This document shows positions 1 through 64,000 of a stretch of DNA of 64,000 bases, one piece after another. The position numbers and the translations under genes were made by a program. The DNA is from Clostridia bacterium (GTDB taxonomy: Bacteria > Bacillota > Clostridia > Oscillospirales > CAG-272). Under the pieces are notes generated by a model. The model worked only from the letters and a program-made list of their open reading frames with translations. It was not told where the DNA came from and ran no database searches. The stretch spans positions 157,190-221,189 of the forward strand of contig JAFTPV010000003.1 in assembly GCA_017463125.1 (NCBI GenBank), in the 5' to 3' direction. Within the stretch, counting starts at the first letter, position 1. Every line of letters starts with the position of its first letter.

Positions 1-240
1 GATCTTACCAACCGCGTAAAGCTTCTCGTCGTAGTCAACCGAGAGAGGAAGGAAATCTATTCCCTCTCTGGGAGCTGCGGAGGCGGTTGCGGTTGCGAGA
101 ACGGTGGTTTCACCGTACTGAACGAGCGCTGCACCGTTTGCAAGGCCGGCAATCTTACCCGTCTTTACAACAAGGGGGCGACCTGCGAGCTCATACTTGA
201 ACTCTTTGTAATTGTCAAAAGTTTTGAAATTTTCTACCAT
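1..240 (-). CDS. pnp: Polynucleotide phosphorylase, N-terminal part (gene runs off the window)
   Basis: The reverse translation from 240 gives [53 protein letters not shown]...[23 protein letters not shown]. This is the conserved PNPase N-terminus. It lies immediately downstream of rpsO, the classical rpsO-pnp order. Confidence 0.9.
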
Positions 241-366
241 GTTTTTACTCCTTTGTTTTTATTTCAGAGAAGCGAACATAGCACTTAAATATCCGCTTGA
301 CAGACTCAAACACATATTTAACTGCTACTTTCGCCACTCGTATTTACTACCTTAATCCGCAACAAA

Positions 367-391
367 CGGGAACGAATAATGTCCGTTCCCG
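367..391 (-). terminator. Hairpin between rpsO and pnp (rpsO attenuator/terminator or pnp leader processing stem)
   Basis: Inverted repeat cgggaacg / cgttcccg. On the minus strand it is followed by gtttgttg. It sits in the 184-nt rpsO-pnp spacer. Confidence 0.45.
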
Positions 392-424
392 CTTATTACA
401 AATTTGCAATCTCGGGAAGTATTA

Positions 425-691
425 TTACTTTCTGAGACCGAGCTTCTTAATGATTGCTCTGTATCTTTCGATATCCTTCTTTGCAAGATATGCAAGAAGC
501 TGCTTTCTGTGACCAACCATCTTGGACAGACCTCTCTGAGAGTGGAAGTCCTTGGGGTTCTTCTTCATGTGCTCGGTGAGCTCATTGATTCTGGTTGTAA
601 GAATAGCAACCTGAACCTCGGGCGAACCTGTGTCCTGCTCATTGATCTTGTATTCAGCAATGAGGGCGGTCTTTGTTTCCTTAGAAATCAT
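425..691 (-). CDS. rpsO: 30S ribosomal protein S15
   Basis: 88-aa [58 protein letters not shown]...; full-length S15 sequence. Confidence 0.97.
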
Positions 692-822
692 TTTTCTTCA
701 CCTTTCTTAAAAATTATAGTCCCAAAACCGAGTCCAGCGCGGGTGAAAAGCACAAGCTACGCAAGGAAATTCTTCCAAACGGAGCAAGGCCATACGCAAA
801 ACCAAGCAATAGGCCAAATGGT

Positions 823-850
823 ATTATAACATACTTTTTTCTGTTTGTAA
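823..850 (-). promoter_or_regulatory. Putative sigma-A promoter of rpsO, followed by a ~130-nt leader
   Basis: On the minus strand: TTACAA, 16 nt, TATAAT (plus-strand attata at 823-828, ttgtaa at 845-850). The long leader could be an S15 autoregulatory structure, but I could not verify that. Confidence 0.4.
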
Positions 851-886
851 AGGGGTTTTACAAATTTTTTTGAAGTTTTATGTAAA

Positions 887-1603
887 TTATTTCAGAGAAA
901 GATCACGTTTTTCTTCATTCTCACTGTTTATCTGCGAAAATCTTATCGCCTTCGGCAAATTAAGTCTGAAGGCAGTAGCGAGAATACGGATAGCGAAAAC
1001 GGTAAGAGTGCAGCAGATGGCGCCCACCGCCTCGGCAGCCTCATTACCCGGCATTACCACCTTAACTATCAAGTAATAGAGCGCGGAGCCTATAATAGTA
1101 GCAACGGCATAGACGTATTTACGAAGAATAAACGGAATATCCCTTAAGATTATATCTCTGGTCAAACCGCCGAACACGGCAGATACCATACCCATAGTTA
1201 TAGCAACAAGGGGACCCATATCAACGCAGGACGCAGTTCCCATAGCGGCAAAAACGCCGATACCGATAGCGTCAAGAATATTATTTATCGCAACTACGGA
1301 GCCCTCCTCCCTGACGTACTGCTTCTTAAAAAGCATAGCGACAAGAAAGACGAAAGCCGAGGCTGCAAGGGCGATAATTAAATAAAAATTCGCATCGTCC
1401 GAACCCGAGAGCACCCAAGGTATAGGTCTGCCTATAGCCTCGCCAACGAGAATGTCGCGAAGTATCCCTCCTCCAAAGCAGGTGATAAGCGACAAGAAGA
1501 GCACACCGAAGAGATCCGCCTCTTTTTCGATAGCAACCATAGCTCCTGCCGCAGAGAAGGAAATTATGCCAATTATCTCCAAAATGCTAATAACTGTTTC
1601 CAT
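887..1603 (-). CDS. UPF0126/TRIC-type membrane protein (YicG/YadS-like cation channel family)
   Basis: Polytopic 238-aa protein with the duplicated motif GGGILRDIL ... GGLTRDIIL typical of UPF0126. It starts 14 nt after the rdgB stop. Confidence 0.75.
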   Translation of the reverse strand: METVISILEIIGIISFSAAGAMVAIEKEADLFGVLFLSLITCFGGGILRDILVGEAIGRPIPWVLSGSDDANFYLIIALAASAFVFLVAMLFKKQYVREEGSVVAINNILDAIGIGVFAAMGTASCVDMGPLVAITMGMVSAVFGGLTRDIILRDIPFILRKYVYAVATIIGSALYYLIVKVVMPGNEAAEAVGAICCTLTVFAIRILATAFRLNLPKAIRFSQINSENEEKRDLSLK

Positions 1604-1617
1604 TATTGCCTCAAAAA

Positions 1618-2199
1618 TCAGATTTTTGACAAAAGAAGATCAAGAGCTTTCGCTCTGTGACTAACCGCGTTTTTCTCCTCATCAGTCATTTCCGCAACGG
1701 TACGGCTCTCACCGTCCATAACAAAGAGAGGGTCGTAACCGAAGCCGCGCTCGCCTCTCGGAGTGTCAATTATACGGCCGTACATATAGCCCTCGGCCGT
1801 CACCTCTCTGCCGTCCGGATAAACGAGAGCTATGGCAGAGGTGTAATGCGCCGCGCGGTTCTCCTTACCTTCAAGCATCTGCAAAAGAAGGATATTATTC
1901 ATCTCATCGCTCGCGTTGCAGCACACCGCACTTGAAAAGCGCGCGCTGTAAATACCCGGCGCTCCGTCAAGAGCGTCGACGCATATTCCGCTGTCGTCAG
2001 CAAGAGCAGCAGAGCCGGTTATCTGACATATTTCCCTTGCCTTTTTCAGCGCGTTTTCCATAAAGGTCGTGCCGTCCTCAAGGGTTTCATGCCAGACGTC
2101 AGCCTCTCTGAGCGAGAGAATCTCATCGAACTTGCCCGAGAGGATTTTCTTTATTTCGCGCACCTTATGCGCGTTATTTGATGCTATTACGAGTTTCAT
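1618..2199 (-). CDS. rdgB: Non-canonical purine NTP (dITP/XTP) pyrophosphatase
   Basis: MKLVIASNNAHKVREIKKIL... and ...FGYDPLF...; Ham1/RdgB family, 193 aa. Confidence 0.9.
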   Translation of the reverse strand: MKLVIASNNAHKVREIKKILSGKFDEILSLREADVWHETLEDGTTFMENALKKAREICQITGSAALADDSGICVDALDGAPGIYSARFSSAVCCNASDEMNNILLLQMLEGKENRAAHYTSAIALVYPDGREVTAEGYMYGRIIDTPRGERGFGYDPLFVMDGESRTVAEMTDEEKNAVSHRAKALDLLLSKI

Positions 2200-2206
2200 A
2201 TCAATA

Positions 2207-3880
2207 TTAGAACAAGCCGGTTATCTTGCCGTTTTCATCAACGTCTATTCTCTCGGCGGCGGGAACCTTCGGCAGACCGGGCATCGTCATAATATCACCC
2301 GTAAGAACAACGACAAAGCCTGCACCGGCAGACACCTTAACGTTCTTTATCGTAATCTTGAATCCCTCGGGCGCGCCGAGCTTCGTAGGATCGTCGGAGA
2401 AGGAATACTGTGTCTTTGCAACGCAGATAGGAAGCTTATCAAAGCCGAGAGCGGTAAGTGCCGCTATCTGTTTCTTTGCCGCAGGGAGAACGGTTATACC
2501 GTCACCGCCGTAAATCTTCCTCGTAACAGCCTCTATCTTTTCCTCAATAGTCATATCATCACCGTAGGAGAAGGTAAAGTCGCCCTGTTCCTGCTCGCAG
2601 AGTCTGACAACCTCGCGTGCAAGCTCCTCACCGCCCTTGCCACCTTCTGCCCAAACGGTAGAAAGAATAACGTTTACACCAAGTTCTCTACATTTATTAA
2701 TAATAAACTCTATTTCGGCGTCGGTATCAGTCGGGAATCTGTTTACTGCCACAACCGAGGGAAGCTTATATACGTTCTTGATATTGGAAACGTGACGAAG
2801 AAGGTTGGGAATACCGCGCTCAAGAGCCTCGAGATTTTCTGCCGAAAGCTCGGTCTTTGCAAGGCCGCCGTGCATCTTAAGAGCTCTGACTGTTGCAACG
2901 ATAACGACGGCAGAGGGGGTAAGACCTGCCATACGGCATTTGATGTCAAGGAACTTCTCTGCTCCGAGGTCTGCGCCAAAGCCCGCCTCGGTGATAGCGT
3001 AATCTGCCATCTTCATAGCCGTTTTTGTAGCTATTACGGAATTACAGCCGTGTGCAATGTTTGCAAACGGGCCGCCGTGAACGAAGGCGGGAGTACCCTC
3101 AAGTGTCTGAACTAGGTTAGGCTTAAGCGCGTCCTTTAGGAGTGCTGTCATTGCGCCCTCCGCCTTGAGATCACCTGCGGTAACAGGCTTCTCGTCATAG
3201 GTGTAGCCGACTATAATGCGCGCAAGACGAGCCTTAAGGTCTGTGATAGATGAAGCAAGGCAAAGAACTGCCATAATTTCGGAGGCAACGGTAATGTCGT
3301 AGCCGTCCTCACGGGGTACGCCGTTGACTCTGCCGCCAAGTCCGTCGGTAACGAAGCGAAGCTGACGGTCGTTCATATCAACACATCTTTTCCACGTAAT
3401 GCGGCGAGGGTCAATATTCAGAGAATTGCCCTGATAAATATGGTTATCGAGCATGGCGGCAAGAAGGTTGTTTGCCGCACCTATTGCGTGAAAGTCGCCT
3501 GTGAAATGAAGGTTTATGTCCTCCATAGGAATAACCTGCGCGTATCCGCCGCCTGCGGCGCCGCCTTTAACACCGAAAACGGGGCCGAGAGAGGGCTCTC
3601 TGAGAGCTACGGCAACATTCTTACCTATACGGTGCATACCGTCTGCAAGACCGATGGTCGTAGTGGTCTTACCCTCGCCCGCTGGAGTGGGAGTTATCGC
3701 GGTAACGAGTATAAGCTTACCGTCGGGCTTGTCCTCTGAGTCGGTGATAAGCGAGAGGTCGAGCTTTGCCTTATACCTGCCGTAAAGCTCAATATATTTT
3801 TCATCAACACCCGCCTCCTTCGCAACCTCAAGTATATGCTTCGGGGTTGCGGACTGGGCTATTTCAATATCGGTCATCAT
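2207..3880 (-). CDS. fhs: Formate--tetrahydrofolate ligase
   Basis: 557 aa with [16 protein letters not shown] (P-loop), [15 protein letters not shown] and other FTHFS hallmarks. Confidence 0.97.
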
Positions 3881-3920
3881 AACGTACGCCTCCTTAAAAG
3901 GAAATATTTTAACAACTTCA

Positions 3921-3949
3921 ATTATATATTATAATTGTTTTCTTGTCAA
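3921..3949 (-). promoter_or_regulatory. Sigma-A promoter of the fhs-rdgB-UPF0126 operon
   Basis: Minus strand: TTGACA, 17 nt, TATAAT, about 40 nt upstream of the fhs ATG and its AAGGAGG RBS. Confidence 0.6.
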
Positions 3950-3964
3950 TGTTTTTTCAGAAAA

Positions 3965-3994
3965 TATTTCGACGGCATTTGATGAAAAATGCCG
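3965..3994 (-). terminator. Intrinsic terminator after the MATE gene
   Basis: Stem cggcattt / aaatgccg, followed on the minus strand by a U-rich tract. Confidence 0.55.
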
Positions 3995-4009
3995 CCGTAC
4001 TTAAGGTAT

Positions 4010-5404
4010 TCAAAAATCTTTAGCTTCTGAAAGCTTCGCCTTTACCCTTTTCCAGACGAAGAGTATTACCGCCAAAAGTCCAAGACTTGTCAGCGTCCAA
4101 GAAATCGGGTAAACAAGATACAGCGCCCACACCTCGTTTATCAATGGGAATACTAACAGTATCCACAAAAGTCTGAAAATGCATATACCGCCGATGGATA
4201 CCAGCATTGGCTGGAGAGAATATCCAAGCCCGCGAAGGAAGCCGGATAGCACCTCGTTTATCGCCCCGATGAAATAAGATGACAGCATTATGGTCATTAT
4301 CGTTTTCGCGGCGGTGAGAATCTCCGCTCTGTTAGGATCGTCGGGCGCAAGATAAAGGCTTACGAGAGGCTCGTAGAATACGAGCATTATCTGTCCTACC
4401 ACAACGCCGATAGTCACGATCTGTGCAAGAGCGATAAAAAGGGATTTTTTTATTCTGTCAGGCTTCCCTGCTCCGAGATTCTGACCGGTAAACGTCATTG
4501 CCACGTGAAGATATGTATTCATCGCCGTAGATAGGAGGACGTCAATGCTGGTTGCAATAGTGCGAGCGGAAAGAACAGGAACGGGAAAATCGTTTAATGC
4601 TCGGATAAGGAATAGATTAGTTATACCGAAGAGCGAGCCCTGAATTGCAGCCGGGATACCCATTTTGAGTATTATTCGCAAGGTTTGCTTATCAATTTTA
4701 AGCTTTTTCGGATTGAGAGAATACGCCTCGTCCTTTCTCTTAATCAAAACGACTATGACGACTATGGCAGAAAGATATTGAGAGGCAACAGTACCTATAG
4801 CAACGCCCTCAACACTCATTTCAAAGCCGAGAACAAACACAAAATTAAGTATTACGTTAAGAATTCCGCTGGCGGTAAGGGTATAAAAGGGAGTTCTCGA
4901 GTCACCTACAGAGCGCAGTATCGCCGCTCCGAAATTGTAGGTTGCGATAGCGGGAGTACCGATAAAGACTATACGAACGTACGTTAGAGCCTTCGGCATA
5001 AGGATCTCTTTTGTCCCCAAAATGTTAAGCAGCGGCTCACTCGCCAGGAGCGCGCAGACAGAAAGAAAAACACCTACAATAAATCCAAAGCAAACAGCAG
5101 TATGTGTCGCCTTTGACAACTGATCGTTATTTCTTGCTCCAAATGCCCGAGAAGCTACAACGCTGGCCCCCGCAGCAAAGCCCGTAAACAGAGCCGTAAC
5201 AAGAGCGATAAAGGTTGATGTTGAGCCTATGGCGGCAAGGGCCTCCGTGTCACCTGAAAATTTGCCCACAACCATACTGTCAGCCATACTGTAAAGCTGC
5301 TGCATAAGATTTGTCAGCATAAGCGGAATGACGAATACTACCATTTTAGAAAATATCGGACCTTCCGTTGCGTCGATATTTTTCTTTTTTACGAGGGCTA
5401 CCAT
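4010..5404 (-). CDS. MATE family efflux transporter
   Basis: 12-TM protein with a MATE-like N-terminus (GPIFSKMVVFVIPLMLTNLMQQLYSMADSMVVGKF). I prefer the ATG at 5404 (AAGGAGAC RBS) over the TTG at 5476 used by the ORF track. Confidence 0.85.
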   Translation of the reverse strand: MVALVKKKNIDATEGPIFSKMVVFVIPLMLTNLMQQLYSMADSMVVGKFSGDTEALAAIGSTSTFIALVTALFTGFAAGASVVASRAFGARNNDQLSKATHTAVCFGFIVGVFLSVCALLASEPLLNILGTKEILMPKALTYVRIVFIGTPAIATYNFGAAILRSVGDSRTPFYTLTASGILNVILNFVFVLGFEMSVEGVAIGTVASQYLSAIVVIVVLIKRKDEAYSLNPKKLKIDKQTLRIILKMGIPAAIQGSLFGITNLFLIRALNDFPVPVLSARTIATSIDVLLSTAMNTYLHVAMTFTGQNLGAGKPDRIKKSLFIALAQIVTIGVVVGQIMLVFYEPLVSLYLAPDDPNRAEILTAAKTIMTIMLSSYFIGAINEVLSGFLRGLGYSLQPMLVSIGGICIFRLLWILLVFPLINEVWALYLVYPISWTLTSLGLLAVILFVWKRVKAKLSEAKDF

Positions 5405-5558
5405 TTTTGTCTCCTTAATATTACGCGAGCCGCGCGTGAGTAACTTTATTATACTATTACTCTCCCCCTTTGTCAACCTAAAGGATTGCGAAAAACTTTT
5501 CGAAATTACTTAAATTATGCAAGGTAAAAAACTTTTGGAAAAACTTTTGAAAATCCTC

Positions 5559-5587
5559 TTGACTTTTTGCGAGTATTGTTTTATAAT
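5559..5587 (+). promoter_or_regulatory. Sigma-A promoter of yceD-rpmF
   Basis: TTGACT (5559-5564), 17 nt, TATAAT (5582-5587). Confidence 0.65.
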
Positions 5588-5653
5588 ATGATGTACGACT
5601 TTGGGTCGTAGCCTAAACTGCGCCCAAAATTCAAAAAATTAGGAGGATACCGA

Positions 5654-6208
5654 GTGAAGCTTGACTTAAGACCGCTCCTCGCGGGAGACAGACTGCTTAA
5701 ATTCGATTACGAATTACCGCTCGATATTAACTCCGAGGATTCGTCCAGTTATCTTTATGGCGTAAGTTTTCCTTCTCCCATGAAGGTTGAGGGTGATATT
5801 ACCAACACCGCCGGTTATATGCGAATGACACTTACCACGTCAGTAGACTACGTCGCCGAGTGCGCACGTTGTCTTGCGCCCGTTTCCGGTACGTTCACTC
5901 TTGATCTTGAGAAAACCTGCTCCCCGAGAGATATGCTTGGCGACCTTGATGAAAACAAGCTTGACGAATTTGCGATAATCGAGGACGGCTTCATCGACAT
6001 TGACGAGCAGCTCTACGAGCAGCTTGAGATGGAGTTCCCTATGCGTTTTCTCTGCAAGGAGGACTGCAAGGGACTGTGTCAAAGATGCGGCAAGAACTTG
6101 AACGAAGGTCCTTGCGAGTGCGATCATAAGGAGATCGACCCGCGTCTTGAGCCATTACGCAAAATTCTTGAGCAAATGAAAAAAGAAGAAGAAAATAATA
6201 AAAATTAA
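5654..6208 (+). CDS. yceD: YceD/DUF177 family protein (23S rRNA accumulation protein-like)
   Basis: GTG start 7 nt after AGGAGG. C-terminal CxxC...CxC cysteine cluster (CKGLCQRCGKNLNEGPCEC). Conserved position upstream of rpmF. Confidence 0.8.
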   Translation: MKLDLRPLLAGDRLLKFDYELPLDINSEDSSSYLYGVSFPSPMKVEGDITNTAGYMRMTLTTSVDYVAECARCLAPVSGTFTLDLEKTCSPRDMLGDLDENKLDEFAIIEDGFIDIDEQLYEQLEMEFPMRFLCKEDCKGLCQRCGKNLNEGPCECDHKEIDPRLEPLRKILEQMKKEEENNKN

Positions 6209-6255
6209 CATACTGAGAATGCGTGTCAGCATGCTCAAAACAGGAGGTTACAAAG

Positions 6256-6450
6256 ATGGCAGTACCGAAGAGAAAGGTTTCTCATTCCAGAAAGATGAAG
6301 AGACGTTCAAGCGTTTGGAAGCTCGAAACACCTACTAACATTGTAAAATGTCCTCAGTGCGGCGAGTCTATTCTTGCATACCGCGTATGCAACGCTTGCG
6401 GCTACTACAAGGGCGCGGAGATCGTTTCCAAAGCCGAAGAGACAAAGTAA
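6256..6450 (+). CDS. rpmF: 50S ribosomal protein L32
   Basis: MAVPKRKVSHSRKMKRRS... with a CPQCGE...CNACG zinc ribbon. The ORF-track start at 6223 is an upstream extension. Confidence 0.95.
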   Translation: MAVPKRKVSHSRKMKRRSSVWKLETPTNIVKCPQCGESILAYRVCNACGYYKGAEIVSKAEETK

Positions 6451-6467
6451 TTTTGTCTGAAAATTAT

Positions 6468-6511
6468 GCGGTTGTTCTTACCTTGTAGGTTTGTGCAACC
6501 GCTAGTTTTTT
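6468..6511 (+). terminator. Intrinsic terminator after rpmF
   Basis: gcggttg ... caaccgc stem followed by tagtttttt. Confidence 0.55.
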
Positions 6512-6543
6512 AATTATTCATTACTCCGAAAGGATATCCTAAG

Positions 6544-7887
6544 TTGAAGGCTACAAGCGTAACAAGGTTTTTTAATTATAGGGTCGAAGAGGGACAGAAT
6601 CCTTATATTGGATTTATGAGCTTCCAGCATTTCAGGGGCGAAAAAATGTACTCCGACATTGTCGTAACCCAGGAAGCGAATATGACCGAAACAGAGCGGG
6701 TAGAATGCTACCCTATATCAGATGACGCTGAAGAAAACGGCAGAGCCGAGGGATATTATCCCGACACTACCGTCGTATACATAAGGGTTTTGTGGAAGGA
6801 GTTTGAGCCGCGTCGCGGTGAATATAACTACGCATTTATCGAGGATATAATCGATAAGGCGAGGGCACACGGACAGACTCTTATTTTCAGACTTATGGCG
6901 CACAGCACAAGAGCTCGCGACGACGTTCCCGACTGGCTAAAGGAGCTGATTCCCTGCCCCGAGCGTCCCGACGGAATGAGAGTCAAGGCCTCTCCGACAC
7001 ACCCGTTGTTTCTTGAGCTGTTTCTCGAGGCGGTAAAGCGCCTCGGTGAGAGATTTGACAGCTGCCCCACCTTTGAGGCGATAGATATTTCCCTTCCGGG
7101 CGCATGGGGCGAGGGCTGCTATCTTAATCTGTATCCGGACGATGTTCTGGAACGAATCGTTGACGCATATACGTCCGTTTTTAAGAATACGCAGCTTATG
7201 ACACAGCTATCAAGACCGAACCTTATCCGCCATGCAGAAAGCACGGTAGGTCTGAAGCTCGGTTGGCGTGGCGACGGACTTGGCGATCCACATCATATGA
7301 CAGAATTCTATCCGAACAAAATCGAGGCGATTTCTGAAAACTGGAAAACAGCTCCCGTTTCCTTTGAGGCATATTGGTGGCTTAGCGAATGGATGCGTCA
7401 GGGCTGGGACATAGACGACATAATTCAAAAAACTCTTGAATGGCATATCAGCTCCTTCAACGGAAAGTCTATGCCCGTGCCTTACGAGTGGCGCGACAAG
7501 GTGGACTACTGGATAAGCCGTATGGGATATCACTTTACAATAGACAGTCTTACGTGTGAGGACACCGTATCTGGCGGCTCTGATTTTTCAGCGGTTCTTT
7601 GCGTTGATAACGTTGGTGTTGCCCCTATATACAAGGCTATTTCGCTTAAGTTCAGACTGAAAAACGACGCACGTGAATACGTATTTGATACGGAGATAGA
7701 TATACGCAAATGGCTCCCCGGTAAGTATTCGGAGAATGTCACGTTCACCATTCCTAAAGATATTATGGCAGGTGAGTACTCTCTTGACGTCGGAATCATC
7801 TCCGAGCAGTTCCCTGTTATATATCTTGCTACCGATGCGGTGCGCGACGGCGCTTATTACAAGCTGACAAATATCACCGTAAAATAA
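6544..7887 (+). CDS. Glycoside-hydrolase-like TIM-barrel protein (DUF4832-type), cytoplasmic
   Basis: 447 aa with no signal peptide. The segment VVYIRVLWKEFEPRRGEYNYAFIEDIIDKARAHGQTLIFRLMAH resembles GH42/DUF4832-type hydrolases. Assigned by resemblance only. Confidence 0.45.
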   Translation: MKATSVTRFFNYRVEEGQNPYIGFMSFQHFRGEKMYSDIVVTQEANMTETERVECYPISDDAEENGRAEGYYPDTTVVYIRVLWKEFEPRRGEYNYAFIEDIIDKARAHGQTLIFRLMAHSTRARDDVPDWLKELIPCPERPDGMRVKASPTHPLFLELFLEAVKRLGERFDSCPTFEAIDISLPGAWGEGCYLNLYPDDVLERIVDAYTSVFKNTQLMTQLSRPNLIRHAESTVGLKLGWRGDGLGDPHHMTEFYPNKIEAISENWKTAPVSFEAYWWLSEWMRQGWDIDDIIQKTLEWHISSFNGKSMPVPYEWRDKVDYWISRMGYHFTIDSLTCEDTVSGGSDFSAVLCVDNVGVAPIYKAISLKFRLKNDAREYVFDTEIDIRKWLPGKYSENVTFTIPKDIMAGEYSLDVGIISEQFPVIYLATDAVRDGAYYKLTNITVK

Positions 7888-7999
7888 AATTACCCGAATA
7901 AAAAGCTACGAGGACTGCCGTCTTTGCGGCTTTTATTTTTGCTGTATCAGGGGCGGTAAATTTTAATAAAAATATTTTTATAAAAAAGTGAAAAAACTC

Positions 8000-8028
8000 T
8001 TGACAAACCGATTTAGTTCTGCTATAAT
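8000..8028 (+). promoter_or_regulatory. Consensus sigma-A promoter of the tRNA-Thr/tRNA-Tyr operon
   Basis: TTGACA (8000-8005), 17 nt, TATAAT (8023-8028); the tRNA starts 16 nt later. Confidence 0.75.
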
Positions 8029-8043
8029 AGTATGCGTCACGAC

Positions 8044-8118
8044 GCTGGTGTGGCTCAATGGCAGAGCAGCTGATTTGTAATCAGCAGGTTGATGGTTCGA
8101 CTCCGTTCACCAGCTCCA
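8044..8118 (+). tRNA. tRNA-Thr (anticodon UGU), CCA encoded
   Basis: Cloverleaf folded by hand. Acceptor GCTGGTG/CACCAGC, D arm gctc-aatggca-gagc, anticodon arm gctga-TTTGTAA-tcagc, T loop TTCGACT, 3' TCCA. Confidence 0.85.
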
Positions 8119-8125
8119 TAGGTAT

Positions 8126-8210
8126 GGGGGAATTCCCGAGCGGCCAAAGGGGGCAGACTGTAAATCTGTTGTCACTGACTTCGCTGGTCCGAATCCAGCT
8201 TCCCCCACCA
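8126..8210 (+). tRNA. tRNA-Tyr (anticodon GUA), class II with long variable arm, CCA encoded
   Basis: Acceptor GGGGGAA/TTCCCCC, anticodon loop CTGTAAA, long variable arm, T arm gctgg-TCCGAAT-ccagc, 3' ACCA. The T loop reads TCCGAAT, not TTCGAAT (see findings). Confidence 0.8.
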
Positions 8211-8220
8211 AATAAAAATG

Positions 8221-8246
8221 CCGACCCTTGAGGTCGGTATTTTTAT
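8221..8246. terminator. Bidirectional intrinsic terminator after the tRNA pair
   Basis: ccgacc-cttga-ggtcgg, flanked by an A-run upstream (aaataaaaat) and a T-run downstream (tatttttattt). Confidence 0.75.
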
Positions 8247-8253
8247 TTGGTAA

Positions 8254-8381
8254 GGGAGCTGGGCGAGCACCTGCGGCGACGAAGTCGCACGCTGTGCCGC
8301 ATACTCCGCTTGGAGATCGACAAGCTCGCTTGTCAGGCGAAAAGCATGAGTATCTTCGCCTGCGAATACCCAGCTTTCCCC
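8254..8381 (-). ncRNA. Candidate structured small RNA of unknown class (strand tentative)
   Basis: GC-rich island in AT-rich spacer. It has nested helices: gggagctggg/cccagct(tt)ccc, gcgagc/gctcgc, tgcggc/gccgca, ctcc-gctt-ggag and caggcgaa/ttcgcctg. On the minus strand it is preceded by TATAAT (plus 8413-8418) and followed by the 8221-8246 terminator. Confidence 0.3.
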
Positions 8382-8497
8382 TTTTATATTACTCTGTCTA
8401 ACAAGTTAAATGATTATACTTATAGACCGAAAATATAGGAATTTCTCAAACAAATTTGTTTGTTTTCTACATTTTTTTGTTTTTTTCATCAAACCTA

Positions 8498-8526
8498 TTG
8501 CAAAATGGAATAATTTATAGTATAAT
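8498..8526 (+). promoter_or_regulatory. Sigma-A promoter of the glycine-riboswitch/agcS transcript
   Basis: TTGCAA (8498-8503), 17 nt, TATAAT (8521-8526). Confidence 0.7.
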
Positions 8527-8549
8527 GTAACACATAAAACAGAATATTC

Positions 8550-8717
8550 CGGTTGAAGCGTTCGGGAAATTGCGTTTTTCGCATCCGAAGGAGTAACACT
8601 CTCAGGTGTCCATTTGGGACGGGACCGTACGCGGACGGAGCTTTGGAGAATCTCATTAAATTGAGTGCCGAAGGTGAAAACGCAAAAAGCGTGAATCTCT
8701 CAGGCAAAAGGACAAGG
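8550..8717 (+). promoter_or_regulatory. Tandem glycine riboswitch (two aptamers)
   Basis: Aptamer 1: ...CCGAAGGAGUAACACUCUCAGGUGUCC...GGGAC. Aptamer 2: UGGAGAAUCUC...GCCGAAGGUGAAAACGC...AAUCUCUCAGGCAAAAGGACAAGG. These match the conserved glycine-aptamer cores (ACCGAAGGGGCAA / CUCUCAGGCAAAAGGAC). The element lies upstream of an alanine/glycine:cation symporter, a classical context. Confidence 0.8.
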
Positions 8718-8768
8718 TTATTTTATTTTCATACGTTTATTTTAGTATGGATGATTTTTGTACTTTTG

Positions 8769-8797
8769 GCAGATCGCTTTTTGCGGTCTGCTTTTTA
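8769..8797 (+). terminator. Expression-platform terminator of the glycine riboswitch
   Basis: gcagatcgc-ttttt-gcggtctgc followed by tttttatt, 27 nt upstream of the agcS ATG. Confidence 0.6.
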
Positions 8798-8823
8798 TTA
8801 TTTTATTTAACGGAGGAAAAACT

Positions 8824-10401
8824 ATGGAACAGTTTTTCGCAAAGGTTGCCGAAATTAACGGCAGCATCAACGGAGTGGTATGGGGAATTTTCGGCCTTGC
8901 TCTTCTTATAGGCACAGGCGTGATCGTAACACTCAGCACAAAGGTATTTCAGGTTACACACCTGAAGCTTTGGTGGAAGAATACCATTGGTAGTCTGTTT
9001 ACCAAAAACGTTATTAAGCACCGTAAGGAAAAGGGCGTTATCTCCCCATTCCAGGCGCTTTGCACAGCTCTTGCCGCAACAGTAGGAACGGGTAACATCG
9101 CCGGTGTTGCCGCAGCTATAGCCATTGGCGGTGCGGGCGCAGTATTCTGGATGTGGGTTGCCGCATTCTTCGGAATGATGACAAACTATGCAGAAAACGT
9201 TCTCGGTATTTATTTCAGACGTAAGAATAGCGAGGGCGAATGGTCCGGCGGCGCTATGTACTATCTACAAGACGGTATGGGCAGCTATTCATATAAGGAT
9301 AAACACGGCGAAGCTAGTCTAAAAAAGCCGGGCAGGATCCTTGCTGTACTCTTCTGTATATTCACAATGCTTGCTTCCTTCGGTATCGGATCGATGGGCC
9401 AGGTAAACAAAATCGTTGCAAATGTTGCTTCCGCATTTGACATCGCCGCGCTTTCTTCTGTTCAGGTATTTGAGGGCGTTTCCCTATATAACGTTGTTAT
9501 CGGCGTAGTAATTATGATCCTCACCGCTATAATCACTCTTGGCGGTGTTAAGAGAATCGCAAACGTAGCGGAAAAGATCGTTCCCATTATGGTCGTTCTC
9601 TTTGTTGCCGGAAGCCTTGTTATCATCGGCTTTAACTATCAGGCCATCATCCCCGCATTCATCGCTATCTTCAAGAACGCATTCGCTCCCGAAGCATTCG
9701 TTGGCGGCGGTATCGGCGGTGTTATCGTAGCTATGACAAACGGCTTCAAGCGCGGCGTATTCTCTAACGAGGCAGGACTCGGTTCTTCCGTTATGGTACA
9801 CTCAAACTCCAGCATTAAGGAGCCTGTAAAGCAGGGTATGTGGGGTATCTTCGAGGTATTTGCAGACACTATGGTGGTTTGTACTATGACAGCTCTCGTC
9901 GTTCTTACCTCCGGCGGACTTAACGGAGGTGTATTCAACGCGCAGACCGGTGAGATTGCTGCCGGCTATACCGACGCGACTCTCGTTGGCGGCGCATTTA
10001 ACGAAATCTTCTCTTGGGGCAACGTTGGTGAAAAGTTCGTTGCTATCGCTATGTTCCTCTTCGCATTCACAACCGTGCTTGGTTGGTCCCACTACGGTTC
10101 AAAGGCATGGGAATACCTCTTCGGTGCAAAGACGACTATCGTATTCCGTATCATCCACGTTATTACTATCATCTTCGGCGCGGTTCTTACGTCTTCGCTT
10201 GCTTGGGATATCTCGGATACATTCAACGGTCTTATGATGATACCCAACCTTATAGGCGTGCTCTTCATGATCCCCTTAGTCGTTAAGATCACAAAGAACT
10301 ACATCGACCGTAAGGTAAAGAAGCTTAACGTAAAGCCAATACTTTCATACGACGAAAAAACTCAAGCTGAACAGGAAGCAAATCTCAGCGAAGAAGAGTA
10401 A
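8824..10401 (+). CDS. agcS: Alanine/glycine:cation (sodium) symporter, AGCS family
   Basis: SPFQALCTALAATVGTGNIAGVAAAIAIGGAGAVFWMWVAAFFGMMTNYAE is the AGCS signature. The ATG at 8824 is preceded by GGAGGAAAA. The ORF-track start at 8758 lies inside the riboswitch terminator. Confidence 0.92.
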   Translation: MEQFFAKVAEINGSINGVVWGIFGLALLIGTGVIVTLSTKVFQVTHLKLWWKNTIGSLFTKNVIKHRKEKGVISPFQALCTALAATVGTGNIAGVAAAIAIGGAGAVFWMWVAAFFGMMTNYAENVLGIYFRRKNSEGEWSGGAMYYLQDGMGSYSYKDKHGEASLKKPGRILAVLFCIFTMLASFGIGSMGQVNKIVANVASAFDIAALSSVQVFEGVSLYNVVIGVVIMILTAIITLGGVKRIANVAEKIVPIMVVLFVAGSLVIIGFNYQAIIPAFIAIFKNAFAPEAFVGGGIGGVIVAMTNGFKRGVFSNEAGLGSSVMVHSNSSIKEPVKQGMWGIFEVFADTMVVCTMTALVVLTSGGLNGGVFNAQTGEIAAGYTDATLVGGAFNEIFSWGNVGEKFVAIAMFLFAFTTVLGWSHYGSKAWEYLFGAKTTIVFRIIHVITIIFGAVLTSSLAWDISDTFNGLMMIPNLIGVLFMIPLVVKITKNYIDRKVKKLNVKPILSYDEKTQAEQEANLSEEE

Positions 10402-10438
10402 TTTTAACAACAAATCTTACATATTGCTCTAAAAGCGC

Positions 10439-10471
10439 GGGTCAGAGATGCAGGCAATGCATCTCTGACCC
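10439..10471 (+). terminator. Intrinsic terminator after agcS
   Basis: 14-bp perfect stem gggtcagagatgca / tgcatctctgaccc with loop ggcaa. Confidence 0.7.
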
Positions 10472-10494
10472 TTCTTATATTGTTTTTCTAAAAT

Positions 10495-10707
10495 TCACAA
10501 GCCGGCAACGAATGCGCGGCATTTGTTTTCAATATGGTCAAAATCTCCTCTACCAATGGCTTCTCTATCGGCGTCATTCAGGCCAATGCCGACGCGCCAC
10601 ACAGCCTCGCCAAGCGGAACAAGCCTGTCCGTCGGTACTCCTCTGACTATCATTATTATCTTATTATCCAAAATATGCTCAATCGTTTCTTTCATAATCA
10701 TATACAT
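10495..10707 (-). pseudogene. Remnant of KDPG/KHG aldolase (eda-like) with a large internal in-frame deletion
   Basis: The 70-aa ORF joins an Eda-like N-terminus (NKIIMIVRGVPTDRLVPL) directly to an Eda-like C-terminus (VGIGLNDADREAIGRGDFDHIENKCRAFV). The ~140-aa barrel core is missing. Confidence 0.55.
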
Positions 10708-10711
10708 TCCT

Positions 10712-10930
10712 TTATTCTATACAGTATGCTACCGCCGCAAGTCTTTTTGCCGTCTCCGTCAAGGAGTCTATCCAGCCGAACTCGTCGACAGTATGAATAG
10801 CGTTGCCCGAAACGCCGATGGAATCCACCGATGGATTTGAAAACGTCACGGGTTTATAGGTTGACGCCTCAGCAGCATTACTGTTCCGTATTTGAAGAAA
10901 TAATTGATGAAACTCTTCAAAAAAAGGCAC
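10712..10930 (-). pseudogene. C-terminal remnant of an M20-family peptidase/carboxypeptidase
   Basis: Only the last ~45 codons (VDSIGVSGNAIHTVDEFGWIDSLTETAKRLAAVAYCIE) resemble an M20 C-terminus. The upstream part has no resemblance and overlaps the AraC ORF. Confidence 0.45.
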
Positions 10931-11346
10931 ATTATGAAGCGCTGTGCATCTCGCGTCTGTTATATCTTATGGCTCTGATACAGAGGGATAACGCCGAAAG
11001 CGACGACTCTGTACGCAGGCAGTTGAAAAACGTTGAATATGCTATTCAGCATATGAATAAATATTGCGACAGCAGCTTAAAGCTCGAGGATTACGCGGCT
11101 ATGTGCCGTATGAGCAAATATCACTTTTTGCGCGTGTTTAAGCAGGTTACGGGAGCAACGCCTCTGGAATATCGCAGCAGGATACGTATAGAACACGCAA
11201 AGGAGCTGCTCGAAAACAGTTACCTAACGGTTTCAGAGATCAGCGAAGCTCTGGGGTATACCTCGCCCGCCTATTTCTGCGATGCCTTTAAGAAAAATAT
11301 CGGCTGCTCACCCATCGAATACCGTAACGGCAAACGGCTTAATTAA
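10831..11346 (+). CDS. AraC-family transcriptional regulator, N-terminally truncated (HTH domain only)
   Basis: The C-terminal 100 aa are a complete AraC double HTH (LEDYAAMCRMSKYHFLRVFKQVTGATPLEYRSRIRIEHAKELLENSYLTVSEISEALGYTSPAYFCDAFKKNIGCSPIEYR). The usual ~150-aa ligand domain is absent and the start is uncertain. Confidence 0.6.
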   Translation: MDLKTSRVYRLTPQQHYCSVFEEIIDETLQKKAHYEALCISRLLYLMALIQRDNAESDDSVRRQLKNVEYAIQHMNKYCDSSLKLEDYAAMCRMSKYHFLRVFKQVTGATPLEYRSRIRIEHAKELLENSYLTVSEISEALGYTSPAYFCDAFKKNIGCSPIEYRNGKRLN

Positions 11347-11392
11347 TTTTTGCAATATCAGTTACAATACTGTTAAAAGCTCGATTTTTTCC

Positions 11393-12517
11393 TTATTTAT
11401 ATATTCTCTCCACTCTTGCGGATATGCCCGTCAATATTTCGTAGGATATGCTGTCAGCGCATTTCGCGATATCGTCGGCACTCAGGACTTCCGTGCCTGA
11501 ATTACCGATAATCACCGCAAAATCACCCATCTTTACATCGGGTATATCCGTCACATCGACCATCATCATATCCATACACACTCTGCCGACTATACGCGCG
11601 CGCTTACCTTTTATCAATACGAAGCCCTTGTTTGATGCGGCACGCGGATAACCGTCGGCATAGCCTGTGGTCAGAGTTGCTATCCTCATATTCTGTGACG
11701 CAATAAAGCTTCTGCCATAGCCCACACCTTCTCCCTTTGACACCTTTATAACAGCGGAAACTAAGGTTTTCCAGCTCATAGCGGGCTTTATTCCCAGCGG
11801 CAGCTTGATTTGGGGCGACGGTGAGTAGCCGTAAAGGGATATTCCCAGCCTTACCGTGTTAAAGGGCGCGTCGAAATACGCTATCCCCCCTGCCGAGTTA
11901 AGACAATGGATAAGCTCTATCCCAAGAGGCTTAACGTCCGTAACAATACGACGAAATTTATCTAACGACTGCTTTGTGAATCTGCGGTCAGCTTCATGGC
12001 TGCTGTCCGCTACGGGAAAATGGGTAAAAACACCTGTGATTTTGAGGGCGGACGTGGCGGATTTAATAATTTTCACACACCGCTCGCAGTCCTCCGAATC
12101 AAGCCCTATGCGTTTCATTCCTGTGTCTATCGCGATATGAACCTTTGCGCCGCTCGGTGCGTATTTTTTCAGCTCTTCTATGTGTTCTTCGCTGACCGCC
12201 GTTTGAATAATATCATATTCCGTAAGATATGGCAAAAAATACGGCGGAGTATAACCGAGAACAAGAATTTCACCGCTTATTCCACCGAAACGAAGCCTTA
12301 TCGCCTCGTTTATATTAGATACGGCAAAAAAGTCTGCACCACCCGCCTCAAGACTGCGAGCGATCTCCTCGTCACCGTGACCGTAGGCGTTTGCCTTTAC
12401 TACGGCAATTATTTGCGCTTTGCCGGGCAGCGCGCTTTTGTAAACATTATAATTCTTAACTATCTGCCCCGTGTCCACCTCGGCCCACGAGCGATATAAA
12501 AAAGACCCTATCCTCAT
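11393..12517 (-). CDS. alr: Alanine racemase (paralogue 1)
   Basis: 374 aa with PLP-lysine motif AVVKANAYGHG and GYADGYPR, VCMDMMMVDV. There is no obvious SD, and the start codon lies inside a hairpin (see findings). Confidence 0.9.
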   Translation of the reverse strand: MRIGSFLYRSWAEVDTGQIVKNYNVYKSALPGKAQIIAVVKANAYGHGDEEIARSLEAGGADFFAVSNINEAIRLRFGGISGEILVLGYTPPYFLPYLTEYDIIQTAVSEEHIEELKKYAPSGAKVHIAIDTGMKRIGLDSEDCERCVKIIKSATSALKITGVFTHFPVADSSHEADRRFTKQSLDKFRRIVTDVKPLGIELIHCLNSAGGIAYFDAPFNTVRLGISLYGYSPSPQIKLPLGIKPAMSWKTLVSAVIKVSKGEGVGYGRSFIASQNMRIATLTTGYADGYPRAASNKGFVLIKGKRARIVGRVCMDMMMVDVTDIPDVKMGDFAVIIGNSGTEVLSADDIAKCADSISYEILTGISARVERIYK

Positions 12518-12546
12518 ACTAAAAGGTATGTATCAGGGTCTTTTTT
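12498..12546 (-). terminator. Terminator-like hairpin ending the polysaccharide operon; overlaps the alr start
   Basis: 12-bp perfect inverted repeat aaaaaagaccct (12498-12509) / agggtctttttt (12535-12546) with an inner stem catac/gtatg. It has A- and T-runs on both sides. Confidence 0.65.
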
Positions 12547-12551
12547 AATTC

Positions 12552-13628
12552 TCATTTTATCATATAAAATGCTTTATACCACTCCGAAAATTTACGCAAA
12601 CCTTCACGTAAAGAGGTTGAGGGCTTGAAGCCAAAGTCGCGCTCTAAATCGTACGTATCTGCATAGGTAATCGGCACATCGCCCGCCTGCATTGGCACAA
12701 GCTTCTTGTGCGATTCAAAGTCATAATCCTCAGGCAAAACTTTTGCTCTTACAAGCTCTTCTTGCAAGATGTTTACAAAGTCTAGTAAATTTTCAGGACT
12801 GTTGTTTCCTATATTATACACTCGGTACGGAGGTACAGGAAGCCCGTCATCACCCATCACTCTTTCAGGCGCATTTTGCATAACGTGCTTTACTCCGATC
12901 ACAATATCGTCAACGTATGTAAAGTCACGTTTACAATTTCCGTAATTAAATATCTCGATAGTTTCGCCCTTAAGGAGCTTATTTGTAAATCCGAAATATG
13001 CCATGTCCGGTCTTCCGGCGGGACCATATACGGTAAAGAAACGCAGCCCTGTAGACGGTATATTGTAGAGCTTTGAATATGCGTGTGCCATAAGCTCGTT
13101 GCTTTTTTTAGTAGCTGCATAAAGAGATACCGGATTATCCACCTTATCATCTGTTGAATAAGGAATTTTCTTATTCGAGCCATAGACCGAGCTTGAGCTT
13201 GCATAAACAAGATGATCGACCGGATAGTTTCTGCATGCTTCAAGAATATTATAAAAACCAATTATGTTGCTTTCGATATACACATCCGGATTAGTGATAC
13301 TATATCTTACTCCAGCCTGAGCCGCAAGATTTACAACAACATCAAATTTATTTTCTTCAAAAAGCCTATTAATAAGCTCCTTATCCGCAATATTTCCCTT
13401 AATAAAAGTCCACGTAGACTGAACAACCTTGTCCGCCACTCTTTCTATTTCTGCAAGCCTGTATTCCTTTATTGACACGTCGTAGTAGTCGTTCATATTA
13501 TCAATTCCGACAATATGTATTTTTTCTATTGTACGTATAAGCTCCATAACAAGATTAGAGCCTATAAAGCCGGCAGCACCGGTTATGAGTACGGTTTTAT
13601 TTCTTAAATCAATATTTGGTGTCAGCAT
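12552..13628 (-). CDS. NAD-dependent UDP-glucuronate 4-epimerase (UDP-GlcA to UDP-GalA)
   Basis: 358 aa with VLITGAAGFIGSNL Rossmann motif, a YAATKKSNE catalytic YxxxK and overall Cap1J/GAE-like sequence. Its ATG overlaps the upstream stop (ATGCTGA). Confidence 0.8.
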   Translation of the reverse strand: MLTPNIDLRNKTVLITGAAGFIGSNLVMELIRTIEKIHIVGIDNMNDYYDVSIKEYRLAEIERVADKVVQSTWTFIKGNIADKELINRLFEENKFDVVVNLAAQAGVRYSITNPDVYIESNIIGFYNILEACRNYPVDHLVYASSSSVYGSNKKIPYSTDDKVDNPVSLYAATKKSNELMAHAYSKLYNIPSTGLRFFTVYGPAGRPDMAYFGFTNKLLKGETIEIFNYGNCKRDFTYVDDIVIGVKHVMQNAPERVMGDDGLPVPPYRVYNIGNNSPENLLDFVNILQEELVRAKVLPEDYDFESHKKLVPMQAGDVPITYADTYDLERDFGFKPSTSLREGLRKFSEWYKAFYMIK

Positions 13629-14356
13629 ACTCCCTTATACTCCTGTTGTACCCTTTCATAGCTTTCGAGATTACCTATATCGTATCTCTTACCCGGCATT
13701 TCCATCGCATGCACATTGGTTTGAGTGCAAAGCCAAGCAATATAGCTTCCCGGCGCATCAACACCGCATCCCGAGTCTATTCCGGTTCTTACGAGCTTTG
13801 TATCAGCTTTAGTGTAATAATAAAATGGCGGACAACACCAATTTGACTTTGGTTCTTTAGGCTTCTCCTCCATATCAATAACGAGATCGTTGCCGTCTAC
13901 TTTAACAACACCGCACTTTTGAAGCTTTTTCTCACTATCCTCGTAATACCTCATTATGCATGACGTGTTTTTAGACTTTGCATAATCAATAAATCTCGTG
14001 AGGCTGAAATCAAGCACGTTATCACCTGCTATGACCAACATTTCGTCATCCAATCCCAAGGTATCTATAGCGTACAGAATATCCTTTACAGCACCTAACC
14101 GATTATCGTTAGAATCTGTTCCGTCATCAAGCACCGTTATCCGCTGCGATTTATCCTTTGCCCAGGAGTGAAAATGATGAGCGAATTTGTGATTAGAAAT
14201 TAATATATATTCATCAACCAATCCCGCAGAATCAATATCGTCAACCAGCCAATCCAGTATAGTCTTCTCTCCCACCGTAAGCAATGGCTTGGGGAAATTT
14301 TCTGTTAAAGGATATAGACGAGTGGCGTATCCTGCCGCCAATATCAAACATTTCAT
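13622..14356 (-). CDS. Sugar-1-phosphate nucleotidyltransferase
   Basis: MKCLILAAGYATRLYPLTENFPKPLLTVGEKTILDWL is the G-x-G-T-R-L NTP-transferase signature; 244 aa. Confidence 0.85.
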   Translation of the reverse strand: MKCLILAAGYATRLYPLTENFPKPLLTVGEKTILDWLVDDIDSAGLVDEYILISNHKFAHHFHSWAKDKSQRITVLDDGTDSNDNRLGAVKDILYAIDTLGLDDEMLVIAGDNVLDFSLTRFIDYAKSKNTSCIMRYYEDSEKKLQKCGVVKVDGNDLVIDMEEKPKEPKSNWCCPPFYYYTKADTKLVRTGIDSGCGVDAPGSYIAWLCTQTNVHAMEMPGKRYDIGNLESYERVQQEYKGVC

Positions 14357-14373
14357 AAATACTCCAAAATTAC

Positions 14374-15552
14374 TTATTTCTGCAATTTAACGCCGTCTGC
14401 GGTTTTACATACGTATGCAGAATATTTGCCTTCCAAATTAGGAAACGCCTTGAGATATTCTGTTTTTACCTTCTCGAGTATCTCCTTTTCAAACTCGGGA
14501 TCAATAAGCGCCATACAGCATCCCTTAAAGCCTGCTCCCGAAAATCTACCGCCGTAAATCCCTTTTGTTTCTGTCATGATTTCATATAGCTTGATCAACT
14601 CGGGTGAACCCGTTTCCCAATTATGAATAGAAGAATAGCCACTCTCAAAAGAAAGTCTGCCAAATTCTTCAATATCTCCTTTTTTCCAAGCTTCAACACC
14701 CTTTTCGACTCGTTCAAACTCGGTATACCAATGCTCCGCTCTACGACGCCAATTTTCAGGCAAAAGATCTTTGTATTTATCATACACCTCGCGCGGAACA
14801 TCACGCAAATTCGTTTCACTAAACTTACCGTAATTCATTCCCGCATAAGCCAATAGTGCATAAGCTGCACTTCTACACTCATCAACGCGCATATTAAACG
14901 CAGAGCCGGCAAGACTTCTTTCCAAGCCACTGAAAAATATAGCTATTTTATAAGGCTTCATGTCAGGACTTGTAGGTATCAGTTCATAGTTATTGCTTTT
15001 CAAATCCATATAAAGCAAATGGTCCTGACGGCAATATACCTCACAACTCTGATCGAGTCTGCCACAAGAAACACCTACATAATTGTTTTCCGCTTCAAGC
15101 GCAATTTGAATCAGCTCCTCATCCTCAAGCTTGATACCGTTCATACCCGCGAGTGCAGTCAAAAACGTTATTATAACCGCAGCAGATGAGGAAAGCCCGC
15201 CAATAGGCAGCTCACCGTCAATAACCGCGCAAAGTCCTCGCCTTAAAGGGTATCTTTTATCAAGAAAAATCGTCGCTCCCCGAAGATGATCCGCCCAGTC
15301 ATCCTGCTTAGTTGCCGGAGTAGAGGCTACGTGCCACTGCGCCCGCTTTGAAAACTGAAGGGAGCGAATCTCGACAACACCGTTCTCCTTAGGGCCGTAT
15401 GCAATATGTATTCCCTTATCTATCGCAAAGCCTGTAATCCTGCCGAGCTGATGATCGCTGTGCGCACCTAAAGGACATATGCGATAAGGGGTGAAGGCGA
15501 TGTTAGCCGGTTCACATTTATATATATTCTCAAAGACTTCTTTTGCAAACAT
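14374..15552 (-). CDS. GHMP-family sugar-1-kinase, galactokinase-like (possibly galacturonate-1-kinase-like)
   Basis: Variant GalK signature PYRICPLGAHSDHQLG and GHMP ATP motif PIGGLSSSAAVIITF; 392 aa with a strong GAGGAG RBS. Confidence 0.75.
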   Translation of the reverse strand: MFAKEVFENIYKCEPANIAFTPYRICPLGAHSDHQLGRITGFAIDKGIHIAYGPKENGVVEIRSLQFSKRAQWHVASTPATKQDDWADHLRGATIFLDKRYPLRRGLCAVIDGELPIGGLSSSAAVIITFLTALAGMNGIKLEDEELIQIALEAENNYVGVSCGRLDQSCEVYCRQDHLLYMDLKSNNYELIPTSPDMKPYKIAIFFSGLERSLAGSAFNMRVDECRSAAYALLAYAGMNYGKFSETNLRDVPREVYDKYKDLLPENWRRRAEHWYTEFERVEKGVEAWKKGDIEEFGRLSFESGYSSIHNWETGSPELIKLYEIMTETKGIYGGRFSGAGFKGCCMALIDPEFEKEILEKVKTEYLKAFPNLEGKYSAYVCKTADGVKLQK

Positions 15553-15576
15553 TTAATACTCCTCTCGAGTTTTTTC

Positions 15577-16740
15577 TTAATATTTTCTCCAAACCATTTT
15601 GTTTACTACACCGGTGTATGACTGAATTATCTTTATTACCTTGGTAGAAACGTTTTCCTCAATATAGTCAGGAACGGGTATGCCGCAGTCGCCTGCCTCA
15701 TTCATAGAAACCGCAAGCTCAACCGCTCCTACAAGTCCGCCTTCATCTATACCCGCGAGCACAAAGCAAGCCTTGTCAAGCGCCTCGGGGCGCTCGGTTG
15801 ACGTACGTATACATACCGCCGGGAAAGGTTTTCCAATAGATGTGAAAAACGAACTCTCTTCGGGCAGGGTTCCCGAGTCAGAAACCACTGCAAATGCGTT
15901 CATTTGCAAACAATTGTAGTCATGGAAGCCGAGAGGCTCGTGCTGAATGACTCGTTTGTCAAGCTCGAATTCCGACTGCTCAAGTCTCTTTTTTGATCTT
16001 GGATGACAGGAATAAAGTATAGGCATATCATATTTATCTGCAATTTTATTAATTGCAGTAAAAAGAGATATAAAATTCTTTTCTGTATCAATATTTTCTT
16101 CTCTGTGAGCTGAAAGAAGTATATATTTTTTCTTCTCAAGACCAAGTCTTTTATGAATATCGCTTGATTCAATCTTTTCAAGATTATTATGAAGAACCTC
16201 TGCCATAGGCGATCCCGTTACATAGGTTCTCTCCTTTGGAATGCCACATTCAGCAAGATAACGGCGCGCATGCTCGGAATACGCAAGGTTTACGTCTGAA
16301 ATTATATCAACGATGCGTCTGTTTGTTTCCTCCGGAAGACACTCGTCCTTACATCTGTTTCCTGCTTCCATATGGAATATCGGAATATGAAGTCTCTTTG
16401 CACCAATAACCGAAAGGCAGGAATTTGTATCTCCGAGAACTAGAACGGCATCAGGCTTTACTTCTGCCATAAGCTCGTAAGACTTGGATATTATGTTGCC
16501 CATTGTTTCGCCAAGATCCTTACCCACTGCGTTAAGATATACGTCGGGGTCGTCGATTTGAAGATCGCGGAAAAATATTCCGTTCAAATTATAATCATAG
16601 TTTTGTCCAGTATGAGCAAGAAGGCAGTCAAAATACTCGCGAGCCTTGTTTATAACAGCAGCAAGACGAATTATTTCCGGTCGAGTACCCACTATTATAA
16701 GAAGCTTAAGTTTTCCGTTATTTTTGAATGTTACTGACAT
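15577..16740 (-). CDS. fnlC: UDP-N-acetylglucosamine 2-epimerase (non-hydrolysing), FnlC/Cap5G-type
   Basis: KLLIIVGTRPEIIRLAAVI..., HTGQNYD, GDTNS and HREEN motifs. The ATG at 16740 has a GGAGG RBS; the ORF-track start at 16794 overlaps the upstream gene. Confidence 0.85.
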   Translation of the reverse strand: MSVTFKNNGKLKLLIIVGTRPEIIRLAAVINKAREYFDCLLAHTGQNYDYNLNGIFFRDLQIDDPDVYLNAVGKDLGETMGNIISKSYELMAEVKPDAVLVLGDTNSCLSVIGAKRLHIPIFHMEAGNRCKDECLPEETNRRIVDIISDVNLAYSEHARRYLAECGIPKERTYVTGSPMAEVLHNNLEKIESSDIHKRLGLEKKKYILLSAHREENIDTEKNFISLFTAINKIADKYDMPILYSCHPRSKKRLEQSEFELDKRVIQHEPLGFHDYNCLQMNAFAVVSDSGTLPEESSFFTSIGKPFPAVCIRTSTERPEALDKACFVLAGIDEGGLVGAVELAVSMNEAGDCGIPVPDYIEENVSTKVIKIIQSYTGVVNKMVWRKY

Positions 16741-16744
16741 ATTA

Positions 16745-17941
16745 TCATACCTCCTCATAGAATGTGTCGGGTCTTGTCGAATCAAAGCACTCATTTGCCC
16801 ACATTAAAGTCACAAGATCGTCAGTTTCCGAAAGATTTATTATGTTGTGCGTATACCCCGGAAGCATATGTACGGCTTCTATTCTCTCGCCGGAAACCTC
16901 AAAGTTAAGGACCTCGTCTGTGCCGATTTTTCTCATTTGAATAAGCCCCTTACCGCTTACGACAATGAAGAACTCCCATTTGGTATTGTGCCAGTGCTGC
17001 CCCTTTGTGATTCCCGGTTTGGAAATGTTTACCGAGAACTGACCGCATTTTTCGGTACGCAAAAGCTCCGTAAATGAGCCTCTGTCGTCCACGTTCATCT
17101 TTAGAGGAAAGGCAACCTTTTCTTTAGGGAGATAGGAAAGATAAGTACTGTAAAGTTTTTTTGCAAAGCTACCGCAAGGTATTTCCGGAACAGTAAGCGT
17201 TGCAGGCTGGCTGCGAAAACTTTCAAGCAAGGCAACGATCTCGCCAAGCGTTACCTTATGTGTCACCGGAGCCGCGCAGTATCTTCCGCCATCGCAGAGC
17301 ACGGTATTTATACCGTCAAACTCGCATCTATGCTCCATCCCCTCAAGTGCCATAAGCATTTCATCAACAAGGTCGTCGATGTATAATAGCTCCAAGGTTA
17401 CCGCCGGGTCGTTTACGGTAATGGGCAGGTCATTTGCAATATTGTTGCAAAATGTTGCAACCGCGCTGTTATAGTTAGGTCTACACCATTTGCCAAAGAG
17501 ATTCGGGAAACGGTAAACAAGCACCTTAGCACCCGTCTCCTCACCATAAGCAAACATAAGCTCTTCGCCCGCCTTCTTTGAGCGTCCGTAGTCGGAATCG
17601 TATCTGCCGATGCAGGTGGCCTGAATCGAGCTTGACACCATTACGGGACATTTGTTATTGTATTTTTCAAGTGATTCGAGCAAGGTCTGTGCAAAGCCAA
17701 AATTGCCCTGCATAAACTCCTCGGGATTTTGAGGACGGTTTACACCCGCAAGATTGAAAACAAAATCACAATCCTTGCAAGCGGTGTCAAGAAGCTCAGA
17801 GGGAGAGTCGATATCGTAAAGATACAGCTCGTCCACCGAAAGCGACGGATGAGTTTTATCCTTGCCAGCCCTAATGTTTTTCAAAGCCTCGGTGAGATTT
17901 TTACCAACGAATCCCCGAGCACCGGTAATCAGTATGTTCAT
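16745..17941 (-). CDS. fnlB: CapF/FnlB-type bifunctional SDR-cupin reductase/epimerase (UDP-L-FucNAc pathway)
   Basis: MNILITGARGFVGKNL Rossmann N-domain plus a C-terminal cupin (GITKGQHWHNTKWEFFIVVSGKGLI), the CapF architecture. The start at 17941 is preferred over 18037. Confidence 0.8.
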   Translation of the reverse strand: MNILITGARGFVGKNLTEALKNIRAGKDKTHPSLSVDELYLYDIDSPSELLDTACKDCDFVFNLAGVNRPQNPEEFMQGNFGFAQTLLESLEKYNNKCPVMVSSSIQATCIGRYDSDYGRSKKAGEELMFAYGEETGAKVLVYRFPNLFGKWCRPNYNSAVATFCNNIANDLPITVNDPAVTLELLYIDDLVDEMLMALEGMEHRCEFDGINTVLCDGGRYCAAPVTHKVTLGEIVALLESFRSQPATLTVPEIPCGSFAKKLYSTYLSYLPKEKVAFPLKMNVDDRGSFTELLRTEKCGQFSVNISKPGITKGQHWHNTKWEFFIVVSGKGLIQMRKIGTDEVLNFEVSGERIEAVHMLPGYTHNIINLSETDDLVTLMWANECFDSTRPDTFYEEV

Positions 17942-18115
17942 AAGTAGCTCCTTGTCAGAATTTTCAAACCATTTTATTGACCATACCCACATAGGATCGG
18001 TTGAGCTTGGTTTCTTCAGCGGACACGTTTTGCTCAATACAATCGGACACAGAAATGCTTTAGCCTAAATTTCACTTCAGCTTAAAGATATTCCTTGCCA
18101 TAGGATTTTAAGATT

Positions 18116-18637
18116 TTATGATAATTTACCAAGCATTTTTAAGACTGCGCTTTTCTGGTCTTTTTTATAGGCTTCCACATCATATTCAGGAGTATTACTC
18201 AAACATTTTTCGGCATACTCTTCTATTGTGCATATCACCCTTGCCGGAACACCGGCAACAACAGATCCCGGAGGCACATCCTTCGTAACAACGCTTCCGG
18301 CTCCTACAACAGAGTTTTCTCCAATTGTAACACCCGGCAAAATAGTTGTACCATTGCCTATAAAAGAATTGTCTCCAATGGAAATCGCACCATATTTCAA
18401 AACATTCCTATACCTTGGTTGATTGCGAAACACCCAAATTGAGCCGTCATGTGTAAGAAAAGTTACGTTTCCAGAAATGCAAACCCGGTTGCCAAGAGAA
18501 ATCAACCAAGGTTCCGAGCCCCAACCAGAACTCAACAAGCGACATCCTTCTCCTACAGTAACACCGATACTTCTCGCATAGGCCACAGGATCCTTTGTCT
18601 GTTTATATCTTGTGATAATTTTCTTTACAATTCCCAT
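18116..18637 (-). CDS. Hexapeptide-repeat (left-handed beta-helix) acetyltransferase
   Basis: 173 aa with the repeats IGDNSFIGNGTTILPGVTIGENSVVGAGSVVTKDVPPGSVVAGVPARVI. Confidence 0.8.
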   Translation of the reverse strand: MGIVKKIITRYKQTKDPVAYARSIGVTVGEGCRLLSSGWGSEPWLISLGNRVCISGNVTFLTHDGSIWVFRNQPRYRNVLKYGAISIGDNSFIGNGTTILPGVTIGENSVVGAGSVVTKDVPPGSVVAGVPARVICTIEEYAEKCLSNTPEYDVEAYKKDQKSAVLKMLGKLS

Positions 18638-18672
18638 ATGTTTTCCCCTTTACGGAGATATTTCTCTCCGAA

Positions 18673-19713
18673 TCAGTCATCGTTCTTAAGCGCGTTTCTT
18701 ACATAGTCGGTGGTCAAAATCTTTTTGACCGTGCCCTCAACGTCAAGGCGATTAGTATTATGGCTAGTATATGCTTCGTCAGCCATAGTCTGCACCTGAC
18801 CATTAACAACGAATTTATCATAGTTCAAATCACGACTGTCTGCCGCTACACGATAATACTGCCCCATATCCTCACTACGCAAGCGCTCCTCACGAGTCAT
18901 GAGTGTTTCATAAAGCTTCTCACCGTGACGGGTACCTATAATATTAGTTCCCGTGTCGCCAAAGAGCGATTGAACAGCTTTGGCAAGATCACCGATTGTA
19001 GATGCATCGGCTTTTTGGATAAATAAATCGCCAGGGTTAGCATGTTCAAAAGCAAAACGCACAAGCTCCACTGCCTCATCGAGATTCATAAGGAATCTCG
19101 TCATATTGGGATCAGTGATAGTGATAGGGTTTCCCGCCTTAATTTGATCAATAAACAACGGTATAACCGAGCCGCGAGAACACATAACGTTACCGTAACG
19201 GGTACAGCAGATTACCGTGTTTCCTCGTTCTGCCGCAACGCGAGCGTTAGCATAGATAACATGCTCCATCATAGCCTTGGAAATTCCCATAGCGTTGATG
19301 GGGTAAGCCGCCTTATCGGTAGAAAGACATACTACACGTTTTACGCCGGTTTCAATTGCAGCGTGAAGCATATTGTCTGTTCCGATTATGTTGGTGCGAA
19401 CAGCTTCCATAGGGAAAAACTCGCAAGAAGGCACCTGCTTGAGCGCCGCCGCGTGGAAAACGTAATCAACGCCCCACATAGCATCCTTGATGCTCTGCGC
19501 ATTACGCACGTCACCTATGTAAAACTTCACCTTATGAGCATATTCCGGATGCTTCACCTGAAGCTCGTGGCGCATATCGTCCTGCTTCTTCTCATCTCGC
19601 GAAAAAATACGGATCTCGCCGATATCAGATGACAAAAAATTTTTCAAAACTGTGTTTCCAAAGGAACCCGTTCCTCCGGTTATCATTAAGATTTTATTAC
19701 TAAAAGAACTCAT
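18673..19713 (-). CDS. fnlA: UDP-GlcNAc 4,6-dehydratase/5-epimerase, CapE/FnlA-type
   Basis: ILMITGGTGSFGNTVLKNFL...IRIFSRDEKKQDDMRHEL is the characteristic CapE/FnlA N-terminus; 346 aa with a strong AGGAGGA RBS. Confidence 0.88.
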   Translation of the reverse strand: MSSFSNKILMITGGTGSFGNTVLKNFLSSDIGEIRIFSRDEKKQDDMRHELQVKHPEYAHKVKFYIGDVRNAQSIKDAMWGVDYVFHAAALKQVPSCEFFPMEAVRTNIIGTDNMLHAAIETGVKRVVCLSTDKAAYPINAMGISKAMMEHVIYANARVAAERGNTVICCTRYGNVMCSRGSVIPLFIDQIKAGNPITITDPNMTRFLMNLDEAVELVRFAFEHANPGDLFIQKADASTIGDLAKAVQSLFGDTGTNIIGTRHGEKLYETLMTREERLRSEDMGQYYRVAADSRDLNYDKFVVNGQVQTMADEAYTSHNTNRLDVEGTVKKILTTDYVRNALKNDD

Positions 19714-19716
19714 ATT

Positions 19717-21564
19717 TTAGTCCTCCTCTTTATATACAGTATTATTTATTCTCAACAGATAGTCATCAAAAATATGATAACAAAAAGTACTTCCCTTAGG
19801 ATGATTCAAAGCTCCGCCTATATCCGCCTCGCTCCAAGATTCACCATTATCAAAGCTGATAGCTAATTCGCCTCCTTGACCGGAAAAAACTATTGACTGA
19901 TCTATTTTTTGCAAAAGGTATGCAGGTTCTTTTGCTTCAAAAATCGGTCTGAAGCTGTTATAATCATCTATATTCTCAAGTCTTCCCACATAAACGCCGG
20001 TTGCATTGCGAGAAAAAGATACATCTCTGTCTTTTATCGGCGAAACTACCCGCTTATCCTTCAGATCATCATGATCAGAAGCATAAATCAGGGTGTTATC
20101 ATCATCGTCCTTCCATAAAACCCCAAGCGTTCTTTGCACAGACGTTTCAGACGAATTTAATCGGTAAATATCAAATTTGTCAGAAGCCTTTCGTTCAGAA
20201 AAAGTATCCGCTTCTTTCATCTGGATATACAGCAACCATGAATTGGGATATATCTCACCGGTTCCGATAATCCAGCCATCACGAACACGGTTGATATGAT
20301 GAATGTGTCTGCAAGATATAGGATTGTCAGGAGACGCGACAAACTCATGAAGATACATCTTGTTTTGATCTGCAATTTCTACCTTGAATAACAGTCCGTT
20401 TCCCGCACTTGTCTCGTTCACTTCGGAATTAACCGTCCATTCAAGCGGGGACTCTGTAGAGCTTACACTGACTATATTTCCCGTGTCGTATCCGCACGGA
20501 AAATCCGATCTGAGCGTTAGTTTGCCGTTTTCACAACCAACCGTGAAGTTTTTCGGCTCCTCCCATTTGAATTTCTCCTTTGGGTCCTTATCGGCATCGG
20601 TCGGCACAACGCAACCCCTTCTTCTTAGCGTTATAGTTCCGCTTGTACCGTCAGGCGCGGTTATGGGATTGCCAAAGTTTCTTCCCCATTCGCTTTTTCC
20701 CTGCTGAAACTTATATTCTCCCATATCGCCAAACTCGTATTTGCAAAACCACTGTCTGCCGCCGTCGTCCGACATAAACACACAAGTTCTGACGCCTACG
20801 GTCAGATTGCCTCTATATGTCGCAAGCACAGCCATTTTTCTGTCGGCACTGAAACCCGACATATAGTAGAAAGGATTGCCCTGCGCTTCTCTTCGCGCAA
20901 TATAAAATCTCGGAAGCTCGCCTTGCTTTGACTTGAAGGTTGCTCCAAAGCCCGAGCCGCCGTATTTTCCTTTCTCTGATACCGCAGGATGATACCCATA
21001 TGCCTCACGAGGCAATCCGGGATAATATCTTTCATATTCCGCACATTCCGGATGGTCGATCGGATACTTCCTTTCGGGGAGGTCCCAGATAACGCTCTCT
21101 TCAAAGCGAACTATATCAAAAGCTTCACTTCTTCCCTCGCAATCCTTGCGTCTTGCAGGGTAATTGTGATATATCTGTCCTTTATCCGTAACGATCATCA
21201 GTCGCCACGACCTCACGGATTGAGTCGGACTGATGCTTCGATAATATGGCAATATTCGGCTATACATATATTTACTGCCGGGTATAAGACCGGGAAGGTT
21301 TTTTTCATCAAATGATACCGTGTATTTTATTGACGGGTAGCGATAATCAGGATAGATTAGCAGCTTATTCTTATTAGAAAGCACGACCACGCTATCGTCT
21401 GCGCATTCTATCTTTTTGTCACCAACGCGCCTTTTATATACCTGAAACCTCGCTCTGTCAAGAAGAAGTTCGTAGGAGAATACGTTGTTGACCTTTGCCC
21501 TATGTAATCTCGTGCCGAGATACATCTTGGCTTTATATTTCAACTCACTGAGTTTCTTGCTCAT
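19717..21564 (-). CDS. Hypothetical 615-aa protein with Asp-box (BNR) motifs, probably a beta-propeller; no signal peptide or TM
   Basis: Strong RBS (AAGGAGGAG) located inside the 3' end of wzx. There are two S-x-D-x-G-x-x-W motifs (FMSDDGGRQW, ISFDNGESW). I recognise no other family. Confidence 0.5.
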   Translation of the reverse strand: MSKKLSELKYKAKMYLGTRLHRAKVNNVFSYELLLDRARFQVYKRRVGDKKIECADDSVVVLSNKNKLLIYPDYRYPSIKYTVSFDEKNLPGLIPGSKYMYSRILPYYRSISPTQSVRSWRLMIVTDKGQIYHNYPARRKDCEGRSEAFDIVRFEESVIWDLPERKYPIDHPECAEYERYYPGLPREAYGYHPAVSEKGKYGGSGFGATFKSKQGELPRFYIARREAQGNPFYYMSGFSADRKMAVLATYRGNLTVGVRTCVFMSDDGGRQWFCKYEFGDMGEYKFQQGKSEWGRNFGNPITAPDGTSGTITLRRRGCVVPTDADKDPKEKFKWEEPKNFTVGCENGKLTLRSDFPCGYDTGNIVSVSSTESPLEWTVNSEVNETSAGNGLLFKVEIADQNKMYLHEFVASPDNPISCRHIHHINRVRDGWIIGTGEIYPNSWLLYIQMKEADTFSERKASDKFDIYRLNSSETSVQRTLGVLWKDDDDNTLIYASDHDDLKDKRVVSPIKDRDVSFSRNATGVYVGRLENIDDYNSFRPIFEAKEPAYLLQKIDQSIVFSGQGGELAISFDNGESWSEADIGGALNHPKGSTFCYHIFDDYLLRINNTVYKEED

Positions 21565-23026
21565 TTTCCGGCTCCTCCTTCTTCTTTTTCATCTTTGCAA
21601 AGAGGGATATGATCTTCTTTCTGAGAATAAACGCAATAATCGTCATCGCTACTATCACGGAATAGCGTATCCAAGTGTAATCATACAACGCAATACAAGC
21701 TATCGAGCATCCCACAAGCACCGCAGAAAGCAAGAGTATATACAGTTCATTGAACACTCTTCCCTTGTGCACGATGCGCATAAAGATGTACTGCATCACC
21801 GTAAGGATAATATAGCTTGCAAGCGTGGTATACGCCGCCGCCATATATCCGAATTCCTGAATGAATACGTAGTTCAAGACTATATTTGCCGTAGCGGCTG
21901 TTAACGTTGACACCATTATCCAATAGGTTTTTTTGTGGTATAGCAAGACATCTCCAAAAATATTATAAGTCGCAGAGAAGAAGACTCCGCACGCAACGGG
22001 CGGCATTATGTATATCGCCTCGTAATATTCTTTTGGCGCAAGGATCCAGACGATCTCTGGTGCAACCAATGTCAAAAACAGGCAAACTCCCGCAAATACC
22101 GCAAGCAGCGGGTTTACTATTGCAGAAATGTTTTTTTCGGTCTTATTTCTTAGGTTCTCGAAGGTATATGGCAAAAGGCTCGATTCTATTGCACCCCAAA
22201 CTATCAGCGACAAAGAACTGACCGTGTACAAAGTGGTATATATTCCGGTCGCGCTCTTGTCTATCATATTCGTTATCATTGTCCTGTCGGACACCTCAAG
22301 AATATGCTTAGCCAACGAATTAACGATAAGCGGTGTGTTGGTTATAAGTGCGAACTTCCAGAACTTCAGATTGACGAGTGTCTTTCCTTTAGATATCAGA
22401 TATATAGCACACGCCAGACCAACCGCGCAGTGCACCGCCTGGAGACCGACTATTCTATAGGGCGCGAGATTCTCTGCATCTAGGTATCTTCCCAAAAATA
22501 CCGCAGCGATCGCGAGCGCCGTACCGCATATGGCGTTAGTCAACGAAATGGATATTAGCTGCTTATATTTGTATTCAAAGCGAAGCCTTGTGATCCTGTA
22601 CTCCATCGCGGGAACAAGCCAGAACGCCGCGAGCATCACCGTCACTTCAACAGTATTGAGCGACAGTACCCCGTTCCAAAACTCCGGATTTGCAAAATAT
22701 ATTAACACAAATACCAGGGTTGAAACACTCGATAGTCCAATCATCGACGAGGAATATTTGTCTCTTTCCTCGGGATATTCAAACATCGCAAGCGAAAACG
22801 CTCCCGAGCTCAGCGATAGGGTTGCAACCACGCTTATCATCGAATACCAGGATGCAAATGTGCTGAATTCTCCTATCTCTGCCGGTGTCATTATTCTTGT
22901 GAATAAGGGGGTGGTTATTATTCCGAGTCCCTTTGTAAACAAGCTTGCAAGCGTGTACGCGATCGTCGCCTTTGCGGCAACCGATAATAGCTTGTATTTG
23001 CTCAGCAATTTTCTAAATTTTATCAT
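21545..23026 (-). CDS. wzx: Wzx-type oligosaccharide flippase (MOP superfamily)
   Basis: 493 aa, about 12-14 TM segments, with a typical polysaccharide-biosynthesis-protein N-terminus (ATIAYTLASLFTKGLGIITTPLFTRIMTPAEIGEF). Confidence 0.8.
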   Translation of the reverse strand: MIKFRKLLSKYKLLSVAAKATIAYTLASLFTKGLGIITTPLFTRIMTPAEIGEFSTFASWYSMISVVATLSLSSGAFSLAMFEYPEERDKYSSSMIGLSSVSTLVFVLIYFANPEFWNGVLSLNTVEVTVMLAAFWLVPAMEYRITRLRFEYKYKQLISISLTNAICGTALAIAAVFLGRYLDAENLAPYRIVGLQAVHCAVGLACAIYLISKGKTLVNLKFWKFALITNTPLIVNSLAKHILEVSDRTMITNMIDKSATGIYTTLYTVSSLSLIVWGAIESSLLPYTFENLRNKTEKNISAIVNPLLAVFAGVCLFLTLVAPEIVWILAPKEYYEAIYIMPPVACGVFFSATYNIFGDVLLYHKKTYWIMVSTLTAATANIVLNYVFIQEFGYMAAAYTTLASYIILTVMQYIFMRIVHKGRVFNELYILLLSAVLVGCSIACIALYDYTWIRYSVIVAMTIIAFILRKKIISLFAKMKKKKEEPENEQETQ

Positions 23027-23055
23027 AAAATTCTCGCTTTTTCAAAGCAACCAAA

Positions 23056-24162
23056 TTAAATATATATTCGTGGTACACGCTTAGATATGGAACAAACAAT
23101 CTCGTATCCTATGGTTCCGACCATTGACGCTAATGTATCAGCATCAATTCCATTACCAATAAGGGTTACTTCATCTCCCTCAAGCACACCTTCTATATGA
23201 GTCACATCAACCATTGTTTGATCCATACAAACACGTCCTACAATGCGTGCTTTTTGCCCCTTTATCATAACGTATCCGCGATTTGATAATTGTCTGTTAT
23301 ATCCATCTGCATAACCTACCGGCAATGTGGCAATTTTCATTTTTTGCTCGGCACAAAAACTTCTACCATAACCTACACATTCTCCGCGTTCAATTGTCTT
23401 GACCAATGAAACCACCGTTTTCCAAGTTAAAACTGGCTGTATTCCTTCTGGAAGTTTGATTTTTTGATTGTAACGCAAACCGTACATAACGATGCCCAAA
23501 CGTACTATATTATCACATTTGCAGTTTGGGGATTGGTAGAATCCACCAGCAGAATTAAGACAATGTATATATTGCAAATTCAAATCCGATATAATGTCCA
23601 TCAAATGCTCAAATTTCCGAATTTGTCTATTCGTAAACATCAAATCGTCACTTTCAATGCTATCTGCCGCACAAAGATGGGTAAAAAAACCATTAAGATT
23701 ACAGCGTGTTGCGTACTTTTTAATAACCTCAGCGCTTTCTTCTACCTTTACGCCAATACGATTCATACCTGTATCAATAGCAAATTGGCATTTTATCTCA
23801 CTTGAAAAGGATAACAGCTGTTCAGCATACGCCTCAGACAACAGCGCTTGTGTAATATCGTATTTCAGCAACTCAGGGGCTAATTCTACCGGAGTGTATC
23901 CCAAAACAAGAATTTCGCCCTTTATTCCAGATTCACGTAAAATAATAGCCTCATCAATATTTGACACTGCAAACAAATCAACGCCTATTTGACTTAGTTT
24001 TTTAGAAACGGCTACATCTCCGTGCCCATAAGCATCTGCTTTGACTACAGCCATAATTTTTGCCTCATCAGTCAAATATCTGCGATATATTTCTAAATTG
24101 CATTCAAGCTGCGACAAATCGACCTCAACCCATGACCGTCGCGTAAAACGCGTTGTGTACAT
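23056..24162 (-). CDS. Alanine racemase paralogue 2, embedded in the polysaccharide operon
   Basis: PLP motif AVVKADAYGHG plus GYADGYNR, VCMDQTMVDV. The ATG at 24162 lies 1 nt after the TAG of the upstream ATP-grasp gene. Confidence 0.85.
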   Translation of the reverse strand: MYTTRFTRRSWVEVDLSQLECNLEIYRRYLTDEAKIMAVVKADAYGHGDVAVSKKLSQIGVDLFAVSNIDEAIILRESGIKGEILVLGYTPVELAPELLKYDITQALLSEAYAEQLLSFSSEIKCQFAIDTGMNRIGVKVEESAEVIKKYATRCNLNGFFTHLCAADSIESDDLMFTNRQIRKFEHLMDIISDLNLQYIHCLNSAGGFYQSPNCKCDNIVRLGIVMYGLRYNQKIKLPEGIQPVLTWKTVVSLVKTIERGECVGYGRSFCAEQKMKIATLPVGYADGYNRQLSNRGYVMIKGQKARIVGRVCMDQTMVDVTHIEGVLEGDEVTLIGNGIDADTLASMVGTIGYEIVCSISKRVPRIYI

Positions 24163-24163
24163 A

Positions 24164-25087
24164 CTATTGTTTTTCCTTTTCACTAAAATGGAGCATATCT
24201 CCAATTTCAATATCGTGTCTCATATCCTTGAACGGCATAAATCCGCCGCAAGGCGAAAAAGTCAACTCTGAAAAATATACCTTTCCGTTTATTTCATAAA
24301 GGTCTACTCGAAGAAAATCAACACCATTAGAAAGCCTTGATGCAATGTCAAGCATTTCATCAAAACGTTTAGGCTTAGGAGGCAGTTTATCAAACGGGCG
24401 AAAATCGCTTCTCTCATAGGGCGCAAACTGCCAGTCGCAAGTAACAAAGCTTATTCTTGCGGTTGAGTGATCTTCAAGCCCCTCGGAAATATAAAGAAAC
24501 TTAGGTTCTCCGTTAAAACAGTAGAACTTGTAGTCGCGCAAACCGTTACCCGAATCATCTTCCATATATTGCTCTGCTAAAATACGCGGTTTTACATCCT
24601 TATAAGGCCATTCTCTGCCCTGATAGAAATATTTTGTTTTTAGACTCTTTTCAATCTTTCTCTTCGCCTTGGACTTGTCCAATTTGGATTTGTCGCGCAC
24701 AATAACTAATCCGCCCGAATCGTGCGTGCACTTAAGCACAAACTGATCGGGAAGCATATCAAAATCTATGTCATCAAAGTTTTTCCAAACACCGAGAGTC
24801 GGGATAATGTGCTCTTCACCTATACGTTCAGCAACATATATTTTCGCATCGTGCTTATCTACCATAGTCGTATATATCGGCTTGCGATCATACAACTTCA
24901 GCCACTGTATTTTTTCGTTGAAACTTTTCGGATTTTTCAAATCCAACTCTTTTCCAAATTTAAGTTCAAACCACTTTTTAAGATATTCTTCATCAGAAAG
25001 GTGATTATAAAACCCTAAATTTCCTAATATTCTGATTCTGTATTTACGATTTGTGACCAACTTCCACAACTTATTGATTTTACTCAT
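24164..25087 (-). CDS. TupA-like ATP-grasp amidoligase (paralogue 1)
   Basis: LKNPKSFNEKIQWLKLYDRKPIYTTMVDKHDAKIYV...FVLKCTHDSGGLVIVRDK...REWPYKDVKPRILAEQYMED...LRDYKFYCFNG...LRVDLYEINGKVYFSELTFSPCGG. The ATG at 25087 has an AAGGA RBS. Confidence 0.7.
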   Translation of the reverse strand: MSKINKLWKLVTNRKYRIRILGNLGFYNHLSDEEYLKKWFELKFGKELDLKNPKSFNEKIQWLKLYDRKPIYTTMVDKHDAKIYVAERIGEEHIIPTLGVWKNFDDIDFDMLPDQFVLKCTHDSGGLVIVRDKSKLDKSKAKRKIEKSLKTKYFYQGREWPYKDVKPRILAEQYMEDDSGNGLRDYKFYCFNGEPKFLYISEGLEDHSTARISFVTCDWQFAPYERSDFRPFDKLPPKPKRFDEMLDIASRLSNGVDFLRVDLYEINGKVYFSELTFSPCGGFMPFKDMRHDIEIGDMLHFSEKEKQ

Positions 25088-25337
25088 ATCATATCCTTGT
25101 ATTTGTTCTTTGCTTGGCGTTGCTCCGAACACAACGACCATATTTCAAATATCATTATTTTCTCCACTTCAATTTCAAACAGCCTTTGTGCCTCAAAATT
25201 GTTTCAGATACAACGGCAAAGCAACGTTTACTTTAGCAAACACATTTGTCAAGTGCACATATGCTTAAACGGTAACATCATTTGTGATTTGTGCTTTTCA
25301 ACACGCGGTCCACACCCACATCAAACTTCAAAAGTTA

Positions 25338-26504
25338 TTACAATTGCCCATATGCAATTTTGTGTCTATCCTCCGGCTTGGTTTTTTTCATAACTCTCAT
25401 CCAACGAAGGACCTCCGCCGTCTTATCTCCAAATGCACTGCGACCGTGCGACATCTGTGAACTCCAGAATCCACCGCCGTAAGTATTTGCTTCAATCAAG
25501 ATAGGTTCACCATCCTCGCCAAGCGTAAAATCCCAATGGATGACGCCTATCTGCGGAATTACAGCATGCATTCTTTTGGCGGCTTTAAGCGCTTTGACGA
25601 ACAAGGGATTGTTATATCCATCAAACACAAAATGAGTATCAGGATGCTCTTTGAACTGAGTGTTGAATTCGGTAAATGCGGTATCATGATATGTTCCGTC
25701 ATCATCCACCGCAACAAACATACCTCCCGCGTGAGCATTGTCAACAAATCCTCCTCCGCTACCTATACGCATGATACTCGGAATATGCTCTATTCCTTCC
25801 TTCCAGCGATATGTTCTGATTCTGAATGTGTTGACCGAACCGGGATATATATCAGTGAATGATTTGTGACACTTTATTCGCCTTTGAATAACAAAATCAT
25901 TGCCCATATCTGTCAAAATTTCAGATACGGTTTTGCCTGACACGGTGTCCACTCCATTGTCGAAATTAATAAAGCAACAGCCCTGTCCGCTGCAAGAATC
26001 TACGCTGGGCTTCATAAAGCCCTCTCCTATGTCTTTCAGAAATTCTACAGATTCGCTTCTGGTCAACATATTAAGTCCATTATCCTTATACGTGCCCCGG
26101 GTTGCCGAGAAAATAGTTTCCGGAACCTTTATTCCCGCACTCTTCGCAATAAACGGCAACACGTTTTTGTCAGCAAAAACCTTGTCGTATCCATTATACA
26201 AATTCATAAACCGCTCAAACTCGGGAATGCCTATAAGCTCAGGAAAATAATTAACATCAAAATTCCCCGTATATGCTGTAAAATATCTATGCCATATATA
26301 TGGAATTTTCTCTCCATAGTTTGATAAATAAAGATCATCGATAGCTTTCATCTGGCTTTCCGTCAGTACGGTACGACTATAGATCTCTATTCTTCGTTCA
26401 TCCTTGAATTTTTTGATCTCTGTGTTTCTTCTGTGGGAGATAAGGATCTTGTCATAACAATTCCCCACCAATCTCATACCTTTTGTTATTATAGAATTCG
26501 GCAT
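25338..26504 (-). CDS. ATP-grasp protein of the 'sugar-transfer associated' type
   Basis: 388 aa. The pattern resembles ATP-grasp enzymes found in exopolysaccharide loci: N-terminal ...FPELIGIPEFERF..., then FMKPSVDSCSGQGC, VIQRRIKCH, MRIGSGGGFVDNAHAGGMFVAVDDDG and IHWDFTLGEDGEPILIEANT. AAGGAG RBS. Confidence 0.6.
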   Translation of the reverse strand: MPNSIITKGMRLVGNCYDKILISHRRNTEIKKFKDERRIEIYSRTVLTESQMKAIDDLYLSNYGEKIPYIWHRYFTAYTGNFDVNYFPELIGIPEFERFMNLYNGYDKVFADKNVLPFIAKSAGIKVPETIFSATRGTYKDNGLNMLTRSESVEFLKDIGEGFMKPSVDSCSGQGCCFINFDNGVDTVSGKTVSEILTDMGNDFVIQRRIKCHKSFTDIYPGSVNTFRIRTYRWKEGIEHIPSIMRIGSGGGFVDNAHAGGMFVAVDDDGTYHDTAFTEFNTQFKEHPDTHFVFDGYNNPLFVKALKAAKRMHAVIPQIGVIHWDFTLGEDGEPILIEANTYGGGFWSSQMSHGRSAFGDKTAEVLRWMRVMKKTKPEDRHKIAYGQL

Positions 26505-26517
26505 AATAACTCCTTTT

Positions 26518-27603
26518 TTAGCGACAAATTAGTTCTATCCAGCGATCAACAATAACCTTCTTTGAGCATATAGATGATATTTTCCTGTACGACTCCTCAC
26601 CCATTGCAACGCGTTCCTCTGCAGTAGTATTTATTGCACTTCTCAATGCCTCGGTTATTGAGGAAACGCTATGCGGGTCACATAAAAATCCGTTGGTTTC
26701 ATCAACCAGCACCATATAATCAGATACCGCAGTCATAACGATGGGCTTTTTTAATGCCATTCCTTCGAGAATACCATTTGGCAATCCCTCCATACAACTA
26801 AACAAAGACACAAAATCAGCTTCTGCCATTCTGTCGTGTATCTTGTCGGTTGCAGGATGCAAAAATATGATTTTATCAATACCCCTTGATACTATTTTTT
26901 CTTGACACGCAGACAAAAGATCCGAATTTTCGTCTCCAACATTGAACTTTCCGTACCAATGTAGTTCTATGTTCTGACGTTCCTCTTGGGACAAATCGGC
27001 AATTGCTTGTATCACGCGCTCAAGGTTTTTTTCCTTTTCATATCTGGCAGCCACAACAAACCTCGTTTTACCATCTTTAATTGGTTTACACTCACTATGT
27101 ATCGGTTGCACGATATTATAAACTGTTTCAAGTTTTTTTTCGGTTTTGGGAAAATATTTTTTCCAAAGGTCTTCGGCACTCTTTGAATTACACACGATCA
27201 TATCGGCGCGGTTGCCTACTATCATTCTGATAATCTTTTTCTTTCTGCCTACAAACAAACTGGGATTGCAAATTCTCTCGCTCGCTATAAGTCTCCACTT
27301 GTGTGGACCAATTGAAGCCAAGGCCGCATAAAAATTTGGTGATCCCATAAAAGATATAACCACGTTTGGCTTTATTTGATTAAAGCGCTTTCGTATAACC
27401 AACGCTCTAGCAAGCCCACCTTTTGCGGTAATCAGCTCGGGAGATATTTCTGCCTCGTCCAATATTGACTTGTAAAAATCATCAGCGCGATATTTCAGAA
27501 AGAATATTTCATGACCTCGTTCCTTGAGCGCGACTGCCAGATTAGCCATCTGTCTTTGCGCCCCTCCGAATCCAAGGCCATCGATAAGTAGCGCAATTTT
27601 CAT
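26518..27603 (-). CDS. GT4-family glycosyltransferase
   Basis: MKIALLIDGLGFGGAQRQ... N-terminus and a C-terminal E-x7-E region (CMEGLPNGILEGMALKKPIV). Confidence 0.85.
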   Translation of the reverse strand: MKIALLIDGLGFGGAQRQMANLAVALKERGHEIFFLKYRADDFYKSILDEAEISPELITAKGGLARALVIRKRFNQIKPNVVISFMGSPNFYAALASIGPHKWRLIASERICNPSLFVGRKKKIIRMIVGNRADMIVCNSKSAEDLWKKYFPKTEKKLETVYNIVQPIHSECKPIKDGKTRFVVAARYEKEKNLERVIQAIADLSQEERQNIELHWYGKFNVGDENSDLLSACQEKIVSRGIDKIIFLHPATDKIHDRMAEADFVSLFSCMEGLPNGILEGMALKKPIVMTAVSDYMVLVDETNGFLCDPHSVSSITEALRSAINTTAEERVAMGEESYRKISSICSKKVIVDRWIELICR

Positions 27604-27670
27604 ACGCTATATCTCCTTTTATCTATGTATTTGGATTTACAAATGTTTAGCCGTAGAAACAAACCTCACA

Positions 27671-28534
27671 TCAATGTTTCGGCAGCTCTATCCAGTCGCC
27701 AAACGTTTTATCCCATTCTTCAGGCTCAAACGGTACCATTCCGCTCCAATGCGAAAATGTCAATTCTCCAAAGTATATCTTTCCATCCACCTCGTAAAAA
27801 TCCACTCTCAAATGAGGAATGCCCTCCGAGAGCTTTTCCGCAAGCTTTTTCATTTTTTCAAAGTTTTCCGGCTTTTCGGGGGGGACTTCCGCGTTTGGAT
27901 GTCCGTTGCGTACGGGCAGGTGGTTGTACTCCGCATCAAAAAAGTCAAATTTTGTTTCCTCGTTTTCCTTTTGTCTTTCCGATGCGATAAAAAGCGCTTT
28001 TACTTTTCCATTAAACGCGAAAAACTTATAATCGCGCAATTCTTCGGTCTTGGAGTCCTCCATATATTCCTCCGCCAGCACGCGAGGCTTGACGTTCTTA
28101 TACGGCCATTCTCTTCCGGCATAATAGAAATTTCTTTTAAGGCATTTTTCGATTTTCTCTTTTGCTGCTGCCTTGTCGAGGTTGTTTTTGTCTTTGACAA
28201 TTACAAGTCCACCGCTGTCATGTGTGCATTTAAGAACAAATCTATCCGGAAGTTTGTCAAAATCAATATCATCAAAATGATCCCATACACCGAGTGTTTT
28301 TATTATGTACTCTTCACCAATGCGTTCTGCAACGTACCTCTTTGCTTCATATTTATCTACCATTTCCGTGTATATCGGTTTGCGATCGTGAAGCTTGAGC
28401 CACTGGAGCTTTTCGTTATACGTTACAGGGTTTTTGAGATTCAGCTTTTTCTTCATAGCAACCCTGTACTTCAGTTTAAGAAACGGAACGTCGGGCAAAA
28501 ATTTCAGATTGTCCGCACTTATTATTTTTCCCAT
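27671..28534 (-). CDS. TupA-like ATP-grasp amidoligase (paralogue 2)
   Basis: LKNPVTYNEKLQWLKLHDRKPIYTEMVDKYEAKRYV...FVLKCTHDSGGLVIVKDK...REWPYKNVKPRVLAEEYMED...LRDYKFFAFNG...LRVDFYEVDGKIYFGELTFSHWSG. The ATG at 28534 has a GGAGA RBS. Confidence 0.7.
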   Translation of the reverse strand: MGKIISADNLKFLPDVPFLKLKYRVAMKKKLNLKNPVTYNEKLQWLKLHDRKPIYTEMVDKYEAKRYVAERIGEEYIIKTLGVWDHFDDIDFDKLPDRFVLKCTHDSGGLVIVKDKNNLDKAAAKEKIEKCLKRNFYYAGREWPYKNVKPRVLAEEYMEDSKTEELRDYKFFAFNGKVKALFIASERQKENEETKFDFFDAEYNHLPVRNGHPNAEVPPEKPENFEKMKKLAEKLSEGIPHLRVDFYEVDGKIYFGELTFSHWSGMVPFEPEEWDKTFGDWIELPKH

Positions 28535-28550
28535 ATCAATCTCCAAAAAA

Positions 28551-28745
28551 TTATTTCAGGGCATCCAAAAATTCCTTCATGGTGTCCTTGTATAATCTAT
28601 AATCAAAATTTTCTTCCGCAGTCTTATACGCGGCTTTTCTCATCTCGGGATTCTTGTCGAGCATTTCCCATGCGCGGATAAGCGCATCGCGGCACGTTTC
28701 TATTTATTCGTACGCAAAACTTTCTTCTGCGCAGTACTTGGAGTC
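28551..28745 (-). pseudogene. 3'-terminal remnant of a GT4 glycosyltransferase gene (copy of the 3' end of 29474-30637)
   Basis: The remnant translates to ...IETCRDALIRAWEMLDKNPEMRKAAYKTAEENFDYRLYKDTMKEFLDALK*. The intact gene reads VEACRDALIRAWEMLDKNPKMRKSAYETAVQNFDYRLYSDAMGRFLSKI*. They share a 40-bp identical DNA core, and the remnant has an in-frame stop upstream and no N-terminus. Confidence 0.75.
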
Positions 28746-28752
28746 GTTTTTC

Positions 28753-29346
28753 TTAACCTGTGCCGTTTTTCCTATTCTTGTTCCACTCCAGGCTTCCGTT
28801 GCGACTTATAATCTTTGCGGGAACTCCTGCTATTGCAACGTTTTCTTCCAAGCAGTCTTTATTAACAACAGCATTAGCTCCAATGGCCACATAATTAGCA
28901 ATTTTCACACTTCCCAAAACGCACGCTCCATATCCCACGATAACTCTATCGCCCAAAGTCGGAACACCATCGTTAGTTCCTCCCGCAACCAATGCGCTGT
29001 TCATGTGGAAACTGCAATCTCTCCCCACCGTCGAACGATTGTTAATCAGAACGGGGCCTAAATGAACTATTTTCAAGCCCTTGCCACAACAATTCAGCGG
29101 AACGTGTAGTTCATATTTAGTTTGCAGCCTTGTCAATTTAAACTTGGATATGATAAATCTCAGTTTTTTGTTTGTGTTCAGATAGTACTCAGTCTTTCTC
29201 AACAGTTTTTGATGTTTTAAAAGAACCGCGGTCTCGCCAATAGTTAAAAATCGTTTAACAAATCCGCATGGGTATTTTGCCCTTTCATATTTTAACCATT
29301 CCTGTAGCTCTTGCCGATTTGTTATTCTATCTTCTTGATTTAACAT
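28753..29346 (-). CDS. Serine-acetyltransferase-like hexapeptide O-acetyltransferase
   Basis: C-terminal LbH repeats (GDRVIVGYGACVLGSVKIANYVAIGANAVVNKD...IAGVPAKII) and an N-terminal helical domain typical of EPS O-acetyltransferases. The ATG is at 29346; an alternative GTG lies at 29379. Confidence 0.75.
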   Translation of the reverse strand: MLNQEDRITNRQELQEWLKYERAKYPCGFVKRFLTIGETAVLLKHQKLLRKTEYYLNTNKKLRFIISKFKLTRLQTKYELHVPLNCCGKGLKIVHLGPVLINNRSTVGRDCSFHMNSALVAGGTNDGVPTLGDRVIVGYGACVLGSVKIANYVAIGANAVVNKDCLEENVAIAGVPAKIISRNGSLEWNKNRKNGTG

Positions 29347-29473
29347 GTTTTCCCTCGCATTTTTTACCTTTATTATCACAATATCGATAACATCAACTGT
29401 TTCTCTACTTCGTGATTAAAAACGGAATATCCAAAATTCAAATCATGCAAAAGTCATACGCTTATCGGGTGCG

Positions 29474-30637
29474 TCATATTTTTGATAGAAATCGCCCCAT
29501 TGCATCACTATATAGCCTATAATCAAAGTTCTGCACAGCAGTTTCATATGCAGATTTTCTCATCTTGGGATTCTTATCGAGCATTTCCCATGCGCGGATA
29601 AGCGCATCGCGGCACGCTTCTACCGATTCGTCGGCAACAACTATTCCATTTTCTCCATCCTTGAGATACGTTCCTATGTCGCCCGTAATATTCGCAATAA
29701 AAGGGATCCCCGCCGCAAAGCTCTCTACCATTTTTGTTGAAAATCCGGCATTTGCTCTGCGTGTCGGCTTTCGGATAAGTACCGTGAAATGACACTCGTT
29801 GAGTTTTGCGGGTATTTCATCCTGCTTCTGTCTGCCGTGACACACTACGTAGTTTGGAACTTCATCAATTCCTTGTGTCTTCAAATATGAGAGCAAGCCC
29901 TTTTCATCGGGTCCGTATACGTGAAGCTCGGTCTTCGCTTTAAGCTCCTCCGGCATCTCTCCTATCGCTCGCACAACAGTACCAAGCTCGTCCTTGCCCA
30001 CACCAGGAACACCTGCGTAGGCAATTTTCAATTTGTTTGGCTCATCAACGTCTTTTTTTACGTTCCACTTCTCATCGGTAAGATCGACAATGTTAGGGAT
30101 CATGACGGCGTGTGTGCCCTGCTCCTTAAAATAATCTGTCAATAGCGAACTTATGAGTATTCCTGCATCTGCGTTTTTTGCAACGTACGGAATCAAACCA
30201 ACAGTTCCCTTGACGTGTCTTTTAGAGACGGTAGCGGAAAAGCACTCTTCTGTATACCATTCGCAATTGAATCCGCCAAATTTTATGCTTCTGCGATGAC
30301 AGTATTTTCTTACCGCCTTTGCAGTTGACTCAATTCCGCCATACAAAAACACTACTTCGGGTTTTTCAAGCTTTCGCAAGATATGCTTGGCATACACCTC
30401 AAAATGCAGGTTATACACGTACATTACCAGCTTGTTGTGTGCAGTAGCGTCAAAATTGACGTATTTTATTCCTTCATATTCCCCGTTCAGAGGATATTCT
30501 GTTTTAATCGTACGTCTGCAGCCAACAACCGTAACGTTATGTCCGCACGCAACCATCGTCCTGCATACGTTCAATATATAAGTTGATGATGCGTTTCCGT
30601 CCGGGAACGGCGCTGTGCTCAATATGAGTATATTCAT
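29474..30637 (-). CDS. GT4-family glycosyltransferase
   Basis: MNILILSTAPFPDGNASS... The C-terminal region has FSTKMVESFAAGIPFIA (E-x7-E-like). The start at 30637 overlaps the upstream stop. Confidence 0.85.
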   Translation of the reverse strand: MNILILSTAPFPDGNASSTYILNVCRTMVACGHNVTVVGCRRTIKTEYPLNGEYEGIKYVNFDATAHNKLVMYVYNLHFEVYAKHILRKLEKPEVVFLYGGIESTAKAVRKYCHRRSIKFGGFNCEWYTEECFSATVSKRHVKGTVGLIPYVAKNADAGILISSLLTDYFKEQGTHAVMIPNIVDLTDEKWNVKKDVDEPNKLKIAYAGVPGVGKDELGTVVRAIGEMPEELKAKTELHVYGPDEKGLLSYLKTQGIDEVPNYVVCHGRQKQDEIPAKLNECHFTVLIRKPTRRANAGFSTKMVESFAAGIPFIANITGDIGTYLKDGENGIVVADESVEACRDALIRAWEMLDKNPKMRKSAYETAVQNFDYRLYSDAMGRFLSKI

Positions 30638-31728
30638 TTCTTCTTGCTTCCTTTTTTTCGGATAGCCTCGCGTATGCACTCATCCCAGATTGCTTTTACC
30701 TTGGGAATTGAATATACCTCGCATACCTCTTTGGCATTTTTCGAGATTTTCTCGTATTTCTCGCGGTCAGCACAAAGATTCAAAGCCTCTTTTACAAATG
30801 CATCTTTGTCGTTGAGCGGAACCACAATTCCGCGTCTACCGTAATCAGCAAGCACATCCACACCGCCGTTACAGCGGAATGATACGCTGGGCAGTCCCAC
30901 GGCCATCGCTTCGCTCAGTGCATTTGGAAATCCTTCGTTCTTTGATGACATAAGATAAATATCGGATTCGCAAAGCACCCCATAAGTGTCAGTAGTATAT
31001 CCCGCAAGCATCGCCGTACCTTCAAGCCCGAGGTCCTTGATCTGCTGCTCCAATCTTTCCTTGTGAGGTCCGTGACCGTATATCTTAAGATCGGTTTTGG
31101 GGTTAGCTTTATGTATTTCCGCAAACATATCAAGCAACACGTCAAATTGTTTTGAATCATTTAGCCTGCCGCAAGAAACGAACCGTGTAATCTCACCCTT
31201 TTGGCTGATGTCCTTTACCTTGTCGGGTGTGGCTATATAGTTTGGAGTAACTCTACATTTGTCAATATATCTTCCGTTGCACAGCTTTCTGAATTCATCG
31301 AACTGTACGGTTAAAAGGTCCGCCCTATCATATGCTTTCCGAAGCAAATAATTCCACGGGAACTTCCACGTTGCAACCAAGGGGTTGATTCTTTCGCACG
31401 CAATGATAGGAACAGTGCTTTTTAATTGCCCTAAACACAGCATTATGCTGTTCTGAGTTATAAATGAGATTACTATATCCGGCTTTTCTTCTTTTACACG
31501 CTTTCTTACCCATTTAACTTGGAAAGGAAACACACGAAATCCTGTTGGCTTGTCATTTGCATCGAGCTCTATAAACTTTACACCCGGGCACTCATATCTT
31601 TTTTCAATGGTCTTATGCGTTAACAAGACCGAAACGTCCTCGGTCTTTGCATATTCGGTAGCAAGCAACTGTATAATATTACCCGCTCCACCCATGTAAT
31701 TATCAACTACAAACAGTATTTTCATCAT
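30634..31728 (-). CDS. GT4-family glycosyltransferase
   Basis: MKILFVVDNYMGGAGN... with SKNEGFPNALSEAMAVGLPSV (E-x7-E). The start is M18 or M19 of the ORF-track protein and overlaps the wzy 3' end. Confidence 0.85.
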   Translation of the reverse strand: MMKILFVVDNYMGGAGNIIQLLATEYAKTEDVSVLLTHKTIEKRYECPGVKFIELDANDKPTGFRVFPFQVKWVRKRVKEEKPDIVISFITQNSIMLCLGQLKSTVPIIACERINPLVATWKFPWNYLLRKAYDRADLLTVQFDEFRKLCNGRYIDKCRVTPNYIATPDKVKDISQKGEITRFVSCGRLNDSKQFDVLLDMFAEIHKANPKTDLKIYGHGPHKERLEQQIKDLGLEGTAMLAGYTTDTYGVLCESDIYLMSSKNEGFPNALSEAMAVGLPSVSFRCNGGVDVLADYGRRGIVVPLNDKDAFVKEALNLCADREKYEKISKNAKEVCEVYSIPKVKAIWDECIREAIRKKGSKKK

Positions 31729-32974
31729 CTGCACCACACAAACAGGCCGTTTTTGCTGTATGATAAATGTGTCCAACAAAAAATGGCATAATAAACGATT
31801 TCACATCCAACGTAATACGGTTAAAGACTGACAAACCATTGACCGAGAATATCCATAAAATGATAAGGCAAGCGGAAAAAACAGCTAAATGCATGTATTT
31901 TTTTGAAGAAAAACATTTGAAAATAGTTTTTACATACGGCCAGAAATAAAGGCATGCAAAAATTACTCCATAGTGGAAAGAAAGGTAAACGAACTCATTA
32001 TCAATAAAAGAGTACTCACCGTATAAAGCAGACTGGTACGTTGCATCAGTACCCTGACCCAATATCCAAAGATACCACTCTGTTTGCTGAAAAATTTCCA
32101 CATACTGAAAGCTTCGAGAATCGGTTGTTCCTTTATCAACAATGGAAGCAACAAACTCTCCGAAATAAGAAGACAAAATCCAGAAAACACCAATAGCAAA
32201 AACAAGCAAAAAAGCTAACACTTTCACTGCTCCTGCTACTGAGCGTTTTTTCAAAAACGAAATAGCAACACTAACGACCACAAGCATCAACACAGATTGT
32301 ATAATCCACGCGCGTGATCTAATTATAAACGCACCCAAAACCAAAAAAATTAAAAGAAAGTATATAATAGGAGTTGGCTTTTTCTTATCAATCTTATGAT
32401 AGATATAAAAGATTGACATACAAAATATGTGACTATAATAATTCATCAATGACGAATTTTGATATATAACCCAGCCAAACTTACCAAAACTCATTATGAA
32501 CTCATAAGCAAACATCACAATATAGATAACTAAGAAGCATGGGACACATTTTTTCACCCCATCCCATATCATCTTTGTTCTGCCTAACCAAAATCCTACT
32601 ATAAGCAAATACATTATCGCTATATTGCTGGAATATAAACTACTGATAATACCGTCATCCATCACGTCCACAACGGTATACAATACACAAAACGTCGATA
32701 TAAGAATTAAGCCAACGGCTTCGGAACTTGTGATTTTGGCAACAGAAAAAAAGGCAAGCAAAAGCAAAACAAATGCACCATATTTCAAGCACAACATCAT
32801 GCTGTTAATTCTTGCCATTTGAGATGCTAAAGCAACATTGGTCCATTGGTTTCGTGTTATCTCCCACTCGGCTCCAACATAACTGTATACCTGCACAAAA
32901 AGCAGCATAATTAATGCCAACTGCACAATGTGCGCTACATTAATTCCTTTATTTTGGTTTCGTAATCTTCCCAC
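31703..32974 (-). CDS. wzy: Wzy-type O-antigen/capsule repeat-unit polymerase (O-antigen ligase-like membrane protein)
   Basis: 423 aa, at least 10 TM segments, with a large loop near the C-terminal third. GTG start with a GAGGTG RBS. It is the only such protein in the locus. Confidence 0.65.
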   Translation of the reverse strand: MGRLRNQNKGINVAHIVQLALIMLLFVQVYSYVGAEWEITRNQWTNVALASQMARINSMMLCLKYGAFVLLLLAFFSVAKITSSEAVGLILISTFCVLYTVVDVMDDGIISSLYSSNIAIMYLLIVGFWLGRTKMIWDGVKKCVPCFLVIYIVMFAYEFIMSFGKFGWVIYQNSSLMNYYSHIFCMSIFYIYHKIDKKKPTPIIYFLLIFLVLGAFIIRSRAWIIQSVLMLVVVSVAISFLKKRSVAGAVKVLAFLLVFAIGVFWILSSYFGEFVASIVDKGTTDSRSFQYVEIFQQTEWYLWILGQGTDATYQSALYGEYSFIDNEFVYLSFHYGVIFACLYFWPYVKTIFKCFSSKKYMHLAVFSACLIILWIFSVNGLSVFNRITLDVKSFIMPFFVGHIYHTAKTACLCGADDENTVCS

Positions 32975-33016
32975 AAAAACACCTCATTTAGTGAAAATAT
33001 GCCTCGCAAAAATCTG

Positions 33017-34066
33017 TTAATCTATAAATTCGTAAAATTTAGAAAGAACCTTATCAGGTTTATATTCATTCGCCTCTTTAATATTATTCAATGCAATTTC
33101 ATATGCGTATTCTCTATTGGAATAAAACTTGAGAATTGCATCTCTTATTGCATCAGCACTCTTTATCGGCACAAGAATACCGTTTTTACCATCAGCGATA
33201 ACATCGCCGTTATAATTCCAATCGGTTGCTACTATAGGCAAGCCGGCATTATAAGCATCCACCACACACCCAGGAAAACCCTCGCCGTAATAATAGGTTG
33301 GAAATAGCATAAGAAAATATGTTTTCAAAACATCAGCGGTTTTGTCAAAATCGATAATACCGCCATAAGTAACACAATCTTTATTTGCTTCAATAATGCC
33401 CTCAAAATCCTTGCGGTAAGATTCTGGAATCATACCGAACACATCAAGCTTTATATGTAATCCACCCAAAGATTCGTTTGCCGCTCTTACACCTTCAACT
33501 GCATAAGAAACTCCCTTATCCTCGGTAATACGCGACATAAGACACACCCTTACATTTTCATCTCGATTGATACAAACGTCCTCGTATTTTACCGTATTCA
33601 AGCGTTTTAGGTTAGACAATATATATACGTTCTTAAGTCCGAATTTTTCCAGATCCTTTTGAATGTTAGGTGTTTGTACGAAGAGGGCTTTGTATTTCTT
33701 TAACATATTTAAGTACGTAGGTTTTCTTTCAAGCAATGCAGGAAGATAACCGCCTATAACCACATCGTACATTTCTCTGCGATAAAAGAAATTTGCTATA
33801 TTAAATATCGGCACTCCGACCTTAAAGCCGTTATCTGCAGGTAAAATGACTATCTTATTGCACTTGGCATTTAGGCGAATGGTTTTCCAGAAAAAACGAA
33901 ATGGATGTTTTTTCCAATTATTAGTGTTAACAACCAATATATTATCTTCTCCATAGCGATTTTTCATTTCTTCAGTAATAATGGTTGTTCTAACAGCCTG
34001 CCCATCAGCAATTTTATCTATTCCGTTGCCAAACTGGCCCCATATCCCGATTTTGTACTTTTTCAT
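33017..34066 (-). CDS. GT4-family glycosyltransferase
   Basis: YGEGFPGCVVDAYNAGLPIVATDWNYNGDVIADGKNGILV is the GT4 E-x7-E region; 349 aa. Confidence 0.8.
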   Translation of the reverse strand: MKKYKIGIWGQFGNGIDKIADGQAVRTTIITEEMKNRYGEDNILVVNTNNWKKHPFRFFWKTIRLNAKCNKIVILPADNGFKVGVPIFNIANFFYRREMYDVVIGGYLPALLERKPTYLNMLKKYKALFVQTPNIQKDLEKFGLKNVYILSNLKRLNTVKYEDVCINRDENVRVCLMSRITEDKGVSYAVEGVRAANESLGGLHIKLDVFGMIPESYRKDFEGIIEANKDCVTYGGIIDFDKTADVLKTYFLMLFPTYYYGEGFPGCVVDAYNAGLPIVATDWNYNGDVIADGKNGILVPIKSADAIRDAILKFYSNREYAYEIALNNIKEANEYKPDKVLSKFYEFID

Positions 34067-34100
34067 ATAAAACCTTTTCGTTAGCTTTGTGGTATTTGAA

Positions 34101-35318
34101 TTAGCGCTTTTGTGTAACCAGCGAAATTATAAGATCCGCAAATTCTGCTGTGTTCTTTTTTCTAGAATAGTTCTCATATGCGTACTTGCACGCATTTTCG
34201 CCTATAACCCTTCGACGTTCGCTGTCTGAATAAAGAGAAAGTATTCTATCCGCAACAGACTGTGCATCGTGATCTGTTACATTCTCGCCCATATCATATT
34301 TCTCAAAAGTTTCTGTGTATTCTGATTTTTCAACCGAATTAAGTATAACGCGCCTTGCGGCCATTAACTGACAAGCCTTGCTCGGTATACCATTACCTAT
34401 GACTCCCGGTTTCAATGGGATTATACCGATATCACAGGCACTATAAACATGTGCAATTATTTCAAGCGGTTGCCACGGATATCTAAGAATATTCTTTATT
34501 CCTCTTCTTTCGATCTCCTCGTCAATCAGTGCCCTTTGGTTTCCATCACCTATTAGCTGGAATACTATATCGGAATGATCCGCAAGCTTCTCTGCCACGT
34601 CAAGGTACATTTTGTAATCGAATACATACCCCAAAAGTCCGGCAAACTGAACATAGAACTTGTTCGGATCAAGCTTGTATTTTTCAAAAAACTTATTATC
34701 TTCTCGCGCAATCGGATCGAATATATCATCATCAAACCAATTGCGAATAACCCTGACCTTTTCATCAGGAACTTTTTCTTCAAGAAGTTGCTTCTTCATA
34801 TCCTCAGACATAGCAACTATGTACTTGCACTTTTTATATAAAACCTTTTGTATCAATCTAAAGGCTTGGTATATAAATTTGTTTTTTATAACTCCAATAG
34901 ACATAGCATGTCCCGGAAAAACATCGTACAAATTCAATATTATGGGAACATGAAGACTCCCTAGTAAAACTGCGTTAAATACAGAGTTGGGGTTAGACTG
35001 CAAAACAACCGCATCATACTCGCCTTTATGCTTTTTCCACACTTTTTTGGCCGTAAATGCATACTTAACTTCATCCAAATATCGTTTAACAAAGTTGTTC
35101 CTGTCAATATTGTCACGATGTATAACATCATACGCGAATCCAACGGCTTCATATTTTAGCAAAGATTCGGGTATATCAGAATAGGTGCCTGTTTTGTGAC
35201 TCGTTATAGAATGAACCTCTATACCTTTTTTCAAAAAATCCTCTAGAAGAGTTTCTGCAAGATGGTTTGTTGAATTAGGAGTATCAAATCCTTCAGAGGT
35301 CAAAAATAATATCTTCAC
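34101..35318 (-). CDS. GT4-family glycosyltransferase (WcaI-like)
   Basis: (GTG)KILFLTSEGFDTPNSTNHL... with a C-terminal GT-B domain; 405 aa. Confidence 0.8.
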   Translation of the reverse strand: MKILFLTSEGFDTPNSTNHLAETLLEDFLKKGIEVHSITSHKTGTYSDIPESLLKYEAVGFAYDVIHRDNIDRNNFVKRYLDEVKYAFTAKKVWKKHKGEYDAVVLQSNPNSVFNAVLLGSLHVPIILNLYDVFPGHAMSIGVIKNKFIYQAFRLIQKVLYKKCKYIVAMSEDMKKQLLEEKVPDEKVRVIRNWFDDDIFDPIAREDNKFFEKYKLDPNKFYVQFAGLLGYVFDYKMYLDVAEKLADHSDIVFQLIGDGNQRALIDEEIERRGIKNILRYPWQPLEIIAHVYSACDIGIIPLKPGVIGNGIPSKACQLMAARRVILNSVEKSEYTETFEKYDMGENVTDHDAQSVADRILSLYSDSERRRVIGENACKYAYENYSRKKNTAEFADLIISLVTQKR

Positions 35319-35347
35319 AGTATTTCCTTTCCAAAAAAATTTATAGC

Positions 35348-36079
35348 TTACTTCGCTCCTTTGTGGCTGAAGACCACGCCGACGGTCTTGAATAGAATTT
35401 TTATTTCAAGCCAAATGGAGCGTTTTTCTATGTATTCGATGTCATAGACGACCTTTTCTTCCGGTCGGAGGTTGTAGCCGCCGCTGACTTGGGCAAGTCC
35501 CGTTATGCCGGGCTTTACTTTAAGGCGCTGACTGAAGCCATGTACGTGCTCCTCAAACGCGTCGTAAAATTCAGGGCGCTCGGGGCGCGGACCAATAAGA
35601 GAAAGCTCGCCTTTTAGGCATGCCCAGAGCTGTGGAAGCTCGTCCATCCTAGTTTTCCTAAGGAAGCGGCCGATTTTGGTAATACGGTTATCATTATCTC
35701 CGTCCGACCACTTGGCGCCGTCCTTTTCAGCATCGGCTACCATAGAGCGAAATTTCACAAGAGTAAAGGGCTTTCCGTTAAGTCCCAGTCGCTCCTGACG
35801 ATAAAAAACACCGCCTTTTGACGAACACTTTATGGCTATGGCTATAACAAGCATTGGAATTGCAAGAATGACGAGAGCAAACAGAGAAAACAAAATATCA
35901 AACACTCTTTTAACAAAAGAATAGAGCGTTTTTTTTTCAACCTCCCCTATGTCTTTGATAAAATAATGCTCATCGGGGGCATATGCAAAGGGTAATATAA
36001 TTTTTGAAGCAGTATTTACCTGCGTTTCGAGCAAGCTCTCTATAACCGTAGCTTCGCGCTCCTCCAAAAGTTGCGGCAT
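35348..36079 (-). CDS. Undecaprenyl-phosphate sugar phosphotransferase (small monotopic PGT, priming enzyme)
   Basis: KRVFDILFSLFALVILAIPMLVIAIAI..., FRKTRMDELPQLWACLKGELSLIGPRPERPEF and PGITGLAQV are bacterial sugar-transferase hallmarks. It is the first gene after the promoter. Confidence 0.9.
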   Translation of the reverse strand: MPQLLEEREATVIESLLETQVNTASKIILPFAYAPDEHYFIKDIGEVEKKTLYSFVKRVFDILFSLFALVILAIPMLVIAIAIKCSSKGGVFYRQERLGLNGKPFTLVKFRSMVADAEKDGAKWSDGDNDNRITKIGRFLRKTRMDELPQLWACLKGELSLIGPRPERPEFYDAFEEHVHGFSQRLKVKPGITGLAQVSGGYNLRPEEKVVYDIEYIEKRSIWLEIKILFKTVGVVFSHKGAK

Positions 36080-36146
36080 ATTAGATATTCTCCTTATATC
36101 GTATATTCGTTAATTACTTGTTGCCTAACGGCGACGTTATTTATAT

Positions 36147-36175
36147 ATTATAGCATACGCGCGTGAGGATTTCAA
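36147..36175 (-). promoter_or_regulatory. Sigma-A promoter of the polysaccharide operon
   Basis: Minus strand: TTGAAA, 17 nt, TATAAT (plus-strand attata 36147-36152, tttcaa 36170-36175), about 65 nt upstream of the PGT ATG. Confidence 0.65.
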
Positions 36176-36263
36176 GGACTTTGTGTGTATAAAACAAGAT
36201 TTCAGCATTATTCTTGAATATTGAGGTTTTTTTTGTGCGTGTTGTACAAAAAAATTATGCAGA

Positions 36264-36295
36264 AAGCCGTGTGTCAGCTTTGTGGCACACGGCTT
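36264..36295 (-). terminator. Intrinsic terminator after the DUF4349 gene, insulating the polysaccharide operon
   Basis: aagccgtgtg / cacacggctt stem with U-rich flanks. Confidence 0.6.
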
Positions 36296-36314
36296 TTTGG
36301 GGTGGTTGCTTGCT

Positions 36315-37223
36315 TTATTCGTTTTGGTTATCGGATTTTTCGGTATCTGATTTGTCGGTGGCGGGACGGGGGAGCTTTCGCTTGCGGTGCCGCACAAATA
36401 TTATAGCAGGTGTAGCAAGTACCGCTATTGCGAGAAGCGTCATAAGAATATAGAGAGAATCGCCGAGAAGCCAAACGCCGAAGGAACGCAGACCGTTTCC
36501 TATATCGTGAAGACTATCCTTAAACACTGCGCCCACCTCGTCAAAGAAGCCTACCTCGTTTTCTCTTGCTTCACGCACCTCGCTGACGGTTACCCAGACC
36601 GTGCTGTACGCTATGCGGTTGTCGTACGATTCCTTTTGCGCTCTTAATGACGCAAGATCCGCCTGCACCTCGGTAAGCCGCTCGTCAATTACGAGAATTT
36701 CGGCAACGCTTTCCGCTGACTCAAGCATCTTCAGCAGAGATTTTTCACTCGATTCAAGCACCTTTATTCTGCTATCGGTGTCGATGTAAGATGCGGTTAC
36801 GTCGACGAGGCTCTCGTCGTAGCGGGTTATAACGGCTATATCGTCAACCCTTTCGGTAAACGTATAGAGATTTCCGGCAGGGATTCTCACGGTGTACGAG
36901 GCTGTACGCAGACCTCCGTTACTGCTGATTCTCGCGCTGTCAACGCTTCCCTCAAGCTCCGTGATTTTATCCTTCATAGCGGTTACAAAATCGTCAAACG
37001 AGTCCGTATCAATATACTGATAAACGTTTTTGATTATTTTTCTGTCTGCGGTAATCGGCGTGGTATTTGTGCTACCTATATAACCTCCGTCAAGCTTATC
37101 CTGCCCTGCAGCACTCGAGCCGTTAGAGTAACCGTCATAGCCCGCGCCGGCGCAGGCAAAAAGGCCGATTGATACAAATATCACCAATGCGATTGTAGTT
37201 ATGGAAACGATGATTTTTTTCAT
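36315..37223 (-). CDS. DUF4349-type lipoprotein with C-terminal TM anchor
   Basis: Lipobox GLFAC. The central pattern ...ASYTVRIPAGNLYTFTERVDD...VDVTASYIDTDSRIKVLESSEKSLLKMLE...IDERLTEVQADLASLRAQ...STVWVTVSEV resembles DUF4349. There is a C-terminal TM. The ATG at 37223 is preferred. Confidence 0.6.
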   Translation of the reverse strand: MKKIIVSITTIALVIFVSIGLFACAGAGYDGYSNGSSAAGQDKLDGGYIGSTNTTPITADRKIIKNVYQYIDTDSFDDFVTAMKDKITELEGSVDSARISSNGGLRTASYTVRIPAGNLYTFTERVDDIAVITRYDESLVDVTASYIDTDSRIKVLESSEKSLLKMLESAESVAEILVIDERLTEVQADLASLRAQKESYDNRIAYSTVWVTVSEVREARENEVGFFDEVGAVFKDSLHDIGNGLRSFGVWLLGDSLYILMTLLAIAVLATPAIIFVRHRKRKLPRPATDKSDTEKSDNQNE

Positions 37224-37369
37224 ATTGTTTTCTCCTTTATTTTTCTTCATACATAATGACGGCAAAATTTCATAAAGGTTACGTTTTTTTACAAAATTTT
37301 CTTGTTCTGTTGATTTGGGAGAAAAAGTTTGATATAATTATTCTTGGAAAATTAGAAGGAGATAGAATA

Positions 37370-38272
37370 ATGTTAAAGTCATATATGAAAAAGACGCTTG
37401 CCTCACTTCTGACTATTACATTTGTACTAATATTTGCTGGCTGCAGTCCTGCGAAAAATGTTTCCCTTGATAACATTCCCGAGTATTCCGGAGAGGTATA
37501 CGTTGAAATCAACGGCGGAGTACCGTTTTTCTCCAAGGAAGAGATTACCAATGACGCATACGAGGAATACTCGCCGCTTGACGCTCTCGGCAGATGCGGG
37601 GTTGCGGTAGCGTGTCTTGGAACAGAGCTGATGCCGGCGGAGGAGCGTGACGATATTGGCTCCGTTACGCCGAGCGGCTGGGAATATAACGGCTCGTCAA
37701 ACAACAGAGAGTACGATTTCGGCTATCTTTACAACCGCTGTCATCTTATAGGATTTCAGCTTGCTGGCGAGAACGCAAACGAGAAAAATCTCATAACAGG
37801 AACAGCTTATATGAACGTGGACGGAATGCTCCCGTTTGAAAACTCGGTTGCCGATTACATAGAAAAAACGGATAATCACGTCATGTATAGAGTCACTCCG
37901 CTCTACGATGGCTACGACCTCGTAGCCAGAGGCGTTCTTATGGAAGCGTATTCCGTAGAGGACGGCGGCAATGGAATAGAATTTTGCGTTTATATCTACA
38001 ATGTACAACCCGGAATAGAAATCAATTATTTCAACGGCAGAAACAGGCAGATTGGAGATACCTCGACAAGCATTGACGGCACGGAGCCGACCCCGGATGC
38101 TCCTTCGGGTGATTCCGTAAATTATATTCTAAACACAAGCTCAAAGAAATTTCACCTTCCCGACGCCTCGTGTGTAAGCAAGATGAAAGAAGAAAACAAG
38201 CAGGAGTATTACGGCACAAGAGAGCAACTGATTTTAGACGGATATTCGTCCTGCGGCAATTGCAACCCATAG
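37370..38272 (+). CDS. Secreted/lipoprotein DNA/RNA non-specific endonuclease (EndA/NucA-like) with a C-terminal Cys motif
   Basis: Lipobox IFAGC. The nuclease core is NREYDFGYLYNRCHLIGFQLAGENANEKNLITGTAYMN. The C-terminal KFHLPDASCVSKM...GYSSCGNCNP is a metal-binding-like tail. The ATG at 37370 follows TATAAT (37333-37338). Confidence 0.75.
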   Translation: MLKSYMKKTLASLLTITFVLIFAGCSPAKNVSLDNIPEYSGEVYVEINGGVPFFSKEEITNDAYEEYSPLDALGRCGVAVACLGTELMPAEERDDIGSVTPSGWEYNGSSNNREYDFGYLYNRCHLIGFQLAGENANEKNLITGTAYMNVDGMLPFENSVADYIEKTDNHVMYRVTPLYDGYDLVARGVLMEAYSVEDGGNGIEFCVYIYNVQPGIEINYFNGRNRQIGDTSTSIDGTEPTPDAPSGDSVNYILNTSSKKFHLPDASCVSKMKEENKQEYYGTREQLILDGYSSCGNCNP

Positions 38273-38376
38273 TATTTTGTAAAGTGCGATTGTCATTTTT
38301 CTCCTTTTAGAGCAAAAAAACGCTCTTTAATCATTCGTCAACGGTAAAAAACAGAAGATAATTTAGGATAGCAAAA

Positions 38377-39372
38377 ATGAAAAATAAAACGAATGTCAAG
38401 ACAAGTCAGCTTCTCGCTACATTTGAGAGAAACTACAAAATAACGAGAATGTACGCGGAGTATCTCGAGAGATATCCCGAGGTAATAACCACAGAAATGA
38501 TAGACACTTTGACCGAGGACGGCGAGATAACGAGAGAGGAGGCTCTGGTTGCCCTGCTCTGTGAGATATTCGGGCTTGATTTTAACAATGGGCTCGAGGA
38601 TAGGATACTGATAAAGGATTATCTGACACCGTCTGTGAGGCTTCTCGACCGCAAGAAATACGAAAGCGACCCGTATTACAAGAACGTAAGGCTTGAGAAT
38701 ATCAAGGACGGTAATTGGGAAATACGCTGGGAAAAATATTCGCCCTATCAGGCAGTCATCGCGGGCGATATGATAATAAAGGAGGATTTTTCGGAAATTC
38801 CGCCTCTCGGCTTTTTCACCGAGGAGTTCCGTTTCCCCGCTGTACTGGAGGACGGCAACGAATGGATGACGCTGACACCCGTTGACCTTGACACCTCAAA
38901 GGAAGCAATAGATGCGGCGCACGGCAAGGTTGTAACCTTCGGACTCGGACTCGGATACTACGCTTATATGGTATCGGAGAAGAGTGACGTTGATTCCATA
39001 ACCGTCATCGAGAAGAGTCCCGACGTTATACGCCTTTTCAAAAATCATATTTTGCCAAAATTCCCGAATAAGCAAAAGGTACGCATCATCGAAGCGGACG
39101 CCTTTGAATATGCCGAAAGGACGATGCCCGGTGAAAAATACGATGTTGCCTTCGTTGACACGTGGCGCGACGCGTCGGACGGCGCACCGATGTACGAAAG
39201 AATGAAGAGATTGGAGCATCTGTCACCTGACACAAAATTTCTCTACTGGATAGAGAATTTTCTCATTTCCCGTCACCGCGCTCTGCGGCTTGAGGAAATC
39301 TATAGTGAAATTGACGGCGGGGCGGATTTGAGCTTCGAGAAAATCATAAAAATACTTGAAAATCCATTGTAA
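38377..39372 (+). CDS. Spermidine-synthase-like / class I SAM-dependent methyltransferase-fold protein
   Basis: VVTFGLGLGYYAYMV...ITVIEKSPDVIRLFKNHILPKF...VRIIEADAFEY...YDVAFVDTW resembles the PABS/MTase fold. The N-terminal 170 aa are of unknown function. Confidence 0.4.
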   Translation: MKNKTNVKTSQLLATFERNYKITRMYAEYLERYPEVITTEMIDTLTEDGEITREEALVALLCEIFGLDFNNGLEDRILIKDYLTPSVRLLDRKKYESDPYYKNVRLENIKDGNWEIRWEKYSPYQAVIAGDMIIKEDFSEIPPLGFFTEEFRFPAVLEDGNEWMTLTPVDLDTSKEAIDAAHGKVVTFGLGLGYYAYMVSEKSDVDSITVIEKSPDVIRLFKNHILPKFPNKQKVRIIEADAFEYAERTMPGEKYDVAFVDTWRDASDGAPMYERMKRLEHLSPDTKFLYWIENFLISRHRALRLEEIYSEIDGGADLSFEKIIKILENPL

Positions 39373-39422
39373 CCTAACCGATTTTTATTCGTCTGTAGTA
39401 TATAAAGGAGGAGGAGTACGCT

Positions 39423-39974
39423 ATGCAGGACACCGATATTATCGCCCTATATTTTGAGCGAGATGAGCAGGCGATAGAAAAGACCGATGAAAAATACGGC
39501 GCTTATCTCAAAAAAATAGCCTTCAATATACTTTGCGACGTATTTTCCTCCGAGGAATGCTGTAACGACACTTACTTTAAGGTCTGGAATTCCATACCGC
39601 CGACAGTCCCCGTGTGCTTCAGAGCCTTTATCGCGAGAATAACGAGAAATCTAGCCCTTGATAAATACAAGGCACAGGGCGCAACGAAGCGAGGCACTGT
39701 CACGGAATCTTTAGACGAGCTGTCTGAGTGTGTCGGAGAGGACACTATATCACGGGAGCTAGACTCAAAGGACATCGGCGCGGCTATAAGCGACTTTCTA
39801 AAAAAGGAAAGTGAGTCGGCGCGCATAATATTCGTGAGAAGATATTTCTACTGCGAGTCGATAAAGGATATTGCTTTTCGTCTTGGTATGACTGAAGGAG
39901 CTATTAAAACATCCCTCTCTCGAACAAGGCAAAAGCTCTCAATACACCTTAAAGCAAGGACGGTGTTTATATGA
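39423..39974 (+). CDS. ECF-type RNA polymerase sigma-70 family factor
   Basis: Region 2 (YLKKIAFNILCDVFSSEECCNDTYFKVW...FIARITRNLALDKYK) and region 4 HTH (ESIKDIAFRLGMTEGAIKTSLSRTRQKL). Confidence 0.8.
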   Translation: MQDTDIIALYFERDEQAIEKTDEKYGAYLKKIAFNILCDVFSSEECCNDTYFKVWNSIPPTVPVCFRAFIARITRNLALDKYKAQGATKRGTVTESLDELSECVGEDTISRELDSKDIGAAISDFLKKESESARIIFVRRYFYCESIKDIAFRLGMTEGAIKTSLSRTRQKLSIHLKARTVFI

Positions 39975-40594
39975 ACGAAGATAATATAAACGGAGCCAAG
40001 ACGCTCCTCAAGGCGATGTCGTATATAGATGACGACATTATAGAAGAGGCTGCAGAGCCGTATAAAAGGCGCTCTTTTGGTATAAGGCAGGGGGCGGGGG
40101 TTGCGGCGTGCGTTGCTTTGATAGCTATCACAGCGGCGGTTCTTTACGCTACGCTTGGCAATAACCTTTATACCGGAAACAGTAATAGCGCCGACGGCTC
40201 GGCGGGAAACTCAAACGGACTTCTCGGCAACACCGATGATACCTATTATGTAAACGGCGCATCTCTTACCCCGATAGGCAAAAGCGGCAACCGCTATACC
40301 TTCACCCTTTCTATTACGGAAAAGCAGGAGAGGATAGACGTTTCCCTCTACGGCTCGGGAGTTGACGAATACGGAAACGATATATTCGTTATCTCCACAA
40401 CCGCCCCCTACGCTGAGCTTACCCATATCCCGATAGCTAGGCCGAAAATAACCGTTGACGGAAAGGCGGCTGACGAGATACCGACCGACGTAGGAGAATA
40501 CGAAATTACAGTAGATTTTTCAGACATCGATATGTCAAAATACCTGATGCGAAATTACTTTACCGTTTATCCCTTTGGGAATATTTTCAGATAA
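39971..40594 (+). CDS. Putative anti-sigma factor (single-pass membrane protein)
   Basis: ATGA overlap with the sigma gene. It has a cytoplasmic N-terminal ~45 aa, one TM (GVAACVALIAITAAVLYATL) and an extracytoplasmic C-domain. Confidence 0.45.
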   Translation: MNEDNINGAKTLLKAMSYIDDDIIEEAAEPYKRRSFGIRQGAGVAACVALIAITAAVLYATLGNNLYTGNSNSADGSAGNSNGLLGNTDDTYYVNGASLTPIGKSGNRYTFTLSITEKQERIDVSLYGSGVDEYGNDIFVISTTAPYAELTHIPIARPKITVDGKAADEIPTDVGEYEITVDFSDIDMSKYLMRNYFTVYPFGNIFR

Positions 40595-40599
40595 GAATA

Positions 40600-40640
40600 A
40601 AGATATGATTTTGGATTTTTTCCTTATCATATCTTTTTCT
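40600..40640. terminator. Bidirectional terminator between the anti-sigma gene and mscS
   Basis: 10-bp stem aagatatgat / atcatatctt followed by a T-run. Confidence 0.6.
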
Positions 40641-40645
40641 TTTAA

Positions 40646-41467
40646 CTATTTCTCTTTTACGTGTACGTCAAGCTGATTATAAGGAATCTCGATGCCGTTT
40701 TTATCAAACGAGGTTTTTACACTCTCAAGAACGTCGAAGTTTACCGTCCAATAATCACCGTTTTTAACCCATACTCTTGCGGTTACGGTTAAGCCCTTAT
40801 CAGCGTGGGAGGAAACTCTGACGAAGGGCTCGGGGTCGTTAAGGGCGAGAGGGTGGCTTGTGATTATGTCCAGAATGAGTGACTTTACCTTCTCAAAATC
40901 GCTGTCATAGCTGATAGAAAAGCTGAAGTCAACGCGTCGGAGCTCCTTTTCTGAATAGTTGACGATAGTGTCTGCTGACAGAGCACCGTTTGGGATATAG
41001 ATAACCTTGTTGTCAGGGGTACGCAGGCGCGTCATCGTGATGTGGATATCCTCAACCGTACCGCTGTGCCCCTGCGCCTCTATATAGTCGTCTATCTTGA
41101 AGGGGCGCGTTATCAAAAGAAGCGCGCCGCCCGCGAGGTTTGAGAGCGCACCGTTTACGGCAAGTCCAACGCCGACGCCGAGAGAGGTGACCAAAGCGGC
41201 AAGGCCGCTGGTATCAACTCCAAGATAACCGACAAGACATATAACCACGACCGATTTCAGCGTTATTCTGATGAAATAGAAAAGAGTGGTCGTGAGTGTT
41301 TTATCAAGCTTGTGCTTACCGTCTATCAGCTTTTTCTCAAAGCGGCGCGAGATAACCGTTATAACACGAAATGAGATGACGAGTAAGGCTATTGCTATCA
41401 GTATTTTAACACCCGTATCGAACACCCACGAGATGAGCGAATCCTGTATTTCCCTAAAGGTTGGCAT
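40646..41467 (-). CDS. mscS: Small-conductance mechanosensitive channel (MscS family)
   Basis: 273 aa with three N-terminal TM segments and LSNLAGGALLLITRPFKIDDYIE...GTVEDIHITMTRLRTPDNKVIYIPNG. Confidence 0.88.
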   Translation of the reverse strand: MPTFREIQDSLISWVFDTGVKILIAIALLVISFRVITVISRRFEKKLIDGKHKLDKTLTTTLFYFIRITLKSVVVICLVGYLGVDTSGLAALVTSLGVGVGLAVNGALSNLAGGALLLITRPFKIDDYIEAQGHSGTVEDIHITMTRLRTPDNKVIYIPNGALSADTIVNYSEKELRRVDFSFSISYDSDFEKVKSLILDIITSHPLALNDPEPFVRVSSHADKGLTVTARVWVKNGDYWTVNFDVLESVKTSFDKNGIEIPYNQLDVHVKEK

Positions 41468-41546
41468 TTTGTGTCTCCTTTTTCAATTATTATGTCCGAA
41501 AGTGACATGCCCTAGTCGCAAAAAGTCTATATTTTCCCGAAAACTA

Positions 41547-41575
41547 TTGACTTAAAAATTCATTTATTATATAAT
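41547..41575 (+). promoter_or_regulatory. Sigma-A promoter of the esterase gene, with a 13-bp direct repeat
   Basis: TTGACT, 17 nt, TATAAT. The sequence attgacttaaaaa occurs twice, at 41546-41558 and 41574-41586. Confidence 0.55.
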
Positions 41576-41616
41576 TGACTTAAAAAGAAAATCTTTCCAA
41601 GCACGAGGAAAACGTT

Positions 41617-43293
41617 ATGAGCACAAATGCGCAAAAGGCCTACGACGCCTACAAAAGAACGGCTAAAATGAACTTCGTTCAGGTGACTACCGCGAAGCTG
41701 AACGTTATCTATAATATCGAGCGCAGAATGGAGCGCGACCCGGAATATAAAAGAGAGCTTGACGCCTTCGTTACCGAGGAGGGTGAAACCATCGGCGCTC
41801 TTATAAAGAAATATTTCACGGGTTACAACGCCCGTCACGGTCTTGAGATAAGAGAAACGCTTACTGAATTTCTCGACCCTGACTTTGCCGAGGGCGGATA
41901 TTTCGTCATTGACACTTATAAAAAAGAGAGTGAAGCGCTTATCCCCTGTGATCCTACGGAGTTTCACGTCGGTGACACCGCACATGCGGTGCTGAGACTC
42001 TTCAGCCATTCGGCACACGCACCTATAAAGGCTGAAAAAATCAAGTACGTAATTATGACCGACGACGGAGAAAACACAGAGGGTACGGCAGAAAACACCG
42101 ACACTCTCGAGCTTGATTTTACACTCTCCCGTCCGGGCTGGGTGTATTTCAGAGCAAATTCCGTTGACGAGAGCGGAAAGAACGTTCTCGGCTTTGACAC
42201 GGCATTTGGCGGCGCGCTCTTTGACTGGAAGAAGGTCACTCTTACAAAAGAATCGCCCGCTGACCTATACGAGTTCTGGGATAAGGCGATTGACAGGCTT
42301 ATGACGGTTGACCCGACAGACACGACACCCGACGGCTACGAGGGGCTTGTAAAATACGAGTACGATATGCCGAAGGAAAATCACTTTGAGCTTATAAAAT
42401 TTGATGAAGATTACGTAAAGATGCTCCGCAATTACGGCATCGGAAATATCACCGAGCAAATGCTCGAGAAATTTGACTTTTACGAGCTTAATCTCAAGGC
42501 ACCGGGTCCCTGCCACTCTGCAAACTATCTTTCCATTCCCAAAGGGGCTGACCCGAAGAGCCTGCCTATTCAAGTAAGCTTTGACGGATACAGCGCCTAT
42601 CCCCCCTCACCTGCATACAGTACAAATTACATCTGCCTGCATTGCTCACATCACGGATACAAGCTCCCAAGACCACTTGAGGGCTACTATATGAAGCTAC
42701 GCAAGGGCGTTTGTATGCATTACGGTCTTGGCGACGGCGCTGTAAACTCGCTCTACGAGGACTTAAACGACAATTATATGATATATCTGCACCTTCGCAA
42801 CCTTCAGGCAATAAGGTTTGTTACCGACCCTGCACTTTCATCTATGATAGAGGGGCTGCACGAGAAGTGGTGCGGCGACGTAAGGCTCGTCGGCGGCAGT
42901 ATGGGCGGCTATCAGTCGCTCTGCACGGCGGCGCTCTCTACCATTCTTGTCAAAAAGAGCGCGCCTTATAACCTAAAGAGCACCTCTGCAAACGTTCCCG
43001 CCTTCTGCAACCTTGCGGGCAGAACCGACAAACGCGTTCCCTGCATGACCTTCTATACTGAGGGCATGGAGTATTTTGATGCGGCGCACCTTGCCGGATT
43101 TATCGACGTTGCCGTAACTATACCGAAAGCGGGACTCGGTGACAAGACCTGCTCGCCTAACGGTATTGTGGCAATGTTCAACAACATCCCAGCAGGCGTT
43201 CATAAGGAGATCAATTTCCTCCAGAACGCCGATCACGGCGTAGTTCCCGAACCCGAGCTTCAAATGTGGTACAGATACTCCGAAAACGACTAA
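41617..43293 (+). CDS. CE7-like acetyl-esterase (acetylxylan esterase / cephalosporin-C deacetylase family) with an N-terminal extension
   Basis: Nucleophile elbow GGSMGGYQS, later GDKTCSPNG and NADHG in the expected order for Ser-Asp-His, and an EFWDKAI motif. The first ~200 aa are extra. Confidence 0.5.
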   Translation: MSTNAQKAYDAYKRTAKMNFVQVTTAKLNVIYNIERRMERDPEYKRELDAFVTEEGETIGALIKKYFTGYNARHGLEIRETLTEFLDPDFAEGGYFVIDTYKKESEALIPCDPTEFHVGDTAHAVLRLFSHSAHAPIKAEKIKYVIMTDDGENTEGTAENTDTLELDFTLSRPGWVYFRANSVDESGKNVLGFDTAFGGALFDWKKVTLTKESPADLYEFWDKAIDRLMTVDPTDTTPDGYEGLVKYEYDMPKENHFELIKFDEDYVKMLRNYGIGNITEQMLEKFDFYELNLKAPGPCHSANYLSIPKGADPKSLPIQVSFDGYSAYPPSPAYSTNYICLHCSHHGYKLPRPLEGYYMKLRKGVCMHYGLGDGAVNSLYEDLNDNYMIYLHLRNLQAIRFVTDPALSSMIEGLHEKWCGDVRLVGGSMGGYQSLCTAALSTILVKKSAPYNLKSTSANVPAFCNLAGRTDKRVPCMTFYTEGMEYFDAAHLAGFIDVAVTIPKAGLGDKTCSPNGIVAMFNNIPAGVHKEINFLQNADHGVVPEPELQMWYRYSEND

Positions 43294-43317
43294 AAAGTAA
43301 AGAAAGGTATACATTTT

Positions 43318-44601
43318 ATGCTTTCAGAACTTAAAATGCGTACATACGAAGCAATTCTCAAGGAAGAACTTGTTTTGGCTATGGGCTGCACGGAGCCTAT
43401 CGCTATCGCCTATGCGGCGGCAATACTTTGTGATGCTTTGGTAGAGGAGGTAGAGTTTATTTCTGCCGGCCTTTCCGGAAATATTATAAAAAACGTAAAG
43501 AGTGTCATAGTTCCCGCAACGGGAGGGCGTCACGGTATTAAAACAGCCATTGCCGCAGGCGTGGTGTCAAAAAGGCCGGAGCTAAAGCTCGAGGTACTCA
43601 GCGTTCTCGGCAAAGACGCCGAGGAAAAGATAGATAAATTTCTTCATAGCACCGAAATCACCGTTGAAGAAATAAACACATCTTGCACCTTTGAGCTTTT
43701 GCTCAAGGGCAGCTCAAAGAGCCACAGTGCCGAGGTCAATATATCCGGCACTCACACAAACGTTGCAAGAGTTTTGCTTGACGGTGTAGATATTACGAGC
43801 AAATATTCTGCAGGTGAGCAGGACTCCATAGACGTGTGCAAGGCTGACAGGAGTCTTCTTACGGTTGAGGATATTATAGAGTTCGCGGACACCGCGCCTA
43901 TTGACGAGCTCACACCTCTCTTGAATAGACAGATAGAGCTTAATATGGCTATTGCCGAAGAGGGACTGACGGGCAAGTGGGGTGCCTCGATAGGCAAGCT
44001 CTTACTTTCGGGGAACGTAGACACCGCGAGGCGCGCAAGGGCATACGCGGCAGCAGGCTCCGACGCGAGAATGAGCGGCTGTGAGCTGCCCGTTTCGATT
44101 ATTTCGGGGAGCGGTAACCAAGGAATTACAGCGTCCGTCCCCGTCGTTATATACGCCCGCGACCTTTGTAAGAGTGACGAAGAGCTATATCGCGCTCTTA
44201 TAGTATCAAATCTGGTTACAATACATCAAAAGACAGGTATCGGAACCCTCTCCGCCTACTGCGGCGCTATCAGCGCAGGCGTTGGTGCAGGTGCGGGAAT
44301 ATGCTATCTTTCGGGCGGTGACTTCTACCTCGTTGCCCACACGATAGTGAATGCGGTTGCTATTCTCTCCGGAACTATATGCGACGGCGCAAAGCCCTCC
44401 TGTGCCGCAAAGATCGCTATGGCGGTTGAAGCGGGTATTATGGGATTTGAAATGGCTAAAGTAGGCTCCCAGTTCTACGGTGGTGACGGCATCGTTACCA
44501 AGGGTGTTGAGAACACGATACGCAACGTCGGAAGGCTTGCAAAGGACGGTATGGGTGAAACCGATAAAGAAATCATCCGAATAATGCTTGGCAAAAGCTG
44601 A
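43318..44601 (+). CDS. UPF0597 / L-cysteine desulfidase family protein
   Basis: AMGCTEPIAIAYAAA, SGSGNQGITASVP and ICDGAKPSCAAK motifs; 427 aa. Confidence 0.8.
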   Translation: MLSELKMRTYEAILKEELVLAMGCTEPIAIAYAAAILCDALVEEVEFISAGLSGNIIKNVKSVIVPATGGRHGIKTAIAAGVVSKRPELKLEVLSVLGKDAEEKIDKFLHSTEITVEEINTSCTFELLLKGSSKSHSAEVNISGTHTNVARVLLDGVDITSKYSAGEQDSIDVCKADRSLLTVEDIIEFADTAPIDELTPLLNRQIELNMAIAEEGLTGKWGASIGKLLLSGNVDTARRARAYAAAGSDARMSGCELPVSIISGSGNQGITASVPVVIYARDLCKSDEELYRALIVSNLVTIHQKTGIGTLSAYCGAISAGVGAGAGICYLSGGDFYLVAHTIVNAVAILSGTICDGAKPSCAAKIAMAVEAGIMGFEMAKVGSQFYGGDGIVTKGVENTIRNVGRLAKDGMGETDKEIIRIMLGKS

Positions 44602-44611
44602 TTTACATAAG

Positions 44612-44639
44612 AAAAAGCGGGTTTATCACCCGCTTTTTC
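44612..44639. terminator. Bidirectional terminator shared with mgtE
   Basis: aaaaagcgggt-ttatc-acccgcttttt. Confidence 0.75.
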
Positions 44640-44648
44640 TTTGTTTTG

Positions 44649-46046
44649 TTATATATTCATAATATTCGATGCACAAACAAGATAGATTATCAGGGATATT
44701 GCGTCAACCAGCGTCGTTATAAGTGGCGACGCCATTACCGCAGGGTCGAGGCCGATTTTTTTAGCGACCAAGGGGAGAGCTGCGCCGATAATCTTCGCTA
44801 CTATTATCGTAAAGGAGAGCGACAGTGCAACCACAAAAGATACAGTTGGGTCAATTGCCGCATTGCCAAGGAGCATACCGTCTATCAACTGAACCTTTGC
44901 GAAGGTGACAACACCAAGAGCAACAGCGCACAAAATTCCGACACGAAGCTCCTTCCAGAGCACCCGCAGTATATCCGAAAACTCAAGCTCGGAGAGAGAT
45001 ATGCTTCTCGTCACCGTGACTGACGACTGACCTCCCGAGTTACCCCCCGTACCCATTATCATAGGAACAAATAGCACGAGAACCGCAGGAAGCACTGCCT
45101 CAAAGCCTGCAAGAATTGCGCTGGATACCGTTGATGACACCATAAGTAGAAGCAGCCAAGGCACCCTCGCCTTAAATATAGACATAACGCCCGTTTTCAG
45201 ATATGGCTCGTCAGTGGGAGTGATAGCCGCCATTTTTGCAAAGTCCTCCTCGGACTCTTCCTTGATGACCTCGATAGCGTCGTCAACGGTGATTATACCG
45301 ACAAGCCTGTTCTCGTTATCCACGACGGGCATAGCAAGGAAGCCGTATCTCTCGAGCAGAAGGGCTACCTCCTCCTTATCATCGTGGGTATTCACCGAAA
45401 TGACTGCCTCGTCCATTATGTCCGAAATCGTAGTTTCGGGGTCGGAGAGCAGGAGCTGTCTTGCCGTAACTATACCGCAAAGATGCCTATTTTTATCAGT
45501 TACGTAACAGGTGTATATAGTTTCCTTATCTATTGCAACCCGTCTAATATGAGCAAGCGCCTCTCCCACCGTCATCGCTGCGGTAAATCGGACGTACTCG
45601 GTGGTCATAACCGTATCCGCAGAGTCCTTCGGGTAATGAAGGATAGTGTTTATCATCGCCCTATCCTCCTTTGTCGTATAGCGGAGAATCCTCTTTACGA
45701 TAGTGGCGGGCATTTCCTCAATTATGTCAACAGTATCGTCGATATAAAGCTCGGAAAGAATTTCAGAAAGCTGCACGTCCGTGAACGACTCAATAAGCCT
45801 GCGTTGCTCGTCGGTATCCATCTCAACGAAGGTTTCCGCCGCAAGCTCCTTTGGAAGCAGGCGGAAAAATAACGTTTCAAGCTCAATAGGTATTTCGGCA
45901 TAGATCTCCGCAATGTCGGGTGCGGGAAGCTCTGTTGCGATTTTCTTTACTTCTGTGTAATTCTTTTCTTTAAGGAGGGCTGTGACTTTTTCGGCGGTTT
46001 CGCTGAAATCTTCTACAAGCTCCTCTATGGTGTATTCCTTTTCCAT
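44649..46046 (-). CDS. mgtE: Magnesium transporter MgtE
   Basis: N-domain, tandem CBS domains and a C-terminal TM domain with GTGGNSGGQSS; 465 aa. Confidence 0.93.
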   Translation of the reverse strand: MEKEYTIEELVEDFSETAEKVTALLKEKNYTEVKKIATELPAPDIAEIYAEIPIELETLFFRLLPKELAAETFVEMDTDEQRRLIESFTDVQLSEILSELYIDDTVDIIEEMPATIVKRILRYTTKEDRAMINTILHYPKDSADTVMTTEYVRFTAAMTVGEALAHIRRVAIDKETIYTCYVTDKNRHLCGIVTARQLLLSDPETTISDIMDEAVISVNTHDDKEEVALLLERYGFLAMPVVDNENRLVGIITVDDAIEVIKEESEEDFAKMAAITPTDEPYLKTGVMSIFKARVPWLLLLMVSSTVSSAILAGFEAVLPAVLVLFVPMIMGTGGNSGGQSSVTVTRSISLSELEFSDILRVLWKELRVGILCAVALGVVTFAKVQLIDGMLLGNAAIDPTVSFVVALSLSFTIIVAKIIGAALPLVAKKIGLDPAVMASPLITTLVDAISLIIYLVCASNIMNI

Positions 46047-46167
46047 TTTTTCGCCTTTCCTTTCGGCAAGGCGAGGGCATTTATGCTCTTAGCCAAGCCG
46101 AAATATGTATTTTTGTTAAGTTTTGTTTACAACTTCGACTGTCGTCAAGCATTTTACTTACCCTTTC

Positions 46168-47268
46168 TTATTTTTTATTAACACTTCCCGTAGGAAGATG
46201 TATTTCGTATTCTTCTGCCACATTATGCTCTTTATCGGTGAATTTAACCGTCAGAGTTTCTTTAGAGAGCGTAAGAGCCGCTCCCATAAGATAATCATCA
46301 TCAGCAACAGAACCAACAATTATCGGAAAATCGTGCGGACGAATGCTTCTCTTATCATTTTTATTCAAAACATAAGCCTTATGCTTGTGTCCTGACAGCA
46401 TAACCTTAACATTAAGCTTTGCAATAATGGAGTTCCACTCTTCAAAAATCTCACCGTCAATATCAAACTTGTCTCCCGGGCACTTTGAATTGTTGATTGA
46501 TGAAGGTATATGGCATATTGCCATATCAAACTCTTCGCCTTTGGAAAGAAGAGCTCTCAAAAATTCGGTCTCCTTCAGTCTAAAGCCGTGAAAATTATTA
46601 AATCCACCGTATTCTATACAATCATCCCTCTTATCCTCTCCAAGGTCAAGGCAAAGGAGCTTTAAGTCACCGAACTTGGCGGTGAAATAAGTCTGTTTGC
46701 CATTAGCGGGGAAATAATCGGTATATTTTTCGGGAAGACGACCTCTTGTGTCATGGTTTCCTCTGACAAACAAGACGGGAATATTTCCGCCTGCTATCTC
46801 GCCTACAAGACGGCATACGGCAAGGTAGTCCTCATCTGTCTGTACCTCTCCGATATCGCCGTTAAAAATATAAAGGTCGGTATCATCGCCAAAATAGGAA
46901 GCAACCTTTTTTGCCGACTCAAAGCAGTAATGCACATCGGAGATGTGATAAAGGTTTAACTCTTTGCCATGTCTCGGAGCCTTAAAGCTGTAAACAGCCG
47001 TCTCTTCCTCACCGAGAGTTGACCAATAGCTCTTGCGCTCTATGGTCCTGCGGAATACCACCGTGTACCCCCCTGCCCCATCGAGCACTGCCTGGGGTAT
47101 TCTTATTCTCGCATATAGCTTCTCAGTAGGGAGAACGCCGGAATTATCCTCGTAAAATATCTCATCTCCAACCCTTACGGTAACAAGACCAAAGCTCTCG
47201 ACTGCTACGGCAACCTCGTATTCTTCCCCGATAACGTATACCGCCGGATTAAATTTCAAAAATCCCAT
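46168..47268 (-). CDS. Calcineurin-like metallophosphoesterase
   Basis: Metallophosphatase motif series: HISDVHY, GDIGE, VRGNHD, SGHKH. Confidence 0.8.
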   Translation of the reverse strand: MGFLKFNPAVYVIGEEYEVAVAVESFGLVTVRVGDEIFYEDNSGVLPTEKLYARIRIPQAVLDGAGGYTVVFRRTIERKSYWSTLGEEETAVYSFKAPRHGKELNLYHISDVHYCFESAKKVASYFGDDTDLYIFNGDIGEVQTDEDYLAVCRLVGEIAGGNIPVLFVRGNHDTRGRLPEKYTDYFPANGKQTYFTAKFGDLKLLCLDLGEDKRDDCIEYGGFNNFHGFRLKETEFLRALLSKGEEFDMAICHIPSSINNSKCPGDKFDIDGEIFEEWNSIIAKLNVKVMLSGHKHKAYVLNKNDKRSIRPHDFPIIVGSVADDDYLMGAALTLSKETLTVKFTDKEHNVAEEYEIHLPTGSVNKK

Positions 47269-47374
47269 ACCAAACTTCTCCGTGTCATAAAAAATTATAT
47301 AATCATTATAAACGGAAAAATAAAAAATGTCAATAGAAATGATTAAACATATATTAATAAAGTTTTAATAAACA

Positions 47375-47403
47375 TTGACAAGAGCGTACTAAAGTGTTAT
47401 AAT
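47375..47403 (+). promoter_or_regulatory. Consensus sigma-A promoter of the LRR lipoprotein gene
   Basis: TTGACA (47375-47380), 17 nt, TATAAT (47398-47403). Confidence 0.7.
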
Positions 47404-47474
47404 TATAATACGGTATAATTAAATATTTTAGTTATGTTATATTATTTTAATTTTTACTCAATGGAGGACCGAAA

Positions 47475-50400
47475 ATGAAAAAGCTTCTGACAATGCTGCT
47501 AACGCTGATTACGGCAGCAGCAGTAACCCTCTCGCTTGCTTCCTGCGATACGGACAGCGTTACGAAGGTGCTCGGCAACCTTGGTTTTACTGAAGATCAG
47601 GTTGAGGACACAGGCGGTAACGACGAGCTGGAAGAGGACGAATCCGGCAAGGATAAGCCCCACGAGCATACCCCCGCCACAGCAGTAAAGGAAAAGGTAG
47701 TTCCCGCAGGCTGTACCGAGGACGGCAGCTACGAGGAGGTCGTTTACTGTACCGGGTGCGGAGAGGAAATCAGCCGCACTACCAAGGTAATATCTGCCGA
47801 CTTCGAGCATTCTTACACGGACGGCGCGTGCGAAAGATGCGGCGAGCTTAAGCCCAGCGAGGGGCTCGTGTTTGAATTAGTTAATCTTGAGGGCACTCCA
47901 GGCCTTCCCAACACCGGAGTCAACGGTGAATCAAGCGATTCTGAGGCTAAAAAGGTTTACGCTCTGGTAGGCCTCGGCACGTGTACTGATACGGACATCG
48001 TAATTCCCTCGTATCACAATCGTACACCCGTACAAGTGATTTCCCCGACTGCGTTTAGAGGAAACGAAAATATCACTAGCGTCGTTGTTCCCAAGACCGT
48101 AGATAAGCTTTACAGTAGCACCTTCTCCGGTTGCACGGCTCTTTCCGTAGTAGTGCTTCCCGAAACCCTTACGGAGATCGAAGACACCGTTTTTCAGAAT
48201 TGTACCTCACTTGATAGAATCGTTATCCCGGAAGGTGTTACTACGATTGGTTCCGGAGTATTCTACGGCTGTACCTCTCTTAAGCAGGTTTCTATACCCA
48301 GCAGCGTAGAAAATATACTTTTCTCCGTGTTCGAGGGATGTCAAAATCTTAAGGCTAACGAGTACGAAAACGCGCTCTACCTCGGTAACGAAGAAAATCC
48401 ATATCACGCTCTAATTGCCCCGGCAAAAACAGACGTCACCCAAATTACACTACACCCCGATGTTAAAGCTTTTGCGTTGGGCGCTCTTATGCCGTGTGAA
48501 CAGCTTGAAACTATCGTTATCCCCGACACTATGACAGCCCTAGGTAACTATGCATTTTCCGGTTGTCAAACAATTACCTCAATAAATATCCCGGAGAATA
48601 TTACAAGCATTGGTGACGCCGCATTTTACAGTTGCACAGGCCTTACCAGCATTATAATTCCCAAAGGTATCACAAGCATTGGTAATGATGCGTTCTACGG
48701 TTGCACAAGCCTTACCAGCATTACAATTCCCGAAAGTGTTACAAGCATTGGTGACAGGGCATTTTACAGATGTACAGGCCTTACCAGTATTACAATTTCA
48801 GAGGGTGTCACAAGCATTGGTAACTATGCGTTCTACTATTGCACAAGCCTCACCAGTATTACAATTCCCGAGGGTGTCACAAGCATTGGTAACTCTGCGT
48901 TCTACGATTGCACAAGCCTTACTAGCGTTACAATCCCGAGCAGCGTAACAAGCATTGGTGACTGGGTATTCTATAACTGCACGAGCCTTAAGTTCAATGA
49001 ATACGATAACGCGTACTATCTCGGTAATGAAAAAAATCCTTATCTCGTTTTAGTTAAAGCTAAGAGTCAGGATATTACCTCTTGCGTAATACATAATGAC
49101 ACAAAATTCATAATTAACGAAGCGTTCAGCAATTGTTCAAGCCTTGCAAGTATCACTATACCTAAGGGAATTACTAGCATCGTCAGTGGTATGTTCAGCG
49201 GTTGCTCGAGCCTTACCAGCGTTACAATTCCTGACGGTGTCACAAGCATCGGTGACAGGGCATTCTATAACTGCACGAGCCTTACCAGCATTACGATCCC
49301 GAGCAGCGTAACAAGCATTGATGACAGGGCATTCTATAACTGCACGAGCCTTACCAGCGTTACAATCCCCGAGGGTGTTACAAGCATTGGTAACTATGCG
49401 TTCTACGGTTGCAAAAGCCTTACCAGCATTACAATTCCCGAGGATGTCACAAGCATTGGTAAATATGCGTTCTGCGATTGCACAGGCCTTACCAGTGTTA
49501 CAATTCCCGAGAGTGTCACAAGCATTGGTAACTATGCGTTCTACTATTGCTCAAGCCTTACCAGTATTACAATCCCGAGCAGCGTAACAAGCATTGGCGA
49601 AGATGCGTTCTCCTATTGCACAGGCCTTGCAAAAATCGACGTAAATTCTAAAAATGAAGCCTTTAAGTCTATAGACGGCAACCTTTACACCAAGGACGGA
49701 AAGACTCTTATAAAGTATGCTCCAGGAAAGACTAATACAAAATTTACTCTTCCCTACGGTGTTGAAGCTATAGGTGGCTCTGCGTTCTCCGGTTGCACAG
49801 ACCTTACAAGCGTTACAATTCCCGAGGGTGTAACAAGCATTGGCAACTATGCGTTCTCCGGTTGCACAGGTCTTACAAGCGTTGCAATTCCCGAGGGTGT
49901 AACAAGCATTGGTTATTCTGCGTTCTCCTGTTGCACAGGCCTTACGAGTGTTACAATTTCCGAAGGTGTTACAAGCATTGGCGAATATGCATTCTCTAAT
50001 TGCTCAAGCCTTACCAGTATTACAATCCCCGAGGGTGTTACAAGCATTGGTAACTATGCGTTCTACCATTGCACAGGCCTTACAAGCGTTACGATTCCCG
50101 AGGGTGTCACAAGCATTGGTTATGCTGCGTTCTCCGGTTGCACAAGCCTTACCAGCATTACAATTCCCGAAGGTGTCACAAGCATTGGTAACTATGCGTT
50201 CTACTATTGCACAGGACTTACCAGCCTTACAATTTCCGAAGGTGTCACAAGCATTGGTGACTCTGCATTCGAGTATTGCACAGGACTTACGAGTGTTACA
50301 ATTTCCGAAGGTGTTACAAGCATTGGTAACTTTGCATTCGCGCGTTGCACAGGCCTTACCAGCCTTACAATTTCCGAAGGTGTCACAAGCATTGGTAACT

Positions 50401-52745
50401 ATGCATTCGAGCATTGCACAGGACTTACCAGCGTTACAATTCCTGAGGGTGTTACAAGCATCGGTTATGATGCGTTCTACGGTTGCACAGGTCTTACAAC
50501 CGTTACAATCCCGAGTACTTTAACCAGCATTGGCAGCGGGGCATTCGATTGCCGTAATCTCTATAAGGTAATTAACAATGGCGATTTAGCATTAGAATTT
50601 GGTTCAAATGACTATGGTGCTATTGCTTCTAATGCGATAATTATAATAGATAAGGACGGCAACAAAACTTATTATAACGACGGAACGACAAGTTACGCAG
50701 AAACCGAAGATAACCTTCTCTTTAAGATTCAGAGCGGCAGTTACACTCTCGTTGCATATTTCGGCACTGCGGATACTCTGACCCTGCCTGACAACGTTGG
50801 CGGTCACTCTTACGAAATTGACTGTAAGCTCAACGTTAGTAAATTGATAATGCCCGAGTGTATTACCGAAATATACAATAATTATTTCTACGGTTGGAAC
50901 ATAAGAAGCATCGTTCTTCCCGCAAGCGTTACTTACATTGATGAACGCGCGTTCTACGAGTGCAAGAATCTTGAAAGTATTGAAATTGCTGCGGAGAACG
51001 AAACATATCAGTCTATCGACGGTAACCTCTATTCTAAGGACGGTAAAACTCTTATAAAGTACGCTCCTGCAAAGAGCAGCACGACCTTTATTATCCCCGA
51101 CAGTGTTGAAAATATAGGAGCTAATGCATTTGATTCTTGTCTTAACCTTCAGCGCATTGAGCTGGGTTCCGGAATAACGAGTTTCGAGAGTGATATGTTC
51201 GACGGTTGCGAAAACCTCACGGTAATCAAGATAAGCAGTGCGGTAAACGACATAAGCTCTTACGACTTCTACGGCTTCAAAAAACTTACGTCAATTGAGG
51301 TAGACACAAAGAACGAAACGTACAAGTCTATCGACGGTAACCTCTATTCTAAGGACGGTAAAACTCTTATAAAGTACGCTCCTGCAAAGAGCAGCACGAC
51401 CTTTATTATCCCCGACAGTGTTGAAGATATAGAATATAATGCATTTGATTCTTGTCTTAACCTTCAGCGCATTGAGCTGGGTTCCGGAATAACGAGTCTA
51501 TCAAGCAGTATGTTCGACGGTTGCGAAAATCTCACCGCAATCAAGATAAGCAGCGCGGTAACCTACATAAACTCTTACGCCTTCTCCGGTCTCGGAAAGC
51601 TTATGTCAATTGAGGTAGACACAAATAACGAAACGTACAAGTCTATAGACGGAAACCTTTATTCTAAGGACGGTAAGACTCTTATAAAGTACGCTCTCGG
51701 AAAGACGGATACTAGCTTCACTATTCCCGACGGAGTTGAAGCTATAGGAGAAGAAGCGTTCCGTGATTGTGAGAGCCTTACAAGCGTTACAATTCCCGAG
51801 GGTGTTACAAGCATTGGTAACTCTGCGTTCTCCGGTTGCACAGGACTTACAAGCGTTACAATCCCGAGCAGCGTAACAAGCATTGGTGACTGGGCATTTG
51901 CTAGCTGTGATAACCTTACAAGTGTTACGATTTCCGAAGGCGTCATAAGCATTGGCGACAATGCGTTCTTCTATTGCACAGGCCTTACGAGCGTTACAAT
52001 TCCCGAGGGTGTTACAAGCATTGGTTATGATGCGTTCTACGGTTGCACAGGCCTTACGAGCATTGAGGTAAATGAAGATAACGAAGCATACAAGTCTATA
52101 GACGGAAACCTTTATTCTAAGGATGGTAAGACTCTTATAAAGTACGCTCCCGGAAAGACGGATACTAGCTTCACTATTCCCGACGGAGTTGAAGTTATAG
52201 GAGAAGACGCGTTCCGTAATTGTGATAGCCTTACAAATGTTACAATCCCGAGCAGCGTAACAAGCATTGGTAACTGGGCATTTGCTAGCTGTTATAGTCT
52301 TACAAGTGTTACGATTTCCGAAGGCGTCACAAGCATTGGTAACTATGCGTTCTTTAATTGCTCAAGCCTTACCAGCATTACGATCCCAAGCAGCGTAACA
52401 AGCATTGGTGACTGGGCATTTGCTAGCTCTTATAGTCTTACAAGTGTTACGATTTCCGAAGGCGTCACAAGCATTGGCGACAATGCGTTCTACTTTTGCT
52501 CAAGCCTTACCAGCATTACTATCCCAAGCACTGTCACAAGCATTGAGTACGATGCATTCGATAATTGCGACGCCCTTACAAGCGTATATTACGGCGGAAG
52601 CTCTGACGCTTGGGGTAGCATTGTTATTGGTTCGTCTAACTACCCGCTCACAGAAGCAACGCGCTATTATTATTCAGAAGATGAGCCTGCCGAGGCCGGT
52701 AACTTCTGGCACTATGACGAGAATGGTGCAATAGTAGTTTGGTAA
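47475..52745 (+). CDS. Giant BspA-type leucine-rich-repeat (LRR_5-like) surface lipoprotein, 1756 aa
   Basis: Lipobox LSLASC and a Cys-rich N-terminal segment (CTEDGSYEEVVYCTGCGEE...CERCGE). These are followed by dozens of 23-aa units of the form ITIPEGVTSIGNYAFYGCTSLTS. GGAGGA RBS. Confidence 0.9.
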   Translation: MKKLLTMLLTLITAAAVTLSLASCDTDSVTKVLGNLGFTEDQVEDTGGNDELEEDESGKDKPHEHTPATAVKEKVVPAGCTEDGSYEEVVYCTGCGEEISRTTKVISADFEHSYTDGACERCGELKPSEGLVFELVNLEGTPGLPNTGVNGESSDSEAKKVYALVGLGTCTDTDIVIPSYHNRTPVQVISPTAFRGNENITSVVVPKTVDKLYSSTFSGCTALSVVVLPETLTEIEDTVFQNCTSLDRIVIPEGVTTIGSGVFYGCTSLKQVSIPSSVENILFSVFEGCQNLKANEYENALYLGNEENPYHALIAPAKTDVTQITLHPDVKAFALGALMPCEQLETIVIPDTMTALGNYAFSGCQTITSINIPENITSIGDAAFYSCTGLTSIIIPKGITSIGNDAFYGCTSLTSITIPESVTSIGDRAFYRCTGLTSITISEGVTSIGNYAFYYCTSLTSITIPEGVTSIGNSAFYDCTSLTSVTIPSSVTSIGDWVFYNCTSLKFNEYDNAYYLGNEKNPYLVLVKAKSQDITSCVIHNDTKFIINEAFSNCSSLASITIPKGITSIVSGMFSGCSSLTSVTIPDGVTSIGDRAFYNCTSLTSITIPSSVTSIDDRAFYNCTSLTSVTIPEGVTSIGNYAFYGCKSLTSITIPEDVTSIGKYAFCDCTGLTSVTIPESVTSIGNYAFYYCSSLTSITIPSSVTSIGEDAFSYCTGLAKIDVNSKNEAFKSIDGNLYTKDGKTLIKYAPGKTNTKFTLPYGVEAIGGSAFSGCTDLTSVTIPEGVTSIGNYAFSGCTGLTSVAIPEGVTSIGYSAFSCCTGLTSVTISEGVTSIGEYAFSNCSSLTSITIPEGVTSIGNYAFYHCTGLTSVTIPEGVTSIGYAAFSGCTSLTSITIPEGVTSIGNYAFYYCTGLTSLTISEGVTSIGDSAFEYCTGLTSVTISEGVTSIGNFAFARCTGLTSLTISEGVTSIGNYAFEHCTGLTSVTIPEGVTSIGYDAFYGCTGLTTVTIPSTLTSIGSGAFDCRNLYKVINNGDLALEFGSNDYGAIASNAIIIIDKDGNKTYYNDGTTSYAETEDNLLFKIQSGSYTLVAYFGTADTLTLPDNVGGHSYEIDCKLNVSKLIMPECITEIYNNYFYGWNIRSIVLPASVTYIDERAFYECKNLESIEIAAENETYQSIDGNLYSKDGKTLIKYAPAKSSTTFIIPDSVENIGANAFDSCLNLQRIELGSGITSFESDMFDGCENLTVIKISSAVNDISSYDFYGFKKLTSIEVDTKNETYKSIDGNLYSKDGKTLIKYAPAKSSTTFIIPDSVEDIEYNAFDSCLNLQRIELGSGITSLSSSMFDGCENLTAIKISSAVTYINSYAFSGLGKLMSIEVDTNNETYKSIDGNLYSKDGKTLIKYALGKTDTSFTIPDGVEAIGEEAFRDCESLTSVTIPEGVTSIGNSAFSGCTGLTSVTIPSSVTSIGDWAFASCDNLTSVTISEGVISIGDNAFFYCTGLTSVTIPEGVTSIGYDAFYGCTGLTSIEVNEDNEAYKSIDGNLYSKDGKTLIKYAPGKTDTSFTIPDGVEVIGEDAFRNCDSLTNVTIPSSVTSIGNWAFASCYSLTSVTISEGVTSIGNYAFFNCSSLTSITIPSSVTSIGDWAFASSYSLTSVTISEGVTSIGDNAFYFCSSLTSITIPSTVTSIEYDAFDNCDALTSVYYGGSSDAWGSIVIGSSNYPLTEATRYYYSEDEPAEAGNFWHYDENGAIVVW
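48585..50555 (+). repeat. Arrays of 69-bp (23-codon) LRR units (three blocks: ~48585-48990, ~49120-49635, ~49760-50555; further blocks at ~51720-52065 and ~52175-52590)
   Basis: Repeated DNA of the form attcccgagggtgt(c/t)acaagcattggtaactatgcgttctac...tgcacaggccttaccagc(a/g)ttaca, recurring every 69 bp. Confidence 0.9.
50979..51608 (+). repeat. Two tandem 315-bp (105-codon) near-identical copies inside the LRR gene; a third diverged copy starts at 51609
   Basis: attga(a/g)... starts at 50979, 51294 and 51609. A stretch of about 100 bp is identical in copies 1 and 2 (gtctatcgacggtaacctctattctaaggacggtaaaactcttataaagtacgctcctgcaaagagcagcacgacctttattatccccgacagtgttgaa, at 51011 and 51326). Confidence 0.9.
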
Positions 52746-52784
52746 TAAAAAAGTTTTCTAAAAATCTTTTTAATAAAAGGTTTT

Positions 52785-52814
52785 GGGCAGAGGCGCCATT
52801 CGGCGCCCCTGCCC
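52785..52814. terminator. Terminator after the LRR gene (shared with the convergent DUF523 gene)
   Basis: gggcagaggcgcc-attc-ggcgcccctgccc followed by tgtttattatttt. Confidence 0.7.
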
Positions 52815-52858
52815 TGTTTATTATTTTCCCATATAAAACTTTTGTGATGTGCGTTTTT

Positions 52859-53281
52859 CTAAACGGCACTCTCGTCGATGACGGTGATGCCTCGCTTTTT
52901 CAAGTACTCGGCTGTGACGCCGTCGCCATCCGTGAGAGTACGGGTAAAGCTGCCGTCGTATATTTTCCCCGAGCCGCAGGCAGGGCTTTTCGCCTTCAGT
53001 ATCGCCTTCTTACAGCCGTATAGCTTGCATAGATGATATGCACATTCAGCGCCCCTTCTGTAATTTTCGGTAACGTCACGACCGTCGCGCGTGATGACCC
53101 TATCGCCTACTCTCTCACTAGGAGTTCTCGGGGTCGGCAGACCACCGTAGATTTCAGGACAGAAGGGGATGAGATTATATTTTTCCTTTAGCGCCAGGGT
53201 TTCGGGATACGCCCTGCTCTCACCGTCATAGCGGCAAGGCAGCCCCAGAAGGCAGGCGCTGACTAGAATATTTTCCTTCAT
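52859..53281 (-). CDS. DUF523 family protein (TudS-like thiouracil desulfurase family)
   Basis: MKENILVSACLLGLPCRYDG...CPEIYGGLPTPR...SPACG cysteine pattern; 140 aa. Confidence 0.75.
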   Translation of the reverse strand: MKENILVSACLLGLPCRYDGESRAYPETLALKEKYNLIPFCPEIYGGLPTPRTPSERVGDRVITRDGRDVTENYRRGAECAYHLCKLYGCKKAILKAKSPACGSGKIYDGSFTRTLTDGDGVTAEYLKKRGITVIDESAV

Positions 53282-53297
53282 TTTTCTTTTCCTTTAA

Positions 53298-54704
53298 TTA
53301 TTTATTCAGAACGTCGTACCTCACGGCGTCGAGATTTCCTGCGCCCATAAGTACAATGCAGCCCTTGCTCTGCTCATCAAGCCGCGCTGTTACCTCGGAG
53401 TCGGGTGAAAATACCGCATGCTCTCCTATCTCCTCGGCAAGACGTCTTGAATTTACGCCCTCAATGGGGTCTTCTCTGGCAGGATATATATCCGTCAGGA
53501 TAACGTAGTCTGCAAGGGAGAGAGAGGAGCGGAAGTCCTCCCAAAGACTCTTGGTTCGTGAGAAGGTATGCGGCTTGAACACCACCGTTACAGGCTCGTG
53601 ACACAGGAGCTTTACCGCATTTATCGAGGCGGCGATCTCGGTTGGGTGATGGGCGTAATCGTAATAAACCGTACGTCCGCGACGCTCGCCGATTTTTTCA
53701 AGCCTGCCCGCTATGCCCGAAAAGGCACTGACGGCTCTTCTTATCGTAGGGATATCTATCCCGAACTCAATTGCAGTAATAATTGCCGCTACAGCGTTAG
53801 AAACATTGTGTATACCCGGGATATTGAGCTTGAAGCAAGCAAGCTCGTCACCGAATTTATAAAGCGAAAATTCAAAGCCAACCTCGGCAAACGAGGTTAC
53901 AAAATAGCGGTAATCCGCTCTCGGATTTTGACCAAAAGTGACAACTTTTGTTTTCTTTTTTACATTATTTACGATTTTTGCCAGGTTTTCGTCATCTGAA
54001 TTTATGATAGTGAATTTCGACGCCCTTGACATAGCCTTCTCAAACGACACGCGAAGAGCCTCAATATTTTCAAAATAGTCTGTGTGGTCAAGCTCGAGAT
54101 TAAGCGCTATGGCAACGCTAGGAGAAAAGGAGAGGAACGAATCCTTATACTCACACGCCTCGTATATAAGAACGTCATCACCGCCTAGTTTTATCGGCTC
54201 ACCGCACTCAAGCGAAGCACCCGAGAGTACGCTCGGGTCAGTCAGGGCTTCCGAGAATATTCGCTCAAGAATTGCCGTCGTGGTGCTTTTACCGTGCGAG
54301 CCGGAAACTCCTATCCTGCTCTTATATCTCATCATAAGGTAGCCCATATATACAGCTCTTGACACAGCGAGGATACCAAGCTCGCTCGCCGCCATAAGCT
54401 CTGGGTTCTTCTCCCCTATTGCGTGGGTGTAAACCAAGACGTCAGCGCCCCTTACGTTATCAGCGCTATGCTCTGTCGATACGCTGACTCCGCGCAAAAT
54501 AAGGTCGTGCACTCTGTCACCGTGAAATCTATCGCTTCCGGATATCGAAATACCAAGCTCAAGAGAGAGTCTTGCAAGCGAGTACATTGACACTCCGCCT
54601 ATGCCGGAAAAATGAACTACCGCGCCTTTTTTCTTCAATATATCACGCAATTTTTCTTGATAGTTGATATTATTTTTTCCCTGTTGCGCGTGCTGTTTTG
54701 CCAT
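53298..54704 (-). CDS. murC: UDP-N-acetylmuramate--L-alanine ligase
   Basis: HFSGIGGVSMYSLA, VSGSHGKSTTTA and DYAHHPTEI motifs. The ATG at 54704 has an AGGAG RBS. Confidence 0.92.
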   Translation of the reverse strand: MAKQHAQQGKNNINYQEKLRDILKKKGAVVHFSGIGGVSMYSLARLSLELGISISGSDRFHGDRVHDLILRGVSVSTEHSADNVRGADVLVYTHAIGEKNPELMAASELGILAVSRAVYMGYLMMRYKSRIGVSGSHGKSTTTAILERIFSEALTDPSVLSGASLECGEPIKLGGDDVLIYEACEYKDSFLSFSPSVAIALNLELDHTDYFENIEALRVSFEKAMSRASKFTIINSDDENLAKIVNNVKKKTKVVTFGQNPRADYRYFVTSFAEVGFEFSLYKFGDELACFKLNIPGIHNVSNAVAAIITAIEFGIDIPTIRRAVSAFSGIAGRLEKIGERRGRTVYYDYAHHPTEIAASINAVKLLCHEPVTVVFKPHTFSRTKSLWEDFRSSLSLADYVILTDIYPAREDPIEGVNSRRLAEEIGEHAVFSPDSEVTARLDEQSKGCIVLMGAGNLDAVRYDVLNK

Positions 54705-54875
54705 TATTCTCCTCTTTTCGCTGCTTATTAACATCTGCTACATTTTTCATTAAAAAAAATATAACAAATATTTGATAAAAAAATAACTTATTTCTTGAAT
54801 ATTCTTAACATTCTTATTGTATACTATATTCGTAATCACAAAAAAGTTTACAATAGAGGAAAGGAATCACAAGCA

Positions 54876-55190
54876 ATGCAAATTACAGACATTAAAATTA
54901 GAAAATTCTTTGATGAAGGACCTATGAAGGCCATCGTATCCGTAACCTTCGACGACTGTCTTGCCGTCCACGACATAAAGGTTATCTACGCAAGAGAAAG
55001 ATACTTTATCGTAATGCCCTCAAGAAAAAATCCCGATGGAACATACCGTGACATCGTTCATCCCATCAATTCCGAGTTCAGAGCCGCACTCGAGGAGGCG
55101 GTTATCGACGCTTACCACGTACAGCTCGTTGCCGCAGAGCATGATGAATCTGTTGCCACAGGCGATTATGAGGATGCCGTAATAATTTAA
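54876..55190 (+). CDS. spoVG: Septation/sporulation regulator SpoVG
   Basis: MQITDIKIRKFFDEGPMKAIVSVTFDDCLAVHDIKVIYARERYFIVMPSRKNPDGTYRDIVHPINSEFR. The ORF-track start at 54795 is an extension. Confidence 0.93.
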   Translation: MQITDIKIRKFFDEGPMKAIVSVTFDDCLAVHDIKVIYARERYFIVMPSRKNPDGTYRDIVHPINSEFRAALEEAVIDAYHVQLVAAEHDESVATGDYEDAVII

Positions 55191-55210
55191 TTTATTATTC
55201 TGATAAAAAA

Positions 55211-55241
55211 ACTACCGCAAATTACGCTGCGGTAGTTTTTT
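55211..55241. terminator. Bidirectional terminator between spoVG and the coiled-coil gene
   Basis: actaccgca-aattacgc-tgcggtagt, flanked by A6 and T6 runs. Confidence 0.7.
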
Positions 55242-55296
55242 ATATAAAGTACAGAATTCTACCGAAACCTTTTACCTATTCTGCTTCGAGAAAAGC

Positions 55297-56811
55297 TTAG
55301 TTTGCCTCGGGAGCGGCGGCAGCTTCGGTTTCTGCCTTCTCTGCTGTTTTCTTTCTCTTAGGATTTGCGGCTGCAATCTCCTTCTGCTTCTCGGCGGTTG
55401 CCTTCTGGTCACGGAGCACCTGCTTCTGTGCTGCAAGAGCCTCCTTCTGAACCTGGAGAGTTTCTGCCTGACGAGAGGTTATCTCTGCCTGAATCTCGGC
55501 ATTCTTATTATTGCCTGCGATAACGGTCTGCTGTGCGGTAATGATGTCCTTCTGGGACTGCATAACCTCCTTGACAGACTCCTCAAGAGAAATCTGGTTA
55601 TCAATAACCATCTTCTGAGCCTCGCCCATTGCCTGCTGTGCATCGGTGAGAGCCTGCTGGTTCTCCTGAATAGACTTCTGTTGCTCTGCAAGAGCCGTCT
55701 GCTCCTGTGCGACAGTTATCTGATCCTGTGCGATAACTCTCTGGCTTACCTGAATGCCCTGCTGCTCACGGAGAGTGCGGCGCTGCATATCGTTTGTCTG
55801 CTTCTGAAGCTCAGACATATCAGCGCTCTTGCTTACGATCTCGGCGTATGCTGCGGAAAGCTCTGCTACCTGTGCGGTAAGAGCCTTAAGGTTCTCCATC
55901 ATAGATGTGAGCTTGTCGATAAGGAACTGCTCATCCTCGAGGATAGAGCCCTCAAGAGCAGCGATCTCGTCAGCACCGTAGGTTCTGGAAACTACTGCGG
56001 GATTTGCACCGTTTTCTGCAGGTGCGGGAATGTTTATCTGATAGTTCTCCATAAAGCTCTCAATTCTCTTATCGAGAGTAGCGGAGAATTTCTCCATAGT
56101 AGCAGCGATAGCCTTCTCTACGATTGCGGAAACGTCGATAGAAACGGGGGCAACCTTGGGTGTCGGATCGTAGGGATAAGGATATGCGGGAGCCTGATAT
56201 GCAGGAGGCATATACGCGGGAGGCATGTACGCGGGGGGCATATATGCAGGCTGCGCGTAAGCGGGCTGTGCATAAGCAGGATTATATGTATTGTAAACAG
56301 GTGCTTCCTGAGCGGGAGTCACCTCCTCGGGCTCAACTGCGGGATTCTTGTTCTCGTTCATTTCTTCCTCCTTGGGAGCGTCCTCAATCTCAACGCCCTC
56401 TATCATAGCTTGAATATTCTGAATGCTCTGGGTAATAGCAGTATTGTATTTCTCGCAATCCATTCTTGCCTTCAAGGGATTTTGCGACAGCTCGGAAATC
56501 TCCGCATACGCCTCATTTATAGAATCGATAGTTGCGGCAACTCTCGCGCCTGCTATTTTATACGAGCTTGCGCTCTCAATAAGAACAGCCTTCGTCTCCT
56601 CGTATATCGCGGAATTTCTGACACTGCCCTTCTTTGCATAAGCTATATCTGCGGACTGAAAATCACGAGCAGAATCTCTGACGCTCTTTGCAGCCATTTT
56701 GTAAAGGCCGAGCTCGTAGTTAACCTTCTTCTGTGTTTCCTTAATAAAAAGATAAAGCTCCTTCTCTCTGGCGCGCTTTTCTCTTTTTGTCATTTGAACA
56801 CCATCGCGCAT
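55297..56811 (-). CDS. Hypothetical protein: helical N-domain, proline/tyrosine 'PAY' pentapeptide repeats, long Gln/Ala-rich coiled coil
   Basis: ...NPAYAQPAYAQPAYMPPAYMPPAYMPPAYQAPAYPYPYDP..., then about 200 aa of heptad-like Q/A/E-rich sequence. No TM or signal peptide. ATG at 56811, 8 nt after AGAGG. Confidence 0.6.
   Translation of the reverse strand: MRDGVQMTKREKRAREKELYLFIKETQKKVNYELGLYKMAAKSVRDSARDFQSADIAYAKKGSVRNSAIYEETKAVLIESASSYKIAGARVAATIDSINEAYAEISELSQNPLKARMDCEKYNTAITQSIQNIQAMIEGVEIEDAPKEEEMNENKNPAVEPEEVTPAQEAPVYNTYNPAYAQPAYAQPAYMPPAYMPPAYMPPAYQAPAYPYPYDPTPKVAPVSIDVSAIVEKAIAATMEKFSATLDKRIESFMENYQINIPAPAENGANPAVVSRTYGADEIAALEGSILEDEQFLIDKLTSMMENLKALTAQVAELSAAYAEIVSKSADMSELQKQTNDMQRRTLREQQGIQVSQRVIAQDQITVAQEQTALAEQQKSIQENQQALTDAQQAMGEAQKMVIDNQISLEESVKEVMQSQKDIITAQQTVIAGNNKNAEIQAEITSRQAETLQVQKEALAAQKQVLRDQKATAEKQKEIAAANPKRKKTAEKAETEAAAAPEAN
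56186..56290 (-). repeat. Seven tandem 15-bp units encoding the PAYxx repeats
   Basis: Plus-strand units: gcgggagcctgatat, gcaggaggcatatac, gcgggaggcatgtac, gcggggggcatatat, gcaggctgcgcgtaa, gcgggctgtgcataa, gcaggattatatgta. Confidence 0.85.
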
Positions 56812-57037
56812 GGTCAATACCTCTTTCTCCTAGTACGGTTTTTTAACATTATTATTATAGCAAAATAATATGTCACTCGTCAATAGTTATTGCAAATTTT
56901 TTTGAAAATTTTGGATTATTTTTTAACTTTTTAAGAAAAAAGTCTTTTCCAAATTCAAAATTTGTCAACAATTTATTACATTTTGCTTTATTGCAGAAGG
57001 AACCGCCAAAAAATTCGGCGGTTCCGAAAGGTTAAAA

Positions 57038-58171
57038 TCAGTGGCAGATGCACTTCTCGGTATCCTTATCGAAGATGTGGATACGAGATGCGTCGATAGC
57101 AACGGTGATCTTATCGCCTGCTCTTGCACGTGAACGGGAGGAAACTCTCGCGATAATGTTCTTACCGTTTGTTGCATCCTCCATGCCCTCAAAGCCGAGG
57201 TAGAGATAAATCTCTGCACCCATAAGCTCGGTTACGTCAACGTCAACCTCCATCGTTGTGTCTGCAAGAGTCTGAAGGTACATGGGCTCGTCGTGGATAG
57301 CCTCGGGACGAACACCGAAGATAACCTCCTGACCTACATACTCCTTGAGATCGGGGTTGTTGGACTTCTCTGCGGGGAGCTTGATCTCGGTCGTGCCGAG
57401 GGTTGCGTAAAGGTCGTTATCCTTCTTAACAAGCTTACCGGTAAGGAAGTTCATCTGAGGTGTGCCTATGAAGCCTGCAACGAAGAGGTTACAGGGAGTG
57501 TCATAAAGGTTCTGGGGAGTATCAACCTGCTGAATGATACCGTCACGCATAACTACGATACGGGTAGCCATCGTCATAGCCTCTACCTGGTCGTGCGTTA
57601 CGTAGATGAAGGTGGTTTCAACCTTCTTATGAAGCTTGGTAAGCTCGGTTCTCATCGATGCACGAAGCTTTGCGTCAAGGTTGGAAAGCGGCTCGTCGAG
57701 AAGGAATACCGCAGGATTACGTACGATAGCACGTCCGAGAGCAACTCTCTGCTTCTGACCACCGGAAAGAGCCTTGGGACGTCTTTCAAGAAGGTGGGAA
57801 ATGTCAAGGATTCTTGCAGCCTCTTCAACGCGGCGCTTGATCTCCTCCTTGGGAACCTTACGAAGCTTAAGGCCGAATGCCATATTATCAAAAACAGTCA
57901 TGTGAGGATAAAGAGCGTAGTTCTGGAACACCATCGCGATATCTCTATCCTTAGGAGCGATATCGTTAACGTATCTGTCGCCTATGTAAAGCTCGCCCTC
58001 GGAAATCTCCTCAAGACCTGCAATCATACGAAGGGTGGTAGACTTACCGCAACCCGAAGGACCAACAAAGATAAGGAACTCCTTATCCTTGATCTCAAGG
58101 TTGAAGTCGGATACGGCGGTAACGCCGCCGGGATACTTCTTGTAAATGTGACGAAGTGAAAGACCTGCCAT
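57038..58171 (-). CDS. msmK: Carbohydrate ABC transporter ATP-binding protein (MsmK/MsmX/MalK-type), stand-alone
   Basis: Walker [18 protein letters not shown] and Walker [12 protein letters not shown], plus a C-terminal MalK-like regulatory domain. No permease or binding-protein genes are adjacent. Confidence 0.9.
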
Positions 58172-58361
58172 TTTGTTTTCTCCTTTTGGAAAATAATTTT
58201 CTAACGGTAAAATTATACATCAAATCAAGGAAAATTTCTAGAGGCAGCTTTAACGATTTTTCGCCCTTCTTTTTGCAAGACTTGCACAAAATATAGGAAA
58301 TATTTTTGTCAGAATACACCAAAATCGTTTGCGTTTTCTAATTTATTAGAATTTGTGCGAA

Positions 58362-58400
58362 TAAAAAGAACAAGACCGACGAAGTCTTGTTCTTTTTTTG
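58362..58400. terminator. Terminator after tpiA
   Basis: 11-bp stem aagaacaagac / gtcttgttctt with A/T runs on both sides. Confidence 0.75.
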
Positions 58401-58404
58401 AAAT

Positions 58405-59163
58405 TTATGCGTTTGCGGCGTCAACTATTGCGGTGAAGGCATCAGTCTTAAGAGATGCGCCTCCGATAAGTCCGCCGTCAACGTTAGTCTTTGCAAGAAG
58501 CTCCGCCGCATTCTTGTCGTTCATAGAGCCGCCGTACTGAACGGTGGTAGCCTCTGCAACGTCTGCACCGAATGCCTCGGCAATTGCGGCTCTTACGTAG
58601 CCGTTGCCCTCGTCTGCCTGCTCTGCGGTAGCGGTAACACCCGTACCGATAGCCCAAACAGGCTCGTAAGCTACGATAACGTTCTTCATCTGCTCGGCAG
58701 TAACGTTGGTGAGTGCCATCTTGGTCTGATACTTAAGAAGAGTTTCGGTATAGCCGAGTTCTCTCTCCTCGAGAGTTTCACCAACACAAACGATAGCCTT
58801 GAGTCCTGCGTTAAGAGCCGCGAGGGTACGAAGGTTTACAGTCTTGTCGGTCTCACCGAAATACTGTCTTCTCTCAGAGTGACCGATAACAACGTACTCA
58901 ACGCCTGCCTCGGTGAGCATCTCTGCCGAAATCTCACCGGTGTATGCGCCCGACGCCTTGAAATGCACGTTCTCGGCGCCGATTTTAATATTTGTGCCCT
59001 TTGCAGCCTCAACAGCCGCAGGGATGTCTATCGCAGGAACGCAAAGCACGATATCGCACTTATCCTTACCTGCTACAATAGGTGCAAGAGCCTTGATGAA
59101 CTCTGCGGTTTTTGCAGGTGTCATATTCATTTTCCAGTTGCCTGCTATTACTGTTTTTCTCAT
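58405..59163 (-). CDS. tpiA: Triosephosphate isomerase
   Basis: IAGNWKMN, GHSERR, AYEPVWAIGTG and QYGGS motifs; 252 aa. Confidence 0.96.
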   Translation of the reverse strand: MRKTVIAGNWKMNMTPAKTAEFIKALAPIVAGKDKCDIVLCVPAIDIPAAVEAAKGTNIKIGAENVHFKASGAYTGEISAEMLTEAGVEYVVIGHSERRQYFGETDKTVNLRTLAALNAGLKAIVCVGETLEERELGYTETLLKYQTKMALTNVTAEQMKNVIVAYEPVWAIGTGVTATAEQADEGNGYVRAAIAEAFGADVAEATTVQYGGSMNDKNAAELLAKTNVDGGLIGGASLKTDAFTAIVDAANA

Positions 59164-59299
59164 TTCATTATGTCCTTAAACTATATTATTCTTTCTTGAT
59201 TTATTGACAATGGAATTTTTTTGAGAGATTTTCTGTTCGCGACCCGAAGGCGTAGTTACCTACGTCGAGCTTGTCGAAAAACGGCGGAAATTGCCAAAA

Positions 59300-60616
59300 T
59301 TATTTATCCAAAAGGCAGGATACGCCGGGGAGATCTTTACCCTCGAGGAATTCGAGGGACGCGCCGCCGCCTGTGGAAATGTGAGTGATTCTGTCAGCGT
59401 AGCCGAGCTGCTCACATGCTGCAGCAGAGTCGCCGCCGCCAACGATAGTGATAGCGTCGCTCTCTGCAAGAGCCTCTGCAACTGCTATCGTTCCCTTTGC
59501 GAGAGTGGGGTTCTCGAAAACGCCCATAGGACCGTTCCAGATAACAGTCTTTGCCGCGAGAACTGCGTCAGCGAACATCTTTGCCGTCTTGGGACCGATG
59601 TCAAGGCCCTCTTTATTTGCGGGAATCTTGTCTACGTCAACGTAATCAACGTCAACGGGAGCGTCGATGGGGTTCGGGAAGCTGTCAGCAACGGCAGTAT
59701 CGATGGGGAGAAGGAGCTTAACACCCTTTTCCTCAGCCTTTGCCATCATTTCCTTACAGTAATCTATCTTGGTTTCGTCAAGAAGCGAGTTACCAACGCC
59801 GTAGCCCTTTGCAGCCGCGAAGGTATAAGCCATACCGCCGCCGATGATAAGGGTGTCAACCTTGGTAAGAAGGTTGTCGATAACATTGAGCTTGTCTGCA
59901 ACCTTTGCGCCGCCCAGGATAGCAACGAAGGGACGCTCGGGGTTCTCGAGAGCCTTGCCCATTACGGAAATCTCTTTCTCGATAAGGTAGCCGCATACTG
60001 CGGGAATGTAATCGGCAACGCCTGCGGTAGATGCGTGCGCTCTGTGTGCCGCGCCGAAAGCGTCGTTTACAAATATATCAGCGTAGGAAGCAAGCTCCTT
60101 CGCGAAATCCGCGCCGTTCTTAGTCTCTCTAGCGTCAAATCTCGTGTTCTCAAGAAGGACTGCCTCTCCTGCCTTGAGAGCTGCAACCTTTGCCTTTGCG
60201 TCAGGGCCGATGATGTCCTCTGCGAAGGTAACCTTCTCGGCGCCGAGAAGCTCGTTAAGTCTTGCTGCTACGGGCTTAAGAGTAAGCTTTTTCTTATCGG
60301 AAACCAGCGCCTTTGCAAGATAGTCGGCGGTAGCCTGTGCTCTCTCTGCCTCGGGAAGAGCCTCGACTGCCTTCTTCTCCTTCTTGGTAAGGCCAAAGCC
60401 CTCGGTAAAGATAGAGTGGGGCTTGCCCATGTGGGAGCAAAGAATAACCTTCGCGCCCTGATCAAGCAGGTACTTTACTGTGGGGAGTGCGCCAACGATT
60501 CTCTTATCAGAGGTGATAACGCCGTCCTTCATAGGAACGTTGAAATCGCAACGGACAAGGACTGTCTTGCCGGCGACTTCTACGTCTTCAATGTTCTTCT
60601 TGTTGTAAGCTGCCAT
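59300..60616 (-). CDS. pgk: Phosphoglycerate kinase (with a ~40-aa insertion after the N-terminal GKP motif)
   Basis: [22 protein letters not shown] and [14 protein letters not shown] motifs. It is 438 aa, longer than the usual bacterial Pgk. Confidence 0.95.
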
Positions 60617-60657
60617 TATTTTGTTCTCCTTTTAGGATAAATTTTTTACCACATTAT

Positions 60658-60686
60658 ATAATAACATAAACGCGCGCAATAGTCAA
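60658..60686 (-). promoter_or_regulatory. Putative sigma-A promoter of pgk-tpiA
   Basis: Minus strand: TTGACT, 17 nt, TATTAT, about 45 nt upstream of the AAGGAG RBS. Confidence 0.5.
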
Positions 60687-60710
60687 GGGCTTTGTTAAAA
60701 AAATCACGAT

Positions 60711-61178
60711 TCATTCATCTAGTAATTCTTGCATAGCCAACTCAACAGGGCTAACATCACCTTCGTAATAGTTTATATCAATTTCTATAACAAACCCTTG
60801 TTGTCCACTCAAAATCATAATAACTGTAATGTAATCTTTGAAATCAACTATGGAACAAAGCATATCCATCGTAACCGATAAAAACGGAACCTCAATTTCC
60901 ACAGTCACATTTAGTTCCTCCGGATAAAACGTTGTTTCAAATGTTCCGCCATATTGTTCCGTTATTTTTCTTGCCATATCTTCTACTTTTTTCAATGCCG
61001 CTTTGCCCTCTGGGCATGGTATGTATTCACGCGGAGCATACTTCTTTATAAGGGCATCTCTCTTTTTCTCAAAATCATTAAGGCTGATGGTAATTTTTTC
61101 TATGGTTTCGTGATCTATTTTTTTAGGTCTGCGGAACCAATTTTCCATTTCTTTTTGTTTTCGTTCGCTTTTTTTCAT
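60711..61178 (-). CDS. Hypothetical 155-aa protein (basic N-terminus, acidic C-terminus)
   Basis: The ATG at 61178 has a GGAGAAAAG RBS. I recognise no family. It is divergent from an XRE regulator gene. The ORF-track start at 61322 would cover the promoter/operator region. Confidence 0.5.
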   Translation of the reverse strand: MKKSERKQKEMENWFRRPKKIDHETIEKITISLNDFEKKRDALIKKYAPREYIPCPEGKAALKKVEDMARKITEQYGGTFETTFYPEELNVTVEIEVPFLSVTMDMLCSIVDFKDYITVIMILSGQQGFVIEIDINYYEGDVSPVELAMQELLDE

Positions 61179-61197
61179 TTCTTTTCTCCTTTTTTGT

Positions 61198-61248
61198 GGG
61201 ATATATCGTATATTATAGCACATTTTTTCAAAAAATGCGATATATCCC
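61198..61248. promoter_or_regulatory. Nested palindrome in the divergent promoter region (candidate XRE operator)
   Basis: The outer 11-bp arms are gggatatatcg (61198-61208) and cgatatatccc (61238-61248). They enclose the perfect palindrome catttttt-c-aaaaaatg (61221-61237). Confidence 0.5.
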
Positions 61249-61307
61249 ACACGATATTTCGCAAAATAAGGTAAAATTATGTTGTAAAGAAAAGACGGGA
61301 GGTAGTA

Positions 61308-61550
61308 ATGAATATAAAGCAAGCGGTTGCCGCTCGTATAATAGAGCTTTGTAACGAAAACGCCATTGCCATCAACAATCTCGCTAACACGTCCGGCGTA
61401 TCACCGTCAACAGTTTACAGTATGTTGAATGATAAGAGTCAAAATCCCGGCGTCGTTTCGATAAAAAAGCTATGCGACGGATTGGAAATATCTGTTCGTG
61501 AGTTTTTCAACAGTCCTCTGTTTGACGACTTAGAGCAAGAAATAAAATGA
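61308..61550 (+). CDS. XRE-family helix-turn-helix transcriptional regulator
   Basis: 80 aa. IIELCNENAIAINNLANTSGVSPSTVYSMLNDKSQNPGVVSIKKLCDGLEISVREFF is a Cro/CI-type HTH. Confidence 0.8.
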   Translation: MNIKQAVAARIIELCNENAIAINNLANTSGVSPSTVYSMLNDKSQNPGVVSIKKLCDGLEISVREFFNSPLFDDLEQEIK

Positions 61551-61551
61551 A

Positions 61552-61595
61552 AACCAAGCAATTCCATTTTCTGTGGTTGATTGCTTGGTTTTTTG
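61552..61595 (+). terminator. Intrinsic terminator after the XRE gene
   Basis: aaccaagcaat / attgcttggtt stem followed by ttttt. Confidence 0.7.
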
Positions 61596-61653
61596 TTATA
61601 TATTTAGCATTCTCCCACCGGAGAAGGCTTTGGTTAAAAATGCACCGGCGCGT

Positions 61654-63006
61654 TTACTCGCCAGCAACCGACATATCACGTACGAGAACATAAGGCGAGC
61701 CGAAAGTGGTGCTGGAGCCTGTAACCGATAGCTCTACCGTGTCGGAGAGAGCGGCAATAGATTTCAGCAGCTCGAAGAAATTGCCCGCTACGGTGAATGA
61801 CTTAACAGGCTCGCACACCTTACCGCCCCTTATCATAAAGCCCGCGCTCTCAAGAGAGAAATCGCCCGTCGTGGCATTTGCACCGGCATGAAGGCCCGTC
61901 AGCTTAGTTATAAGGATACCGTCGCCCGCAAGCGCGTAAAGCTCCTCAAGGCTCCTGTCCCCCGGCTCAATGCAAAAGGCGTAGGGGCTGGTTGACACGG
62001 GAGAGGCGTATCCCGCCTTTGACGCATTGCCCGTACTCTCCTTATTTTCGCGCTTTGCGGTTTCTCTATTGTAAAGTAAAGTTTGCAAAACTCCGTTTTT
62101 CACTACATTTTTACGCCTTGTAGGTACGCCCTCAGCATCGAAGGGCATCATCACGCAAGCTCCATCTCGCATAGGGTCGTCGGTTATAGTCACAATTTCC
62201 GAGGCTATTCTCTCCCCTTCCTTGCCCTTTAGTAAGGAAAGACCCATCTGCGCGTTTTTTGCAGAAAACACAGATGAAAATGCCGAAAGAAGCATTCTCA
62301 TACGGCGGGAGTCGATGACTACGTTATATTTTCCCGATTTTACCTCACCTGCTCCGAGCTTTGACACAGCGGTGTCAACCGCCTGCCTCGCCATAGCGTC
62401 TATATCGGAGTCTTCATCAAGTTTCATCAACTCGTAGGCGCTCTCCTTTGCCTGACCGTCAGAAATGACAGGCTCGCAAGCAACCACGCTAACAGTAGCG
62501 CTTGCCTCAAGGTCAAGCCCGTGAGAATTTGATATTCTTACGGTAAAGGAAGAGCTTTGGGCGGCGGTGGAGGTTCCGTCCGTGACCTTATCGGAATATG
62601 AATACAACCCCTTCGCAGTCCTTACCGCTATACTTTTCAGCTCTGCGGCGTCCATCTGCGAGGCACCGCGCGGATTTTTATCCATCCCGTATGAATCCGC
62701 CCCCGAATAGATGCCCACCTCGTCGGGCTTTTCAGTAGCCTTGGCATTTTCAAGAGCTCTGTGTACGAGAGAGCGCATCTCGCTCTCCTCCATCAGCTCG
62801 GTTGCGGCGTATCCCATACGTCCGCCATTGCTGACGCGCAGGCAAATGCCGGAGAAGGTGCCGGAGGAGAATGCGTTTATCTCACCGTTAAGCGTTTCAA
62901 CGGTTGTATCCGAGCCGGATTTTGAATATATTTCGTACTCCTTAACTCCGAGAGAGTCGGCCTCACTTTTTATAACGGCCATAAGAGCCTTGTAATCTAT
63001 CATCAC
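61654..63006 (-). CDS. pmbA: TldD/PmbA-family metalloprotease subunit (PmbA/TldE-like)
   Basis: 450 aa with a family-typical C-terminus (GLHAGANATTGDFSLESAGFMIRGGK). ATGA overlap with tldD. Confidence 0.85.
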   Translation of the reverse strand: MMIDYKALMAVIKSEADSLGVKEYEIYSKSGSDTTVETLNGEINAFSSGTFSGICLRVSNGGRMGYAATELMEESEMRSLVHRALENAKATEKPDEVGIYSGADSYGMDKNPRGASQMDAAELKSIAVRTAKGLYSYSDKVTDGTSTAAQSSSFTVRISNSHGLDLEASATVSVVACEPVISDGQAKESAYELMKLDEDSDIDAMARQAVDTAVSKLGAGEVKSGKYNVVIDSRRMRMLLSAFSSVFSAKNAQMGLSLLKGKEGERIASEIVTITDDPMRDGACVMMPFDAEGVPTRRKNVVKNGVLQTLLYNRETAKRENKESTGNASKAGYASPVSTSPYAFCIEPGDRSLEELYALAGDGILITKLTGLHAGANATTGDFSLESAGFMIRGGKVCEPVKSFTVAGNFFELLKSIAALSDTVELSVTGSSTTFGSPYVLVRDMSVAGE

Positions 63007-64000
63007 TTTCTTCCTCCTACGGTTATTTTAGACACTCGGATAAGGGGCTGGCCCACGTCTGTCGGAACCGAGCCGGACGAGCTTCCGCACATACCCTGCC
63101 CCACGTCAAGATTTTGTCCGACCATATCTATATTCTGAAGTATATCCGAGCCTGTACCTATAAGAGATGCGCCTCTCACAGCCTCACATATTTTACCGTT
63201 TCTTACAATATACCCCTCGGTCACGGCAAAATTGAACGCGCCTGTTAAGGGATTTACCGAGCCGCCGCCCATTGATTTAGCGTAAAGACCGTACTCTATC
63301 GAGGCAATTATATCCTCGTTTTTATCAGGGCCATTGTCAATAAAGGTGTTTGTCATACGCGATGTCGGCTCGTAGAGGTAGCTCTCGCGGCGGCCGCTTC
63401 CCGTCATCTTCATTCCCATTCTGCGTGAGCCGAGGCGGTCTATCATATAGCTTTTCAGAACTCCGTTTTCGATAAGGACGTTGCGGCGCGTGGGCGTACC
63501 CTCGTCGTCAACATTCACGGAGCCCCAAGCATTTTTCACAGTTCCATCGTCGATTGCCGTTACCTTCTCATTCGCGATTTTCTCACCGAGCTTGCCGCAC
63601 ATCTGCGACACCCCGACACCGACGCTCGTTGCTTCAAGCGAGTGACCGCAGGCCTCGTGGAATATAACGCCGCCGAAGCCGTTCTCGATAGCAACGGTCA
63701 TCTCTCCCGCAGGGCAATAATCTGCTTCAAGATTGGTTATCGCCTGCGCGGCGGCAGTCTTTCCTATCTCGCGGGGCGGGAAAAGCTCGAAGGTCTCAAG
63801 GCCCATACTGCGTCCCGGCGAGCATCTTCCCGACTGATTTTCACCGTCCGAGGACGCAACCGCGTTTACAGCCATACGGGTGCGGGTCTGCCTGTCGGTA
63901 ACGAAGAGCCCCTCGCTGTTAGCAATGCATATCTCGCGCTCGACTCCTGTAATATTTCCCTGCACCTGCGCTATTCTCTTATCATACTCGGACGCCACAT
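63003..64000 (-). CDS. tldD: TldD metalloprotease, C-terminal ~330 aa (N-terminus outside the window)
   Basis: FHEACGHSLE (HExxxH) and GMCGSSSGSVPTDVGQPLIRV, the TldD C-terminal signature. The ORF is open to the window edge. Confidence 0.88.
   Translation of the reverse strand, partial: VASEYDKRIAQVQGNITGVEREICIANSEGLFVTDRQTRTRMAVNAVASSDGENQSGRCSPGRSMGLETFELFPPREIGKTAAAQAITNLEADYCPAGEMTVAIENGFGGVIFHEACGHSLEATSVGVGVSQMCGKLGEKIANEKVTAIDDGTVKNAWGSVNVDDEGTPTRRNVLIENGVLKSYMIDRLGSRRMGMKMTGSGRRESYLYEPTSRMTNTFIDNGPDKNEDIIASIEYGLYAKSMGGGSVNPLTGAFNFAVTEGYIVRNGKICEAVRGASLIGTGSDILQNIDMVGQNLDVGQGMCGSSSGSVPTDVGQPLIRVSKITVGGRK

What the first reader, a model, noticed from the sequence alone, without database searches (positions are those of the whole stretch)
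23056..28546. Glycan locus carrying its own alanine racemase plus three ATP-grasp ligases: predicted D-amino-acid (or peptide-stub) amidation of a uronic-acid polysaccharide
Seen: four genes sit co-directionally in the core of the Wzx/Wzy locus.
- A second alanine-racemase paralogue (AVVKADAYGHG). Its ATG lies 1 nt after the TAG of the upstream gene (TAGtATG), so it is translationally coupled to an ATP-grasp gene.
- Two paralogous ~290-310-aa proteins with the TupA-like ATP-grasp pattern (NEKxQWLKL.DRKPIYT.MVDK..AK.YV, VLKCTHDSGGLVIV.DK, REWPYK.VKPR.LAE.YMED, LRDYKF).
- A 388-aa ATP-grasp of the type found next to sugar transferases.
- The same operon ends with UDP-glucuronate 4-epimerase and a GalK-variant kinase, so uronic acids are the obvious acceptors.
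Established knowledge: TupA-type ATP-grasp enzymes make amide bonds on uronate carboxylates. Examples are the teichuronopeptide of Bacillus halodurans and the glucuronamide decorations of the Campylobacter jejuni capsule. Alanine racemases provide D-Ala, and close relatives provide D-Ser.
Inference: the racemase feeds a D-amino acid to the ligases. These then either amidate two different uronate residues or build a short D-amino-acyl/peptidyl stub on the repeat unit. This would be a Dlt-independent way to put D-Ala on a cell-surface polymer. I do not know of a characterised locus combining racemase + 2 TupA-like + 1 ATPgrasp_ST, so this is my best candidate for an undescribed system.
Basis: partly seen in the sequence, partly recalled or inferred. 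Interest (0 to 1): 0.8.

Follow-up and report, generated by a model that had tools for sequence, protein, structure and literature searches.

The report
Glycan locus with its own alanine racemase
A surface-polysaccharide gene cluster of an uncultured gut or rumen Clostridia bacterium carries an extra alanine racemase fused into an operon with three amide-forming ligases, and the same racemase-ligase pairing recurs in many related clusters, so the sugar chain is most likely decorated with D-alanine; this chemistry is known from a few Gram-negative capsules, but the built-in racemase supply has not been described.

Summary
All score far above their Pfam cut-offs, and the TAGtATG junction is real.

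Alr2 keeps every catalytic residue, including the alanine-selecting Tyr354 equivalent, so it is not a VanT-type serine racemase.

The racemase-ligase link is not chance. A TupA-like gene abuts an alr within about 45 nt on the same strand in eight divergent loci, this window included. One locus inserts alanine dehydrogenase directly upstream of alr, between two TupA genes. An Alistipes locus has TupA-Ddl-Alr. TupA loci usually carry Ugd or UDP-GlcA 4-epimerase (13 of 17 loci with full flanks).

However, the closest sister locus (shared genes 46-89% identical, most 72-89%) lacks Alr2, TupA_a and ST, and 42 of 44 long TupA loci have no alr. Alr2 is therefore an optional supply gene.

The second racemase, Alr1, is a conserved edge gene of the locus.

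The product chemistry is already known: D-Ala amides of GalNAcA/GalA occur in A. baumannii K17 (gene alt1) and in a Vibrio alginolyticus EPS.

Verdict: a plausible D-Ala amidation module and a new variant of a known kind. No biochemistry was done.

The parts
23056..24162 (-). Alr2: accessory alanine racemase. Its ATG lies 1 nt after the TupA_b stop codon.
   Evidence: PF01168 and PF00842. TIGR00492 scores 353.8 bits against a cut-off of 168. K39, R136, H166, S204, Y265, M312/D313 and Y354 equivalents are all present. The gene is a clean gene-sized indel relative to sister locus L168.
24164..25141 (-). TupA_b: TupA-like ATP-grasp amidoligase. The likely true start is 25087.
   Evidence: PF14305 223.8 bits. 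AF2 model pLDDT 90.4. Best Foldseek PDB hits are Ddl, LysX and RimK. Orthologues 52-67% identical sit directly upstream of alr in L010, L011, L177, L178 and L179.
25338..26504 (-). ATPgrasp_ST ligase, 388 aa.
   Evidence: PF14397 159.8 bits. Conserved K165, R228, D325 and the E338-x-N340 motif. ST-type genes lie next to or near alr in L023, L030 and L031.
26518..27603 (-). GT4 glycosyltransferase interleaved between the ligases (GT4_c).
   Evidence: PF00534, PF13439 and PF13692.
27671..28534 (-). TupA_a: second TupA-like ATP-grasp amidoligase, 287 aa.
   Evidence: PF14305 237.2 bits. 55% identical to TupA_b. 73-76% orthologues occur in L006 and L178, both of which also carry Alr.
28591..28721 (-). 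Relic of the 3' end of a GT4 gene; a recombination scar between the acetyltransferase and TupA_a.
   Evidence: 83% identical over 132 nt to window 29511-29642. Also matches L168 6645-6797.
28753..29379 (-). Hexapeptide (CysE/EpsC-like) acetyltransferase, absent from sister locus L168.
   Evidence: PF00132. NCBIfam EpsC and cysE hits fall below their cut-offs. Absence in L168.
21545..23026 (-). Wzx-type flippase immediately downstream of Alr2.
   Evidence: PF01943. The TupA-Alr-Wzx order recurs in L178 and L179.
19717..21564 (-). Conserved 615-aa protein of unknown function next to Wzx.
   Evidence: No Pfam family above threshold and no PDB relative by sequence. Orthologues: L168 82%, L178 59%, L007 40%.
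15577..19713 (-). FnlA/CapE-like (18673-19713), acetyltransferase (18116-18637), FnlB/CapF-like (16745-18037) and FnlC/CapG-like 2-epimerase (15577-16794). This is the predicted UDP-L-FucNAc pathway.
   Evidence: Domain architectures PF02719+PF08485, PF01370+PF14667 and PF02350. The pathway assignment is an inference from the known CapE/F/G pattern.
14374..15552 (-). GalK-like GHMP sugar-1-kinase, diverged from true galactokinases.
   Evidence: PF00288, PF10509 and PF08544. All NCBIfam galactokinase models score below their cut-offs. Best PDB hits are galactokinases at E about 1e-36.
13622..14356 (-). Sugar-1-phosphate nucleotidyltransferase.
   Evidence: PF00483.
12552..13628 (-). UDP-glucuronate 4-epimerase-like SDR.
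   Evidence: PF01370. PDB hits are 5u4q (E 3.5e-109), then the 6zl6/6zla group (from memory, the B. cereus UDP-GlcA 4-epimerase). Homologues 70-84% identical sit next to Ugd in TupA loci.
11393..12517 (-). Alr1: conserved terminal alanine racemase of the locus, probably the lineage's resident copy.
   Evidence: PF01168 and PF00842. Catalytic residues are intact. Orthologues at 89%, 61% and 60% are always the last gene of otherwise different glycan loci.
29474..36079 (-). Backbone assembly genes: initiating phosphoglycosyl transferase (35348-36079), four GT4 genes (34101-35318, 33017-34066, 30634-31779, 29474-30679) and a Wzy-like polymerase (31703-32974).
   Evidence: PF02397 and the GT4 families. 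The Wzy-like protein has no Pfam hit here, but its L168 counterpart carries PF04932.

Best explanation
The locus is a Wzx/Wzy-dependent surface-glycan cluster. Its variable core carries an amino-acid decoration module.

Proposed mechanism:
1. Alr2 is a PLP-dependent alanine racemase. It converts cytoplasmic L-Ala to D-Ala.
2. A TupA-like ATP-grasp amidoligase uses ATP to activate the C6 carboxylate of a uronic-acid residue (GalA or GlcA) on the undecaprenyl-diphosphate-linked repeat unit, forming an acyl phosphate.
3. The ligase couples that acyl phosphate to the amino group of D-Ala, giving an N-(uronoyl)-D-alanine amide.
4. Wzx then flips the unit and Wzy polymerises it.

Roles of the individual ligases:
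- TupA_b is the most likely D-Ala ligase, because it is translationally coupled to Alr2.
- TupA_a most likely amidates a second uronate or uses a second amine.
- The ST-type ligase adds a further residue or a separate decoration.

Alr2 is a flux-boosting or supply gene rather than an obligatory part, because D-Ala also exists in the peptidoglycan precursor pool.

Shown: family membership, intact catalytic residues, recurrent gene coupling, and the link of TupA loci to uronate synthesis.
Inferred: the identity of the amine (D-Ala), the acceptor (a uronate), the lipid-linked stage, and the division of labour among the three ligases.
For: 1. Families and intact sites. Alr2 keeps the Lys39, Arg136, His166, Tyr265, Met312/Asp313 and Tyr354 equivalents. 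Tyr354 is the alanine-selecting residue, and VanT enzymes have Asn there (PMC4542195).

2. Coupling. TupA stop and alr start spacing, same strand:
- window: 1 nt apart
- L011: 4-nt overlap; L021: 1-nt overlap; L010: 8-nt overlap
- L178: 14-nt overlap; L179: 8-nt overlap; L177: 41 nt apart
- L095: about 12 nt apart
The TupA proteins in these loci are only 37-67% identical to TupA_b and the Alr proteins 52-60% identical to Alr2, so these are not copies of one recent locus.

3. L024 has TupA, GT4, alanine dehydrogenase, Alr, TupA. This is a pyruvate to L-Ala to D-Ala supply chain set between two ligases.

4. L142 has recruited a different alr lineage (36-39% identical) into a locus with two TupA genes, Ugd and FnlA.

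5. Enrichment: 6 of 29 against 0 of 51 loci (Fisher p = 0.0016). In the NJ tree Alr2 falls in a subclade in which 5 of 6 members sit in glycan loci.

6. Uronate acceptor. 13 of 17 TupA-anchored loci with full flanks carry Ugd and/or a UDP-GlcA-4-epimerase homologue. The window itself has the epimerase.

7. Precedent. The TupA-like C-terminal domain of C. jejuni Cj1438 amidates the GlcA C6 carboxylate (PMC11800379). A. baumannii K17 has a GalNAcA-D-Ala amide and a D-alanine transferase gene alt. A Vibrio alginolyticus EPS has GalA-D-Ala and GalA-D-Ser amides.

8. The TupA_b model is confident (pLDDT 90.4) and is closest to carboxylate-amine ATP-grasp ligases: Ddl, LysX, RimK.
Against: - Sister locus L168 shares GT4_1 (82%), GT4_3 (86%), TupA_b (80-85%), Wzx (89%), the 615-aa protein (82%) and FnlA (84%), yet has no Alr2, TupA_a, ST or AcT1. 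The TupA_b stop is followed by 21 nt and then Wzx. TupA_b-type ligases therefore work without a dedicated racemase.
- Only 2 of 44 TupA-anchored loci of at least 8 kb carry an alr.
- Any bacterium with peptidoglycan already makes D-Ala, so the presence of alr does not prove the amine is D-Ala, and its absence does not prove the opposite.
- No ugd gene is present in the window, so the source of UDP-GlcA is unresolved.
- Alr2 carries a unique Pro229-to-Tyr change at a second-shell active-site position. It is the only one of the 84 aligned Alr proteins (window plus loci) with this change.
- Nothing here is biochemical. No polysaccharide structure exists for this organism.
Confidence: 0.6

Rival explanations
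1. Peptide-stub model. The three ligases act in series. A TupA enzyme attaches the first D-Ala to a uronate. The ST-type ligase (and/or the second TupA) then extends its free carboxylate with a further residue. The result is a short D-amino-acid peptide on the repeat unit, like a teichuronopeptide or a peptidoglycan stem.
For: - Three ATP-grasp ligases accompany one racemase.
- Other glycan loci pair Alr with a bona fide Ddl-type D-Ala-D-Ala ligase: L028 has TupA-Ddl-Alr, and L009 and L030 have Ddl-Alr beside Fnl or ST genes.
- ST keeps the E-x-N ATP-grasp motif.
- ST's only NCBIfam hit is a weak match to RimK-related alpha-glutamate ligases, which extend alpha-carboxylates.
- Linked ATP-grasp ligases often act successively (PMC4431377).
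Against: - The window has no Ddl-type gene.
- L178 keeps TupA_a, TupA_b and Alr without ST, and L104 and L153 carry only ST-like fragments beside TupA genes, so ST is dispensable.
- Two TupA paralogues are explained more simply by two uronate sites.
- The Ddl-Alr pairs at locus edges (L009, L019, L025, L030) could be housekeeping peptidoglycan genes.
Confidence: 0.15
2. No functional link. The ligases attach L-amino acids or other amines such as Gly, L-Ser or ethanolamine phosphate. Alr2 is simply a second peptidoglycan-type racemase that hitch-hiked into a recombination-prone locus.
For: - The sister locus lacks Alr2 but keeps TupA_b.
- Most TupA loci lack alr.
- The locus is visibly mosaic: it carries a relic GT4 fragment.
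- Alr relatives of similar identity also occur in non-glycan contexts (L008, L012, L013, L022, L032).
- Cj1438C uses ethanolamine phosphate or serinol phosphate, not amino acids (the specific amines are from memory; the abstract quoted is cut off at that point).
Against: - Independent recurrence of tight, same-strand, often overlapping TupA-alr junctions in eight loci.
- Alanine dehydrogenase sits next to alr between two TupA genes in L024.
- A second, unrelated alr lineage has been recruited in L142.
- The enrichment statistics.
Confidence: 0.13
3. Amino-sugar acylation. Alr2 feeds an ST-type (or other) ligase that activates the carboxylate of D-Ala itself and attaches it to a sugar amino group, giving an N-D-alanyl amino sugar. 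This would leave a free amine and make the glycan zwitterionic. The TupA enzymes would handle the uronates separately.
For: - Alr is directly coupled to an ST-type ligase with no TupA in view in L023.
- Alr sits beside a DegT aminotransferase and an LAL-type ligase in L031.
- Alr is embedded between FnlB and FnlC in L007.
- Ddl and LAL-type ATP-grasp enzymes do activate amino-acid carboxylates.
Against: - In this window the tight coupling is to TupA_b, not to ST. A 196-nt gap separates ST from TupA_b.
- No aminotransferase, and no deacetylase that would free a sugar amine, was found in the locus.
Confidence: 0.07
4. Alr2 is not an alanine racemase in vivo. It racemises serine or another amino acid (VanT-like or broad-spectrum) and supplies D-Ser or similar.
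For: - The best NCBIfam hit is vanT-G-Cterm at 402 bits, and the best PDB hit is the VanTG racemase domain 4ecl.
- Alr2 has a unique Pro229-to-Tyr change at one of the four positions that distinguish VanT from Alr.
- D-Ser amides of GalA exist.
Against: - The vanT-G score is below its cut-off of 460, whereas the alr equivalog TIGR00492 passes at 354 against 168.
- The decisive position is Tyr (IGYE), not Asn. Asn-to-Tyr in VanTG cuts serine turnover 30-fold (PMC4542195).
- The protein has no membrane domain.
- Alr1 scores equally high on the vanT-G model, so the similarity is lineage-related.
Confidence: 0.05

Closest known systems
Acinetobacter baumannii KL17/K17 capsule with Alt1 ('D-alanine transferase')
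   Same: Both are Wzx/Wzy-type loci in which a uronic acid (GalNAcA in K17) is amidated with D-alanine by a dedicated locus-encoded enzyme (PMC9676051; bioRxiv 10.64898/2026.07.20.739706; K17 structure paper cited). From memory, Alt1 belongs to the ATPgrasp_TupA family.
   Different: No racemase is mentioned in the two A. baumannii K-locus survey papers searched (0 occurrences); the K17/KL17 paper itself is not held. K17 has one ligase, not three, and comes from a Gram-negative host. The sequence relation of Alt1 to TupA_a or TupA_b could not be tested here.
Campylobacter jejuni HS:2 Cj1438 C-terminal domain (TupA-like amidoligase)
   Same: [quoted passage not shown]
   Different: It is fused to a GT2 polymerising glycosyltransferase. 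Its amines are ethanolamine phosphate or serinol phosphate rather than an amino acid. It has no racemase partner.
Vibrio alginolyticus amino-acid-decorated EPS
   Same: GalA residues carry amide-linked D-alanine and D-serine (PMC4663550). A V. alginolyticus CPS locus contains an ATPgrasp_TupA gene (PMC11382117).
   Different: The enzymes are not assigned, no racemase is reported, and the host is a Gram-negative marine bacterium.
Bacillus halodurans TupA / teichuronopeptide, and Proteus WemR-type O-antigen ligases
   Same: These are the founding and predicted members of PF14305, associated with uronic-acid polymers that carry amino acids or peptides (PMC13419641).
   Different: Their activities are largely predicted. 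Teichuronopeptide carries polyglutamate. Proteus amides are mostly L-amino acids (from memory). Neither has an embedded racemase.
Dlt D-alanylation of teichoic acids
   Same: It places D-Ala, made by alanine racemase, on a Gram-positive surface polymer.
   Different: The chemistry and machinery are entirely different: DltA adenylation, the DltC carrier, DltB/DltD, and an ester bond that leaves a free amine and adds positive charge. No dlt-type domains were found in the window ORFs scanned, which is nearly all of those of 200 aa or more. The amide predicted here keeps a carboxylate.
VanT serine racemases
   Same: They give the highest-scoring NCBIfam and PDB matches for both Alr1 and Alr2.
   Different: Both window proteins have Tyr instead of Asn at the specificity position, lack the membrane domain, and score below the model cut-off.

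Membership tests
Alanine racemase (fold-type III PLP, Alr) | Ala_racemase_N plus Ala_racemase_C domain architecture, and an equivalog score above cut-off | tested here: met
   Alr2 scores PF01168 181 bits and PF00842 169 bits. TIGR00492 scores 353.8 against a cut-off of 168. Alr1 gives similar values.
Alanine racemase (fold-type III PLP, Alr) | PLP-binding Lys39 and second catalytic base Tyr265', plus Arg136, His166, Ser204, Met312 and Asp313 | tested here: met
   The motifs VVKADAYGHG, DTGMNRIG, FTHL, NSAGG, VGYGR and CMDQ are present in Alr2 and Alr1 in the alignment of 84 Alr proteins. The residue numbering rests on the G. stearothermophilus enzyme as recalled and as cited in PMC4542195.
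Alanine racemase (fold-type III PLP, Alr) | Tyr354 gate that restricts the substrate to alanine | tested here: met
   Alr2 has TIGYE and Alr1 has SISYE. The role of Tyr354 is described in PMC4542195.
Alanine racemase (fold-type III PLP, Alr) | Measured L-Ala/D-Ala interconversion | not testable with these tools
   An enzyme assay is needed.
VanT serine racemase | Asn at the Tyr354-equivalent position, with the Tyr-Ser-Thr-Asn signature | tested here: not met
   Alr2 has Ala-Tyr-Gly-Tyr and Alr1 has Ala-Pro-Ser-Tyr at the four positions.
VanT serine racemase | NCBIfam vanT-G-Cterm score above the cut-off of 460, and/or an N-terminal membrane acyltransferase domain | tested here: not met
   Scores are 402.3 and 393.5 bits. 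The proteins are 368 and 374 aa and contain racemase domains only.
ATPgrasp_TupA (PF14305) amidoligases | Full-length match to PF14305 above the gathering score | tested here: met
   TupA_a scores 237.2 bits and TupA_b 223.8 bits, both covering profile positions 1-240 of 241.
ATPgrasp_TupA (PF14305) amidoligases | ATP-grasp fold of the carboxylate-amine ligase type | tested here: met
   The AF2 model of TupA_b has pLDDT 90.4. Top Foldseek hits are Ddl, LysX, RimK and PsnB with probability 1.0 but TM-scores of only about 0.4. No closer solved structure exists by sequence.
ATPgrasp_TupA (PF14305) amidoligases | Location in surface-glycan loci that make uronic acids | tested here: met
   The window lies in a Wzx/Wzy locus with a UDP-GlcA-4-epimerase-like gene. 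13 of 17 TupA loci with full flanks carry Ugd and/or the epimerase.
ATPgrasp_TupA (PF14305) amidoligases | ATP-dependent amide formation on a uronate carboxylate | not testable with these tools
   Shown biochemically only for Cj1438C (PMC11800379).
ATPgrasp_ST (PF14397) | Match above the gathering score, with the ATP-grasp Lys and E-x-N metal motif intact | tested here: met
   159.8 bits against 31.4. K165, R228, D325, E338 and N340 are invariant across four ST homologues. The single-sequence structure model failed (pLDDT 33).
A. baumannii Alt1-type D-alanine decoration | D-Ala amide-linked to a uronic acid in the finished polymer | not testable with these tools
   No isolate or polysaccharide is available.
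A. baumannii Alt1-type D-alanine decoration | Sequence homology of the ligase to Alt1 | not tested
Dlt D-alanylation system | DltA (AMP-binding), DltB (MBOAT), DltC and DltD genes | tested here: not met
   None of these domains appears in the window ORFs scanned, which is nearly all of those of 200 aa or more.

The most novel reading that the evidence does not exclude
The alr-containing glycan loci of gut and rumen anaerobes may form an unrecognised class of 'peptidoglycan-mimicking' surface polysaccharides. In this reading, uronic acids carry D-Ala, or D-Ala-D-Ala or short D-peptide stubs. These would be built by TupA plus ST or Ddl-type ligases, fed by a dedicated AlaDH and Alr supply chain. 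Such stubs could serve as donors or acceptors for transpeptidases, which would anchor the capsule covalently to the wall. They could also act as decoys for glycopeptides, lysins or host D-Ala-recognising receptors. In this window the ST ligase would add the second residue.
Probability: 0.12. Interest if true: 0.8.

Novelty: new variant of a known kind. Interest (0 to 1): 0.5.

Why it matters
Amino-acid amides on uronic acids are a recurrent but enzymatically poorly understood source of capsule and O-antigen diversity. The TupA-like and ST-type ligase families have no solved structure and almost no assigned substrates.

An in-locus racemase gives a genomic marker that predicts which ligases use D-alanine. 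Elsewhere the marker is extended by alanine dehydrogenase or a Ddl-type ligase. It therefore points to tractable enzyme-substrate pairs.

It also suggests that D-Ala-decorated glycans are widespread in uncultured gut and rumen Clostridia and have been transferred to Bacteroidales. That is relevant to phage and antibody recognition and to resistance of the glycan to lyases.

The natural pair of this locus and sister locus L168, with and without Alr2, TupA_a and ST, is a ready-made comparative experiment.

Tried and rejected
- VanT / D-Ser reading: rejected. The specificity position is Tyr and the model score is below cut-off.
- Promoter and terminator scans: counts are not above shuffles (48 against 45.3; 20 against 17.3), so they say nothing about operon structure.
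- PDB sequence searches for TupA_b, ST and the 615-aa protein: no meaningful hits.
- Single-sequence AF2 model of ST: unusable (pLDDT 33), so no fold search was run on it.
- Comparison with the C. jejuni Cj1438 amidoligase and with A. baumannii Alt1: not possible, because neither sequence is in the accessible collections.
- Papers not held: Kenyon 2020 (K17) and Iyer 2009 (definition of the TupA and ST families).
- Literature searches combining racemase, ATP-grasp and polysaccharide locus: nothing relevant.
- Search for ugd and for a third alr in the window by motif: negative.
- Looking for a TupA subtype that tracks alr presence: no clean rule. Ligases adjacent to alr range from 37 to 67% identity to TupA_b, while the closest relatives of TupA_b whose flanks could be read (85% in L168, 72% in L170) have no alr.
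- Fisher test: first run with miscounted groups and corrected.
- The NJ tree is rough and is used only descriptively.

Full report
**What is there**

The window carries a long co-directional gene run on the minus strand, from about 37265 to 11393. Its G+C content is 0.36-0.44, against 0.45-0.52 in the flanks. Pfam and NCBIfam scans give this gene order:
- DUF4349 protein
- initiating phosphoglycosyl transferase (PF02397)
- GT4, GT4
- Wzy-like membrane protein
- GT4, GT4
- hexapeptide acetyltransferase
- TupA_a (27671-28534)
- GT4 (26518-27603)
- ATPgrasp_ST (25338-26504)
- TupA_b (24164-25141)
- Alr2 (23056-24162)
- Wzx (21545-23026)
- a 615-aa protein of unknown function
- FnlA-like, acetyltransferase, FnlB-like, FnlC-like
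- GalK-like GHMP kinase
- NTP transferase
- UDP-GlcA-4-epimerase-like SDR
- Alr1 (11393-12517)

The TAGtATG junction is real. TupA_b probably starts at 25087.

**The racemases**

Both Alr proteins keep every catalytic and PLP-binding residue in an alignment of 84 Alr proteins (the two window copies plus those from the retrieved loci). Both score highest on the NCBIfam vanT-G-Cterm model, but below its cut-off. Both pass the alr equivalog.

The position that makes VanT a serine racemase (Asn696 in VanTG, Tyr354 in the Geobacillus enzyme; PMC4542195) is Tyr in both. I therefore read them as alanine racemases. The VanT similarity is lineage-related.

Alr2 alone has Tyr in place of the near-universal Pro229 (YGLRYNQK). 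I cannot interpret this.

Alr1 orthologues at 89%, 61% and 60% identity are always the last gene of glycan loci whose upstream content differs (L173, L175, L176). L176 is syntenic with the window's downstream genes (DUF4832, MatE, FTHFS). Alr1 is thus a positionally conserved edge gene and probably the lineage's resident racemase. It sits beside an AraC regulator and a Na+:alanine symporter. Alr2 is the serotype-specific extra copy.

**Is the racemase-ligase link real?**

Exact copies of Alr2 occur on 8 metagenome contigs in the same locus. Its nearest relatives are only about 65% identical, yet they again sit in glycan loci.

A scan of 185,579 species genomes with Alr2 returned 80 loci. tblastn with the window's proteins found a TupA gene within 3 kb of alr in 6 of the 29 loci with Alr at least 50% identical, and in none of the 51 below that (Fisher p = 0.0016). 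Fewer than one such locus is expected by chance.

Three further relatives at 59-60% identity all show TupA directly upstream of alr, followed by Wzx or, in L177, an unannotated Wzx-sized gene. L178 reproduces the window's order: GT4, TupA_a-type, TupA_b-type, Alr, Wzx, 615-aa protein, FnlA.

In total the TupA stop and alr start are overlapping or within about 45 nt on the same strand in the window and in L010, L011, L021, L095, L177, L178 and L179. One gene intervenes in L006, L017 and L028.

Three loci are especially telling:
- L024 has TupA, GT4, alanine dehydrogenase, Alr, TupA. This is a complete pyruvate to L-Ala to D-Ala supply chain between two ligases.
- L028, from an Alistipes MAG, has TupA, Ddl-type ligase, Alr inside an Fnl/PGT locus.
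- L142 has recruited a different alr lineage (36-39% identity) into a locus with two TupA genes, Ugd and FnlA.

Alr is also found directly beside ST-type (L023), Ddl-type (L009, L030) and LAL-type (L031) ATP-grasp genes.

**The acceptor**

In a reverse scan anchored on TupA (80 metagenome loci), 13 of the 17 loci with full 8-kb flanks carry Ugd and/or a close homologue of the window's epimerase. The epimerase's second-best PDB relatives are the 6zl6/6zla group, which from memory is the B. cereus UDP-GlcA 4-epimerase. Its best hit, 5u4q, is deposited under a dehydratase name. In L016 the order is epimerase, Ugd, Alr. Uronic acids are therefore the natural acceptors. This matches the one characterised TupA-like enzyme, Cj1438C, which amidates the GlcA C6 carboxylate (PMC11800379).

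**What limits the claim**

The reverse scan found alr in only 2 of 44 loci of at least 8 kb.

The closest TupA_b orthologue (85% identical) lies in L168, a sister locus. Most of its shared genes are 72-89% identical to the window's (two are only 46-55%). It lacks the acetyltransferase, TupA_a, ST and Alr2. Nucleotide homology stops exactly at the TupA_b stop codon and resumes just upstream of the Wzx start. Alr2 and its spacer replace the 21-nt intergenic stretch of L168.

A relic of a GT4 3' end at 28591-28721 shows that the region was assembled by recombination.

Alr2 is therefore an optional accessory. It is best seen as a precursor-supply gene, like the extra ugd, galE or glmS copies often found in glycan loci. 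Because all peptidoglycan-containing bacteria already make D-Ala, neither its presence nor its absence fixes the chirality used by a given ligase.

Which of the three ligases uses D-Ala cannot be decided. Coupling points to TupA_b. The joint absence of TupA_a, ST and Alr2 from L168 leaves the others open.

**Mechanism proposed**

Alr2 raises the cytoplasmic D-Ala pool. A TupA-like ligase phosphorylates a uronate carboxylate on the lipid-linked repeat unit and couples it to the D-Ala amine. The second TupA paralogue treats a second uronate or a second amine. ST adds a further residue or another decoration. Wzx then exports the unit.

The resulting amide keeps a carboxylate. The functional consequence is epitope change and probably protection of the uronate from lyases, not the charge reversal produced by Dlt. 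I put 0.6 on the core statement: D-Ala from Alr2 ends up amide-linked in this glycan through one of these ligases.

**Comparison with the known, and novelty**

D-Ala amides of uronic acids are established in A. baumannii K17, where the gene alt1 is annotated as a D-alanine transferase (PMC9676051; bioRxiv 10.64898/2026.07.20.739706). They are also reported for a Vibrio alginolyticus EPS (PMC4663550). TupA-like enzymes are widely predicted to add amino acids to O-antigens and capsules (PMC13419641).

What I could not find described is a racemase embedded in, and translationally coupled to, such a module, with or without alanine dehydrogenase or a Ddl-type ligase. Searches are, and none of the relevant papers mentions a racemase. 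Also undescribed, as far as I could find, is its spread through gut and rumen Clostridia and into Bacteroidales.

This makes the finding a new variant of a known kind: useful for assigning substrates to two structurally uncharacterised ligase families, but not a new category of system.

**Limits of this work**

- All functional statements are inferences from sequence and gene context.
- The organism is an uncultured MAG lineage. Its nearest named relatives are 'Clostridia/Eubacteriales bacterium' MAGs from ruminant guts.
- Only 64 kb of the genome is visible.
- The sequences of Alt1 and Cj1438 could not be compared.
- The ST structure model failed.

Noticed in passing
window 28591-28721 (minus strand), between the acetyltransferase and TupA_a: A 132-nt stretch 83% identical to the 3' end of the GT4 gene at 29511-29642. 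It encodes a truncated C-terminal GT4 fragment. This is a recombination scar showing that the acetyltransferase and/or TupA_a cassette was spliced in.
   Followed up: yes
window 8758-12517; loci L173, L175, L176: Alr1 is the conserved last gene of otherwise variable glycan loci (orthologues at 89%, 61% and 60%). In the window it lies next to an AraC regulator and a Na+:alanine symporter. It may be the lineage's housekeeping racemase, placed as a conserved flank of the locus.
   Followed up: partly
window 13622-15552; also L011, L173, L176, L179: A diverged GalK-like GHMP kinase plus a small NTP transferase recur at the 3' end of these loci, often followed by the UDP-GlcA-4-epimerase-like gene. 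No ugd is present in the window. This looks like a sugar-1-phosphate salvage route, possibly GalA or GlcA to UDP-uronate as in plants. In L175 and L176 an APH-type kinase and NTP_transf_5 take part instead.
   Followed up: no
window 19717-21564; L168 10411-12234, L178 8614-10434, L007 227-1351: A 615-aa protein with no Pfam family above threshold (only a sub-threshold BNR repeat) and no PDB relative. It is conserved immediately downstream of Wzx in related loci (82%, 59% and 40% identity). Its role in the glycan pathway is unknown.
   Followed up: partly
L024 8839-12119: Alanine dehydrogenase, alanine racemase and a TupA-like ligase sit in a row, with another TupA and a GT4 just upstream, inside a Clostridia glycan locus from goat omasum. 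This is an apparently complete D-Ala supply chain.
   Followed up: partly
L028 8094-11149 (Alistipes); L009, L030; L014, L020, L022, L027, L029, L033 (Prevotellaceae/Rikenellaceae): Ddl-type D-Ala-D-Ala ligase genes lie next to Clostridia-like alr genes. In L028 the order is TupA-Ddl-Alr inside a glycan locus. Several Bacteroidales MAGs carry stand-alone Ddl-Alr pairs whose Alr is 50-53% identical to Alr2, which suggests cross-phylum transfer. L013 and L018 instead have peptidase C69, Alr and serine dehydratase.
   Followed up: partly
window 23470-23490 region of Alr2 (motif YGLRYNQK): Alr2 has Tyr where 83 other aligned Alr proteins, including its 65% relatives, have Pro (Pro229 of the Geobacillus enzyme). 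This is one of the four positions that differ between Alr and VanT enzymes. Its significance is unknown.
   Followed up: partly
window 11393-12517 and 23056-24162: Both racemases score higher on NCBIfam vanT-G-Cterm (394 and 402 bits) than on the alr equivalog. Automatic pipelines could mislabel them as vancomycin-resistance serine racemases.
   Followed up: yes
L104 1836-2165; L153 8884-9992 and 12002-13094: ST-type ligase genes next to TupA genes appear fragmented or frameshifted in these metagenome contigs. They are either decaying genes or assembly errors.
   Followed up: no
window 27524-28681 (+): A 385-aa TTG-initiated ORF runs antisense across TupA_a. It is most likely spurious, given the strong Pfam match on the opposite strand.
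   Followed up: no
window 47475-52745 (+): A 1756-aa BspA-type leucine-rich-repeat surface protein (PF13306, 14 stretches). It is unrelated to the finding.
   Followed up: no
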